From positions 372,001 to 436,000 of the forward strand of contig MU004190.1 of assembly GCA_010093605.1 (NCBI GenBank): a DNA stretch of 64,000 bases, in the 5' to 3' direction. Below the pieces are notes generated by a model. It was not told the origin of the DNA, did no database searches, and worked only from the letters and a program-made list of their open reading frames with translations. Numbering within the stretch: the stretch's first letter is position 1; the number at the start of each line of letters is the position of its first letter. Positions 1 to 64,000 of this stretch are shown in pieces. Origin of the DNA: Lophium mytilinum (Eukaryota). Made by a program: the position numbers and the translations under genes.

Positions 1-3000
1 CATTTTAATATTATTCTTAACGGGCTTAAGTATAGTAAAATTAATAATAGCCTTATAACTTAATACTATTACCTTAAAGAAATACTATATATAGACCTTA
101 CTAAATATATTAACTTTAGTTTATTAACCTAGTACTAGGTAAAAGATAATATTCTATATAAGGACCGTTATTATATTTAATATAAAAAACGGGCTAATAA
201 AGAGCTCCTTACTATATAGATCTTAGCACGCCGCTTAAATAATGTACACGCGTAGAATAGCTATTATAACTCTAACTGCGCCCGGCGGAAAGTATCTACT
301 ACTAAGACTAATAACTATATTATAGTTAAGAAGACTACTACTATCCCGCTGCTAAGCGTTCTACTACACGTCCGCCTGCGTCTTAGTAAGAAAGAACGCT
401 GCTTTAGCTACTTTAAGAAGAACTACCGCGCCGGTAACTTTAAATATACTATAGCTAGAAAGACTATATTAAAGGCTTAGCGTAATAAGCGCCTTACTAC
501 TGCTAGCATTAATAGTATAGAACTTAATGCTTTTAATTATAGTAGTAATTAGGAGTATTAATATAAGTATAAATGCGAGAATAACTAAGGCTAAGATAAT
601 AATAATAATAAGGCTATCTATTCTAACGGCTTAGAAAATGCTTAATCTCTAATAAAAGTTATTATTAGAGATAGTTAGAAGATATACTAGCTTAAGCTCT
701 TACACGTATCTAAGAGCTTAAGCTACCCCCTCTAAAACCCCCTAATATTAAACTTTTAGCTTGCGCTATTAGACTTGCCCTATTATTAAGTAAATAGATA
801 GACTTTAACTATAGAATTAAGACTTTAACTAGAATAGTTAAATCTATAGTTCTTATAGACTCTAGATATAGCGGATTTATATTTATTTCTATAATCTTTA
901 TAAAATACTATAACCTTAACGTCTATAAGGCTACTCCGCGTAATATTAAACTGCTAAATAGTTCCACCTTAGTTATTAATAAAGTAGCTAAAGTTACTAT
1001 GCAGATTAAAGGACACTATAATAAATTCTAGGCCCTTATCTATAATCTTAAAGGCTATAATATTATTTTTAGTATAGGCTAGCTTATAATGTATAATGCC
1101 TATATAAAATTTAGTACCTAGATAATATAACTAGACTTAGATTACTGCTATTTTTAGTGCCTAGTTAATTATAAACTAGTCTATATCTAGTCTAAAGACC
1201 CTATTACCTGCACTAGTAAACGCCTATTCTAGTAGAAGCTTAATACCTAACTTACTACTTTTAAAGCACTTAATATTAATATAGTATCTAGTAATAAATA
1301 TTTATATAATGCCTAGTAATTACTAGAGAAAGATACTATCTATATATAGCCTAAACACTTTAAGTTAGCGCTTACTAATAAGAAAGCTAAAGCATAGGCG
1401 CGCGCTAAAGGGCGCCCGTATAAATTAGGTAATGTTGTCTTAGGTCTAGCTAATTTTACTAATAACCTAGCGGCTATTAGCCTCTATATAATATTAAAAG
1501 ACAACTAATATAAATTTTTTAAGAAGATGGAGCGCAAACTAATAACCCGCAATAAATTTAAAGCATTAGTACCTATAGAATATTATAGCTTCCTTAATAT
1601 ATAGAATCTAAAGAAAGCTAATAAGCTACTACTGCGCCGTAAAGCTAAAGATGGCATAGATATTAATTACTATATTAATATTAAACCTAGTAGTAAAGCT
1701 CTAGCTTAAAAGGTATATAGCCTTTTATGCGATAAGATATTAGTTATTAAAATCTTTATTAATAAAATGTATAGAAAAGGCTATATTAGAAAAAGTAATA
1801 GCTAATACGCTATACCTATTATTATTATCTATAAACTAGAAGAAGGCCTCCGCATTTATATAGACTATTAAGGTCTTAATACTATTATAATTAAAGCTTA
1901 TAACATTCCGCCGGCTATAAAAGACACCCTCGCGCTATTAAAATACGCTAGATATTATATAAAGTTTAATATTATAGCCGCTTTTAACGCTATTAAAATG
2001 CAAGAAGGAGATAAGAAATACACGGCTTTTCTTACAAGATATGGCCTGTTTAAATTTACTATTCTACCTTTTAGCTTATATAATGCGCTAGTAATATTTT
2101 AAGCCTTTATTAATAATGTACTCTTAGAATATTTAGATAACTTCTATACTACCTATCTTAATAACATTCTTATTTTTAGCAATATACTTAAGGAATATAT
2201 TAGTTACATTAAAAAAGTCCTCTAGCGGCTTTATAAAGCAGGCCTGTTCCTTAATATTACTAAATGTAAATTCTATAAATAGGAAGTTAAGTACTTAGGC
2301 GTTATTATTAGTATTAACAGTCTTAAAATAGATCTAGCTAAGGTTAAGATAGTTATTAACTAGCTATAGCTATAGAACCTCTATAATGTATAAGCCTTTC
2401 TAGGTTTCTATAACTTCTACTAGTAATTTATTATTACCTACTTTAATATTATAGGGCCCCTTATAAGACTTACTAGGGCTAAAGTCTATAAGTAGTTTGC
2501 CTTTCTATAGTAGAAAGAAAGTTTAGAAGATTTCTCCTTTAAATAAATAAAGTAAGCGTTTATTAACGCTTCTTAGATAGCTTATTTTAATCTAGACCTA
2601 GAAATATAGATAGAATATAATGCATCTAATACTATTATAGCTACTATACTATCTTAAATGCAAGCTAATAGTGTTCTCTATTCTATCGCGTTTATATTAT
2701 ATTAAATAAGTTTAGCCTAGCTTAACTATTAGATCTATAATAAAGAACTACTAGCAATTATACACGCTTTTAAAGAATAGCGTACTAAGCTCGCTAGTTA
2801 TAGCTACGGTAATTCTATTAAAGTTCTCTTAGATTACTAAACCCTGCAATACTTTATAGAAACTAAGCAGCTTAACTAATAATAGGCTAGATAGGCTAAA
2901 TTCCTCTTTAAGTTTAACTTCCGCATTACTTATAGACCAGGTAAGGATAATAGAAAGGCTAATTTACTAACTAGACGCCTAGGCAATATACTAGATAAGA

Positions 3001-5610
3001 ATAATAAGCGCTATAAGATTTAGTAATAGACTATTTTTAAGAACTATAACCTAAAACTAGAAATGCGTTACACTATTAAACTAGCTTATATTATAACTAA
3101 TAGTGTTATCTATAATGTAGTTTCTCTTACAGCAATATTATATAACCTTAGTAAAGTAGAACTTAATTAGGGGGAGTCTTAGAGTAACCTTAATAAAGAA
3201 CTATAGAAGTTACTAACGCAGGGGGAGTTATAGAGTAACCCTACTAATAGTGCTATAGAGTAAGATATACTAGATTATATATAAGAAGAACTATAGAAAT
3301 AAGATATTATAGATTATATATAGAAGGCCCTTATTAATAATACTATTAGCAACACTATTAAAGACGCTATTAGAGCTAAGCTACGCCGCTTACCTATAGA
3401 CATTATAAAAAACTATAGCGTTAAGCTTAAACTCTATAATTATATAGTCTATAATAGCCTTATTTTTATTTAAAAGAACCGCCTCTATATTTCTATAAAG
3501 AAGGAACTCTAGTTAGCTATTATTAAGAGCCTTTATAAGCTACTACTAGTTAGCCACGGTAGAACTATATCTACCTATAACCGGGTCTTAATATACTACT
3601 TTTAGCTATAAATAACTTCTAATATTAACTATTATATTAAGGCCTGCTAACTATATAACTACATTAAGTACGCATGCAATATAAAGTAGGGCTTCCTTAA
3701 ACTACTACTAATTTCTAAATAATACTAGACTAATCTTATAGTTAACTTTATTAGCCTACTACCTAAATATATATAGTTTAGATAAGACTACTAATATATT
3801 ATAGTAGTTATTAATAGACTCTCTAAAATGCGCAAATTTATTCTAATAGTAATAATAGACGCTAAGAAAGTAGCATAAGCCTTTCTAGAATAGGTCTAGC
3901 GTACTAAAGAATACCTAGAGTCTATTATATCTAATCGCGGATTATAATTTATATTAATCTTCTAGTCCCACCTATATAAATATATTAAAATAAAACTAAA
4001 GCTATCTACTACTTTCTATCTAGAGATAGATAGATAAATAGAAATCGCTAATATAGGCCTAAAGTAATACCTTAGAGCATATATTAACTACTAGTAAGAT
4101 AATTAGTATAACTTTCTTACTATTACTAAATTTAAGGCTAACTTATTAAAGAACGCCTCTACTAGAGTAGCGCTATTTATAGCTACTAAAGGCTATATTT
4201 CTAGCGTAGGCACTATACTAACTATATAGCTGCCTAATAACGCGAACGCGCTAATAGTCTATCTTATAAAGCTTATAGATAAATTTATTACTAGAATAGA
4301 TAAGCTTTACGCGTTTCTCTATATAGAGATTAAATAGGCCTAAGCTAAGTAAAAGAAATACACTAATATAGGATAATAACTAGCTTATATATATTATCTA
4401 GGTAATTAAGTTATACTTAATAGGCAGTTTATTAAAATAAACCGCCTAAATAAGAAACTTAACTTTAAAAAGCTAGGCCCCTTTAAAGTCCTTAAGAGCT
4501 ATAAAAACGGCAGCGCCTATAAGCTTAACTTATCTAAAGGTATAGAGAATTTATACCCGGTGTTCTATTCTTAGCTTCTTTATCTAGCTAACGCTGTTCC
4601 TATAAAAGGATAATATAATTCTAAGCCTCTATCTATTTAGACTATACCTATATACTAGAAAGGCAATGCAGAGGAAGTTATTAATTACCGCCTAGATAGA
4701 AGACGCCTTAATCTAACTACTAGTAAAAGGGGCATGCTCTAGTATAAGATTAAGTTTATTAGATAGAATAATAAACCCTAATAGAATAACTATAATTACG
4801 CTAATAGTTATTTATATCTTATAGTAGACTTTTACTATTACTACCCTAAGAAGCTAGGTTCTTACCTATTATTTAAACTACTATTAAACTAGAAACTAAC
4901 CTTAGCTACTATTCTTACTACTATAGACCTCCGCATAACTAATGCTATAGAAGCTACGTAATTTAATTACTAGACTAGCGGTTAAATTAATTTATTAAGG
5001 AGGCCTAACCGCGGATGTACATAATAATTAATATAATATAATAGTGTAAATTATTATAAGTATCTAGTAGCAGGCTAGCAGCTATAAAGGCTATATAGCT
5101 CCTTATAGCCCTATTATAGCCGGCCCTAGTCTAGATAAATAAGGCTACCTATAGTAATACTATATATAGTAATACTATATATAGCTATACTACTATACTA
5201 AAAATAGTAAGGCTATATAAAAATAGAAAGAATAAATAATCCTCTATAAATTAGTCTATTTTCTTTATTTACTTATAACTAAAATATAATTAGGTACTTA
5301 TTTAATAGATATTTAAAGCGGTTATAGATACTCTAGTATAGAAAGGACTCTCTCTTATAAAAGCTTTAATTAGGGGCTTCTTTAGAGGGGGGAGATATAT
5401 TATAGCTATATAATTGCGCATAATATATAACTAGAGGTTATATAATAGAGGCTCTATAGAACGGGTAAATATTACTCTACCCTTTAAGTTATTATAATAT
5501 CTATTCTAGAAACCTCTTTCTCTCTTATATTTATCTTTTATTAATATTAATACTATTTAATCTAATAATTCTAATACTCTAACCTTAAGCCCTAATAAGA
5601 TATACTAACA
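1..5610 (+). mobile_element. RIP-inactivated Ty3/Gypsy chromovirus-type LTR retrotransposon (element 1); 5' part lies upstream of the window
   Basis: De-RIPed motifs in order: gag Zn knuckle (~395-440), protease LIDSG (~850), RT LRICIDY..GLN (~1850) and YLDDILIFS (~2152), RNase H (~2600-2950), integrase (~3500-4300), chromodomain (~4670-4850). Purine tract GAGGGGGGAGA at ~5385-5395 precedes a putative 3' LTR. Confidence 0.9.
5398..5610 (+). repeat. putative 3' LTR of element 1
   Basis: Starts TATTATAGC (RIPed TGT...) right after the PPT and ends ...CTAACA just before the gag of element 2; the partner LTR is outside the window, so ends are inferred. Confidence 0.55.
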
Positions 5611-8600
5611 TCTAGATATATGTCTATAGAATAGACTTCTACTAATAAAGAGATAGTACGCCCTAATATAGGTAACTTTATACCTTAATAATAGGTATAT
5701 ATTATAGCTATTATATAATAGGCCCTTTAGGCTTTTAACTTTCTATAGCCGGCTCTAGGCCCCCTAGGCCCCCTAGGCGCTTCTAGCGCTTCTAGCGCTT
5801 ATAGTAACTAGGGTCCTCCGGGCGCTAATACTAAGAATAGAGGCGGCGGTAATAGAGGCTTCTAAAACTAAAAGATTAGTTACTTCTAGCCTAATCTTAA
5901 AGACTCCCTTAGTAAAGGTAATATAGTCTACTTAGAAAGTAATATATATATCTATAATATCTATATATTTATAGACTATATTAAGAACGTAGCCTAGCTA
6001 TAGTTAGAGAACTAGGTTAAGTTATAACTCTCTTAGTACTTATAAGGGAGTGCTCTTAGCTAGTACACGTTAGCCCTTACTAAAATTAAGAAGATAGAGC
6101 TTTATTACGCTACCCTTTTAAAAGAATAGTATAGTATACTAATTTATTAATTTAAAGAGCCGTTAACCTAGTCTCTTAGTAAGCTAACTACTATAACCTA
6201 TACTTTCTAAAATATAAAGAGTTACTATAGTATCTCTATATATATCTTTAACGTGCTATATAGTATAAAAGTGTTAAATATTAACTCTAAGAATAGCTCT
6301 TAGAACGGCCTCTTCTTTACTTAGAAGGGTATTAATCTACTTCTTAGAAATAGGCTTATAGCCTCTATAGAGAATACTTTTATCTATAACTTTATATAGT
6401 TATTAGAAGCCTAATAAAATAACTAGAGAGACTTAGCTAACGTCTATCTATATAATAAGATATAGTCTTAAATATAAGTTATAATATCCGCAATAAAAGG
6501 TTAGTATAACTTCTTTAATTCTAGATATAATTTCTAGGTATCTATCCCCTATAGAAACGGCTTTAGTAGAGGCGCTAGTAGTTTTAGCTATAGCTATAGT
6601 AACTATATACTCTATAGAAACCGCTATAATAATTATTAAATAGCTACTTATGCCTTATAATAGCTAAATATAAATAACCTATAGAAGTAATAAGCTCTAC
6701 TACCTCTACCTCTATAATAACCCCTTATAATTATAAGCGGCAACATACTATAGCGCTAGAACCTTAGCAGATCTGTAAGCTTAGGCGTAAACTAGTAACC
6801 TTTTAGAGGAGGCCGTCCGGGCTTCTAGTAATAGCCCCTTCGCCCCTTTTAGTAGTCCTACTTTAGTAACGCTAATAACTAAGTTTTCTAGAAAGGCTAT
6901 TAAATAGCTGTTAAAGAGATATACTTATATCTTAGCCTAGTAGAGCCCCACGTTATTAATAATAATAACCCCGCTAAATATAAGAAAGCTTCTAAGCCTA
7001 AAGAAGCTACTGCCGGGTTTATAGATATTATATATATTAACTCTAGCTATACTATAATATTACTAGCTATTCTATAGCTATATTATAGCTATAGAACCTA
7101 TATAAAGAACTTCCCCTTATAAAACTATTTATTTATTTATATATATAGTAAGTACCGGCCTATAATAAAGGCCTCTAGGAAGTTCTTATTATAAGCCTCT
7201 AAGAAGCCCGCGTTATAGCTAACTAAGGCGCTTACTTCCCCTCTAAAGTTAGACGCCGGCCTACTATAAAATAGCTATATAGCCTTCTCTTCTATTAAGA
7301 CTCTAGAGTAACCTATTAAGACTCTAGAAGCCCCTATTATAATCTTATTATTAGCTATATTAACTTTTTAAGAACCTATTATAATTAGCTCTTACGTATC
7401 TATTCCTCTTAGTACAGGCTATAACTTCTAAAAGTAGTACTATATTACTATCTAGGCTAGCCTTATAAGAGGCGGTATAAAGAACGCTCTTAATAGTATC
7501 TACCTAGACTCTAGAAATACTATAATACTTATTAATAAGGCCTTTTTAGGTTACTAGAATTTTAAGGCTAATATTAAGACTATAGATGCTCCTATTATAG
7601 TTAGAGAAGTTAGAAATAAGCTTATACTATTAATAGCGTTCGCGGTAATAGAGCTATTTATACCCGGGCTTACTAATATAAGTAATAGAAAGCTAGCTAT
7701 TACGCATTTAAAGTTTAAGGCGCACGTTATTAACGCCCTTAAAGTAAATTTACTTCTAGGCTCTAATATTATAGTTCTATATAGTATAGTTATTAACTTT
7801 ATAAGTAAGTAACTATAAATCTATAAGTGCGGTAACTTCTATACGCCTATTATAGTAAAAGTAAAGAAGGGTATATAAGGCGTTAGAAGAACTATTAAAT
7901 TAAAGGTATAGGTTATAGTACCTAGAAATATAGTACTATAAGTACCTATCTTAATTAAGAAATAGTATAACCTGCCGCGAAACTATAATTATAGCTTCCT
8001 TCCCTAATTTAGGTCTCTAAGGCTTAGAGATAGTAGAGAAGTATACGCCTATATTACTAACGCTAATATAATATTTATTTATATCTATAATATAAACCTA
8101 GAACCTACTATTATCTTATAGAATATATAGTTAGGCGTTCTTATAGACTATTCTAAAGAGGGCGCCTATTAAGTAGATATTAATTACGCCCTTATAGCTA
8201 CTCGCCCTCTACTAATTTATAGTCTTAGCGTTTAAAACGTTAAAAACTAGTAATATAACTTATATAATAATATTATTAAGAGCTAAAACTCTATATATAT
8301 TCGCGAGACATAAAGTTCTACTAGGATAATAGCTTCTACAGCGTTGCGGCCTTCTATAACTACATCGCCCTCTATAATACTAGCATCTTTAATAATATAT
8401 TCTTCTATAGCGCTACTATTTATAATATTATTCTTAATAATACTATTTCTTATAAAGCCGTTCTCTATAACGCTATCTACCCCGGCGTCTCTATTAATGC
8501 GCCCTTCTATAGCGCCGCCTTCTACAGCGCTATCCTCTACGTTACTATCTATAACTTACCTATTTAAATATTAAGAAGCCTTTAGCGTTACCTTATAGGG

Positions 8601-11600
8601 AGACGCTAATATAGCGGCATAGCTTAATTAAGTTATTTTTAATAAGCTATCTCTCTTTATAAATAATAGAAAGATAGTTAATCTACCTAAAGATTAATAG
8701 CTCTAAATCCCGCTTATAAATAACTAGAATACTACTAGTATAAAGCTAGCTTACTAGGTCTACCCCCTCGGGCCTAAGAAGAAGGCTATTATTAATAAGC
8801 AGTTTAATAAGCTATATTAATAAGGCCGTATAGAATAGGTAAATAAACCTATACCTTTTAGCTTTCTAGTATTTATTATATAGAAAACGGTCGTTATAAA
8901 TAACCCTAATAGCTTATTAACCTAGATTCTAGTTTAGAAAGGCAGGGTTGTTATTAATATTCGTGGGTTAAATAAAGTAACTACTCTAGATACCTATCTA
9001 ATACTATTATAGACTAATATTACCTCTATAGTTATAGGCGCCTAATATATATCTATCTATAACGCCGCGTTATTCTTCTATTAGTAGTAAGTAGTAATAA
9101 AGAACTGCCTAAAGCTTATTATAGTTACTTACTATAGCTAAGAATATTTTAACGTTGCCGTCTAGGGCTATAGAAATAGCCCGCCCTATATCTAGTAATA
9201 GATTAATTAGATTCTATAGACTTATAGGCTTCTAAACTTTACTAGAGTATATATAGATAATATTATAATCTTTAGTAGAAGTCTAGATAAGTATATTAAA
9301 TACCTCTATTATATATTTTAGACGCTTAGCTTATATAAGATTATACTCTTACTATCTAAATTCTTTCTTAGGTACCCGTTAATTATACTTCTAGAATAGA
9401 AGGTTAATAGCTTTAGACTTATAACTACTAAGAAGAAGCTATTAGCTATTTATAGCCTTTACTTCTCTAAAATCTTAATAGATCTAGAAATATATCTTAG
9501 TATAACTAGCTAGTTCTACTTAAAGATTCTATACTACGCTAAGCTTATAAAGCCCTTATAAGATCTAAAGATAGCTATATTAAAGGGAGCTCTAAAATTA
9601 GAATATGCATGCGCCTACTATATAAAGACGTCCCGCATTAAACCGCTATTTATATCTAAGTAGTATATATTCTATAAAGCTATATAGAGGGAGTTTAGCA
9701 ACCCTAAAATAACTATATACTTTTCCCCTAAGAGACTACTATTTATAGACGTTAACGCCTTTAAAAAGAGAGGCTTTAGGGTTATTATCTATTATATTAA
9801 GGATAACCTAAAGCTAGAGGCTATTACTAAAGTTAATAGCGCCTAGATAGAGCCTATACTCTTTCTTAGTAAGGTTCTATTACTAGCTAAGTATAACTAC
9901 TAGCCTATAGAGTTAGAGGTTGCATGCCTTATATAGGTAATTTAACGCGTGCACCACCTTATTAACTTAATAGATTATTCTCTAACTATAGTATTTATAG
10001 ACTACGCCGCTACGGCCGGGATTACTAGGCAGACCTTATTAACGTCTTTATCTATTAATTACCTAAATACTAGGCTAATCTAGGCGTTATAATACTTATT
10101 ATAGTTCTAACTTAATATATACTATAAGCTAGAAAAGTAAAATATAGTACCTAACGCCTTATCGCGGCTAGCGGCTGTAGATAAGACGTCCGCGACTAAT
10201 ACCTTAGAAGAGCTCTTAATAAGTAATATAGATATCCCCGCCTAAAATATAGATATCTTTATCTATAATATAAATATAGTAGTTCTTAAGCCTAGGTACT
10301 ATAATAAGCTAATCTACGCCTATAGTACTAATAAGTAATAGGCTAGCTTAGCTATCTCTAAAGCTAACAGCGCGCTCTTTATCTACTCTAATAACCTTAT
10401 CTACTATATTAACCTATTTAATAGTTGCCGGCGCCTATATATTCTATAGTTTCTAGAAGGTAATATCTTTAAGCTTAATTATAATAAGCGCGCCTATAAT
10501 AGCTTCTATAGAATATATAAATATATTTATTAGAACTTCTTTATCTATAAGCTTGCCTAACGCCTGCGCCTATATATTAACTACTATTAGCTATACTAAA
10601 TAACTTAAATGCTATACTACTAACCTTATAGGTTACTAAAGTCTATATAGACGCCGTCTATACTATTTTATATAGTTATATTAGACTTTATTATTAGCCT
10701 TCTAGCTACCCCTTAAAGCTTTAACGCCTTTCTCTCTATTATCTACTACTTCTTTAAGGCGGTTATACTAGCGCCGGGCAAGAATATATATATAGGTAAG
10801 AAATAGGCTAACGCCTTCTACCTTTATTAGGTTCTATAATTTAGTGTACCTTTTACTATAATTATAGATTATAATAAGAAGTTCTTATCTATATTTTAGA
10901 GGGCCCTATTCTAGAAATAAGGTATAAAGATAATACTCTTAATAGCCTATTACCTCTAGAGTAATAGATAGTTAGAATATATAAACTAGATAGCTAAAAT
11001 TACTCTTAGGTTCTACCTATTAAGCCTAGATATAGATAGAGACTAGGTTAGTTTCTTACCTATTCTTTAGTTTATTATAAATAATAGCGCGTATAAGGCT
11101 ATTAGTAACTAGAGCCTATATAAGGTTATCTACGGCCAACGCCTTAATAAGAGGCTTAACGCGGTTAATAATAAAGCGCCGTAACTCCCTATTAAGACTC
11201 TAGAACTACTTATTAAGACTCTAGAACTTTTTATTAAGACTTTAGAACTCTCTATTAAGACTCTAGAACTACCTAGTAAGACTCTAGGGTAACCTATTAA
11301 TGCTATAGCCTTTAATAATATTGCTGCAGCTAAGCTATATACTGCACGCTGCGCCGCTAGGTAGAAAGCTACTAATATAATTACTTTTATATAAGCCTAT
11401 ATAAAGCTAAGGTATAATATAAGCTATAAACCTTTAGTTCTTATATTTAGTAACCTTATATATCTATGCCTGTATAAGGGCTATAGCGTTCTAGAAGCTA
11501 ATAGAAAGTTTAGATAATAGTATATTAGGCCTTTTATAGTTATATAGGCTATTAGCGCGCAGGCCTATAAACTAGAACTACTATCTTATTTTTAAATACA

Positions 11601-14425
11601 CCCGGTTATTTTAATTAAATAACTTAAGCCTACTTCCGCTAATAACTCTTTTAGACGCCCGCGTCTAGTACACCCTCCGGCGGTTAAGGATAAATATAAT
11701 AATAATAACTCCGCCTACTTTAAGGTCTATAGGCTCTTAGATAGACGGGTCTATTACTATAGTTAAGTATAAACTATATATATAGAGTACCTTATAAGCT
11801 AGAAGAGCTATAGTATTAAAGATAATAAGTAGGTTTAATATAATAATATTAATAAGAACCTTATAGACGCTTATAACGCCGCGTATATCTAACCTTTAGC
11901 AGTTTTAAATATTATAGACTCTATCTATTACTACTACGCTACTATTATTTACTAGGCCGCTTTACTAGGCCGCTATTATTTACTAGGCCGCTATTATTTA
12001 CTAGGCCGCCTCTTTACTGCCTTAGCTATTATAACTTCTTATATATAAGAAGCCGTCTACTTCTATAGCTTTTATAAAGACGTTAATTATAAAGCTATTA
12101 ACTTTAATAACTTCTATAACTTCTAAAATTTACTTAGAAGCCCTCTATCCTTTATAAGCTATTATGCTATATTATTATTTATAAGCCTCTAGATTACTAA
12201 ATCTTAGATATTTATTAGTACTAGTTATTAAGGGTAATAATATCTTTTAGTATAGGTAATTATTATAGGTTTATATAGATAACTACTTATTAGAGCTATA
12301 TATACTATATAGCACGTAATAGACGCCTATATATAAAATATTAGACGCCGGCGTTAGATACGCCGACGCTGTACAGCCCTTAAGGCTGCGCCTACTAGCT
12401 AGCTAATAAGATAACCTTTATAACCTCTACTTTTATACTAGTTATAGTAGTTAACGCTATAGTTTAATAGGGCTAGAAGATAAGGGTATTATACTTCTTA
12501 GCCTGCTAGAAGGCTATATTTTATATATCTATAGTATAGATATATTATATAAAGTTATTAAAGTAATTATATATTACGCTATTAACTAGTTTAGATTATA
12601 GGTAGGGCGTAAGGCGTGTTTTAAATTAGTAGATAAGCTTAGCTAGCCCTTAGTTAAGGTTGCTAATAATATTAAGAAAGTAGTTATAAAAGGTTATAAA
12701 TAAGTTATTATCTATATAGAGAGTCTTAAGTTATATTAGTATCTTAGCCTTAATATTATATTTACTATAGCTATTATTAAGAAAGTAGAGGGCGTTAGTC
12801 TTATTATAGATAATTTAATTATAGCGCTATACCTAGATATGCTTAAAGGGTCCGCCTAATAAAACACTCTTAATATAGTTAAGCTTATAGCTATCTATCT
12901 CTTTAGAAAAGGCGTAGTAAATCTTAGTAAGAACTTTACTACGCTAGATTAGATATACGTCTAGGTCCTCTCTATTAAATATAACTAGGTCCGGCTAGCA
13001 GTAGTTATACTAGTAGGACGCTAATAATAGTAGCTAAGTATAGGGTAGAGTATAGCTATTATAGTAGCTATTATTATAATATTAGTTATCTAAACGCTTA
13101 TTATATAGAGATATAGAGCGGCGGGCTTAGTTACTACTACTATAGAGATTTATATTTAGAGTAGAAGAAGTATATCTAGGCTTTATATAGCTATAGCTAT
13201 TATAACTATAGTTATTAGGCCTACCTAGTAGTTATTCTCTAGTCCCGCCGTTTATCCGCTAATAGTTAATATTATTATCGCGCCGCTTATTATTATTAAA
13301 ATAAACGGGCCCTTTAGATATTATCTTAGTAGGCTTAGACTATTATTATTATTAGAGCTTATATATATAAGCCTAGGCAGCCTAAAGGCTAAGCTTAAAA
13401 TTATTAAGCTAGATCTTTAGGTCTATAATAATCTTATCTATATTATTAAACTACTTATAGAGGTTTATAGATATATTCTTCTATTTCTCTAAGCCGGCGC
13501 CGTAGTTATTAATATAGATATTAGTACTCTTAACTAGAGGGCGTAGTAGTTTAAAGGCTTTAAGCGGCTTAGAATTTACCTATTAATAGAACTTAAATAA
13601 GTTCTAGAATATAGTACCTTCTAGCTTTATAGTTAGGTTCTTAATATTATATAAGTTTAGAAGAAGGTTAAAGGTAATAGGGCTCTCTATAATCTAGAAG
13701 TCTATACTAATAGTATAGAAGTTCTAGGTATTAAGGGCCTCTGCTATAGCTATATTAAGTAGCTTACTAATGCGCTTACGCTACTTAGTAAGACAGTTTT
13801 ATTAATTCTTTATATATAAGGCTAAGCAGTTAAGGTCTACTTATAGTATCTTTTTATCTACTTTCTTAAAGATGTCGCCCTAAGTATAGTCCTATATTTT
13901 ATTAATATTCTAGTAACTAACCTCCCCCTTACCTTATAAAATATTAGAGTTATAGAGTTACTTACTAGGCGTATTAATATAGTTAGTTATACCTAGTTAT
14001 TTATAGTAAGGCCTAGGCTTTATATAGTATAGAAAATAAGAAGAGAGTATTAGAGTAATTAAGTAAGTAAGTAAGTAAGAAAAAAAAATATATTAGTTTT
14101 AAAGTTAGTAATTAAGTAACTATATAGCTAAATCTTAAAGCTAGTAATAGTATCTATATAGGTGCGCGCGTATATAGTAGTATAGCTATATAAAAAAAAA
14201 TTAAGGTTTCTATATTTCTATATTTCTAGGTTTTAAAGAATAATATAACCTAGTATTAGGTTTATAGCTAAGAAAAGAGTTATATTACTATTAATAAGGT
14301 TATATAGAGAGGAGAGAGGCTCTAGCTATAGGCCTACTATATAGTTAAGTGCGCGCCGGTAGAACCCTAGGCGCCGGTAGAACTCTAGGCGCTAGAAGAA
14401 CTCTTAGCCTAGAGATTATATAACA
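5611..14425 (+). mobile_element. RIP-inactivated Ty3/Gypsy element of a second family (element 2), gag-pol plus long 3' region; 5' LTR upstream of the window
   Basis: Pro/Gly-rich gag start (~5750-5830), protease (~7505), RT GRVVIDIRGLNK (~8941), DAALFFYQW-like (~9061), YIDDI-like (~9250), RNase H IDVDAS-like (~9745), integrase (~10500-11200), chromodomain (~11720-11890). The 3' end ...TATAACA at ~14425 abuts an unrelated RT fragment. Confidence 0.85.
11189..11300 (+). repeat. ~21-bp tandem repeat (CTATTAAGACTCTAGAAC core) in element 2 integrase C-terminal region
   Basis: About five degenerate copies; the same core also occurs twice at ~7292-7335. Confidence 0.8.
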
Positions 14426-16314
14426 TCTATATATATAATAACCTCTAGCCTTAATTACTACTAAGAGAATACTAAGAAATAATATAATAGCTACCTACTA
14501 GAAAAGTATATAGCCTTTTAAGAGATTAAGCTACTATTATTAAAGCCTTTATTAATAAAATACGCGCTAAAGGCTTTATCTATTCTAGTTTATTATTATA
14601 CGCTGCCCCTATACTAGTAGTTAAGAAACTAGAAGAAGAACTCTATATTTATATAGACTATTATAGTCTTAATAAAATTAGTATTAAGAGCTATAATATA
14701 CCGCCGCTTATTAAAGATACCCTTATACTATTAGCTAAAGCTAGGTATTATACTAAGCTTAATATTATTAGCGTATTTAACGCCTTATATATTAAAGAAG
14801 ATAATAAATATAAAACCGCTTTTCTAACTTATTAGAGGCTATTTAAATTTATAGTCCTTCCCTTTAGCTTATATAACGCACCTAGTCTCTTTTAAGTATA
14901 TATTAATAATACTCTATAAGAGTACCTTAATAATTTCTATACTATATATATAGATAATATCTTAATATATAGTAATATACTAGAGAAATATAAGGCGCAT
15001 ATTTTTATAGTTATTACTAAACTCTATAATATAGGCCTATTCCTTAACATCTATAAATATAAATTTACTGTTAATAAAGTTAAATATCTTAGTATACTTA
15101 TTAGCGTTAATAGAGTCTAAATAGATCTAATAAAAGTCTAGATAGTACTAGACTAGCTAATGCTATAAAACCTTAAGAATATATAGGCGTTTCTTAGTTT
15201 CTATAATTTCTATTAATACTTTATAGCTAACTACTCCGCGTTTATAGCTCTACTAATAATACTAACCTTAGCTATATAAAAAGGCTTTAAATTTCTATAG
15301 TTAGATAATAGTAATAAGGTAAAGGCTTTTTATAATGTTAAGAAATATTTCTATATAGCCCTATAGCTTACACTATAGAACCTAGACTATAATACTTAGG
15401 TTAAGTCTAATTCTTTAGATTATACTATAGCTACTATACTATTATAAGTCTAGCCTAATAGAATACTTTACCTAGTTGCCTTTATATTATAATAGATAAT
15501 ACTATAATAGATTAATTACGCTATCTATAATAAAGAGCTTCTTACTATAGTACTTATATTTAAAGAATAGAAACTAGAGCTTACTAGGTAAGGCTAAGAC
15601 TATAATAGCCCGGTTAATATTATCTTAGATTATAAGAATCTCTAGACATTTATAACTTCTAAACAGCTTAACTAATAATAAGCCTAATAGGCTAAATTTT
15701 TTACTAAGTTTAACTTTAAGATTACCTATAAGCTAGGTAAGTAAAATAAAAAACCTAACTTACTAACTTAATAACTAGGTAATAAACTAGCCCTAGAAGA
15801 TAACTAATATAAATATTAAGAGTAAGTTATACTAAAACTAAGTAACTATAAACTAGAAATATACTATACTATTAAGCTTATATATATTCTTACTAATACG
15901 CTTAAATATACTTCTATTAAGCTAGTATAAATAATATATAACTTTAGTAAATTTAATTATCTAGAAAATAAAGGTATTTAGCTAGTAGTTATGCATATAC
16001 GCCCTCCGCCCGCTATCCTAGATAAGCTAAATAATTCTAGACTACGCGTTTATATATAAGGCCGCCCTAAGAAACTAATAGCCTTTTAAATAATAACTAC
16101 ACTAGATAAAATAAATAACTCTAGCCTAGCTTACCTATAAGGACAACCTAAGAAGAATAAAATACCTCTAGTAGATAAGTTATATAATTCTACTATTAAG
16201 AAACTACCTATAGATAATAAGCTAAATAATTTATCTAAAATAGTTCTTATAGGTAATTAAATTCTTTAAAGAATCTAAAAATACTTTAAAGGTAACCCTA
16301 TTATATAAGCTATT

Positions 16315-16324
16315 NNNNNNNNNN
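16315..16324. other. assembly gap (10 N)
   Basis: Run of 10 N inside element 3 pol. Confidence 1.
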
Positions 16325-18066
16325 CTAGGTAACTATAAAGTTATTAATAACCTTCTCTATATCTATAAGTAGCTCTATATTCTAGATATTAAATAACTAT
16401 ATACTTATATTATCTAATCTATATATAAACCTAAGCCTACTAGATATGCTAGAATAATATTAACCTATATATAACTCTATAAGTACTATTACTAGCTATA
16501 GATAATATCTTATATAGACTAGTATATTAGCGCCTATTTAGCTTATAAGAAATCTAAGTACTTCTAAGAAGGTAAATAGAGATTGCTTTACCTATTATCT
16601 ATTCTAGATTAGTATTAGTATTACATCTCTATTAACTTTATTACCCCTCTATCTATCTATAAGTAATAGGGCCGCAAGCTTAAATATATTATAGTTATTA
16701 TTAATTAATTCTCTAAAAAGAGAAAGTTTATAGCTATAGACTCTATAGAGGCTAAAGATATTACCTAGGTATTTATTAAATAGATATAGAGAGAAGAAGG
16801 ATATTTATACTCTATTATTTCTAATTAAGGCCCTTAATTTATCTTCTACTTCTAGAAGCGGCTATGCGCCTAAGTAGAAATAAAGCTAAAGCTATCTACC
16901 GCGTTCTACCTAGAAACTAATAGTTAAACGGAAATTACTAATATAGCTCTTAAGTAATACCTACGCGCGTATATTAATTATAAATAGGATAACTAGGCTA
17001 ACCTTCTCCCTATTACTAAGTTTAAAGCTAATTTAGATAAGATAACTACTAGTATCTCTCTATTTATAGCTATAAAAGAATATAACCTATACTCTAGTCT
17101 TAAACTAGCTAATAACTCTATTATTAAAGAACTATAGAAGCCCCTTAAAGAAAAGGCTAATATACTTATAGAGTAACTAAATAATCTTTACCTCTTTCTT
17201 TATAATAAGTTAATATAGGTTTAAGCTAGATAAGAAGAGTTTACTAATTAAAAATAGAAGCCGGCTATAGAGTTTAAAATTAGTAACTAAGTTATACTTA
17301 ATGCCTATAATATTAAGACCTAACGCCTAAATAAGTTACTTAACTATAAATAGCTTAGTCTATTTAAAGTTACTAGAGTTATTAATAACGCCGCCTATAA
17401 GCTATCTCTCCCGCGTACTATAAAGAAAGTATTTAATGCCTTTTATTTATAGCTACTTTATTATATTATATATAAGCCGCTAGAAGACTAGATCTAAAAA
17501 GAACCTAGACCTATTAAAATTAATAAAGAAGGCTATAAGTAATAGAATATTAATAAAATTATTAACTTGCGTATTAATAAGGCTATGCTTAACCTAGCTA
17601 TAAACTAAAAAGGCCTACTTTAGTATAAGATTCTTTATACTAGTTACTCTAAGTAGAATACTAATTCTTAATAGAAATTCTATACTAGTATTACTAACTA
17701 CTATAATATTATTATAGATTATTACTATATCTACCTAAAAGTAAAAGAACCCTATAAGTTCTTCTAGAAGCCTAAGCATTAGAAGCTGCTACTTACCCTA
17801 ATTATAATAACGCTCTATAGATAACGCCTATCCCCTATCTTACTAACTTAACTAGTACTAGCTAGCTAAGCTATTACTAATTTATATAAATTAGATAATA
17901 CTATACTATATAGACTATATAATAAAGCTTAGTAATATATATAAAATTAACTATATTACTAACCTTATATTTAAGGCTTAGTAAGTACCTACTATAACCT
18001 AGAAGAATAATAACTCTTTATATAACTATAAGACTAAAACTATAGTAAGTATATATACTAAAATAA

Positions 18067-21000
18067 AAAGGCTATATATATAGGGGACTAGTAATACTAT
18101 ACTAGGTTATTTCTCTATATATACCGTGCAATTCCTCCACGCACACCCCCCTCCCGTCTAATCTTCTAATTAGTCTAGAGGGCTCGGAATACTACTCCGG
18201 CGCTTTATAGTAAGGCTGTATAGCCTTCCTATTTTATTATATATTCTTACCGTTTTTAATAGACTATACTTAGCTGCGTGTAAGGCTATAGATAAGGCTA
18301 TAGATAAGGCTATATATATAGGCTATATATAAGGCTGTAGTTATAGTAAGGCTATATAGTATACCCGTTTTACTATATATACTTCTCGTTTCCTATAGTA
18401 TATATAGGCTATTATATTGCTATCTATATACCTATATACCTATAAGTATACTAAAATAGTTAAATTCTTACCTTATTACGGCCTTACTATATTAAACCTA
18501 GCCCCCCTATATTGCCCCTGCGCCCCTCTAGCTATTCTAATCTATTAACCCCTCTATATACTAATTATATAATGCTATCTAACGTTAGAGCTCCTTATAA
18601 GGAAGCAGCGGCTCCTTATAAGAAAGCAGCGCTGGCGCTGCTTAAGGCCGAGGAGCTAGCTAAGGCTAAGGAGCTGGCTAAGGCTAAGAATAAGCGCTAT
18701 TATAATGCTGCGCAGCCTCTCTCTATAGTACTACCTTCTTTCTAGGCGCCTTATTCTTTGCACTAGGTGGCCGGCTACGCTTCTTAGGTGCAGTAGGTGC
18801 AGTAGTAGGTGCAGTAGTAGGTGCGGGTATAGGTACGGGCGTAGGTGCGGGCGTAGGTATAGTAGTAGGGGGGGGCCTATATATTACTATATACTTAAAC
18901 TTAGACGGATTAGTAAGTAAATTATTAAATTCTATAATAGCTAGTATAGCCGTTAACTAAGAAGCACTATAAGTAATAGAACTAGGTAGATTTAGGCGCT
19001 AAGAGGCTAGTAAGTATTATAGAGCTATGCCTTATTATTCTTCCTATTTACCTCTATAAGCTATGCCTATAGTAATCTTAAATAAAGATAGTTCTCTCTA
19101 TATACTATTATATATATAGTGGCCCCTCTATACTATAGTAGGCCGGCCGCGCCGGCGCTTAATAATAGCAGGATTCTCTACTTAGCTAAAAGGTCTAAAA
19201 GGAATTACTAGTTATTGCATTTCTAGCTAAGTAAACTACTAATAGTAATCTATTTAATCTAGTTATATATAGTATACCGGATTAAGAGGATTAGCTAGCG
19301 CGCAATATAGAGGATTGTAAAGCTTATGCGCGCATAGCATGCTAAAGATAGAATAGAATATATGCGTGTAGTTAAGCGGGTTGTATTTATTTAATTTAGC
19401 CTTTTTTAATTGCTTCTTAAGTAGCTTTAAGCCCTGCGGCGTAACCACCTAGAATAGATTACGGAATTTAACCTCTTTAACCTTATAAGGAGTTCTGGCG
19501 TGCTATATTACCCTCTAGTTCTTATACCTAGAGCGGCTAGTAAGAATAAGGTTCTATATATTAAGGAGAATATTAAATAGATAGCTAGTTAACACCTAGA
19601 GGAAGCCCTTAAGCTAGCTATGCGCGCCCTTATTCCGCGATGTAACTCTATAAGAAATTAAGTTAGTATTATACACCTCTGCTACTTCTTTATTTCTTAG
19701 TTATTCTTTAAGCTATACTCTTATTCTCTTTAGTACTACTTATTTAGCACGTATATAGACCCCGTGCGAAGTTTAGGTATTAAATTTAGATATCTTAGTG
19801 TTAAGAAAAATTACTTATATAGTTCTAAAGTGCCGAGTTCTAGATATATAGTAAGTCGCCTATTTAAACCTACACGGCTACTATTCCTCTACTATATAGT
19901 CTATAAGGTTAGGCTACTCTTTATAGTTATTAAGTAGCTTCTTCTAAGCCTTATTAAACTGTGCTATGCTCTCCAGCTTTATTACAGCGGTCTAATAGGT
20001 AATGAAATTACTCTTTTTCTCCTACTATTTCTTCTTTTTAGCTGCCTGCTACTCTTCTATGTTATTCTCTATTAGCGCATTAGAATAGCCTATAGGGAAT
20101 ATTAGTTTCTTCTTATATATATTAACTAGCTTAGTATTAATATTCTTTTCTATATACTATATATAGAGGAGGCGCGCGACTCTAGGCTATTGCGCACGTA
20201 GTGCGTTTATTAGAGCTAGTTCCTTATCTATTAAGAAAACCCGTGGAGTAATAGAATAGCGCTTAAAAAGCTTAAAGAGCTATTATACCGCCTAGTTATA
20301 GTTAGCCTCCTTCTCTCTAGAAATAAAATAGTAGCTAATCTTATAGTTGTTGCTTGTGCAGGTAACGCCGGTAATATATAGAAAGGGTATACTAAATTAG
20401 TTTATTTTATAGGTGCAATCTATTAATATAATATTATAGTTTAATTAGAGGATCTTAATAGAATCTAGGTGCGTAAAGAAGAGGTAATTAATATAGTTCT
20501 GCGCATCCTTTATATAGCTGTATACGTACTTCTTCTCTTAGCTATTAGATAAAGGGAATGTAGATGTCTCCAGCGTATTAAGGAGCGCCTGGATAGGTAT
20601 AAGGCTACTAAGAAGCTTAGTTCTATACTTAGATTGCTTATTTTAAATATTATTAATGTTAATAGTAACTCTCTTTTTTAATAGCTTTGCGTACATTTTC
20701 TAAGGCCTAGAGCCACTTAATGCATCTATTTAAATAAGGCGATTTATTAATAATAAGCGCTTTCTATTACATGCGGCTGCCGTAGGTTTAAGTATAGAAG
20801 AATAATTATTATAAGCTTCTTCTACTATCTTCTATAGCTATACGCGCTTACTATTAACTCTAGAAGGCTGTAGAGTAAGTATACTGTTTATCTTATAGTC
20901 TACTTTATTAGTAGAGGTACTGCGTATATATATAGTAGACTCTATACTGCCCGCAAAGCAGCATTTAAACTAGATTTTTCTCTTCTCTTTCTACGCATTA

Positions 21001-21363
21001 GCTTTTAAGCGTAATTTTATAAGGCCGTAGCCCTGCGCCTTTACATGCTCCGTAAGCGCCTTAATAGCTTTCTCTAGGGTATTATATAGCCGTGCCGGGG
21101 GCGGTAGAAGGGCTATAGTAAGTATATTATAGAGGTAGAGGATAAGGGTGTAATTAATTATAGCCACGCCGCATTTAGTAAGAGCATTTAAAATTTATAA
21201 GTAACCTTAGCGAGCTAATTAGAGGCCTTAGAGCGACCCTCCGGGCCAATTAGAAGACTGGATGAGAAAGGGGGGGTAGAAGGGTGTGCGTGGAGAAATT
21301 GCACGGTGTGCGTGGAGGAATAACCTAGTATAGTATTACTAGTCCCCTATATATATAGCTTTC
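18067..21363 (-). mobile_element. Mutator-like DNA transposon (Hop-type) with long terminal inverted repeats, RIP-inactivated
   Basis: Left GCTATATATATAGGGGACTAGTAATACTATACTAGGTTATT... (18071 on) is the reverse complement of ...AATAACCTAGTATAGTATTACTAGTCCCCTATATATATAGC (to 21359). Minus-strand transposase relic from ~21117 (MALLPPPARL), DDE region ILMDCTYKTN..GMPFLHITGVT (~20430-20360), CxxH (~20160), SWIM-like CAHKL (~19330). No clear TSD. Confidence 0.92.
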
Positions 21364-22271
21364 TTTTAAAAGAGAGTAGTATTATAGCTATAATATAACC
21401 TTTATTATAATATATTTCTATTATAGGTAATAGTATTATATAGCTTTCTATTATATACTACTATTACTTAACCTTACTTAGCGCTAGCCTCGCCTACCTC
21501 TTAGCCGGCGCTCCGCGCCCTACTCTCTCTTCTTATAGCTACTTTATTATATACTTAATACTATCTAGTTTTCTATTATAATTCTATATTATACTATAAT
21601 AATTAAGGTATATATAAGTAGCTCTAGCTTTATAAACCTTAGATATTATACTACTATTCTATATAAATAGTAATTAACTACTAGAAGGGTAGATAATAGC
21701 TCTATTACTATATAAAAGATTAGTTTAATTAATAAAGATATTAGCGCTATACTTACCTTAGTAGTTAGATAATTAATTAGTATAACTATATAGGCGTAGT
21801 ACCTACTATAAGGGCTTTATTCTTCTATATAAGGTACCTAGTATAATATATATCTTAATTTCTTAAAGTAACTAGAATAATACTACTTAAGGTAATTACC
21901 TTAATTATAGCCCTTTATCTTAGAGAAAAAATAGAGCTCTAGTAGGCGCGCTATATAAAGAGAGCGCTTCTTAATAATAATACCTAGATAAGTATAGAAA
22001 ACTATACTAAGATATCTAAGTATCTATAGCGCCTTAAGGTAGTAAATTCTAGTACTATAACTAACCTCTATATTATTAATAACTAGTTCCACCGCGTCTT
22101 TATATATCTAGAGGAGAGTAGATAGTTTCTCTAGTATAGTAGCCTACTATAGATTAGCCTTAATAGTACTTATTAGCGTAATAGCTTTAAAGGTATTATT
22201 TTAATTACTATTAGTTAAGATATAAATAATAGGCTCTATTTTTTAGCTTAAGTAGTTATAGAGAGTAAGAG

Positions 22272-22456
22272 TATTAAGAAGGTAGAGTAAAAGGTATTCT
22301 ATTAGGCTAGAGCTACGGCGCCGTCTTAAAAATAGTAATAACTAAGGCCTATACTTATATAGGCTATATATATATACTATATAGTATATACTATTCTCTA
22401 TAAGCTTATATAAATATCCTCTAATATAAACGCCCGTAATAGCTGCAACTATAATA
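22272..22456 (-). repeat. 3' LTR of element 4
   Basis: Gap-free match to 30163-30347; I count about 13 differences, all C/T or G/A transitions. Confidence 0.95.
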
Positions 22457-22620
22457 ACTGCCGCTAATAGAAAAGATATTATTATTCTTAATAACTTTAT
22501 CTAAGAATATACCTAATATCTAAGCGCTAGTATAGAGATAGATAATAGTAATATAGAGGCCTAGCTAGTATATTTATAACTATAAGTAATAAAGGCTTAA
22601 GTATAATAAGAAGGGAATAA

Positions 22621-22730
22621 AGCTATAGCGGCCGGTAAAGCTATAGAGGCTAGTAAAGCTATAGCAGCTAGTAAAGCTATAGCGGCCGGTAAAGCTATAG
22701 TAACTAGTAAAGTTATAGTAGCTAGTAAAG
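22621..22730. repeat. 18-bp tandem repeat (AGCTATAGCGGCCGGTAA-like) in element 4 3' UTR
   Basis: About six RIP-diverged copies. Confidence 0.8.
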
Positions 22731-25700
22731 ACGTTATAGGTAACTATAATTAAATAATTAAGCTATAGTAATTAGCTTATAGGTAAGTAATTAAGCTATA
22801 GTAATTAGCTTATAGGTAAGTAGTATTATAGGTACTTATAATAGTAATAAAGGGCTTATAAGTAATAGAGAGCTTTAAGTTACTCTTATTTATATCTATA
22901 GGTGCGCCTTATTATAAGCTGTAGTTAGGTTCTTATTAATATTCTTCTTACGCGTCTATTAATTCTTCTTAGGGCTATATTCTTTCTACTTAACTAGGTA
23001 CTCTATAAACTACTTCTTTACTCGCCCTATAAGACGCTAGTAATAGCCTAGAAGGCGCTTTACTAAGTAGAAGGCGCCTATACTATTATTATAGTTATTC
23101 TTAATAGTAGTAGGTTAAGCGGGTTCTTCTCTATTATAGGGGTCCTTAATATTAGAGGCTAGTTTAAGTTATTCTACTAAGATAATAGGGTATATCTTCT
23201 AAGTAAGTAGTATATTAACCTTATATATATTCTCTCTAACTCTATATTTAATTATTCTAGGCCCTACTTATTATTAACTAAACTTTCTATATAGTTCTAG
23301 AATTTTAAAGCCCTTATAGAGTTAAATATATATTAAGTTACTAGCGTTTAGCTATAGCGCGCTTCTAGATTTATTAAAGTAGAGCTTTATATAAGCCGCG
23401 GTAAACGCTATAGTATTAGTAGCCTCTTATTACGCGGTCTTGCGGGCGTTTAAAAAGCTTAACGCTTCTAGGTTAAGGGTATTAACGTTAGTAATAGGGT
23501 TATAGGTAACGGGGTTATTAGGCTTATAGGTAATAGGGTTATTAGGCTTATAGGTAATAGAGTTATAGGTAATAGGCTTATAGGCAACGGGCTTATAGAT
23601 AATAGAGAGTAATAGTATTAGTAGCCCCTTATTTAGATAGAAGCTATAGATAATCTTATTAGAAGAATAACCTATAGATTAGTTAGTAGAGTTATTTAAA
23701 GATTCTTAAAGAGTTATTAAGAAGGCGGGCTAGTTATTACTATCTTATAATAGGTAGTAATAAATTGCAATTTCTATAGTTTAATTAGTTTATTTAAATT
23801 AACTATTAGTACGCGGGTAGTACGCTGTACTTATAAGAATCTTAGTGCCTAGCTTCTTAAATATAGCCTTCTAAAAGTTAAAGATAAACTTTCTATCTTA
23901 GTCTATAATTATTGCTGCTAGAACGCCCTAATCTATAAGAGCGTTAAGAATAAGGGCTGCCTAGTCTATAGTATTATAGGTATTCTTACTAGAAATTATA
24001 GCTATACGCTTTAAAAACTTACTTATAACTATTATAAAGAAGTTAAACTCTATAGCGCTATCTATTAGTAGGCTAATAATAAAGTCTATAGTAATAGTAT
24101 AAAATAGAATTAAAGGTATTTATATAGATATAAGCTCTCTATAGAGCTTATAATAGAGTATTATATTAACCTAGTAGGTTTTATAGTAGTTAATATACTA
24201 ATAGAGCCGCTATAATAGGTTTCTAATAAAGTAGGTAGCCTAGACGCGTTTATAGCTATAATAGAAGCCTATATAGAAGTAGATATTATAGTACTCTATA
24301 AATATATCGCCCTCTAGACTCTTAAGTATATATAGCCTAAGCTAACTATCTAGGGGGTTATTATAATAGAGTAGATCTCTAAGAAGCCTAAAAGAAATTC
24401 TAGATATAGACTCTATATCTATAAAAAGTATTATAATACCGGCCTAGTACTTATCTATTATATACGCCTTCTCTAATTACTAGTAAAAGTTATTAGTAAG
24501 CTTAATAGTAGTAGTATTATATATATAGAGGGCGCTAGTATTAGCCTAGCTATTATAAGTATTAGGGCTAGTAAGGGCGTTGGGGGTAATAAAGGCGTTA
24601 GGGGTAGTAAGAAAGAATAATAAGTTATCTAGGGTGTTTAACGTTAGGTCTCTAGGGTATACTATTATTAAGGGTAACTATAATAGCGCGTCCGGGACTA
24701 GGTACTATTTTCTAGGCCTATATTAAATATTAAGGCGGAACTATAAAAGATATTATAATACTTATATTAGGCGTATATTTAGCTTATTAACTACTAAAGA
24801 TATTAAGGCGGTTACTTAAGTAATTCTAAGAGTAGTAGCGTAGTCTATAATAATAACTATTAAAAACTTAGAGGCCTCTACTATATATTATATATATTAA
24901 ATAGTCTATACTAGGTAAGCTACTTTAAGCTTAGTAGGCTAGTAATTACGCTCTACTACTAATAAGAGCTTACTAAGGAATAGTATAGGCTAGATCTTAC
25001 TTTACTTAATATTATTAAGACTTTCTAGGTTGCCTATAATATAGTAGACTATAACGCTATAGCTATAAGCTTTAGACGCATTAATATTAGCGTATAGACG
25101 CCGGGAAATATTAAAGTAGACTAAAATTTTCTTTTTAGTAAACGCCTATTATAGGGCTTTATATAAGTTTTAAAGCTTTATATAATTATCTACCTATATA
25201 GTCTAGATATAATAGGCGCATACCTAGCCTATAATAGGCGTAGACTTAAGTAGCTAAGTCTTTTTAAGCTAAAGAGCCTTAGAGATTTAGGTGTAGTATA
25301 TAATATACTATTAAAGCTAGCTAGTAAGGCCTAGGTAGTACTTAAGGTCTCTTAGGTTAGCTAGAAATTAGAGGTTATAAATAGTAGTAAGCTTCTCTAT
25401 AGTTATAGAAAGCCTAAATATATTAACTTTCTACCCTAGTAGTATAAGAGAGAAGTACCTAATATATAACTTAGAGCCCTTAAGTATAATATTAAGCGCT
25501 ATTAGGGCTTTAAATAAGGCGCTTAGGTAAGAAATATAGTTATCTAAGAACTTACTATAGATAATAATATTATTAATATAGGCCTTATAAAAGCTTTAAA
25601 GGCTATAGGTTTATATAAGCCTATTAATCTATTACTATATATAGCTAGGGGAGTTATAGTAGCCTATAATAGTAATATTAAAGTATTTCTAGCTATAGTG

Positions 25701-28700
25701 TAATACTACTATAAATTTTAGATAGTCTTAAACGCGGACTAGCTACTAGTAGAAGAAGAACGCTATATTAAGTATAGAGATATATAGATAGCCTACTATA
25801 GTACCTATAAGTTCTTCTTATAGTAGTAAGGGGTATATATTCTTCTATATAGCTTTATTAAGGCCTTTAATATTAATAACTACGCGGCCTTTATAGGTGG
25901 AAACGCCGCCTATTATTATAGTTCTCTAGATAATAAATACTAGAAAGCTAAATTTAGAGCTGTTAGACTATTCTATATATTCTTACTTATATAGCTTATT
26001 AAATTTATTATTAATAAGGGCCCGTTTCTATAGTCTAAGAGGGTAAACGCGGTATATAAGCTTTACTCTAGAAGTATAAAGGTCTATAACTAAGGGAATT
26101 TATAGCTATTAATTCTTAGAAATATTAGCTAGCTTACCGTTATCTATAAAGACGGGCTTAAACTAATTAAGTAAGTTATTAAGTCTACTAGTAATAGCTG
26201 CGGACGTTGCATAGATAGTAATATTAAAGAAGCTAGCGTACTTATTATTAGGCTATAGAGTGGAAGGCGTTAAAGGCGTTAAAGGTATTAATAGTATTAA
26301 CGGCATTAAAGACGCCTTCTATAGAAGATTTACTAATATTAGCATTAGTATTAAGCTTATAGTAGATAGAGGCTTTATACTTAATAGACTTAAGTTTAAA
26401 GTTCTTAATATTACTTTTAAGAGGCTTATAGTTAAGGGCGCTATATATTTAACTAGCTCTATAAATATCTTAATCTACTCTATAGAGCTATTATAGGCGC
26501 TAAAGAAGAGAAAGCTATTATTAGGTCTCTATAATAGGGCTATCTAGATAGCTAGGCTATATTTCTTAGAGTCTACTAAGTAGGCTTCTTTCTTAGTATA
26601 GTCTATAAGTATACTAAGCCTAATATTATAGAGCACTATATAAAGGGCGTTTAATATATTCTAGATATAGATAAAAGCTATATTAGAGTCTATAATATAG
26701 GCGTAGGCGCCGCCCTTAGGCTCTAGAGTTATACTTAGAAAGCTTAGAGAGAATATATAGTTATAATCTACTAGAAGAGAATTAGATTTATATATAGTAA
26801 TAGAAACGCAGGCAACTAAGTTTACTAGAATAAGTATTATAGACTTTATCTTTAGTATTTATTAGACTTAAATATTACTATAAGTATATACTAAGATTAG
26901 GGCCTTAAGGTTTTTATAACTAGTAAGTTATAAATAGCGTATACTAAGGTCTAAAATTATACCCTCTAGATGCAGGACGTTAGTTCTAATAAAAAGGTTA
27001 GCGCGTAAGTAGTTAATAATATAGGCCTTAAATTAGATAACTATAACTACTATGCTTCCGCTGCTTAAATATTCTAGAATATATAAGGTAATAATATAAA
27101 ACTCTAATAATAGAACTAACTTATTACTAACGCTGTATACTATAATAGGCTCGTCTATTATCTAGATAAGTAGCTTATTAGGTTTAAGAGCGTTAATAAA
27201 ATTCCGGCTAATTAGTATTATAGTATTTCTAGAGTTGGGACTAATATTATAGAGGTTATAGATATTATTAGAGCTATAGATAATATTAATATTCTTACTA
27301 TTATAGACGGCTACTTTTATTATAGTATAGTAGTAGCTATAAAAGGCTAGCCCTATACTAATCTTATAGTTCCGGGTATTTAATATAACTAGCTTTACCC
27401 GTAGGCTTATAATTATCTAAGAGTTAATAATAGGGGCGTCTATAATAGGGGCGTCTATAAAAAGGGCGTTAGCGTTTTATTACGCGGAGCGTTTATAAAA
27501 TATTAGCTTATAGTCTCTATAAAGGTATTTATAGAGCTTAGTATTAAATATAAACTTAGCTTTATAGGTCTAATATTAGAACTACTATACTATAATAGGG
27601 GACGCGTTAATATTAATAAAGCCTAAGTTAATAATATTATAGGCGTTATTCTTATTATAGGCGTTATAATCTTTAGGGTAGCCGCTATAATTTTTATTCT
27701 AATAGCCTATCTAAGCTATAGTCTTATTAAGGCCTTCTTTTAACTCTTTAGAGCTATTTTATTATTTAACGTCCGTGTTATATATACTAACCTTAGGCTA
27801 CCTACTATACTAGTTAGGGCTAGTAAACTATCTTTAATTATTAAAGCTGCCTTATAGGGCGCCTTAATTATAAGAGGTAGAAGTATTATAGAAGCCTATT
27901 AAAGTATTACTACTTATTAACTAGAGAGGCTACTATAGGGCTAGAAGCTACTTTAGCGTAGAAGTCTACGCGGGGGCGCTTTCTTATAGAGGGCGCTAAT
28001 TATACTAGCTATACTATAGATAGCTATACTATAGGTTATATTAGCTAGGTAGGGCAGAGTTATTATTATAGTTATTATTATACTAGGGAGTATAAGTATT
28101 ACGGGTGTTAAAATAACTATAACTATAGCCGCCGTAATTAAAGCCACGCTAGAAGTTTAATAGCTAGAAAGTCTATTAGAAAGTATACTAACTATTATCT
28201 TTAAATATATTAGGGGGCTAAGATAATAATAAGTCTTCTAGATAGAGTCTAGAGAGCTAATACTACTACTTATACTTATTCTAGAGAGAATGTATAAATA
28301 ATAGTACTATTATAGTTACTATAGGCGCAGGTATATTACGCTAGAGTAATAGGGTAATTCTATTCTAAGTAAAGGTAAGCTAGTTAAGTGTGCTCTCTAG
28401 GTTAGAGGCCTATAATAGATGTATTATATTATAGATATAAAATAATATATTATACTAGCTTCTAGTATTATAGAGGGTATACTTAAATATAATAAGCTTA
28501 TTAAAAGTATTACTAAGAGGCGGCTTAAATTAGTTAACTAATATCTTATACTAGTTATTAATAGTACTATATTAGAGGCTAATCTTCTCTACTTTAAAGA
28601 GTCCTAAGGTATACTATTTAAGGGTGTCTTCTTATAAGGTCTAAGGTAGCTTACTCTTAATAATATTTTTGCCGCGTAATATAACATAGTTTTAAACGCA

Positions 28701-30162
28701 GTTAATAAAGATAAATATATTATAGATATATATATTAGCTTCTATATAAATAATATCTTTAAGGCTAAAAAAGGCCTTAAGGTTAGGCTAGAAGAATCTA
28801 ATCTTCTAGATATAAAAGCCTCTAGTATTACTATTACTATTACTATTACCTTCTTCTATACTATTAAGGCCGGGGGGTCTAGGTAGTTCTAGAGGACCGG
28901 GTAGTTTTAGGGCAGCTTATTAAGTATCTAGTAGTTATAAAAATAGATCGCGTATAGCTTATAGCTGCCTAGGGGTAAAATTATTTACTATATTATAGTT
29001 ATAGTTATAAAAGTTAGAGAGTAGATTTTATTATTTATTTCTAGTAATATACTCTATATAGATAGAGTTAGCCTAACTATATAAAGAGTCTATAATAGAA
29101 ACTTAATAATATTTAAGTTACTAGAAGAAGTTTCTAATATTAGCTTATAGGGTTTAAGCTAATATTAACTACTTAAAAGAGTATACTTATTCTAGAGACT
29201 ATTTAGCTACTAGAAACTAGGTAAGAAAGCTACTAGTAAGTACTAAGTTAAGAGAAGTACTCTAGAGCTACCTAGTGTTTACGCGCTTAAAGGCGTATAG
29301 TTAGTGCCTAAGGTTAATAATATTCTAGAGTAGGTTAAAGTAGTAGTACTATAGTAGCTAGGTATTACTACTAGAGAAGCTATATATAGATATAGAGTAA
29401 TAGGCGGCCTATTAAGCTTAATATAGGCGTTAGAGAAAAAGTTATTAATATTTAAGAGCTAGATAGTAATAACATCTATAACGGCTATAGAAGAGATAGC
29501 AGCTATAGAAGGTATTAACGGCCGTAAAAGAATTAACGGCCGTAAAAGGTATTAACGGCCGTAAAAGAATTAACGGCTATAAAAGGGACAATAGCCTATA
29601 AAAGATATACGCCCGATAAAAAGAAGATAAGAATATCTAGAGATAAGGATATCTTAAAATAAGAATGTCTAGAGATAAGAGAATAAAAAATAAAAGAGTT
29701 AAGAGATAGAAGTAGAGAATAGTCTTATTAATAATAAGCCTTCTATAAACTATAGAACACTTTTCTTAGAGTAATAGTACCTTCTACTTACTACTATAAC
29801 TATTTCCGCGCGGAGGTATATATAGTTAAGGCTATTATTAATAGCGTCTAGAGCTTCTACTAAGAGTTCTAGGTATTTATAAGTAGTAGATAGCTTATAG
29901 AAAGTCTTAGTAGTAAGAGATTAATAGAGCTTCTATAGAATTAATAATATTAGCGTACTAAAAAAGAGTGCAGATATATAAGGTTATAGAAGTAGAGTTA
30001 TAAAGCTTAATACTCTAATAATAGTAATATCTAGAGCTTTAGTAACCTATTATTTACAATCTATTATTTAAATAAGAGGGAGACTATAGTTCTAGTGCTC
30101 GCGATATATAAAGCTAGTAAGCTTATCTAGAAGCTCTAGTAGTACTATACTAAGCTACTATT

Positions 30163-30347
30163 TATTAAGAAGATAGAGTAAAGGGTATTCTATTAGGCTA
30201 GAGCTACGGCGCCGTCTTAAAAATAGTAATAACTAAGGCCTATACTTATATAGACTATATATATATACTATATAGTATATACTATCCTCTATAAGCTTAT
30301 ATAAACGTCCTTTAATACGGACGCCTGTAATAGCTATAACTATAATA
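30163..30347 (-). repeat. 5' LTR of element 4
   Basis: Direct repeat of 22272-22456, followed by TSD AAGAG. Confidence 0.95.
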
Positions 30348-33222
30348 AAGAGTATAGATATATAGATATAGTTTATAAAGCTAATAATAAAGGCTCTATC
30401 TATATTAAATAAGGCGTTATTTATACTAACTATCTACTTATAAGTTTAATTTTTATTATTTATTAATAATTTTTAAGTAGATATTTATGCGTTTATTTAT
30501 AGCAGGGATATTAAGTTAAAACGCGTTAATTTTAGTAAAAAATTGCGTAGTTTATATATAAAGTCCTATTATAATAAATATATAAATATAAATAAAAATT
30601 ATAATAGCCTTCTTTTAATTTCTATACCTCTCTTTATAATAGTATCTATACCTCTTAATTTCCTTCTATATACTTTATAACGCTGTAGTTAATTTCTACG
30701 CTAAATTTTATAGTTTCTATAACTATACTATTCTTATTAATAGATTCTTTAAATATCTATCTACTTATACTATTTTTTTTATAGAGATTATAATAAAGGC
30801 CTCTAATATACTATTAATAGCTAGATTCTTATTAAGCACGTAGTATACTACTACTAGTATCTAGCTAAGAATATTAAAAAGCGCTTTAAAGTATTTACTA
30901 GCTATTAATTCTATTTTCTTACCTATACTATAGATAATATTATAATTAAGTATACTATATAGAGAATAGAGTTCTTAGTAGATAGCTTTAGTATAAGAAC
31001 CTATCTATATATATTAGATTTATAGAAATAGCTAGTAAGAGATACTAAGGCGTATAGGTTTAGAGTAATTACTAGCAGTGTTAATAAGTTCTTTAATAGT
31101 ATTATTTAAGAGTAGAAAGAGTAGTCTACTCTCTCTCTTTTTAGCTATTTATAGCACCTTATAATTAAATAGCGCGCCGCGTACTAGCTTAAGGCTAGTA
31201 AGTTAATAGAGGTATAGAGGCAGCTATTTAACTATAATTATCTAGAATAGCTTATACTCTATATATATTATAATTCTTAGTACTTTCTTATAGTAATTTT
31301 TAATAGCTTTTAGAGCCTAGAGCTTCTATATAAGAATTAAAAGCTAGCTTATATATATATTATTTAAATAAATATACTTACTAATACTAATACTCTTATA
31401 GCCTGCGCTTATATAGGCTACTACTACTCTAATAAAGTATATATTATGCACCTTAATAAGTACTACTATATCTATAGTAACTTCTAGAACTATTAGTTTT
31501 CTTATAAATATACTATAGCTATTATTATAAGGCTAGGCTTAGTAAGTATTTTCTATATAGATTTCTATTAACTTTATAAGTAGTAGAAGAGCTATAGGCC
31601 TTTTAAGAATAATAGGCTACTATATAACTATTATAGAGGCTCTAGCTATATATAGCCTATAAGAATTAATAATATTTTTCTATCTAATAACTACCTAGCG
31701 CCTATATATAAGGTAATCTATAGAGTATTATAAAAGAAGTAGAAATAAATAGGTAATTAACTATCTAATACTAGATTAGGCTAGTAGTATAGTATATATA
31801 GGTTTTCTAGTTATAATAAGGCTAATAAAAGAATATATAAAGGCTATCTAGAAATTTAAAATAAAAAATTATTAAAATTAGATAATTTTTAGTAGAGAAA
31901 TTAAGCTTTATATATTTCTATTTATTTAGATACTAATTATTAGAAATATAGGCCCTTTTAGCTAGTTTCTATACTATTTTCCCTTAGCTAGAGTATATAA
32001 AGCTAATTTTCTTTATTTTCTTAATTTTCTATAGTTTCTAAGGTGCAGCTAATTATATATAGGCCTTAATACTATATTAGTAGCCTATATATAGTTATAT
32101 AATACTTAGAAATACTATAGAAATATATAGGCGCGGAGCTTATACTTAAAAGGGCCTATTAGCTAGCTTTTAGGCCTTAATTAGTATAGGCTAAGTAATT
32201 AGGCATCTCTATAGTATTTATAAGTATTAAAGACTATATAGAGTATATTTACTAGTATTATAAACTATTATTATATCTTAAATACCTTAAATACTTTATA
32301 AGAATATTACCTCTATATTATTTAGTATTAGATATTATGCATAGATAGTATATAGTAAGTAGAAAATTTAGTTTATATAATAGAGTAATTTCTTATAAAG
32401 TATTTAAGAGTATTTAGATATAGTTTATAAGAATAAGTAGTTAGCCTTATATAAATTTTTTAGCCTTATTTAATACTATATATTAACTCTTAATATAATA
32501 CTAAATAGCCTACTATAACTATAAGGCGCTAGCCTATTTTCTACTCTATTTTCTCTATTTAATACTAAGTCTAGCTATACTATAACGCGCCTATAATTCT
32601 AAGAAAGTAAAGCCTATACTAAAAGGTATAGAGGCGTGCTAAGAAATACCTATAGAGAAATAAGGCTAATAGACTAGAGTAGTCTAGTTTTAAAAAAAAA
32701 AAATTTAACTTTAATGCTATATATTAACCCTTAATACTATAGCTAGCTAGATATAACTTCTAAAAGATAATAGAGAAAGAACTTATAATTAAAATATATT
32801 AAATACTAAGACTATAGCTAATAAATTTACCTTATAGTTAATATTTAAAAAAGGTATACCTCTTAAAAATAGACTAGTTTATACTAAATAGGCGCCTAAA
32901 TGTCCTTAGACGCTTTATAGAGGAATTTTAGGGCGGGAGGGAGGAGGGCTAGGAGGCTAGGGGCGGTAGGTAAGGGGGTGGTGGGGCCGTCCTTACTATA
33001 TTAAGTGTAGTGGTGTTGTGGTGGAACGCCTTAAAATGACTCGGAGAAGCGGCTGAGCACCTGAGATAACCAACGTGTAAACCCTGCTAGGCAACTCCAC
33101 TTATCCATCCTTCCTCCACTTCTCATCATCTCAACAACTCTGTGGCATTTGAAACTCCTCTGACTACGCTTGGTCCGCTACTCCAAAGGACCTCTAAATC
33201 CCGTCCTCTTCGACGTCCCGTA

Positions 33223-34677
33223 TCAGCCTGGACCATGCGAACCCCCTAGCCGTGTAAGCTTGTGTCATCCTTCTAATGCTTGAGATAGTCCTTACCTATA
33301 TTAGTCTTGCCAGAGAAGCTTTGGGAGCCGTAAAAAGCGGTAGCCCCTTCCTTGTTGTGTCCTTGATGGGTCACCGAACTGCCTGTCGATGTCGTTGCAA
33401 ACTACGTCCAAGTTTAGCCTGGTTGCGTCTCAAGGCTAATGATTTAGACTTGCCGTAGGACTTTCGGTGCGAGGCTTCACGGCGCTGTCCTTGACCCATT
33501 TCTTCAGTTCATGCAGAACTTTTTGGTAATTGTTGTCGTTCCGGCCCTCATACTTCGTCATACCGCTGTGGTCGGCAAGAATTCCAATGGTTGGGTATCT
33601 GTCTAAGATCGCCGACGTGTCGGGGACGATCTGGCTCTGCGTTAGACTGATATGATATGAATCTCGGTGAAGTCTTACTTTCTTATTTAGCAAGGCGTAT
33701 TTCTTCTCTTCGTAACAGCAGGCCACTTGGATGGAATCAGAGGTTTGCTGTTCACGGTAAGCCAAGTACAGCTCGAACCTTTTGCGAATGTCTTCCAGAT
33801 GTATTCCCTGCTCTTTGAGATCATCGAGGATCTTAGGGTTGCCGTCCTTGACAGTGCTGGCAAGATTTACGAGGATGCCAGCCATACCAGCTGAAGGCGC
33901 GCCACGATGCGGCGTTCCCATGAATAAGATGCCACACGTAGATGCAGATATCTGGTTGAAGCGCTGGGCGTCTTGGGAATGCATCAGGGCCTGGTCAAGT
34001 TCAGATGAATTCGTCATCCCTGGACGATTACCAACTTACCTCTTTACAACTGAGCCCACCGAGGCTATGACAGACGAACACGATGGGGCGCTTCTAGTCC
34101 ACGCTCAGAGCCTGAGACCAGAGAATGCTAGAAGGTGTGTAACTCACCAGTATTGTCCCATTTGGCGCAATCAGAAATCTTTCGAGGTCGGCACAAAGAC
34201 CCTTAGCATGTTGGTGACTGTTGTTACCCGAAACTGTCTGGAAGAAACCCTTTCCAAGGACGTCGGCATCATATCCCCAAGTCACTTGGGTATAGTCAGC
34301 TCCATGATCGTATCTTAAGGGCCATAGGCACGTACTGATACGTGCTTCCGGTATGTCTTTTGGGAGAATGTCCCTGGGCCAGAAGCACTCCTCGCCTGAA
34401 ACGCCAGGGCGATACGTCCATGTACTTCGGCGATTGCCAGTCAATCCATGCACGAAGACGATACTGTTAAAGACCCATTAGCTGCTTGGCCTCCTACAAC
34501 GAGTTCCACTCACTCTATGATCGAAGCTTCTTGAGGATCTGAAAGAATTTCCATACCGTAATCTCCAGAGCTTGCTGGCATCGAGGTTTGCTCTGCTGTG
34601 GTCCTATGAAGCAGTCAGAAATGATATAGACTACAAGAAGGGACGACCAAAGCCGTGTCGTACCGTTTATTGGCCAT
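33223..34677 (-). CDS. SesB-like alpha/beta-hydrolase (lipase/esterase-type effector) with C-terminal candidate amyloid signalling motif, ~346 aa
   Basis: Predicted exons 34677-34664, 34603-34514, 34463-34336, 34284-34148, 34093-34040, 33990-33679, 33630-33454, 33401-33296, 33245-33223 (1041 nt, frame consistent). Motifs DIVFVHGLTG, WPRDILP, ARIMTWGYDAD, IVFVCHSLGG (nucleophile Ser), GILFMGTPHRG, ADHSGMTKY. The last two exons depend on a GC-AG intron at 33453-33402. Confidence 0.88.
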
Positions 34678-35063
34678 ATTCGATGTCCTAAGAACCTGAT
34701 CAGACGGCGCTACGCTAAAGATCTGCCGGTTATTCATATGGCTCCTGATATCTAAAGATGTGCCGTTTTCTTGACATCACGCTCACCCAGTTGTGTGATA
34801 CAAGCGGGAGTTTGGTCTGTAGTTTTGTCGTTTCCCAGCTGATCCAGCTTTGCTTCCGACAATCGGCGATCAAACTGCAGGTATCCAGGGCTTGATGCCG
34901 GGACCCGTTGTTTCCTTCAGCTTGGCTGAGGTACCACATGGTCTAGCGACACATTTATACTGTTTCCGCCACTCCACCTAGTCGCCTCCTAACTTACAGC
35001 CCAAGTCCAGCGGATGTCTGTCTTCTATTACTTCTACCCCACTTCGTAGTACGCTTTCGAAAG
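34678..35063. promoter_or_regulatory. putative bidirectional promoter between hydrolase and NLR
   Basis: Only 386 bp separate the two divergent start codons; no specific sites identified. Confidence 0.55.
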
Positions 35064-38000
35064 ATGCCGGGCGACTATCATTTACACCATCAAGGAGACA
35101 ATACGGGGCAAAATGTGACCTTTTATGGGCAAAACACGATTCATGGTACCCCAAACTTCAACCTAAATGGTTCTAGCCGAGAGCGAGATCTTCAGGACCA
35201 ATGCCTACAAGATCTCTTGAGACATTCCATCGAAGAAGCGCCAGAGGCTGCCTTGGCTGGACTGGAGACTCGCAAAGGCAGTCGAACTCAAGGCACATGC
35301 AAATGGATCCTTGAAAACGGTTCATATACCACATGGAAGAACGATCCGGAGCCTGGTATCCTCTGGGTTTCAGGCTCGCCCGGGAGGGGAAAGACAATGT
35401 TGGCGATACACACCACCAAAGTCCTGCACAAGCAAGAAGAATATGTTCTATATTTCTTCTGCGATTCTAGCCGGGAAGTCACCGGCAACATGATCCTGCG
35501 ATCATTGATCTACCAAATGCTGGAGTTAGACACCTCCCTCTTCGAGCACATCCAGAAGATTTACAGGATTCGGAAGCAGGAACTCCTCTCAGACTCCGGA
35601 TTCGAGTTGCTGTGGAGTGTCTTCACAAGGATGGTGCAACGACCACGCTCGGCAGAATATCAGACTAAGACCTTAGCACCAGTGTATTGCATACTCGATG
35701 GTCTCGACGAGTGCAACGAAGCGAGTCTGGACTCATTCCTCAAAAACCTCACACGACTGTATCCCAACGAATACGACGAGGCCAGTTCGCCCTCTAGCTC
35801 TGACTCAAGTGACCCGCCACCGCCCACTCGTCTCAAAGTCATTGTGTCAAGCAGGGAGACAAAACCCGAGTGCATTGGCTCTTACCTCTCACGATTCCGT
35901 CGTATTAGGCTTGACCGAGACTGCAAAAACGGCATCAAAGAGGATGTCGCCCGCTACATCGAGGCAAACGTCAGAAGGATTGCAAATTCGAAGGAAAATC
36001 GGTGGCCAGATGAACTTCGTGAATTTGCAACGGACGAGCTTATTGAGAAGTCAGAGGGAAGATATCTGTGGTGTGCCTTTGTGCTGGACGAACTGGAGCA
36101 CAGAAAACACATCGAGGTGGAAAAGACAATCTCCGAATTCCCTCGTGGGCTTGAAAACGCATATGCCCGAATCTTACTTCGGATTGACCCTCAACATCAT
36201 GAACTTGTCTCGAAAATTCTTTGCTGGGTTCTTGGCACACGCCGAAGTCTATCTCTGAGAGAAATTGGGATGATGACTAACGTGTCACCTGCCCGAGGCC
36301 AAAGTGAAGAAGCAGCAGTGGTTGAACAATTGTCTTACTGTAATCATCTAGTGCAGGCCAGTCGCCGGCGCGTGTTCATCTGTCATCAGACGGTTAGGGA
36401 CTATCTACTTGGTAGGACCGACTGGGATTCACGCCCAACCGCATTTCACTTCGCTGCTGATGAGATCAATTCGACGATTTGGAAGACTTGCTGCAACGTG
36501 GTCGTTTCCGGACTTTCTGTACTAAGACGCTATCATGAAGAACGGCCACAAGACGAAAAGTTCTCCGGTGATAAGAGTAGATTTCTGTTCTTTTCCTACG
36601 CGATCAAGTTCTGGGCGACTCATGCCACTACTCAATCGATCGGAAGCGCCTCAGACAATGAAAATGGAGGCACGTTGCACAATGAAGACGGAAGTGTCTC
36701 GGAGGACGAAAAAAGAGGCTTTTATCTGTCTGCTCCATCACTCCCAAAAATGTGGGAGTTTCGATTCGACACATCAAGTAAGAAGAACCAAGGTCTAATG
36801 TCCCCCCCGAGAGCAGCTTCGGTCTCCAGGGCTATCCTCCGCGTTGCAGCCTTCTATGGAGTTTCCGGGCTTTTAACCCTAATGCTAAACTCGACTCTTT
36901 CTCTAGCGGACAAGACTGCCCTACTGAATCGCGGAGAGCGCAATTACGGCCGATCTCTACTCTCCATTGCGGCCATTAGAGGGCATTATGATGTTGTCAA
37001 GTTTTTGCTTGATGCAGGTGCTTTCATCGACTCGCTGGATCATTACAAGCATACGCCTCTTCATGCAGCATGTTACTCTGGCTATGAGAGGGTGGCTGAA
37101 CTACTTTTGGAACGCGGTGTTAGTTTGCAACCAGCTCTCAGTGGCGTCAACGCAATACATCCTGCCGTGTGCTCTGGTTCCCAGTCATTGGTCAGGCTAC
37201 TTTACTCGAGAGAGCCCGTGCTCAACGTGAGCGACAAGAGAGGCAATCATCCTCTTCACATTGCTGCGTCTCGTTGGGACCAGCCGATGATCGGGCTGCT
37301 GCTCGAGCTCGGTGCAGATCTTCCTGCTCGCAATGACTTGGGGCAAACACTGCTTCACAGCGCGATGTTGGGCTACGGCAGCCCTGGCGGCCCCCAAGTT
37401 ATCCGCGTTCTCGATCGTCCCGGATCCAGAGAACTTGAAGGGTTACTGCTAGGACTCAGCCCCAACCGGGTTCTCCCATGCTTAGTGGAATGGCTCATTG
37501 ACAACGGGTTGGACGTCAACGCAATGGATGACCATGGCAATAATCCACTACATTACGCTGCTGCTCTTGCCCGAGATGATGTAGTTTCAGTCCTGCTCCA
37601 AAGGAACGCTGATGTAGATGCGCTTAACAAGAACGGCGAGTCACCTCTCTGGAAAGCTGTTCAAGATAATCGTCTGGATATCATGAAGGATCAGGTTCAC
37701 CAGAGACACGAATACGTCCATGAGCACTCGGAGTTGGAGGATCTTGCGATAACCTCGTCCATCATGCTTAAGTACCAGGAACGGGCCGAAAAGACGGTTC
37801 CACTACTCCTTGAGAAAGATTGCCAGATTGGGGGTTGCGTTGACAGCGGAGACAACGCTTTTCATGTTGCGGTCCGACTCCGCGATATTGGAATGACAAA
37901 CATATTTGTCAACCACGATTCTGGCCTAATAAAGTCAATGAACAAAAGGGGCAGGACCCCTCTGCACCTCGCCGTCGCCTACGGCTGGATTTCGGGAACC

Positions 38001-38774
38001 CGAATCCTTCTCACTCACAGTGCGGAAAAAATGTTGCTCAACAATCGAGGAGAGACGCTCTTGCACGAAGCCGTCAAGCATACTAGCAAGCGCGCGATCC
38101 TTGATTCACTCTTCCAGAATGGGGCCATCGGGCAACTGCTTTCACGAGATAACTCCGGAAACCTCCCTTTGGATGTTGCCATCCACCATGGCCAAACTGA
38201 GGCTTTCGAGCTCCTGGCCGAAAAAATGAATCCAAGCGATCTCTGGTCAGCCAAGAGCGCTGATGATATCGTCCCAAGGCCAGCATCCGACGAAGATTTA
38301 CGCCTTCAGCTAAAAGGCAAAGCGGTCGCGGCACAGTGCCTATGGGATTGTGACATCGAAGACAGCGATGTCGATGGTGACGAGTCTAGTGTACAAAAGC
38401 CGCTGAACGTCGAACCCCAGTGTGAAGAGGAAACAAACAATGGTTCAGGTGTTACGGCCATGGATCCACTGGACATGGGCATTTCCTCCAGATCCGATGC
38501 AGGAGCTACAGTGGAGCAAGATAGCTCAGAAGAGAGTCATTCTAATGCCGAGTTGAATGAGTGGGATGATGAAAGCGAACCATCAGATCCGAATCATCAC
38601 CCTCGTAACCAGCTTTTTGAAGAAAAGGAAGAGCAGCAAGTCTCCGAAAGTCTTTATGATACCATGTTGGAGTTTAAGAAGGTCTTTTTATCGATTCGAG
38701 CAACGCGGCACTACAGCGCTGCTGCGAATCCTGATCTTGAGGATAGAGATTCTCATTGCACTTACTACGTCTAG
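35064..38774 (+). CDS. fungal NLR: short N/Q/G/H-rich N-terminal motif + NACHT + ankyrin repeats + acidic tail (1236 aa, intronless)
   Basis: GTCKWI motif, Walker A GSPGRGKT, Walker B YCILDGLDEC, EGRYLW, P.GL..AY.RIL, HQTVRDYL; many TPLH/NPLH ankyrin repeats; only ~35 aa precede the pre-NACHT helices. Confidence 0.95.
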   Translation: MPGDYHLHHQGDNTGQNVTFYGQNTIHGTPNFNLNGSSRERDLQDQCLQDLLRHSIEEAPEAALAGLETRKGSRTQGTCKWILENGSYTTWKNDPEPGILWVSGSPGRGKTMLAIHTTKVLHKQEEYVLYFFCDSSREVTGNMILRSLIYQMLELDTSLFEHIQKIYRIRKQELLSDSGFELLWSVFTRMVQRPRSAEYQTKTLAPVYCILDGLDECNEASLDSFLKNLTRLYPNEYDEASSPSSSDSSDPPPPTRLKVIVSSRETKPECIGSYLSRFRRIRLDRDCKNGIKEDVARYIEANVRRIANSKENRWPDELREFATDELIEKSEGRYLWCAFVLDELEHRKHIEVEKTISEFPRGLENAYARILLRIDPQHHELVSKILCWVLGTRRSLSLREIGMMTNVSPARGQSEEAAVVEQLSYCNHLVQASRRRVFICHQTVRDYLLGRTDWDSRPTAFHFAADEINSTIWKTCCNVVVSGLSVLRRYHEERPQDEKFSGDKSRFLFFSYAIKFWATHATTQSIGSASDNENGGTLHNEDGSVSEDEKRGFYLSAPSLPKMWEFRFDTSSKKNQGLMSPPRAASVSRAILRVAAFYGVSGLLTLMLNSTLSLADKTALLNRGERNYGRSLLSIAAIRGHYDVVKFLLDAGAFIDSLDHYKHTPLHAACYSGYERVAELLLERGVSLQPALSGVNAIHPAVCSGSQSLVRLLYSREPVLNVSDKRGNHPLHIAASRWDQPMIGLLLELGADLPARNDLGQTLLHSAMLGYGSPGGPQVIRVLDRPGSRELEGLLLGLSPNRVLPCLVEWLIDNGLDVNAMDDHGNNPLHYAAALARDDVVSVLLQRNADVDALNKNGESPLWKAVQDNRLDIMKDQVHQRHEYVHEHSELEDLAITSSIMLKYQERAEKTVPLLLEKDCQIGGCVDSGDNAFHVAVRLRDIGMTNIFVNHDSGLIKSMNKRGRTPLHLAVAYGWISGTRILLTHSAEKMLLNNRGETLLHEAVKHTSKRAILDSLFQNGAIGQLLSRDNSGNLPLDVAIHHGQTEAFELLAEKMNPSDLWSAKSADDIVPRPASDEDLRLQLKGKAVAAQCLWDCDIEDSDVDGDESSVQKPLNVEPQCEEETNNGSGVTAMDPLDMGISSRSDAGATVEQDSSEESHSNAELNEWDDESEPSDPNHHPRNQLFEEKEEQQVSESLYDTMLEFKKVFLSIRATRHYSAAANPDLEDRDSHCTYYV

Positions 38775-39067
38775 ACCATCTCGTCAGAATGATCGATAAG
38801 GCTGGGAGCCAAGTGTCCGAGACTAACGAACGGGCATTGTGAAGCTATGAAGAGGTATGGAAGAAGGGTATTTCACGGTCTGAGGTTGTCTCGATTAGAT
38901 AGAACATTGATGCTGTGAAGTCGGGCGTATGAAATGGAGCTGTGATTCTAGCATGTAGTTATCAGCAACTGTATATGGTATCTAAGCGAAAAGAGTCGAA
39001 AGAGTATGCCCGAACGCCAGATATGTTGCCTTGTTGACATGTACCCGTATCCCATAGAGTTCAATCG

Positions 39068-39779
39068 TCATCTCGTGCGCTTGTTGCTCTTGTATTCGTG
39101 ATCCCATTGCTGCCTTCGCTGCCTCTCGATGGCCCAAGCCTTCTCGGCCACGCTTGTGTCCATCTTCTTGGTCTGTCGTTCAAAGTCGAGACGGCGTTGC
39201 AGTTCATCGCCCGTATTTTGAGGTCTCAACATAGGAACAGGACCTGCGGAACGTAAGTCAGCTTATGTTGCACAGGGTCTCGGAGTGGAGCTTCACGTAC
39301 CTCCTTTGGGCGTGGTCGTCTTTGGCTTCCGGAATAGTATGCCCCGCCTGTGGAAACGACGCTGGCGAACCATGGTTTCCTCCTCCACTTCCACTTGAGG
39401 AGCATTCTGAGGGGACTCGTCAAGGACACCGCTTTCGATTTGTTTCTCCGACATGTATGTGTCCGAAATAACCTCGTCGTCCTCGTACAAGAGCGTTGTC
39501 GTCTCTGCTGCTAAACCATGAGCCTCTAACAAAAACAGCTGCCTCGATCAAGCACTTACGACGTCCCATCTCCTCCTTCAACCCCATCTTCTCATCGACA
39601 AGCGACACAGAACTCCTTCCAAAGCTCCTCCTTTGCGCAAAGACGCCCTGCCTCTCCGCCGACTGGCGCACCAGCACCCGGCGCGGTCTCAGATCCTCGT
39701 TGTCGATATGCGAGCCCCCATTGCGACTGCCAACGGCGTTGTTCCTCCCAGTAAAGCAAGAGCTAAAGATGCACGACAT
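39068..39779 (-). CDS. hypothetical protein, about three exons
   Basis: ATG at 39779 (MSCIFSSC...), GTAAGT donor near 39558, a clean intron GTACGT...GCTGAC...CAG near 39300-39244, last exon ...KSNKRTR* ending at 39068; no recognisable domain. Confidence 0.6.
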
Positions 39780-40294
39780 TATGCTGCAGAGTAACGCCTG
39801 AATGCAAGTGGATAGGCCGTTGAGGAGGGACAAGAACGGGATGGTTATATCGGAGAATGGCGAGGCACATGGCGCGATAAGCAGCATCTGGCAGGCGGGC
39901 AGTGCATTGATCGGCCGCATCCTTCGCGCACGGCGCCCCTGTCTGGCGGGGTTTGAGAAACGCGATTCAGGGGCTGTAGACGCTGTTATTGGCCGTCTAT
40001 CTGCACTGCGCACCGTCCGACGGCCTGTGCGGGGGGCTTCCTGCGCCTTGCTGTTCCGCCACGGAGAGTTGGATATTTGCCATGGTGGGCACGCATGGCT
40101 ATTTCTGCCACCTTGATGCCTTCACTGACTTCACGGTTGAGACCTCTACTGATTCTTCTCTTGCAGGGACATCCTACGACTGTCTTAGTTCTACAGCTCA
40201 GTCCGGAGATCCACGATACATCGCCATGAACGGATAGCCCACTCTCTGAACGACACCACACATCTTGCAGGTCCAGCTTCATACCCTCCAGAAC

Positions 40295-41392
40295 ATGGCC
40301 ACCACGTACAAACCACGAATAGTGCGGAGCTTTTCAAGCGCCTTCACGCTCACCTCCAAGACCTCCCAATCGTCCGACGTCGAAAGCACCCCAGAGACGA
40401 TCAAGCCGAAACAACACCTCCAAGGCTTCCCCAGCCTTAGCGCACTCCTAGCCTCCGACCACGATCTCCAAGTCTTCCGCCGCTTTGACCGCCTTGCCTC
40501 TAGAAATCTTCTATACTTGCAAGCTGAGATACTTGACCTTGAAACGCGGCTGGATGAATTGGATGCGGCAGACCTGGAGGTCGCGAATGCAGAAGAGTCG
40601 GAATGGATGGAGGTTAAATTGACAGCCAGATGCTGGGAATCATTTGCGGAAAAGGCAGAAAATGGAGAAGAAAGAGAAGTTGAAAAAATGAAATTGGTCA
40701 AGCTGATCCGCGAGAGGATGGCTGAGTATCGTGCGTATCCCATTCCGTGCTGATTGTATGCAAGGGATGCTAACCAAGCGTCAAGAGGACGCTCTGATCC
40801 GACAGAGCACGATTCTCAACCTTGACAAACCCAATCCAAGAGTCAAGAGCGGTATCATAGGCTGGTTCGAGCAGAATCGACCCCTCGTAGGCCATGGAAG
40901 GAACCTCTTTGACGGCAAATCTAAAAATGACATCGTGGCGCTACGGACGCCACCTGATCAGGACCGTTTGACCATGTTTTTACAAAACCGTCTGGGGTAT
41001 TTCCTGCGCAATAGAAAGAAAGCAAAAGATGGTCCTGCTGATTGGGACGGCATGCATTACTTCCATGAGACCATAATTGGACGTATCGTTTCTTTCTTCA
41101 GCGTTTTCCTCGCAGCATTACTTCTCGTCGGTGCTATTACGAGTTTGTATTTTGTTTCGAACGCGTCTTCACGAATGGTGCTTCTTGCGGTGTTTACGAC
41201 GCTTTTCGCGGCTAGCGTGGGTGTGTTGACGAATTCGAGGAAGGTGGATATCTATGCAGCAACGGCAGCGTAAGTGGATTGGAAACGTCTTCGGGGAGTT
41301 GTTACTGACTTGGAGTATCTAGGTATGCTGCAGTTTTGGTTGTATTCATTGGCAATGTGGCGCCTGGGGCCAACGTACAATCAAACAGCTAA
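40295..41392 (+). CDS. DUF6594-like membrane protein
   Basis: GFPSLSALL...VFRRFDRLASRNLLYLQAEI..LE..LDELD N-terminal signature; C-terminal hydrophobic helices ending ATAAYAAVLVVF; two introns (~40731-40785, ~41270-41322). Confidence 0.85.
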
Positions 41393-41847
41393 AGAATCAG
41401 CTATGAGGGGACCAGTAGCTAGATCTAGGTCTACACGTCCAGAGGCGGGCCGGTGTGCTAGACCATCACGCAGTTCCCAAGGGCCAGTAGGGTGATTTTC
41501 GACGCTGTACGCCATCCTCTTGGCCCAGCTCCCTAGATCAGACCTGGAAGACTTTGTCAAGACATGGTCGATGTGAAGAAGAGCAAGGGCATAAGCCTTC
41601 TGTGATCCTGAAAGCATGGCCGAGGTGGGTTCAGAGGCCTATATCAAACGTCCCCAGGCTACGACGTTGTTCCCAATATCTGCGAAAGCTCCTCCCTTCG
41701 CTTCACCACGTTCGATTTCAACCCACAACACGCCGCACGCCCACTCCCACCTCCAAATCACAACCTCGACGCGAACACCGCCATCGTCATTCACAGCCGC
41801 GGAAAGCCCTCAATCTCCTATCCAAGCCTCCCGCCACCTCGCCCAAC

Positions 41848-42458
41848 ATGTGCCGATACCGCGCTCTCGTCTGGACCTGCGGCCACTCGCGCACGTTCCG
41901 CCTCTCCACCTGCAGAGCCACGAAGCAGACCTGGCGCCAATTCGGCCACGAACTTCGACGCCGAGTCAGCTGCACCGGGACGAAAGCCCAGATCTGGCTC
42001 CGCCTGTCAGGAGCGTGCAAAGACTGCCGCCGAGTCGAGCTTCGCGCCGATATTGTGGCCCAGTGGGCGGAAAACGGGCTCCTAGCCGCCCAAGTCGACC
42101 TCGCGTACGTGAATCACCTTCTCTCCTTTTTAAATTGCTTCTATCTTATATCCGTTTGACTGACCTCGGTGTGTTTTGGTTTAGCTACATGGAAGCGTAC
42201 GCCGTTGACGCAGTTGACGAGGAAGTGCTCGACTGGGTCGAGCTAGTTAGCGAAGAGAGAGAGAAGTACCGACTGCGCTGCGTCCACGTCCGAAACTGGA
42301 TTGTTGCCCCTGAGCATGCGTTGCCTGGCCCGAGGTCCTCCCCTGCCCGGACGAAGTGTGCAACACCGTCGCTGTTGGGTCGTGATTTGGAGGGGAATCC
42401 AGCGTGGGACGACAAGATCCCGATTCAATCGCGTGTGCGGGCGCATCTGGTGGAGTAG
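41848..42458 (+). CDS. small Cys-containing hypothetical protein (MC-x8-CGH ... CxxC)
   Basis: MCRYRALVWTCGH...C...C...CKDC; intron GTACGT...CTGAC...TTTAG (~42105-42185) joins in frame to YMEAY...HLVE*. Confidence 0.65.
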
Positions 42459-42882
42459 CTGGGGGAGCTTCGAGGAGTGGAGATGGTGGGAATTTCGGTG
42501 CCGTCGGTGGTGAGATTTGGGGTCCCGTTTGGAAAGGGAAGGTCAAGACTCCGATTCAAGACGTGTTCGCGGTCTAGATTGGCTAAACATTGAAGATTGG
42601 AGGCTGTAAGAGTAGATTTTGGCAGCGGGATGGCGCTGTGAGGTATACGTCAGGACATCGGCGGATAATACATCAAAACCTACGTGTCGGGGGGCTGATA
42701 TCGAGCCTTCGTTGCCTTATATTCACGGACTCCTCAGATTCCAGACTCGGTTATGTGACTGTGATTATGCACTACGGATCAGGCTCATCTTACGAGGTAA
42801 GTTCCAACCCCTTTATATTGTCGAAGCGCTCTAACACATCCAGACCACCCGCAAACCTACTGCTAAACCCTCCCAATTTAGC

Positions 42883-44254
42883 TTAAGCAGCCTTAACATC
42901 CTCTTTCCCCTTGATATCCCCTCCAGCTTCCTTCTCCAACCTCTCCGCCCTCTTTTCCCGCCCCTCGCTTGCCGGATCATAATAAGCTAATCGCAACGTC
43001 AGCAGAGCCTCAACACCCTATCAACCTCGACAAAACAACTTACGCTTCTCCCCAAACACCGTCGTCCTAATCCCCCTCCTCGTCCCCGGCGCATACTTCC
43101 CAGGAATAACACGATGAATCGTGCACCTATTATCCCACATCGCCACCGACCCAACCTCCCACTTCCACCTCACGAGATGGTCATCCGCCGCATGGATATG
43201 CTGTAGCGCAAAATCAAGCAGTTTGTCTACACTCCTTGCGTCAGCTTTGCTCTGGCCCGTTCGTTATCTAATATCTTAGCATCAGCACTCACCACTCTCC
43301 AACTTCTTCAACTCCGCAAACCCCGTGACAAACCCCTCATTCACATTCCACGCCTTCAGGCCCGTCACCGGATGCGTCCTCACGCTCGGATGATGGCTAT
43401 CCCGCGGCGCCCGCCGCGGCCCGTTCCCCCACAAATCGAGGATCGTGTCGTACTGCAGGCGGCTCGTGTGCACGGCGTGCAGGCTCTCGAAGAGCCGCTG
43501 GTAGGTAGGGGATAGCGCGTCGTAGAGGCCGTATTGCGAGACCCAGGCCGTGTCGCCGCCGACGGGGGGGTGCTCCTCCATCCGCAACATGCTGTAGGAG
43601 GGCGGGTTCAGCTCGAAGGAGGTGTCGGCGTGCCAGCCGGCTGAGGGCCAGGGGGTGTGGTTGAGCAGGTCGCGGTGGTCGGTGGAGCTGCCGCGGATGA
43701 TGAGGTGTTTGGTGTCTTTTTGGGCGGGGTGGACGTCAAGGATGCCTGGTATCAGGGGGTGGGTGTCAGTAAGGGGGCAGGGGTTTGGGCGGTGGTTGAT
43801 GGGGAAGAGGATGTGGGGCGGGGAGGTACCGTAATGCCCGAAGAGCTTTTCTTGCTGGGCGGTTGTGAGGTCTTGGTTGCGGAAGAAGACGACGCCGCGT
43901 TCGTTGACGAGGAGGGCGAGCTCGTCGAGTTGAGAGGGGCTGAGCTGGGAGAGTTGGACGCCTTCGAGCACGCTGCCAATGCTTTCTGTTAGGTCGACTT
44001 GCTTGGCTGCGGAGAAGAGGTTTGGTTTCGAGGGGTCGGCGAAGTGGGCGCGGTCTTTTGGCGGGTCGAATTCCTTGTGTGGTGGGTCTGGGGGATGCCA
44101 GTCTTTGATTTTGGGGTTGAAGTTCTGGAACGGTTAAGTGATTGAGGTTTGAGGGGGAATTGGGGATTGAAGGTTGACTGGCACGTACAGGATGCAGCAC
44201 GGTAGGACGACCGGAGTCAGGATCAATGTGCTTAAAGGCTTCGAGGGTCGCCAT
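42883..44254 (-). CDS. TauD/TfdA-family Fe(II)/2-oxoglutarate dioxygenase (sulfonate dioxygenase-like)
   Basis: ERGVVFFRNQ, WHADTSFE (HxD), GGDTAW, HPSVRTHPVTG, MWDNRCTIHR; multi-exon. Confidence 0.93.
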
Positions 44255-45205
44255 TGTGAAGACAGTGGCTAGGTAGGTTCACGATTATCAAAATGTATGG
44301 CAGCTTCTTCGGGATGTGAGGTAGCTATATGATGCTAACCACCCCACCGGTTCTCTGCCGAGTTCCGGCACCGTGGATAGGGTGTGGATATCTGATTCGC
44401 GTTACATGCATGATGTGATAGGACTCCGCCATTACATCTTCAACCCCACTCTGGACCCCTTCAGAAAAGCAGCATTAGTAGTAGTATAACGGAAGCTTGA
44501 GAGCAAGACATAGCTCGCGATTCGCATACCCCGCGGTATGGGCATGTGGTAAGCGAGAGCTTGATCCGACGTCGTCATATGCAAGGGGATTGCGACATCG
44601 TAACCCTTGTCATGTTGGACTACACGTTTGCGGTAGTGAGTGCGATGGGGTAGAAATTCTTTTTAACTTGGTCAAGTACAATAAGCAACAGAAATGCTAA
44701 TCTCAGGGATGCGTGGACGCATTCCCAGTACGTTGGAAATGATTGCTAAGATGTCTAATCTTGAACAGCCATAAAGGTCAAGTAAGTATAACATTTTACA
44801 ACGGTGAGAGAAGATGACGACGGCAAGAGTGGTTACTAGTTGAAAAGAGATTACTGTGAGTCTTAAAAGTATAACGAGGATAGACCTGCCTTTTAGTACG
44901 CTCTTAAAGCACTATGGTTTTGCACATGAGTAAAACTTTCTCGGCTTGATAACGGCACGTGATAAAGATGCTCTACTATAAATATTTAGCAACGAGCTTA
45001 CTTCAGAAGGCCTGAGTATAGTTGAGCTAGTATATCATCGTTATCATCAAGAGAATTAGTCCACCTCATGTCAATCTCGAAAGGTCAAGTTTGTATCGAG
45101 CACTGGCTGTGTTCTTTCTTTCGTAATTAAGACAATCATAAGCCTATGGAGGCATTTGGTATTTTCTCGTTAGTCGGCAACTCATATCTCCTCCGGCCCT
45201 GATGC

Positions 45206-46063
45206 CTACAGTATCAGCATTCCCGCCCCGAGGACCGCAGCCGCAACTACACCACCAGCACCAGAATAGGCCAGACTGGCCGCAGCGCCCGTGCTAGTCG
45301 CAGCTTCACCACCTGTAGTAGTCCCCGAGGGGCCCTGGGTAGCCGTAGCATCTGCGTTCAATATACCGACACCGCCAACACCAGTCGTATTTGTGCATTG
45401 GTCATCCGCGAGGAGAGCAGCCGTGGCGCTGAACTTGATGTCCGCGCACTATTGTATCACATTAGCAGTGTTCGAGCAAAACAAAACTCTTCCGAATCTG
45501 ACTTCACTTCTCCTCGTGCTTAGACTTGATAGCTGAATCTCTGGATTTTGACTCACATTGTAAAGGGCCGCACCAGTTGTGCTGATCTGGATAACCTGCA
45601 GCGTCGCCTCTATTCCCTCCGCACTGCTTGCATTCAGACCCGCCGCCGCTAAGCCTGCAGCCAGGTTCGCCTTGCCAGTCTCCTTGAGGCAGAAGGTGCC
45701 GTTCCCGGTTTGGTTGAAATGGTCGACAAGGGAGATGTTGAAGGCGGAGACGTTGGTTCCGATTCCGAGGTTCACGTAAGTAAGTGCCCGGTGGTGGCCG
45801 GCATGGAGACGCAGTGAACCGCCTTCAGGGGACCAGGCGGTGCGGTTGTTGATGTCAGTGGTCTCAGAGACATTGGCACCTTCGTTGATCAGTACGGAGC
45901 TATCTCTCAGATTTTGGGCAATCTTACACGGAAAGATCCATTGAGAAGCGGTTGGTGCGAAGGAAGAGCCTCGCCAGTATGGGTATTCGACCGTGAAGTG
46001 AGCGGAGGCTAGTGGAATAATTGTAGAGAGGAGACATAGGGCGGTAGACATAGAGAAATACAT
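45206..46063 (-). CDS. GPI-anchored BIM1/X325-like (LPMO-like copper-binding) protein
   Basis: Signal peptide ending ASA followed by His1 (HFTVEYPYWRG), PC, NRTAW, FCL, ATLQVIQ...LYNCADI, Thr/Gly-rich linker and hydrophobic C-terminus; two introns. Confidence 0.85.
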
Positions 46064-46657
46064 CTTGGCGCTGTCTCCTGTCGAAGGTGTGGATTGAGGT
46101 GTCGTAGATCTGGGAGCTGAAGCTAAGGCAAAGAAACCCCAGGCAGGTCGGGATTCCAGAGGTCCTTTATAGCTAGAATAGAGAGAAGCTTGGAGGAGAG
46201 CTTGAGCCTTGGGCTGCAAACACCAAAGTAGGGAAAATATCGGTAGCCTGCAGGTACCGCCACAGCCAGCGGAATAGCTTGGCGAACTTCGGAGGAGCTT
46301 GAAGAGGGCCAACTAGATCACGGGCGACTTATTGTGAGCCAATCGTGGCACGGCGAAGTGCATGAAACAGTTATAGCCCCGCACGTTACCAGCGCAAATG
46401 TGCTCATTTCGACTTGGCGCCAAGAGAGCGGGAGTGAAGGCTCGGAGTGAGACTGCAGGTGGAAAGGCACGATGGAAGCGAGTTCAAAGGAAAGAAAAGA
46501 CAAATGCTTTTCGGAAGCAGAACGATTTACTCTTGGTGATGAAGATCTATTGGCTGGGAAGAGATCTAGTAAGAAACGCACAGTACTCTATACTCTATAT
46601 GAAGCCTACCTGGCGGATAGACCCTGGATGATACCACACATGTGCAACATTAACAGT

Positions 46658-47998
46658 CTAATACTCGTCTTTGAATACCATGCAGCGTTGTTCACCAGCA
46701 TCGTCGACCCAGGCTCTGAACATTCCGCCGCAATTAAAATCGGCGACGACGCTTCCTTGACTTCCTACTAGTTCGATGCCAATTATTCCTCCTTCACCTT
46801 CTCCTGTCTTACCCCAGTGGTGCCCAGCGGACTTTTGTAACTCACCCCCAGAACCAGCGACTTGGCTGACAGCTTTCGAGAGAGCAATGTTAGGACTTGA
46901 GAATCGAGACATTGCTGCTGCTGTTCGGACAGCATTTACTCGAAGGAAAGAATCACCATTCCCCGTCCCAGACATAGCGACAGCATGACGTCGGGATGGG
47001 TGTTGTTGCTCAGTAGTCTTAGTTTCCGATACTGGTGCTTGCACTTGGGGTTGTCTCTGAGCAGTTGACGGGAGGCAGTCCGATATCAGAGCAGGAATAT
47101 CACCTCGTGAAAGTTTGTCGAGGGGAGACGTAGACGATGATGGTTCAAGCAATGGCTGGTAGAGCATCTGGGCTTTGGAGACGTCTTCATACCATTCTTC
47201 AGCCCAGTAGCCCGCACCAAGAGTTGGCGTATCGCCGATACGTCCGGGTAGCTTGTTAGTTAGGCCGCCGGTTGAGGTTGCTACGCAGAGAGTTCCGAAG
47301 CTATCGAGAACGACCGCACCAACAGTTCCCTGAGGCAGATATTCCTTTCCATCCCAAGAAGGGTTGCCTGTAGCCGCTGAGTCTGCGATTAATACTTCGT
47401 TCCCCTTATTGGATGCCGGGAATGGATCCTGAAATTGAGCAATTGACGAGTTGAGCTCCCGTTCAGCTTCCAATCCCCTTCGGTGTTCGTCCCATCTCTT
47501 CTGTGTAAAGAAGTAGTCGGGCGTGACTATATCAAGTCCCCAGTCCTTAGCCAAACCCTCCAGGTACTCTCCGGAAAGCTGGCAATGTCCCTGAGCACCG
47601 CCGCCACCTCCATTATCGCCTTGCACCAGGAACTCGCGTGCAAGTTTGATCGGGTTTTTAACATGCTTGAGAAGCATACACCCAACTCCGCACTTTCGCT
47701 TCCCGTCCGAAACCATGATACTGGACTCCAGTTCATTGGTTCCGGCTCGCGTAAATACAGCTCCTTTGCCTGAATTAAAGAGAGGGTCATTCTCTAACAA
47801 CGAGACTGCAAAGGTAGCCACATCAAGAGCAGTAGCTCCTGGCTTCTGGAGTGACTTTGAAGCTGACGAAAGGATAGAGAGGAGAGATTTACGGTACGCT
47901 TCGTAGGCAGCGGAAGTGAGGTTATCACGTGAGATATTTCCAGCACCACCGTGGATGATTATGCGGGGTTGGATGCTTGATGATTTGGTCGACGACAT
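46658..47998 (-). CDS. isoaspartyl peptidase / L-asparaginase (Ntn-hydrolase, asparaginase_2 family)
   Basis: IIIHGGAG, FNSGKGAV, GTVGAV (nucleophile Thr), ATSTGG, GRIGDTP, SGTGNGD, GEGG, FNCGGMFR. Confidence 0.95.
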   Translation of the reverse strand: MSSTKSSSIQPRIIIHGGAGNISRDNLTSAAYEAYRKSLLSILSSASKSLQKPGATALDVATFAVSLLENDPLFNSGKGAVFTRAGTNELESSIMVSDGKRKCGVGCMLLKHVKNPIKLAREFLVQGDNGGGGGAQGHCQLSGEYLEGLAKDWGLDIVTPDYFFTQKRWDEHRRGLEAERELNSSIAQFQDPFPASNKGNEVLIADSAATGNPSWDGKEYLPQGTVGAVVLDSFGTLCVATSTGGLTNKLPGRIGDTPTLGAGYWAEEWYEDVSKAQMLYQPLLEPSSSTSPLDKLSRGDIPALISDCLPSTAQRQPQVQAPVSETKTTEQQHPSRRHAVAMSGTGNGDSFLRVNAVRTAAAMSRFSSPNIALSKAVSQVAGSGGELQKSAGHHWGKTGEGEGGIIGIELVGSQGSVVADFNCGGMFRAWVDDAGEQRCMVFKDEY

Positions 47999-48734
47999 TG
48001 CGCGCCACGGTACGAAGAGTGATCTGATAGAGCGACAATGCTAGAAGTATGAAGACGGATTATTTAAAGATCATGAGACTTCAGAAAAGTAAAGATCAAT
48101 CAATAGTTGCAGTGACAATGCGGTGATGAAAGATGTAAAAAGACAATTGCTGTGCCACAACAGCTTCTATTTCTATGTTGGCGGTGCTGTCACGAGTGGT
48201 GAACGTGATAGCTCCTGATGGTGGTGTCAGAAGGAAGGGGTACCTCCGCGGGAGTGATGGATAGTCTATGCCAAGGCCGAGATCTTCGGATCAAAAAGCT
48301 CCGGTCTCCGGAATCACTGAGCCAGATTATGTTTCAGTGAATCCATTAGAAAGATATTTCATGAAGAAAGTTTGGATGTACTCTTCAACCAACAAATTAT
48401 AGAACCTAGGCCGACACTCGGAAGGGAGGAAAAGAAAAAGTCAAATCAATCAGTCAGGTACTAGCACACTAGCCCCAACTAGTCAGGAGAGCTCGGACAT
48501 CGGCAAGTCGGCGGCTCGGGCTTTCCCCACGAAATCTGGGGAAGTACGGCATACTATACCTCATCTCACTGGAGTATGCCGTAGAAAACCAACGCCGCAG
48601 CTAGCCGACCTCGAGGGTTTTGCCGACAAGACCCAAGGTTAACTCACACTCTCCCCTCCTGCTTCTCTAATGCTTCTTTTCCTAGATCTCCAAGAGACTC
48701 ATCTATACATGCTTGTTAGATTATCTTTATAGCC

Positions 48735-50054
48735 ATGGCCGGAAAACCGCAGTCGCTACGGCCCCTCGCCCGCCTCCTCGGTCCACGCTCCGCATACCGC
48801 TGTCAACAACACCAACAGCAACCACAGTTTAGGTCATACTCAGCTGCTCCTCCCGGAGCACGTCTAAATGGCACCGTTAACTACGACACCACCTCTATCC
48901 TTAACCACACTTCAAAAGCTGCCCTCTCGAACCCTGAACTCCCCGAAAATGTCCGAACCGGCCCTACCAAGAGCATCAACCTGTACACGGCGGTGAACGA
49001 AGCTATGCGGCACGCCCTCCAAACAGACGAGCGGGTCTTGGTGTTTGGGGAGGATATACAATTTGGGGGCGTTTTCCGGTGTACAATGAACCTGAATGAG
49101 GATTTTGGCACAGAAAGAGTCTTTAATACACCACTCTCGGAACAAGGGCTCATGGGTTTTGCGATTGGAGCGGCCGCGGAGGGCATGCGGCCAGTTGCAG
49201 AAATACAGTTCGCCGATTACGTGTATCCGGCATTTGACCAGCTGATAAACGAGGGCGCAAAGATGCGGTACAGGGCTGGCACGACGGACATGCACTGCGG
49301 TGGTTTGACCGTGAGGATGCCGGCTGGGGTTGTCGGGCATGGCGCGCTGTGAGTTATGGCTACTATAGTGCTTTTGGATTTAGAGGCTGACGATATGTGA
49401 TCTCTTAGCTACCACTCTCAATCTCCGGAAGTACTCTTCACGCACGTACCCGGCCTACGAGTAATTGTACCGCGGTCTCCCATACAAGCAAAAGGCCTTC
49501 TCTTAGCTGCAATCGCATGCAATGACCCTTGCATCTTTTTGGAGCCCAAGATTCTCTATCGAGCCGCAAAAGAACACGTTCCTGTCGACGGCTACACCCT
49601 ACCACTTGACAAGGCCGAGATCCTGAAGACAGGGTCAGATGTGACAATTGTGTCATACGGCACACCGCTATATACCTGCGAAGCTGCAATCCAAAAAGCA
49701 GAGAAAGACTTCGGATGCAGTGTTGAGTTGATTGATCTGCGGACTATCTACCCCTGGGACCGGGAGACGATATTGAACAGTGTACGGAAGACAGGTCGAG
49801 CTATTGTTGTACACGAGAGCATGCAAAACGCAGGCGTTGGCGCTGAAGTTGCGGCGACGATCCAGGAGGGCGCGTTCACGAGGCTTGAAGCGCCAGTGAA
49901 GAGGGTCGCGGGATGGGCAACGTTCACCGGACTGGCTTTCGAGCAGTTTGTTATTCCAGACGTCGCGAGTAAGTTCATAGTTCTCTGACTTGTAGACCGC
50001 TTACTAATGCAACCAGGGGTGTACGATGCTATCAAGAAGACCATCGAGTATTAA
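48735..50054 (+). CDS. BCKDHB: branched-chain 2-oxoacid (2-oxoisovalerate) dehydrogenase E1 beta subunit, mitochondrial
   Basis: [59 protein letters not shown]; Arg-rich presequence; two introns. Confidence 0.95.
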
Positions 50055-51192
50055 GTATTAGAAGTCAGTTAGAGAAGGCGACTACAGGAAGTTAACCTAT
50101 CTGATGGTGCCTCATGCGTTCCCTCTCAAACCATCTTGCATGCCCATCTCTACCATATTGCATGTAGGCGTTTCTCCGTCCTTCGTATCTACACTTCCAG
50201 ATAAGCTCTCAATTTAAGGACATAAGCCTATTGGGCCACTACTTTCAGTGCAGAGATATTCTCGCATATAATTTCAAAATCAAACTCCTGAAGCTATTCG
50301 AACACGCTATTTGAATCATTTGTTTACGTACCGAGGAAGGCTATACTGTGACGTACGTCCAGTATGGAGAATTTACGGATTGTAGACCTACGGAAGTGCG
50401 CAACGCAGACAAATAGCCTCTCCAGGCAATTGGCTCCATCTCGATGGAGTCACCTCCCAGGGCTGTATGTACAAAACTCACATACTATATACATTTGAGG
50501 AATGCCTCCTTTGGGTGCTAGTCTAAGCAGGTTACCGACCCTCAAATGGGCCTAGAGGCTTGGCTTGTCAAACGTTTGGACTCTGCGAACTATACACTTC
50601 CAGTACTGTTCTTTTCAGCGCTCTCTACTTCAAGCTTTAGTCTATAGACATCAGTAGACACGTGACGTTCCTAATCCTCACGTGTTCAACCACGGACGAA
50701 TACCGGGCCGGGATCTTTCGGCTGCATCCCTTCTCCCCTGCTTTCCCAGTTCAATAACCCTCAAATTCTAGGGAGTATTTCCTGTATAGACTAATCGCAT
50801 CTTGAAAGCTTAACACTAGGGACCTTTAGATTCCAGCCTAACGTATCAGTTTCTTATATAGCTTAAATGTCCATACGATTTACGCGTATCATCGAACGAG
50901 ACGAGAAATATGGCGTTTTCAGTCTACCCGGCGGACGAAGGTTGCACCGGCCGAGTCCCATTCCAGATAACGCTCTCTATTCCAGCATTGTAGACCTCCC
51001 CGTAAGAGAGTTTGAGTAAGCAAATATGAGCAAACATATCAGAAGCCTTTCCATAATTCCTTAAACTCCGAAGATCATTCTCGTCATTCCTTCTCCATAA
51101 CTCTACCCAAACCCCTTCGTCTCCGGATGCTAGACTTCTCCAAACCAGATACCACCTTCTTCACTGCTTACACCGCCTTCCCCTCCCAAACC

Positions 51193-52329
51193 ATGCAGGC
51201 CCTCAAAATCCTCTCACGTGGCCATGCCGCGCCCCAACCGGTCCCCCTACCGGCCTTACGCCCCACCTATATTCTTGTGAAAACCCACGCCGTCGCCCTC
51301 AATCCCGCCGACGTGGCGGGCATTGACCTCGTCGCACCTATTGGTGCAACGCCGGGCCTCGACTTCGCGGGCGTCGTTGTCGATATTGGGTCCGAGGTTA
51401 CAAAGAAGTTCAAAGTCGGGGATAGGGTGTTTGGCGCCGTGCATGGGTGTAACGAGGGTGAGTCGGAGGACGGTGCGTTCGGGGAGTATCTGGTATCGAA
51501 GGGGGACCTTACGGGGCTGATTCCGGAGAACTTGGGATTCGAGGCGGCGAGTACGTTAGGAGCAGGGATCGCGTCGGTTGGGCAGGCGTTGGGGCAGAAT
51601 CTGGGGTTGCCGTGGCCGGGGAAACAAAGTGCGAAGGGAGAGAAAGTGCCGGTGTTGATATATGGTGGGAGCTCGGCGACAGGGGCGTTGGCGATTCAGT
51701 TTGCGAAGGCGTGAGTTCCGGTCTCTTGCTGTGACTGGTCTGAAAATTGGTGGATTAGACTGATTGTGTTTGTCAGCTCCGGATTGGAAGTCATAACGAC
51801 ATGCTCCCCTCACAACAACAATTACATCAAATCTCTAGGCGCGTCCGCCGTCTTCGATTACCACAGCTCAACTTGCGCCGAAGACATCCGCGCACATACA
51901 AAGGATAGCCTCTACTACGTCTTCAACTGTCTACCTGATGACTCCGCGGCCAAGATCTGCACGGAAGCCCTGTCGTCGCACCCAAGGCCGGATGGTTCAA
52001 AACCGGCGTATACTGGAGTCTCTCCTAGGGGAGTCGATGCAGCGATCATGCGGGATGACGTACAGCATTCGAGCATTCTGGGCTATACCGCAAAAGGCGA
52101 GGCATTCACGTTCGCAGGTAATCAAATTCCTGCGATGCCGGATCACTTCGAGTTCATGAAGCCCTGGTTGGAACTCGGGGCGTCTCTGGTTGCGGATGGA
52201 ACAGTGAAGCCGCACGCGCATGAAGTAAGGCCAGGAGGACTGGAGGGAGTCCTCAAGGGTTTGGATGAATTAAGAGGGGGTAAGATCAGCGCGAAGAAGT
52301 TGGTTTATCGCATTGGGGAGGACGTTTGA
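51193..52329 (+). CDS. trans-enoyl reductase-like medium-chain dehydrogenase (ToxD/LovC-like)
   Basis: VKTHAVALNPAD, GLDFAGVV, GAFGEY, VLIYGGSSATG, VITTCSPHN..IKSLGA..VFDY, KKLVYRI; one intron at ~51711-51776. Confidence 0.92.
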
Positions 52330-52406
52330 TTTCGATTGTACAAGCTCCACATTCTTGACGACTCTTTGGTATCTTGAGCTCTACAGTTCGCATAGTCTGC
52401 ATACCT

Positions 52407-55400
52407 CTATTTCTGGCGATACTGGAACAACGCAAGTATAGCCTTCTTCTCGCATGCTGCAGCGACGTCTAATGCGCTTTGCCCTGCATTATTTTCGTGA
52501 AGCGGATCTACTCCTCTTGAGATGAGGAATTCGAACAACTGGCGATCGCGTGCTTGGCAGCGGCTCAAGTCATATCCACTACCTTCCTTCCGGCCCGCGA
52601 CTGTGTGGAGTGCAGTCTCACCCTTCAAATTCCGCGCGTGCACATTAGCATTGGCAAAGAGTTCCTCAAAGTGATCAACATGAGGTGAGCCCTCTGCGTA
52701 AGCATAGGACTGATACTCGTCGTCCAACATAGGATCTGACAGAAAGTTGAATAGCGGAGGGTTTCCGGCGTTGTCACGCGCGTCGATGTCCCCGCCCATT
52801 GTCAGATATTTTTGCCAAAGCCGGTAGCATTGATCTTTGTAGTCCGGTGGAAGATCTCGACGTGCTGTAAATCGGCGTATGCTGACATACTTCTTTAAGC
52901 ATTGGGGGGCCATATGATGCAGGGCCGTCATGCCCTCTGGGTCGGGTTCCAAAAGGTGGGCTCCTAGAGCAATCAAGGCTTCGCAAACTTGCGGACGAAG
53001 GGAATGTAAGGCACGATGAAGTGGCGAGTAGCCTTTGTTGTCTTTCAATATGATCAACGACTTGCAGTCATCTCTCTCCATAATTTGAAGAATCGTGTCG
53101 TCCTCGGACTCCAGAGTGTCAAGTAGATGGTGAAGAGCATGCCGACCTTCATAGTCCGAGACCGTAATATCAGCTCCATTCTCCAGAATCTTCAAGGCAG
53201 GAGACATCTCTTTAGGAACCCGGGGTTTGTGCTGATAGCCAGGCAAAGCCTCAATCCAGTCGCATGAAGCTAGGAATACAGTTCTTCCACGAGGATCTCT
53301 TGCGTTGAGATCGGTGCGTTCAAGATGATCCAGAACTTCCATCAGGATTTCGTATTCGGAGTGCTCGAAAAGGTAATAAAGCAGTACGTCTTTCTCATTT
53401 AACTGCGAGTACATATCCGCCCCGCGTTCGATGAGAAGTTTGACCACGGGAACAAAGTCTTTAGCCGTTGTGCTAAGGAAAAGGGGGCAGGCAGCGCAAA
53501 GGAGAGCATATCTTGCTTGGTCCTTGACGTTAAAGCTAACCTCGCATTGCTTTGTGGCATCCTTACTATTTGGACTCGCCCCATGGTCGAGTAGGAGCGT
53601 CACAGCTGAGACATTGGCCGCATGGATCGCCGTGAATAGAGGTGGAACACCCCCGAGTAAAGGATCTGCACCCCTCCGGAGCAGCTCTTTCAACACATCT
53701 GTTTGAGTGTTAGCTCTGCTTAGACAGGAAGCACCGGAAGCGTCAGTAATATTCGGATTGGCCCCTAGGTCTAAGAGGACCTTGACGCACTCAAATTTCC
53801 AGAAGTTCTGGCCCTCGCCCATGATGATGGTGGAAGCAATGTGTAACGCAGTCTCCCCCTTCTGATTCAGTGCATTAACATCGGCCCCCTTACTGACAAG
53901 ATACTTGATAGCATCCATCTGCCACCAGTAGCGCCCGTGCGCAAGGCAGTGTAATGCGGATGGCCCAAGCTGATAATCATGAAAGTCCGCCGGCGCGTGT
54001 ACAAGAGCACGTTCGTTGACGTCTACACCAAAGCGGTCGACTAGAAGCTCTAGCATCATCATATTGGAGGTGGGCCTTTCGCAACACACATGAAGTGGCG
54101 GTGCAAAATAAGAGGGTTGGCGTACTGAGTCAGCGCACGCTTTTCGTGTCCACTCCATTGTCCATTCCAGGTCGTCAAACTTCTTTGCATGATGTCCTAT
54201 TTTCTCCATTCTGTCGATCAAACCTTCATGCGCAACGAAGTTAAGGATGGATGGGAACTCCAGATTTTGGACAGGCTGACTCATATCAACTCCCTTCTTA
54301 TCTAAGTGTTCAAGGTCGTCTGCGTCTAGGTGTTTGATGTATTTTCGGGGACAGTTGAGCAACTCGGTAACGATCGAGGCATCAAGGCTGCCAATAGAAG
54401 TCGAACGAGCAATAAGTGACGCTTCCACAAGGCGCATAGAGCTTGATGACCCAGCCTCAGCAATGCCGTCATACATCTTCGAGTTTAGGAGGCTCCGAAT
54501 CATTCTTTTGCAACCGTACCAAAGAGCTAAATCCAAGGGATCGTGCTTTTCATTGTCGATGGCAGCAGTATCTGCACCATATGTAATCAGCATTGATACA
54601 ATGCCTGCTGGGGAAGGCGTATGATATTCATCCTCGAAGTTGGGTTCCATCTTCCATTTACACGAGTACCACGGTTCTTGATAATATGATCCTTGGCCAA
54701 GAGGTCGAAGCGCATCCTCACAAGACTGGCCAGGATGTGAGCGTCCATCTTTGAGGACTGTCCAGCGCATCTGTTCGACCTCAAACTCGGCACAGGAATG
54801 GAGGGGATTTCTTCCCTGCATGTCTTTGAGGTCGACTGAAGCACCAGCTTTAAGGAGGTAATACACGCTCTCCTGTCTCCCTGAGGTACATGCGTCGTGA
54901 AGAGGCGTTCTGAGGAATGAGTCTGGCTTGTCAATCATTTCCTTATCGATCTCCTGCAATAGTAGTCCTACAATATTTGCTTTCCTTGCTCGGCAGGCGA
55001 GATGAAGTACACTTCTCTTGTCCTTGGTGACTATCGCAGAATTTGCTCCGTCCTTCAGAAGTTCTGACACTAGTTCTTCAGAACGAAGACAAGCCATGTG
55101 CAATGCCGTCATGCCGTTCTTATCGCGAGTCTCCAGATCCAAATTTTGCCCACTCTCGCGGAAGAGAGTGAGCAAAGGTGTATAGATGCCGAAGAGTCCA
55201 GTAGACCCTAATCGGGTTCGTTGAACACTCAAATGAAGTGGTGTTTCACCGGCCAGATTCTGGGCATTCACAGACAAACCCAGCCCCAAAAGCTTTCGCA
55301 CTACGTCGATGTACATATGACCATCGTATCGCCTGGAGACTTCGTGTAAGAGGCTGTTGTTTTGCGAATCGAGGACATAAGGATCGAGTCCGATTTCAAG

Positions 55401-58400
55401 GAAGTGGTCCAATTTAGTCCGTGCGAAATCATATCTACTGCAAACGATGTGCATGATTCCTTGGCCAGAGTTATCCTTTGCGTCTAGTCGAGCCCCACTC
55501 TCCTCTAAAGCATCAAAATATCTCCCTTGCGACCCGATATTCTCTAGTAGAGCTGTCCTCCCAGCGCCATTTCGAGTTTCAAGGCAAACACCCGCCGATT
55601 TGAGTAATTCGATATATTCCATCATCTCGGGGTAACTCCAGCAGGAGTTGTGATGGAAAAGGCAGCGCGCTCGCGTGGCAACATCGGCGCAGTCTCCCAA
55701 AAGTGTTTTGAGAACTTCTAGGGAGCAGCTCTGTACTGCTAGCTCTAACGTCGTCGTTCCTAGATCGTTCTGTGTCTCACTTCGAGCACCCTTTTGGAGT
55801 AGGAAGCGAACCACATCATCGGTGGAGCCCACACTGCGATTTAAAGAGCTGTTAGGGCCTATATTTTGTTAACATTATGATGCAGCTGCTTCTATCTGAT
55901 GAACCTGGAAGGGAAATGAGACCAATGGCCACGTTCCAGTCCTTGCGAGTGCCTGGGCTCACCATAAGGGAAGAGGTGAATAGTCTCTGATGCGAGAAAA
56001 AGAAGTTCACATGGACTTACATGACAAAGCGGCATGGAGCAAAGAGTCTCCAGAAATACCACGTGAGTCGATGTCAGCACCAAACTCGAAGAGATGTTGT
56101 AGCAAAGTCAGATTCTGAGAGCGCCTCAGAAACTCATGAAGCGGAGTGTCGCCCGCATCATCATAGACTTCTAACAGCGCATGGCCTCCGGCTTGAAGCA
56201 AATATCTGCATTCCGCATGATGACTGGTGTGCGAGAGACAAAACAAGAGAAGGTGCATTAGAGTCCGCCCTCTTTCATCCTTTTCGTTCAAATCAGCGCC
56301 GGCATCCAAAAGATTCCGTAGAATAGGCTCGAAGGATGACTGGTCTCCTTTAGATTCGAACGACACGAGACCTTGCAAGGCAGTCTTTGGTGTCATTGCT
56401 GTCCCCATACTCCTATCACCACGGTGCGATAGATATCTCCTGCCAATTTTCCGATGCGATTTAACCTGAACATCGGCGCCTCTGGCGAGAAGTAGTTTAA
56501 CGCAGTCTGGGTTACGAGCGGTTACAGCGAGATACAAAGCGGTCTCTCCCAGTAACGTGGCATTGGCGGAGACCTCAGTACTTTCGAGGATTGCACGCAC
56601 AGCTTCCGTTCTGCTATATGCGCACGTCAAACACAGGGCTTTCTCGATCTCGTCTCGTCCTAGATGGGGGATCATGATAATCAATGTTTCGGTATGTCCG
56701 TGTCTGCACACATAATCAAGGGCAGTTTCCCCTTTCGTACTCCCTTCACCTCCAAGCAACATGCCGGAGTGGTTCTCGCGTGTTTTGGAGGTCAAAGGAT
56801 CAACCCCAACTTCGAGAAGCCTTTCAACTGTGAATGCATGGTTCTTCCTTGCAGCCTCGTGGAGTGGTGTGTTGCCACGAATATCATGCGGATCTGAATC
56901 TGCACCGTTATCGAGCAACATAATCACCATTGCGGTGTTCCCGTTGCGAGCTGCCCAGTGTAGTGGAGTTCTCTCAACAGCGTCAAGTGAATGAACGCTC
57001 TCGCCTCGTTCTAAGAGCTTAAAGGCATACCTTGTCAGACCCGCAAATGACGCGATATGGAGTGGGGTGACAATGCCATTACTCTTCTCATCAGAAAGCG
57101 TAACTCCCCATCCCCATACTTGCTTTGTCCAAGATTGGAAGTCGCGATTACTAGGGTCAAGAAAGTCGTCAAGACTGGAAAAGAAAGTTTCGTCTTCCAC
57201 ATCATAGCGACTTGCATGGTAAACCCAGAAATCTAGCGAATATTGCAGGAATGGATGTTGCAAGCGAGCAGCTTGGTAGCCGGACTGCTGTCCTTTGTCT
57301 TCAGATTCCTCCTCATACAACTTTACGTTCGCTGTTGCCTCAGCAAAAGACATGACACCAGATTGTAGATAACGGAGGCATCGGGTAGCGAGTCTTCCAT
57401 GAGTAATGGACGTATGAATGATCGGAAATTGCTCTATGTCTCCTAAGCGAGATTTTCGTTCGGTGTCGAGCAAAAATTCCGTGAAAGAATGGTGAATTAC
57501 TTGAACAGTTTCGTCCTCAAGAATCTCGATGAGTGGACCGCATGCAGACCTAGCGATGGCCTTTGGGGCGTCGGGCAGATCGGTTGCGGGAAATTCGCAG
57601 GTAAGCAGACTGGATATTTCGGTCAGACGAAGTGGTTTTGCTGAGTGCGTGACGGCCTCAAGAAGAGTTAGTTGAATTTCGTTGCTGATGCCAGATTCCG
57701 ATTGCTGGTTGTGCAAGATGCTATTATACATGTCCTCTAAGCCTATTGGGAGGGTGTTGGCTAATTCGTGGATGTCCATATTTTGCTTCGAGTGAAGATT
57801 GGGGATGAGCTGATCAATCATCAGACGGGCGTACAAGAAGAGGCCTCCGGCTCTTTCACATATTATGTCGCATAGAGAATACGCGCTTTCTTCCCCGATG
57901 ACTCCTTTCAAACGGTAGGTAACAAAGCAACGTATGTCTTTCCCCACAAGATCTTGCTCCAGACTGATGTGAACAATTGAGGAGTTCCACAAACCGCTCT
58001 GTAGATACTGGTGGGGTCGACTAGTCAGGAATACTTTGATCGAATCAGGTCGGTAGGCTCCCAGATGATCGAGTTGCTTCAGAAAAAAGGACCTGCCGCT
58101 CTCATCCATCTCATCCATGGCGTCGACTATACAGTATACCCGGGGAACAGAGGATAAGCCGGCCAAAAGCCATTCCCAGAGTTGGTCATTTGAGACGTCG
58201 GCTAACTCCCCATCGAGATGGAGTTGGATGAGAGCTTGCAGGACGGTGCTAGAAGGAAGCAGCTGCGCGAGCCAATCTTGGCACAAGGATCGATGGTTAC
58301 GATTTGTAGCAATGATCTGGCGAAAGAAAAAGGACAAGACGGGAAAAGTCCCCTCCTTCTTCAAGTGCTGCGCAACGGAAGCAGCCAGGACAGATTTCCC

Positions 58401-58658
58401 AGACCCAGGAACGCCTTTGATCCAGAGACTTCCATGCCGAGGAGATTCGAACCATTGGCGATATTGATCCGTATCACAGATCCATAGCCCTGTATCAGGA
58501 GCCTGTGATGAGACGTGTCGATGGTATTCGGATGATTCTGCGTTGTAATTCGTTGGCTGCAGCCAGGACTGGATCTTGGTAATATCGTCGGGTTCAAGGC
58601 TGGCTTCTTGGAGATCGATGATTTCGAAATCATCCGAATGACTGCTTTGGGAATCCAT
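52407..58658 (-). CDS. very long NACHT-ankyrin NLR-like protein (~2029 aa)
   Basis: Walker A GVPGSGKS, Walker B YCIVDAMDEM, GLFLYA, IHHSFTEFL, then over 1400 aa of ankyrin repeats; the two track ORFs join in frame through intron 56020-55859 (GTAAGT...GTTAAC...TAG). Confidence 0.92.
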
Positions 58659-59564
58659 GATGAATGGAAACCAGAGTCGATGGGGATGGGATGGAGATGA
58701 AGAGCGGCGATGAACTATGTAGAGATACTACATATCTAGGCAACTGCGTACCCTTCTTCACGCTTTAACAGCGTCAACCCACTCCCTGAGAGGCACAGCT
58801 TCCTTGCTACCTTCACTTTTTAACGTTTATGATATTCGTGTTCTCGGTGGATATGGTGCCCAATATATGCTGTTCGGCCCAATGATGCTAATGAAGGAAG
58901 GAGACTCGCTGGTACTGCAAGGTTTCGTTTTGAAGTAAGCGCACGTGTCGATTTTGGCAGCGCCGGACTTCCACAACTCTACTCATCACGTTATGGGCCC
59001 TATCTTGACAAATAAGAGCTGTAGTGCACTATTTCCCCTGTTTAAATATGTAGGTGTAGTCCAAATTCATTTCAACATCACGTGACCTACGATATCCTCT
59101 TTGGTTGGTCATTCTTACAATCACTCTCTTCTTGCCCCTCTGTGTCTTTTCCTAGAAAAAGGCCCTACTGGATTGCTTATGTCTAGACCTGGGCTGTTAT
59201 TTCTACGGGAAGCATGCTCTTCCCCACCAATGACACAAATCTCTTGGTGTTCCTTGGCTAGCTGAAAACACCACGACCGACCCTTGTAAAACGCGTAAGG
59301 GTCTCAGCTGAGAGGTACAGAATCTCCATGCAGCCGATCAATCGAGGCTAGGACAATGGCCATTCCCTCTTGAGTATAAGTAATGGGCGTCTAGACGTGG
59401 GGTACTTCCTCTTTCTCGTCCGCTTTTCTTCACTCCCCGCACTCCTCCCCTTCATAGCCGTAGTCTGACTCTAGAGCTGCAATCACTCGTTACTCGGCCG
59501 TCCATTGTGACCAAACCAACTTCAAACAATCGACTTCTCTGAGGCCGTTCTAAGCCCCGTCACT

Positions 59565-60974
59565 ATGCCTAGCAAAGGTATCCAGTGCTACGCTTACATA
59601 GGCGCCCCAGGCTGCCAAGTCGAATTCTCCGTCCCGAAGACAACGATCAACAAGCACGATTTGAACAATTGGACACAAGACCACCTTGAAGTGGACCAAA
59701 AGAACCTGGGCTCGCTCTTTCACTACACAGGCCGCTTTTCCTTCAGGGTGTCTCGCGATGGCCGTGAGCTCACCAATCAATGGGTCGAGGTCAATTCCCT
59801 CACCGGCGATCTGGATGACGGCACAATGAAAGACATGCAGCAAACACCGTCCATCCTCACAGAAGACGTGATTATAACATATAGCTTCTACGACGCTGGA
59901 CCCGGTGTCGCCGGCCTACCGAAGCAGCACCAATGTGCCGTGTCCGTTACCCCCAACCACTCGGACTGGATTCGGGATGTTGCACCCATCGATTCTCCGC
60001 AAGCCGACAAACCCTTCCATCGTATGGTGCTTCCTAGCTCGCACGACATCGGCATGAACAGCATGACGACTTCCAAAGCTATGCTACGCAACGCGGGCAC
60101 CAACATCATCAAAATGGCACTTGGTACCCTACCTGGAGCTTTTCGCGTTTTGGACAAAGTGTCTGACTCTGCAATCAACGCTATCGCACCGAACATCATC
60201 TATGGGCTTGCCGTTACGCAGAAAGACTCTCTATCCACAATTTTAGCAATTGGCGCTCGATACTTTGAGTTCCGTCCCGCACATTGCCACCGCGAGATGC
60301 AGAAGGTCTCGCCGCTACCAGACACGCTGTACTTCCAGCATGGCGCCATTCCGGGAATGCCATACGCCGAATTCCTTCACGACATCGTGCAGTTTCTGAA
60401 CAGTCACCGCGAGGAGATCGTCGTTGCGCAGCTACGATGGGATGGGGTTCCAGGCGACTGCCCCCGGCCCTCGGATGACGAGCTCCGCGAGCACATTGAC
60501 AAAGCGCGAGAAGGAACCGACATCCAAGTCGGGAACCTCGACGACATGAGGAACAAGACAATCAAGCAGCTTCGCCAGGATCGCCAGCGTTTGATTCTTA
60601 TCCGTGACATTGAACAAGCGTCTAATTACGATGATAAGGCCAACGCGACGCTCGACGGTGCGACTATCGTCACAGCGCTAGACAGCATGTCTGGGAATCC
60701 GCCGCGTGGGAAGCCGTTGATCTTGCTACAGTGTCAGGCTACTGCGACGAACATCCCGGATGTGATTGCGTATAGTGTGTTGAGCTCGGATGCTTCAACG
60801 AGCCCGCTCCTGGCGACAAAGCCGATTTGCGATATCAAGACTCTACCGTCGCTGAGGGGAGACGTGGGGAAGAACTTGACGCGGGAAGACGGAGTGGTGG
60901 CAATTATGAACGACTTCTTTGAAGGTGGTACTGCGGAAGTAGCGATTGGGCTGAGTCGGGACAGGCTGCGCTAA
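59565..60974 (+). CDS. PLC-like phosphodiesterase (PI-PLC X-domain type), intronless
   Basis: MVLPSSHDIGM, AVTQKDS...GARYFEFRP, YFQHG, FL..H..EIVV match the PI-PLC TIM-barrel signature; no signal peptide evident. Confidence 0.85.
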   Translation: MPSKGIQCYAYIGAPGCQVEFSVPKTTINKHDLNNWTQDHLEVDQKNLGSLFHYTGRFSFRVSRDGRELTNQWVEVNSLTGDLDDGTMKDMQQTPSILTEDVIITYSFYDAGPGVAGLPKQHQCAVSVTPNHSDWIRDVAPIDSPQADKPFHRMVLPSSHDIGMNSMTTSKAMLRNAGTNIIKMALGTLPGAFRVLDKVSDSAINAIAPNIIYGLAVTQKDSLSTILAIGARYFEFRPAHCHREMQKVSPLPDTLYFQHGAIPGMPYAEFLHDIVQFLNSHREEIVVAQLRWDGVPGDCPRPSDDELREHIDKAREGTDIQVGNLDDMRNKTIKQLRQDRQRLILIRDIEQASNYDDKANATLDGATIVTALDSMSGNPPRGKPLILLQCQATATNIPDVIAYSVLSSDASTSPLLATKPICDIKTLPSLRGDVGKNLTREDGVVAIMNDFFEGGTAEVAIGLSRDRLR

Positions 60975-63743
60975 GTCTTGATGGTAAGCGTATGCAATCA
61001 TTTGAAGCCTGGGGTTGAATTCCATGACTGGGAGCTATGAAAATCAGAGCTATTAATCACAAGAGTAGCATGAATCAGCGACGAATTCTCAAATATTGAA
61101 GAGTTGTTCTGCTGAGTCAAACATCTATCTCCTTTTTGCAATCCTTTCATTCAATATCTGCTCTTGAGAAAAGGTCTCAACTCGATGGTGTTTCTTCACT
61201 GTTCTCTTAGGCCTGTGGTCCTGCGATTTTTGATTACATGTGCCCATTCTCGCAGTTCTGCTATGAAAGCGCTTTCTGGGCGCTGACGCACTGAAATCAC
61301 ATGCTACACGTGACAACTCTAGGATCAGACGTATAAAAACCCCTTGTCTCGCATCTTTACAAAGCAGGAGTGTGATATCAGGGCTTTTTGGAGCTGCGAA
61401 ACAGTGGAAAAGAGCACTACATGACTGCTCTGCTTTGGTTGGTTTCAAAACCTCCAAACAGGGCCTTCATGACCGGAGAGAGGTGGTGGGTTTGCGTCTC
61501 AACTTCAACATCCTTGCTGGATTATGATGATCGCCCACAGCAATCAATGCTAGTAGCAAACAGGGTCGCTTCATGTACAAAATGTAGCGTCTCAACGTAA
61601 TATCAGATGCTACGGCCTGCATTCAATAATCCTCGACGACGTATGGAGAGCAGGCAGACTCCACTCCTCAAGATACTGACGATTAGCGAAATCGTTCGCG
61701 GATAGCGTTCACCGTACTCCTCTTTTACTACCTGTCAGCTTTTCTTACCGATGTGTTGGCTAATTTGCCTTGGAGATGGTACTCATCAGCATCCACCGAG
61801 AGTAAACGACTTCCTCCAGTCCACCAAACTCCATATTTCTTCCTTGATCAGGTATTTTGGTCCCCAGAAACGCTCCTTCCCACCATGACAGGTGTCGCCC
61901 ATCGGAAGTTGAACAAAACCACCCAACACCAACCATCAGAAATACACCGACTCAAGCTGATCCACAACTCGAGCAATCCACCTTCCCTGCTTTCCCAAAG
62001 CCTTCGGACCTCCCGTTTATATACCCCCCAACGAAGTCTCGGGATCATCGTCGGGCCGGAGAAGGAAGACATGTGACACCCGTGGCATCATTCCTCTCAC
62101 CGCTTAACTCCGCTCTTCACATGAAGCGACACAGACCCAGCCAGCAGTTAGTGAAAAGTCACAGGACAGCCCGTGACCGCTTCCGTGTCGCCTTCTCCGG
62201 CAAGGTATAAAACCTCCTACTCCCACTCTTTTCGAGGAAGCAGAGGAGTCCCAGGTTCTGGCGAGGACTGGAAAAAACGTCTTGTTGAACCTACTATGTG
62301 GTAGTTGGGCCGGGGAAGAAGAGCCGAGACCAGTAGTTGCCTGATTGGATGTGTTGCCTCGCACTAGCGGAGGAGAGAATCAAAATAGGCCCCGCCACCA
62401 TCCTGATGGTGTCGTGGGTTGGTGGTGGAAAGAGTCAAACCGACATGACTACTGGCTCATGTGGTACTCTGGTTGAAACTCGCTGCGACTGCGCCTCGCA
62501 TGGGAGGGTCTCTTGAGTGGACTAGCTTCTCCATCACGTCAGTGCTAGTGATCATCTTAATTCACGGCAGCTGCTCTTCACCATTCCCTCCTATTCCTCA
62601 CAGCCATCGCTCTCTACAAGCAGCGAAGATAATCGAGGACACTTTGAGATCTTCATCACCACCATCTCATACTCAGTCCCCGACACACCAGCACACCATG
62701 CCTCTCCTCTGCTCTCCCTTTTGAACTCCCCCACATGGGATCGTAGGGTTGTATAAGCTGAACAACAGCTCCATAGGTGGGTGGAGGAGCACAGTTGCAC
62801 AACTCCATCCCTAACGCACCACCATTGGGTGCAGCTCCACACTATGTTGATCCTCCATCCCATCGCTCCTCTTCCCAGCTACTCCATAAGAAACTGTCGT
62901 CTCCGTTTTCTGATGCTGCAGAGATTCTGCTCCCAGCCATCATGCGCTTCTGCGGAGTCTTTTGATTCCCATTTCCGAAGACCTTCTACTCCCTGGTTTT
63001 GAGAAGAAGCGGAGAAGGACCAGTTTATATACCCCTTGACAGAAGTTTCGGGAAGAGATCGGGCCGGTGCACGTGAGGCACGTGCAAAAGATGATTAACT
63101 CCAATGATCATTCGGCTGGGGATAGCAAAGTTTACTGCTAAGCATATCAGATGGAATAGAAGTGTTCTCTGTAAATAGACAGAGCAAAAGAAGCAGCGCA
63201 GCCCAATATTCGATGAAACAAAGATATTCCCCGACTCGCCTCGCTCTCCCAAACCCGCACCCACCCCAATCCGTCCTAGCCTCTCGCTAAAAGCGGATAT
63301 CGTTCACCCGACGGGATTTCGGCAACAGGGACGCGATCCCGCGAAACCTTCCTCAATCGAAACAACGTGACCCCTCTGCCCTACGACCGACATCACAGCA
63401 TCACTGACATTGCAGATATTTCTTCTGAGATTGATACCTTGGTAAAATATCTCTGCGCTCTCACTACTACATCGGAACCATAGAGTACCCTCCGGCCCCC
63501 ATCATTCCATGATACGGATAAGAAAGACAAAAAACAGGCGATGCGACACATATGTCTCGCTCGCAGAGCTAAAACGCCAGAAAAAGACATGAAGACATCG
63601 AAATGAGGAAAATAAAAAACTGATACTACTCCGTACGCGACAAGCCGCTAGAAATACTTACGCCATCATGAACGCGTCTTAGGATATTTTTCCTTTGCGC
63701 GCTGCACCCACACCTAGTTCCTCGTCGATTATGAGAGACACGC

Positions 63744-64000
63744 TCACTTCGTGATTACGCCTAGGTAGTCCGCCACGATGAGTGTCACCATGCTACAGGT
63801 CGATCAGTGTCATTTCTTGAGATGAGGAAGAGGAGGGAAAAGGAAAGGGAAACTTACGCATGCGGCGCAATCCTAACATAATACGTCCCAAACCCGCGAT
63901 AGAACCTCAACAGGCCCTCCTCCTTCGCCACCTTCTTGAAGCAATCCATCATCCCCCGATACGGCAGCGAGCCATCCGCGCCCCGCGTCTGCTTCTGCAA
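63744..64000 (-). CDS. 3' end of a mitochondrial carrier (2-oxoglutarate/malate or dicarboxylate-tricarboxylate type), partial
   Basis: LQKQ...YRGMMDCFKKVAKEEGLLRFYRGFGTYYVRIAPHA, intron, MVTLIVADYLGVITK*; third carrier repeat. Confidence 0.9.

Follow-up and report, generated by a model that had tools for sequence, protein, structure and literature searches.

Templating of an amyloid fold from an NLR receptor onto a separately encoded effector is among the few signal-transduction mechanisms common to fungi, bacteria and animals. To our knowledge, only about five motif families have been described in fungi: HRAM, sigma, PP and PUASM, together with GDQN, which is provisional. In the NWD2/HET-S system of Podospora anserina (HRAM), an effector-less NLR is encoded beside its effector and the two proteins carry homologous N- and C-terminal motifs. 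The sigma locus HET-eN/SesA/SesB of Nectria haematococca (Pfam NACHT_sigma, PF17106) has an effector-less NACHT-ankyrin NLR beside a SesB hydrolase, and a G/N/Q/aromatic-rich motif is present at the N-terminus of the NLR and at the C-terminus of the hydrolase, as described in PMC3321046. Chaetomium globosum has the PNT1/HELLP/SBP system (PP motif; Pfam Ses_B, PF17046), in which the NLR again has an adjacent SesB-like lipase (SBP), and the motif is single-copy, about 20 aa long and close to the very start of the NLR protein. PP is related to RHIM and BASS3. According to PMC3321046, it is defined by FxGx(x)NxGLQLxGxNxGxL with a G-hydrophobic-Q-hydrophobic-G core; the same source describes pairs of an NLR and a SesB protein that share a sigma or PP motif. 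Outside these three classical families, PUASM and GDQN were also reported as NLR N-terminus/neighbour C-terminus pairs (PMC9815663 and PMC12261475), which indicates that new motif families are still being added. According to PMC9815663, known amyloid motifs are mostly found at positions 5-9 of NLR N-termini.

The locus of Lophium mytilinum described here has the same layout. Within the window (the whole stretch of 64,000 nucleotides that was analysed), an effector-less NLR gene stands next to an effector-type gene, and a motif is present at the N-terminus of the NLR and at the C-terminus of the putative effector. The two genes likely form an amyloid-signalling pair of an NLR and a SesB-like hydrolase, and their motif is a candidate new family. 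By analogy with the loci above, we consider it fairly probable that they act as a two-gene module of receptor and effector that signals through amyloid, as in the fungal systems described. The NLR gene is located on the plus strand (35064..38774) as a single uninterrupted ORF of 1236 aa that runs from the first ATG (35064) to the stop codon at 38772-38774. The SesB-like (DUF676/PGAP1-type) alpha/beta-hydrolase gene is on the minus strand (33273..34677, predicted exon model), so the genes are divergent as the earlier note had said. Its figure of 386 bp for the shared stretch that separates the start codons (34678..35063) holds if the hydrolase starts at ATG 34677, with a first exon of 14 nt followed by a GT-AG intron of 60 nt and an in-frame junction; if the hydrolase begins at the next in-frame ATG (34581), the start-to-start spacing is 482 bp. 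A 33-kb AT-rich, apparently RIP-degraded block abuts the hydrolase gene.

The NLR consists of a short N-terminal extension (residues 1-76), a NACHT/NPHP3_N NTPase, ankyrin repeats and an acidic tail. No Pfam family was found in residues 1-76 at E ≤ 10, and no effector domain is present there. The NACHT-type nucleotide-binding domain (residues 77-234; 35292..35765, plus strand) matched Pfam NPHP3_N (PF24883; 110.2 bits, 1.5e-31) and NACHT (PF05729; 23.8 bits), and both of its Walker motifs are intact, A as GSPGRGKT at 104 and B as YCILDGLDE at 208. The ankyrin-repeat sensor region covers residues about 620-1030 (36921..38150, plus strand; limits estimated from the Pfam stretches), with Ank_2 matching at 6.6e-51 across 5 stretches, together with Ank and Ank_4.

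The neighbouring gene encodes a SesB-like, DUF676/PGAP1-type, lipase-like alpha/beta hydrolase, as judged from its nucleophile elbow, histidine, fold and profiles. The exons of our model (minus strand) are 34677-34664, 34603-34514, 34463-34336, 34284-34148, 34093-34040, 33990-33679, 33636-33454 and 33401-33273; the introns elsewhere than before the last exon are 42-60 nt. Compared with the deposited model P0001, which already terminates in the motif, the stop-to-stop ORF translation is 88% identical and the exon model given here differs at three splice junctions. DUF676 scored 19.8 bits on P0001, just below the Pfam cut-off of 20.3. Of the 8 relatives with the motif that were scanned, 4 exceeded this cut-off (P0075, P0080, P0096 and P0078), and P0080 also exceeded that of PGAP1. 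Across 64 hydrolase sequences, the HSLGG of the elbow CHSLGG (Ser97) is conserved and His230 is invariant. An AlphaFold2 model built with these 64 sequences (pLDDT 85, pTM 0.82) predicted residues 1-260 as folded and gave low confidence to residues 261-301, a tail predicted to be disordered. The best PDB matches of the fold by Foldseek were lipases, the top ones bacterial (5h6g, 3w9u, 9g8u, 4gw3 and 1ex9; E 4e-7 to 8e-6). The hydrolase domain was found fused N-terminally to a NACHT/NB-ARC NLR in all five long relatives scanned (P0076, P0102, P0104, P0109 and P0110).

The NLR-side copy of the motif, HQGDNTGQNVTFYGQNTIHGTPNF, occupies residues 9-32 (35088..35159, plus strand), and the effector-side copy, HQGHNKEGATAFYGSQSFSGKTNI, is at 33297..33368 on the minus strand. 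Both peptides were re-read from the ORF and frame translations, with the same coordinates and sequences as in the earlier note, and recomputation returned the same ungapped identity of 9/24 (BLOSUM62 score 46). It had also been said that the two proteins share nothing else, and in a full-protein BLASTP the best segment was indeed the motif (22.3 bits, E 0.051), the rest being at 17 bits or below; at this E value the pairwise match is marginal by itself. When NLR residues 1-76 were compared with shuffled versions of the last 60 aa of the hydrolase, none of 1000 reached 46 (mean 22.2, maximum 40), and when both termini were shuffled (40 x 45 aa), 1 of 1000 did. Over all 127,858 six-frame 24-mer positions of the window the two peptides were reciprocal best matches, again at 46; the runner-up scored 25 (with the NLR query, another register of the same exon), and further matches 22-24. 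In a fixed register, the NLR motif scored 46 against its own neighbour and 45, 42, 38, 36, 31, 30, 26 and 21 against eight other tails. There is thus no clear sign of pair-specific co-evolution, since the value of its own neighbour barely exceeds the 45 of an unrelated family member.

On the hydrolase side, one subfamily carries the motif as a conserved addition to its C-terminus, and this family of motif tails on hydrolases is new here. Stand-alone hydrolases share the C-terminal pattern xHxG[DN]N..GA.A.YG.Q.F.G, with a consensus xSVxHxGNNxxGALANYGxQxFxGxxxxGxxHxG of about 30 aa in which His and Gly are invariant. Nine of 81 short relatives (those of ≤480 aa within the best 150 of 8911 phmmer matches) end in the motif, P0001 included and hence 8 besides Lophium; the motif of P0078 is weak (10.7 bits). 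A DNA pattern of the motif gave 4 genuine loci from 9 matches in metagenomes, and 1 match, not genuine, in 185,579 prokaryotic genomes. In two of the loci, L005 and L007, motif and hydrolase body lie in one ORF, and the assumption of splicing is therefore unneeded there. A profile was built from the 8 non-Lophium effector tails, with neither Lophium sequence included. In a six-frame scan it matched the Lophium motif exon at 44.3 bits (E 2.6e-12). The N-terminal 45 aa of the NLR scored 15.4 bits as a 45-aa peptide with null2 off, and none of 2000 shuffles treated identically reached this value (mean 1.6, sd 3.2, maximum 13.3); with the default composition correction of HMMER, the whole 1275-aa NLR frame was outside the 12 best matches listed (lowest 3.5 bits). 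L007 is the sole relative locus with flanks (L005 has the same sequence); no second motif was found within 10 kb on either side, and NACHT/NB-ARC was absent from the 12 flanking ORFs scanned, so adjacency to an NLR is not conserved at L007. A word-based search with NLR residues 1-60 returned 2 candidates, none at E ≤ 10, and no second NLR-side copy. The earlier proposal of a two-gene amyloid-signalling module is therefore supported in part: every testable feature of the architecture was found, and a second NLR-side copy was not.

In the genome, the open frame that holds the motif spans 42 codons (33401-33276), with a TAG at its upstream limit. This frame is +1 relative to the hydrolase body, the frame of which reaches a stop at 33436-33438, and an intron is therefore required to join them. 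Ten frame-compatible GT/GC-AG introns of 52-103 nt could do so. Our model takes a predicted 52-nt GC-AG option (33402..33453, minus strand; GCAAGT...CTAAAC...TAG), which leads into a predicted last exon (33273..33401, minus strand) with linker, motif, short tail and stop, FATTSTGSSVTHQGHNKEGATAFYGSQSFSGKTNIGKDYLKH*; P0001 uses a different one of the ten, a 79-nt GT-AG intron at 33383-33461. The further mini-intron after 33296 that the earlier note had invoked is unnecessary, as the motif frame continues to a stop at 33273-33275. Among named species the closest relative is P0002 of M. resinicola (56% identity), the annotated model of which ends without the motif. In the single public run found, a contig retains every hydrolase intron just as in the genome and is unspliced there; the kind of run (RNA or DNA) is a guess. 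The same contig skips a 51-nt stretch (33254..33304) with plus-strand intron signals (GTAAGC...CTAAT...TAG), which overlaps the stop codon and last codons of the hydrolase in antisense.

The known systems to which the earlier note had likened the locus are apt comparisons, but the Lophium motif matches none of them. Sigma is roughly 40 aa long and is built as a threefold repeat from units A (GxGxQFNxx) and B (GGTQNINT), which the Lophium motif does not have: these units were absent from the Lophium hydrolase and motif-bearing relatives by regular expression, and from the NLR N-terminus by eye. Pfam sigma gave no match at E ≤ 10 in the Lophium proteins or E ≤ 1 in the relatives, in a scan run without a sigma-bearing positive control. 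According to PMC9815663, sigma is mostly located at NLR positions 50-99, whereas the Lophium motif is at 9-32, and the sigma locus includes a SesA gene, of which there is none at the Lophium locus. A published SesB sigma peptide (PMC8086366, Table 2) ends in 16 residues (...GGNEVSGGNFYGSVQF) that can be placed by eye in one register against GHNKEGATAFYGSQSF with 7/16 identities, and the Lophium motif is possibly a distant relative of sigma. The NLR peptide has a PP-like FxGxN start (FYGQN), and several members of the Lophium-type tail family have a loosely pseudo-palindromic layout (HxG ... HxG) as in PP. The PP core, however, was absent from the Lophium hydrolase and relatives (regular expression) and from the NLR peptide (by eye), without a Pfam match, and the window holds no HeLo-like partner gene as in PNT1/HELLP/SBP. 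In HRAM systems the effector joins a pore-forming HeLo domain to two pseudo-repeats of 21 aa, with one further copy on the NLR, whereas the Lophium effector has one copy and a hydrolase; identity with HRAM/HET-s (HET-s_218-289 / HET-S) was rejected on one profile match per effector protein and no Pfam match. PUASM (FxGxGxQxxGxGxF) is found on PNP_UDP effectors rather than a hydrolase, and was absent from the Lophium hydrolase and motif-bearing relatives by regular expression and from the NLR peptide by eye. GDQN (NxxxGxQYxxxGxGDQNxVSxxxxQxN) is found on a SesA protein, and both Lophium peptides differ from it in a comparison by eye only. On its sequence, the motif is a candidate for a further amyloid-signalling motif family outside the Pfam sigma, PP and HET-s models.

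If the pair works as the described systems do, the receptor would be the NACHT-ankyrin NLR, with one G/N/Q/H/aromatic-rich motif copy in its first roughly 35 residues, and the effector would be a lipase-type serine hydrolase body with a disordered linker and one motif copy at the extreme C-terminus. By analogy with NWD2/HET-S, PNT1/HELLP/SBP and HET-eN/SesA/SesB, a ligand on the ankyrin repeats would lead to NACHT oligomerisation, the N-terminal motifs thus gathered could form a cross-beta nucleus, and this nucleus would template the hydrolase tail. The hydrolase, clustered or relocalised, would then be activated, and its output would be lipolytic, serving immunity or cell death. The observations cover the anatomy of the genes, their domains, the shared motif with its statistics, the family of effector tails and the agreement of the NLR N-terminus with that family; that the motif exon is spliced in, that amyloid forms and is templated, and what the enzyme does are what we infer for this pair.

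Three other explanations were weighed. It is unlikely, in our view, that the tail is a real conserved appendage working without this NLR (for example in self-assembly, in membrane or organelle targeting, or in metal or pH sensing via the invariant His) and that the NLR resembles it by chance or shared composition. L007 has the motif yet neither an NLR nor a second motif within 10 kb, but non-adjacent NLR/effector partners have been reported for known motifs in PMC9815663. The sole NLR-side copy known is that of Lophium, its BLASTP E value is 0.051, and the full NLR frame is outside the 12 best effector-profile matches listed under default corrections; against this, the profile score of the NLR peptide was matched by 0/2000 composition-preserving shuffles, the peptides are reciprocal best across the whole window, and the coincidence of position is strong, joining residues 9-32 of an effector-less NLR to the very C-terminus of its divergent neighbour. 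That the proteins do interact via the motif, as a soluble short linear motif or beta-augmentation contact rather than a self-propagating amyloid or prion, we regard as quite unlikely. The amyloid nature of the motif is argued by analogy, the Pfam amyloid-motif families do not detect it, and Lys, Glu and Asp fall inside the core on the effector side (HNKEG), with a Pro at position 30 of the NLR. However, the motif resembles described amyloid signalling motifs in its residues (G, N, Q, S/T, aromatic), its length of about 25-30 aa and its terminal positions, and tested pairs of like architecture (HET-s, PP, sigma, PUASM, BASS1 and BASS3) gave amyloid-like aggregates, both as reported in PMC3321046 and 10.1101/2020.01.06.895854; the tail of the monomer is also predicted to be disordered.

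It is very unlikely that the module is a decaying relic, non-functional in this genome, in which the motif exon is no longer joined and the hydrolase ends ...SPTASLNH. This would account for the in-frame stop at 33436-33438 with the motif in another frame, and for the M. resinicola model, which ends at the equivalent read-through stop; the best donor of the shortest intron is non-canonical (GC-AG) and that of the deposited model (GTCCTA) is weak, the gene adjoins the degraded block, and the contig of the public run, whether RNA or DNA, is unspliced. Yet the frame of 42 codons is unbroken and matches the family profile at 44.3 bits, the stop upstream of it also supplies an AG acceptor with a branch-like CTAAAC ahead of it, the candidate introns of 52-79 nt match the other introns of the gene (42-60 nt), and the flanking coding regions are both otherwise intact. 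The NLR/effector module remains our preferred reading. A more specific form of it is held only tentatively: an undescribed amyloid motif family dedicated to SesB-like lipases, with an invariant His-x-Gly and a Tyr-Gly-x-Gln core, the NLR partners of which would have been missed by surveys because public NLR models are N-terminally truncated, as in Lophium, or because the partners are unlinked, and in which pH or metal would act on the cross-beta switch via the invariant histidines.

If true, a further family tied to a lipase would widen the sequence space known for amyloid switches, supply two short partner peptides (about 25-30 aa each) with which cross-seeding and specificity could be studied, and give a handle on amyloid-driven activation of an enzyme instead of a pore-former. 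The deposited NLR model P0004 is 100% identical to our ORF and begins at residue 67. Protein-based surveys are therefore blind to this pair, as the model is without the 66 N-terminal residues that hold the motif, and such truncation is a practical blind spot for motif surveys. The closest relatives of the NLR are PNP_UDP-NACHT-ANK proteins, which are about 33% identical to it.

The window falls into two parts. From position 1 to about 32,900 it is AT-rich, with a GC content of 0.24-0.36 in 2-kb windows, no stop-to-stop ORF of at least 150 aa, and 10 consecutive N at 16315-16324; this 33-kb block looks like a RIP-degraded repeat isochore. Beyond about 32,900 the sequence is gene-dense with a GC content of about 50%. 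The NLR/hydrolase pair is located at the boundary of the two parts, the 3′ end of the hydrolase gene lying about 300 bp from the border of the AT-rich block.

The NLR gene on the plus strand is an uninterrupted ORF of 1236 aa whose first ATG is at 35064 and whose stop is at 38772-38774. Residues 77-234 matched the Pfam family NPHP3_N (1.5e-31), with NACHT and AAA_16 on the same stretch; five ankyrin families were also matched, and the Walker A (GSPGRGKT, 104) and Walker B (YCILDGLDE, 208) motifs are both intact. No Pfam family was found on residues 1-76, even at E<=10. The deposited NLR model P0004 ('ankyrin, partial [Lophium mytilinum]', 751 aa, 100% identical) starts with LETRKG at NLR residue 67 and does not contain the motif. 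Since the motif-bearing N-terminus is missing from it, no survey of protein sequences could have linked the NLR to the hydrolase, and the NLR side of the pair is invisible in public annotation. P0004 is truncated at both ends, and it excises an internal stretch (36795-36940, KKNQ/ERNYG) though the NLR ORF is continuous; the contig from X1, the sole public sequencing run found, has no joint there. At 38613, in the NLR tail, that contig shows an additional T in a T-run; with it the NLR would end at residue 1185 (...NQLF) rather than 1236. The difference is a polymorphism or else a homopolymer error in one of the two sequences.

The divergent hydrolase gene (34677-33273, minus strand) was modelled here with eight exons and introns of 42-60 nt. 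The distance of 386 bp between the two start codons, as claimed in the earlier note, holds if the hydrolase starts at ATG 34677, which connects in frame via a 60-nt GT-AG intron. The frame of the hydrolase body meets a stop at 33436-33438, and the motif lies in another frame, which is open for 42 codons from 33401 and limited upstream by a TAG usable as an acceptor AG. Ten GT/GC-AG introns of 52-103 nt connect the hydrolase frame to the motif frame without a stop. With the largest hydrolase ORF as query, the deposited model P0001 ('hypothetical protein BU16DRAFT_463425, partial [Lophium mytilinum]', 301 aa) was found; its identity to the stop-to-stop translation, which includes intron read-through, is 88%. 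P0001 uses a 79-nt intron at 33461-33383 (minus strand, GTCCTA...ACAG); an alternative intron before the motif exon is 33453-33402 (minus strand, GCAAGT...TAG, 52 nt). As P0001 ends in ...RTESSSVTHQGHNKEGATAFYGSQSFSGKTNIGKDYLKH, the motif exon is already spliced in by the public gene model.

A phmmer search with the hydrolase against 1.84 billion representatives gave 8911 matches at E<=0.001, 236 of them at E<=1e-30. P0001 scored 19.8 bits on DUF676, just below the cut-off of 20.3, which was passed by four of the eight motif-bearing relatives scanned (P0075, P0080, P0096 and P0078); P0080 was above the PGAP1 cut-off too. In all five long relatives scanned (P0076, P0102, P0104, P0109 and P0110) the hydrolase domain is found N-terminal to NACHT/NPHP3_N or NB-ARC, together with ankyrin or TPR repeats, and such long hydrolase-NLR fusions are the 'all-in-one' form of the same effector. 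AlphaFold2 prediction of P0001 from the single sequence was unusable (pLDDT 31), and the model used was obtained with A2, a 64-sequence hydrolase alignment (pLDDT 85, pTM 0.82). It has an alpha/beta fold over residues 1-260, with low confidence for the last 40 residues (linker and motif). The best PDB matches by Foldseek were the bacterial lipases 5h6g, 3w9u, 9g8u, 4gw3 and 1ex9 (E 4e-7 to 8e-6), with PGAP1/Bst1 (8k9q) at rank 50. In A2, His230 is invariant, and HSLGG (Ser97) is kept in 90% or more of the sequences. The neighbour thus carries the lipase/esterase domain known as SesB-like in the literature on fungal NLRs.

The two 24-mers that the earlier note had aligned between the NLR N-terminus and the hydrolase C-terminus do align gaplessly with 9/24 identities and score 46 under BLOSUM62. 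When NLR residues 1-76 were compared with shuffles of the 60 C-terminal residues of the hydrolase, 0/1000 reached 46 (mean 22.2, max 40), and 1/1000 did so when both termini were shuffled (40 x 45 aa). Among 127,858 six-frame 24-mer positions in the window the two peptides were reciprocal best at 46, with the next unrelated ones at 22-25. BLASTP of the full-length NLR against the hydrolase gave the motif segment as best match (22.3 bits, E 0.051) and no other similarity above 17 bits, which agrees with the statement that the two proteins share nothing else. At this E value the pairwise match is only marginal on its own. No third copy of the motif, as on a partner such as SesA or HeLo, was found across the window.

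The motif recurs on other hydrolases. Among the best 150 of the 8911 phmmer matches, 81 are of 480 aa or less, and reading the C-termini of all 81 revealed the motif in eight besides P0001: P0075, P0083, P0080, P0081, P0092, P0096 and P0086, with a weaker copy in P0078. In A1, the alignment of hydrolase tails with the NLR N-terminus, His9 and Gly11 (NLR numbering) are invariant, and Tyr21, Gly22 and Gly28 each recur in 90% or more of the rows. The consensus reads xSVxHxGNNxxGALANYGxQxFxGxxxxGxxHxG, with no gap in the NLR over the core. A degenerate nucleotide pattern representing this core matched nine metagenome loci, four of them genuine (L004, L009, L005 and L007) and five due to chance, and gave one match, not genuine, in 185,579 prokaryotic genomes. 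L005 and L007 encode P0080 with motif and hydrolase body in one ORF, so attachment of the motif there needs no splicing. The homologue of Mytilinidion resinicola (P0002, 56% identical) is annotated to end at the read-through stop and has no motif. An ESM Atlas search with the P0001 tail gave leads only (best feature score 0.77, structure TM <0.4). The stand-alone relatives P0085, P0106, P0119, P0174 and P0211 have other G/N/Q-rich C-terminal tails: four are of the form ...IHG/IWG-x-V-x-S-x-VV-x-G-x-T-[IV]-HG-x-L-x-F, recalling HET-s-type repeats, and one, NFYGANYGLQQFENSG, is PP-like in look. No motif family of Pfam was found in P0106, P0174 and P0211 at E<=1. The same effector scaffold seems to be combined with several motif types.

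The NLR side was examined with a profile of eight non-Lophium tails (seven proteins and L004). In a six-frame scan this profile gave the hydrolase exon of Lophium 44.3 bits (E 2.6e-12); P0078 scored 10.7 bits and the next best among 222 stored proteins 3.5 bits. With the default composition correction of HMMER, the 1275-aa NLR frame taken as a whole did not appear in the listed top 12 matches (lowest 3.5 bits), which counts against reading a motif on the NLR. The N-terminal 45 aa of the NLR alone scored 15.4 bits with null2 off, a value reached by 0/2000 shuffles of this peptide under identical settings (mean 1.6, sd 3.2, max 13.3). In fixed register the NLR motif scored 46 with its own neighbour and 45, 42, 38, 36, 31, 30, 26 and 21 with the other tails. 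The NLR motif fits the tail family throughout, and as its own partner leads by one point only, there is no clear pair-specific co-evolution.

Known motifs were compared as PP, FxGx(x)NxGLQLxGxNxGxL (PMC3321046); sigma, a threefold repeat over about 40 aa of GxGxQFNxx and GGTQNINT (PMC3321046); PUASM, FxGxGxQxxGxGxF, on PNP_UDP effectors (PMC9815663); and GDQN, NxxxGxQYxxxGxGDQNxVSxxxxQxN, on a SesA protein (PMC12261475). By regular expression, the sigma, PP and PUASM patterns are absent from the Lophium hydrolase and every motif-bearing relative; the NLR peptide was compared with these three by eye, as were both peptides with GDQN. Neither the two peptides, scanned at E<=10, nor eight hydrolases with the motif, scanned at E<=1, matched the sigma, PP or HET-s families of Pfam; both scans ran without a sigma-bearing positive control. 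By eye, the end of the sigma peptide of N. haematococca SesB (...GGNEVSGGNFYGSVQF, PMC8086366) and the Lophium GHNKEGATAFYGSQSF are identical at 7/16 positions, so a distant relation to sigma is possible. In the effector-side survey of PMC9815663 (supplements 1 and 6), PF07819_017 is the only hydrolase-derived motif and is grouped with sigma. Neither six family-typical motif strings nor the genus names Lophium and Mytilinidion occur in the searched portions of its supplements, which does not imply that the motif is absent from that study, for instance as the unassigned NLR34 of its Table 1. A full-text literature search found no description of the Lophium motif, which is not proof of absence from print. 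The motif family appears either to be new or to be a distant variant of sigma.

In anatomy the two genes form an NLR/effector pair of the trans-acting type: a NACHT-ANK receptor without an effector domain lies beside a lipase-type effector, and the two have in common a terminal motif, which the monomer model shows as disordered. The system is of a known kind. In the fungal NLR field NLR/SesB pairs are textbook knowledge, and further motif families continue to be described. By analogy, the most likely mechanism, and a reasonably probable one, is that the NLR N-terminus would template an amyloid fold onto the hydrolase tail, with a lipolytic output. Complex prediction with two copies of NLR 1-45 and the 42-aa hydrolase tail gave no answer (score 0.02). 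Interaction of the two proteins via the motif without amyloid we consider unlikely. It is still less probable that the module has decayed and the motif exon is no longer spliced in. The deposited model includes that exon; the X1 contig (9626 nt), colinear with 33201-39000 and with no sequence aligned to 33000-33200, retains all hydrolase introns. It omits 33254-33304 (51 nt), a stretch with the plus-strand intron signals GTAAGC...CTAAT...TAG. If X1 is RNA, as is only guessed, spliced hydrolase mRNA would be a minority form in its sample, and a spliced plus-strand transcript would run antisense through the hydrolase 3′ end, perhaps as a long NLR 5′ leader; if it is DNA, the skip would be a deletion variant. 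Under neither reading is X1 firm evidence for or against splicing of the motif exon.

That the hydrolase tail functions independently of the Lophium NLR is fairly unlikely. Co-conservation of the pair is the weakest part of the case. The nearest NLR relatives are PNP_UDP-NACHT-ANK proteins (about 33% identical); a word-based search with NLR residues 1-60 gave two candidates, none at E<=10, and ESM Atlas with the NLR N-terminus gave no usable match. Within 10 kb on each side of the P0080 hydrolase on the 85.7-kb contig of L007 are a DUF6594 gene, a HET-domain gene, RRP5 and a transporter, with neither a second motif nor, among the 12 ORFs scanned, a NACHT/NB-ARC domain. The L007 neighbourhood lessens the support for conserved adjacency of the pair without refuting templating, since NLRs and effectors that are not linked are also reported as partners for known motifs (PMC9815663).

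The HET-domain gene of L007 (10258-12615, minus strand) is tail-to-tail with the motif-bearing hydrolase and carries no motif copy. A DUF6594 gene lies near the hydrolase in both the window (40250-41270, plus strand) and L007 (6006-7017, minus strand), a possible remnant of synteny though no NLR was found within 10 kb in L007. The window contains a second NACHT-ankyrin NLR (56010-58727, minus strand; NPHP3_N 4.4e-31) with an acidic N-terminus (MDSQSSHSDDFEIIDLQEA...) and no motif; its divergent neighbour at 59511-60971 (plus strand) matched no Pfam family. It is followed by a long ankyrin-only ORF (52410-55868, minus strand), which may continue the second NLR.

Follow-up and report, generated by a model that had tools for sequence, protein, structure and literature searches.

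Fungal amyloid-signalling motifs have been grouped into five families (excerpts of PMC12261475) and are considered less varied than their bacterial counterparts (excerpts of PMC9815663). The published criterion is a motif at the N-terminus of an NLR and at the C-terminus of an effector, encoded by adjacent genes (excerpts of PMC5485727), and the mechanism considered here is modelled on NWD2/HET-S and on the sigma and PP clusters (excerpts of PMC5485727 and PMC3321046). The original sigma locus consists of SesB plus a NACHT-ankyrin protein (excerpts of PMC3321046); only indirect links between the SesB hydrolase and cell death are described (excerpts of PMC9815663). Among the catalogued motifs, PF07819_017 belongs to the sigma group and is listed with DUF676/PGAP1 effectors (excerpts of PMC9815663), and PF01048_015, or PUASM2, is known mainly with PNP_UDP effectors (excerpts of PMC9815663 and PMC12261475).

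We analysed a window of 64,000 nucleotides, G000:C10:372001-436000, the whole stretch of Lophium mytilinum DNA considered, in which an NLR gene and a SesB-like hydrolase gene diverge from an intergenic region that would serve as their shared promoter (Table 1). The two very probably form a fungal amyloid-signalling pair of known kind: the motif lies at the NLR N-terminus and its match at the predicted C-terminus of the effector, in adjacent genes. The NLR lacks a folded effector domain and has the short motif instead, with the NACHT domain following from residue 77; no Pfam family was found in residues 1-60, and Walker A (35373) and Walker B (35694) are both intact. The motif begins at the first ATG of a stop-free frame of 1,275 codons, with A at -3, and 35064-35171 translates exactly into the 36-residue peptide quoted in the first-pass annotation, whose description of a signalling-amyloid composition also holds (N/Q/G/T/H/S make up 64% of the 36-mer, which has two charged residues). 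A contig of run X1 spans the NLR gene without any joint (one contig; the type of run is a guess). The public model of the NLR (P0001) is partial and begins downstream of the motif, so that protein-based surveys would miss it. At window position 38613 a run of T is one T longer in run X1, an error being possible in either sequence; with the extra T the protein would shorten from 1,236 to 1,185 aa, the acidic tail alone being affected.

Table 1. Features of the NLR/hydrolase locus, in window coordinates.
Feature	Position	Strand	Description
AT-rich block with RIP signature	1..33000		ends ~300 nt downstream of the motif exon
SesB-like alpha/beta hydrolase gene	33223..34581	-	DUF676-like; HSLGG, GTPH and ADH motifs present
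51-nt GT-AG segment absent from the run X1 contig	33254..33304	+	antisense to the hydrolase 3' end
Exon with C-terminal motif copy	33296..33401	-	core 33368-33300; single copy
Predicted 52-nt GC-AG intron of the hydrolase	33402..33453	-	removes the stop at 33438
Intergenic region of the divergent NLR and hydrolase genes	34582..35063		482 nt
NLR gene, single ORF	35064..38774	+	1,236 aa: motif, NACHT (NPHP3_N), ankyrin repeats, acidic tail
NLR N-terminal amyloid-signalling-like motif	35064..35171	+	shared core 35088-35156, NLR residues 9-31
NACHT nucleotide-binding domain of the NLR	35292..35765	+	PF24883, residues 77-234, E 1.5e-31
Ankyrin repeats of the NLR	36921..37649	+	best Pfam stretches, spanning residues 620-862

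The hydrolase model built here has 8 exons and 7 introns of 48-54 nt and encodes 334 aa; a partial public model (P0220, 301 aa) also includes the motif exon. Reading on to the motif requires removal of a further intron, since the hydrolase frame otherwise ends at the 33438 stop; nine GT/GC-AG options would join the motif exon to the hydrolase in frame. The intron required is a weak one, with a GC donor or a GTCCTA donor and a CTAAA branch. We prefer the 52-nt GC-AG intron because its length is closest to those of the other hydrolase introns; P0220 splices in the motif exon by a 79-nt GT-AG intron (33461-33383), which leaves the reading frame unchanged relative to the 52-nt option. As annotated at first pass, the effector has one copy of the motif, held by exon 33401-33296 (-).

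In the single run X1 contig, from a run whose type we guessed, all 7 predicted sense introns of the hydrolase are retained, and the + strand joint at 33254-33304 suggests an antisense transcript over the hydrolase, of which the missing segment is likely an intron. This joint nearly coincides with the predicted last sense intron (33295-33246). The AT-rich block on this side of the locus has a GC content of 24-36% and a TpA/ApT ratio of 1.6-2.0, a strong RIP signature, and over 200 nt the indices of the motif exon are borderline (TpA/ApT 1.22, substrate index 1.0). Beyond the pair lie a DUF6594 gene (40292-41273, +) and a gene for a TauD-family dioxygenase (43285-44133, -), with no evident tie to it; tblastn of SesA and PNP_UDP against the window returned nothing at E 1, and no sesA gene was found there.

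Against Pfam, P0220 scored 19.8 bits for DUF676 (cut-off 20.3) and matched Abhydrolase_6 weakly. Whether compared on features or on structure, its nearest Atlas clusters are DUF676 clusters; NACHT_sigma occurs on 15% of the 699 members of the first and 33% of the 76 members of the second, and the Ses_B (PP) cluster ranks 16. A SesB-like effector thus stands beside a STAND/NLR gene, as expected of sigma, where the effector is SesB or SesA.

The two copies share the ungapped pattern H-Q-G-x-N-x6-F-Y-G-x5-G-x2-N (35088-35156 / 33368-33300), with 9 identities over 23 residues. Composition-keeping shuffles equalled their ungapped BLOSUM62 score of 46 in 3 of 20,000 trials and the 9 identities in 53 of 20,000. 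Among 43 ASM-like segments each copy found its partner as top match (z 5.6 and 5.3, equalled by 0/1,000 and 1/1,000 shuffles), and the runners-up (z <= 3.6) were a mix of sigma-like, PP-like and other types. The 41 comparison segments were hand-picked from NLR relatives, 2 further proteins and hydrolase loci; the NLR-relative segments came from 148 new relatives, after rows with no Walker A match or fewer than 10 upstream residues had been dropped. Other cognate pairs are tighter, with z of ~10 (L022), ~9 (L046), ~15 (C22) and ~8 (C20). A complex prediction with 2+2 motif peptides scored 0.01 and is used neither for nor against the pairing.

We compared both copies with the described classes. 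A Pfam scan of the two peptides at E 10 returned no family, and HET-s and HeLo models matched neither the NLR nor the hydrolase. In control scans NACHT_sigma matched P0174 at 29.8 bits, above cut-off, and Ses_B matched the PP-type P0191, in line with the published identity of Pfam Ses_B as the PP motif rather than sigma (excerpts of PMC8086366); the first-pass annotation had equated Ses_B with sigma, whose model is NACHT_sigma. The latter also missed five sigma-like N-termini (P0075, P0201, P0187, P0123 and P0194) among 21 proteins scanned, so the PF17106 test is insensitive and the failure of Pfam to detect our motif is weak evidence. Genome-wide, PF17106 matched nowhere, and PF17046 passed its cut-off at a PP pair on contig C20 and did not match the NLR/hydrolase locus.

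By regular expression, both copies lack sigma submotif A, GxGxQF(N), submotif B, GGTQN, and the three-fold A/B repeat, and neither copy matches the G-phi-Q-phi-G core of PP, RHIM and BASS3 (its absence had been noted at first pass), the PP pattern NxGxQxGxN, the PUASM pattern FxGxGxQxxGxGxF (nor is the effector PNP_UDP), or the HRAM core, a 21-residue repeat of which R/K13, G17-N18 and the hydrophobic pattern are missing by eye. The sigma A/B and PP consensus sequences came from excerpts of PMC3321046 and that of PUASM from excerpts of PMC9815663. We also scored the copies with seven home-made profiles, for groups labelled by eye and of uncalibrated sensitivity, the sigma profile containing no PF07819_017-type sequence. 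The numbers of 300 shuffles scoring at least as high as the NLR and effector copies were 114 and 174 for sigma, 26 and 14 for PP, 43 and 11 for HRAM-like, 86 and 39 for PUASM, 19 and 100 for GGxxF, 9 and 33 for L022, and 6 and 10 for the P0155 type, the best of the seven; none of these results survives 14 comparisons.

The catalogued instance that came closest on hand comparison is PF07819_017, from the Fusarium NLR cluster CVK97834 that includes EXK93331 (excerpts of PMC9815663 S2 Data). One gap, at the same place against either copy, suffices to align it, and 6 of the 9 invariant positions are shared (Q10, N13, F20, G22, G28 and N31), with BLOSUM62 sums of ~42 and ~35 by hand. None of 41 other segments reaches 6 of 9, and six of them reach 5. 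Because 10 of 780 shuffled ASM-like peptides also reach 6 of 9, the resemblance is suggestive and not significant alone; examining ~42 segments gives a roughly even chance of one such match, and the instance was picked post hoc. PP-type segments score about as highly against the NLR copy (L030 42, P0181 43; sigma instance ~42 by hand).

Our preferred, if tentative, reading is a two-gene NLR/SesB amyloid-signalling module whose motif is strongly diverged and locus-specific, with sigma as its most likely ancestry. Judged by its sequence, the motif is a clean fit to none of the printed class consensuses and most resembles an eroded sigma; most likely it keeps the PF07819_017 register Q..N......F.G.....G..N and has lost the GxGxQF and GGTQ submotifs. 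Sigma lineage would accord with the hydrolase's nearest Atlas clusters, which carry NACHT_sigma; against it would count the home-made sigma profile, which scores both copies at shuffle level. By analogy the motif probably works like sigma or PP, yet it fails membership of every class tested. The initial view that it lies outside the classic classes therefore stands for printed PP/RHIM, HRAM, PUASM, canonical sigma and Pfam, and has to be softened for the sigma cluster, where PF07819_017 is partly alike; the likeness to sigma, thought to be confined to the tail, extends across the whole motif. The accompanying caveat, that some catalogued motif might match, applies to this same 6 of 9 resemblance found by hand, which is not significant alone.

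Alternatively, the mechanism could be the same and the motif an independent, uncatalogued family that gives the locus its own signalling channel. We regard this as unlikely. The motif does fail every printed consensus and Pfam model tried, and H9, G11 and Y21, invariant in the pair, are missing from the PF07819_017 sigma instance; moreover, two other pairs in the same genome, the PP pair on C20 and a GGxxFxG pair on C22, match internally (z 8.3 and 15.4) and hardly across (z <= 3.4), and truncation of the public NLR model would have hidden the motif from protein-based surveys. The best home-made profile scores came from P0155 and P0085, which share the register G.N..G.....G, but this link fails after 14 comparisons, a single pair cannot define a family, and searches of the genome, proteins, NLR N-termini and 87 loci yielded no third instance.

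Those searches were weak for motifs of 23 residues. Each copy found itself alone in its own genome; a metagenome scan with the NLR N-terminus gave 79 pattern matches and 0 confirmed; a profile search of the protein collection gave 40 candidates of which one, the hydrolase model of the locus itself, carries the motif; and the NLR N-termini among the matches listed showed no third instance. A two-sequence motif HMM run over 15,623 segments of 87 loci (L003-L089: 7 paralog loci of the same genome and, from 535 metagenomic hydrolase loci, the best 80) gave a best E of 8.3, and the ESM Atlas, queried with the 60-aa N-terminus, a best score of 0.84, below recognition level. Among the matches listed in excerpts of PMC9815663 S2 Data there was no N-terminal HQG/FYG motif of comparable kind, and searches of the literature outside subscription journals listed no paper on the locus or motif and none for the species name with NLR. 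With no further copy turning up in these searches, a new class is not established: the HQGxN and FYG blocks, proposed at first pass as possibly class-defining, are shared by just the two sequences of this locus. Two candidate relatives were set aside, namely P0066, a SesA-NACHT-ankyrin linker similar by eye (z 2.7), and a family joining the P0155/P0085 register with the L022 pair, alike by eye and not significant after multiple comparisons. The N-termini of the P0155 cluster, P0085 and P0095, from Pleosporales NLRs (Parastagonospora, Alternaria), have in common F.GDNT.GSTLNQG, match no ASM Pfam model and are possibly an uncatalogued motif of their own.

Several other motif pairs were seen alongside. 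The C22 pair involves an own-genome SesB paralog (L007; L091:1-5566, G000:C22 ~389,660-394,570), whose tail, of pattern SGGGAVF.G...AGRD, matches a short ATG-started candidate exon of a head-to-head gene at L091:2672 (z ~15). The partner gene region continues with a stretch that has no Pfam match and is helical by eye, then a domain that resembles patatin below the Pfam cut-off (PF01734, E 7.5e-4), and neither NACHT nor NB-ARC was seen; neither C22 motif copy has a Pfam match, and a motif-linked pair with no NLR would be unusual. In metagenomic data a SesB-like hydrolase at L046:6800-7117 (+) stands head-to-head with an NB-ARC-like NLR on the upstream minus strand, and the two share GGS.FQGN.VG (z ~9), a motif related to that of C22 (z 5.6 to the C22 N-terminal copy), the effector tail having no Pfam match. 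L022 likewise joins a hydrolase and a head-to-head NB-ARC-like NLR by a common motif (831-983, -, and 2515-2616, +; z ~10), by eye of PF01048_015/PUASM2 type and on a SesB-like effector rather than PNP_UDP. The C20 locus (L094/L095, G000:C20:748,686-750,647) is a canonical PP pair, both sides above the PF17046 cut-off, with a C-terminal copy and, on the opposite strand, an N-terminal copy after Met. These further hydrolase-linked pairs suggest that SesB-associated motifs are under-catalogued.

It is improbable that the mechanism is as proposed and the motif belongs to another catalogued class, be it PF01048_015 (PUASM2), PP or NLR34. Hand comparison shows GxNV followed 17 residues later by FN(L/F)N in the NLR copy, as in CVK90632 (excerpts of the catalogue), and the L022 pair aligns to it ungapped with 9 identities (z 2.9, 14/1,000 shuffles), but the residues in common are not those retained in the effector copy, and L022 and PP segments match only 3-4 of the 9 invariant positions. 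The G.N.G head is PP-like, and among sequences outside the pair the PP-like P0181 scored best with the profile of the two copies (12.5 bits); both copies nevertheless lack the central glutamine of PP, and PF17046, which detects the C20 pair above cut-off, does not detect this one. Least probable is the absence of any working amyloid link, through chance low-complexity similarity or decay of a module that no longer splices in its motif exon: the stop at 33438 and the weak intron required to pass it, the adjoining RIP block, the low identity between copies and a sole RNA-like contig (run X1) spliced in antisense rather than sense are set against a pair score that shuffles rarely equalled, copies at exactly the termini expected, intact frames and catalytic or Walker motifs in both genes, and a 52-nt intron within the length range of the other six.

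Returning to the diverged, probably sigma-derived module, we propose a mechanism modelled on the HET-S/NWD2, PP and sigma systems. On sensing of a non-self cue by the ankyrin repeats, the NACHT domain would oligomerise and cluster the N-terminal peptides into a cross-beta seed; this seed would template the hydrolase tail, and templating would switch the hydrolase on or concentrate it, for a defence or cell-death response.

The type of system is well known, and the gain is thus incremental unless orthogonality or a family is demonstrated. A natural pair with only 9 of 23 residues alike, which Pfam does not detect, is a compact test of the minimal identity for amyloid templating and also probes where sigma specificity ends. 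It further illustrates how truncated gene models hide motifs, the NLR motif having been cut from the public model. That the motif founds an ascomycete family not yet described, with no cross-seeding with sigma, PP or HRAM, is doubtful; were it true, then together with the GGxxFxG pairs of L046 and of C22, where the partner gene is patatin-like rather than an NLR, it would show SesB-linked motifs to be far more diverse than the five catalogued fungal families, and one genome would hold at least three orthogonal amyloid channels.

Among the known systems, PUASM (NLR32) likewise has a G-rich, beta-arch-like peptide in a gene pair, but FxGxGxQxxGxGxF is missing here and the effector is not PNP_UDP. 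As in HET-s/HRAM1-5, an NLR N-terminal motif would template the product of the neighbouring gene; unlike them, the motif has no R/K13 and no hydrophobic 3/6/8/14/16 pattern ahead of G-N, and the effector has one repeat, not two as in HET-s, and no HeLo domain. With PF01048_015/PUASM2 (CVK90632, excerpts of the catalogue) the NLR copy shares, by hand, GxNV and FN(L/F)N at a 17-residue spacing, whereas the inner glycines are displaced and the effector copy lacks GxNV. PP (PNT1/HELLP/SBP; PF17046; RHIM-related) has in common with the locus a SesB-like lipase effector, a single motif copy close to the N-terminus and a G.N.G head, yet G-phi-Q-phi-G is missing here and z is <= 1.9 against the C20 PP pair. 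From canonical sigma (sesA/sesB/het-eN of Nectria haematococca; PF17106) the motif differs in lacking GxGxQF, GGTQ, the three-fold A/B repeat and a PF17106 match, and in lying at residues 9-31 of the NLR, where sigma motifs mostly lie at residues 50-99. With sigma the locus shares a NACHT-ankyrin NLR and a SesB hydrolase, one motif copy per protein and a G/N/Q/aromatic bias, and with PF07819_017 the register Q..N......F.G, then G..N, which by hand recurs in the pair at 6 of 9 positions with one gap.
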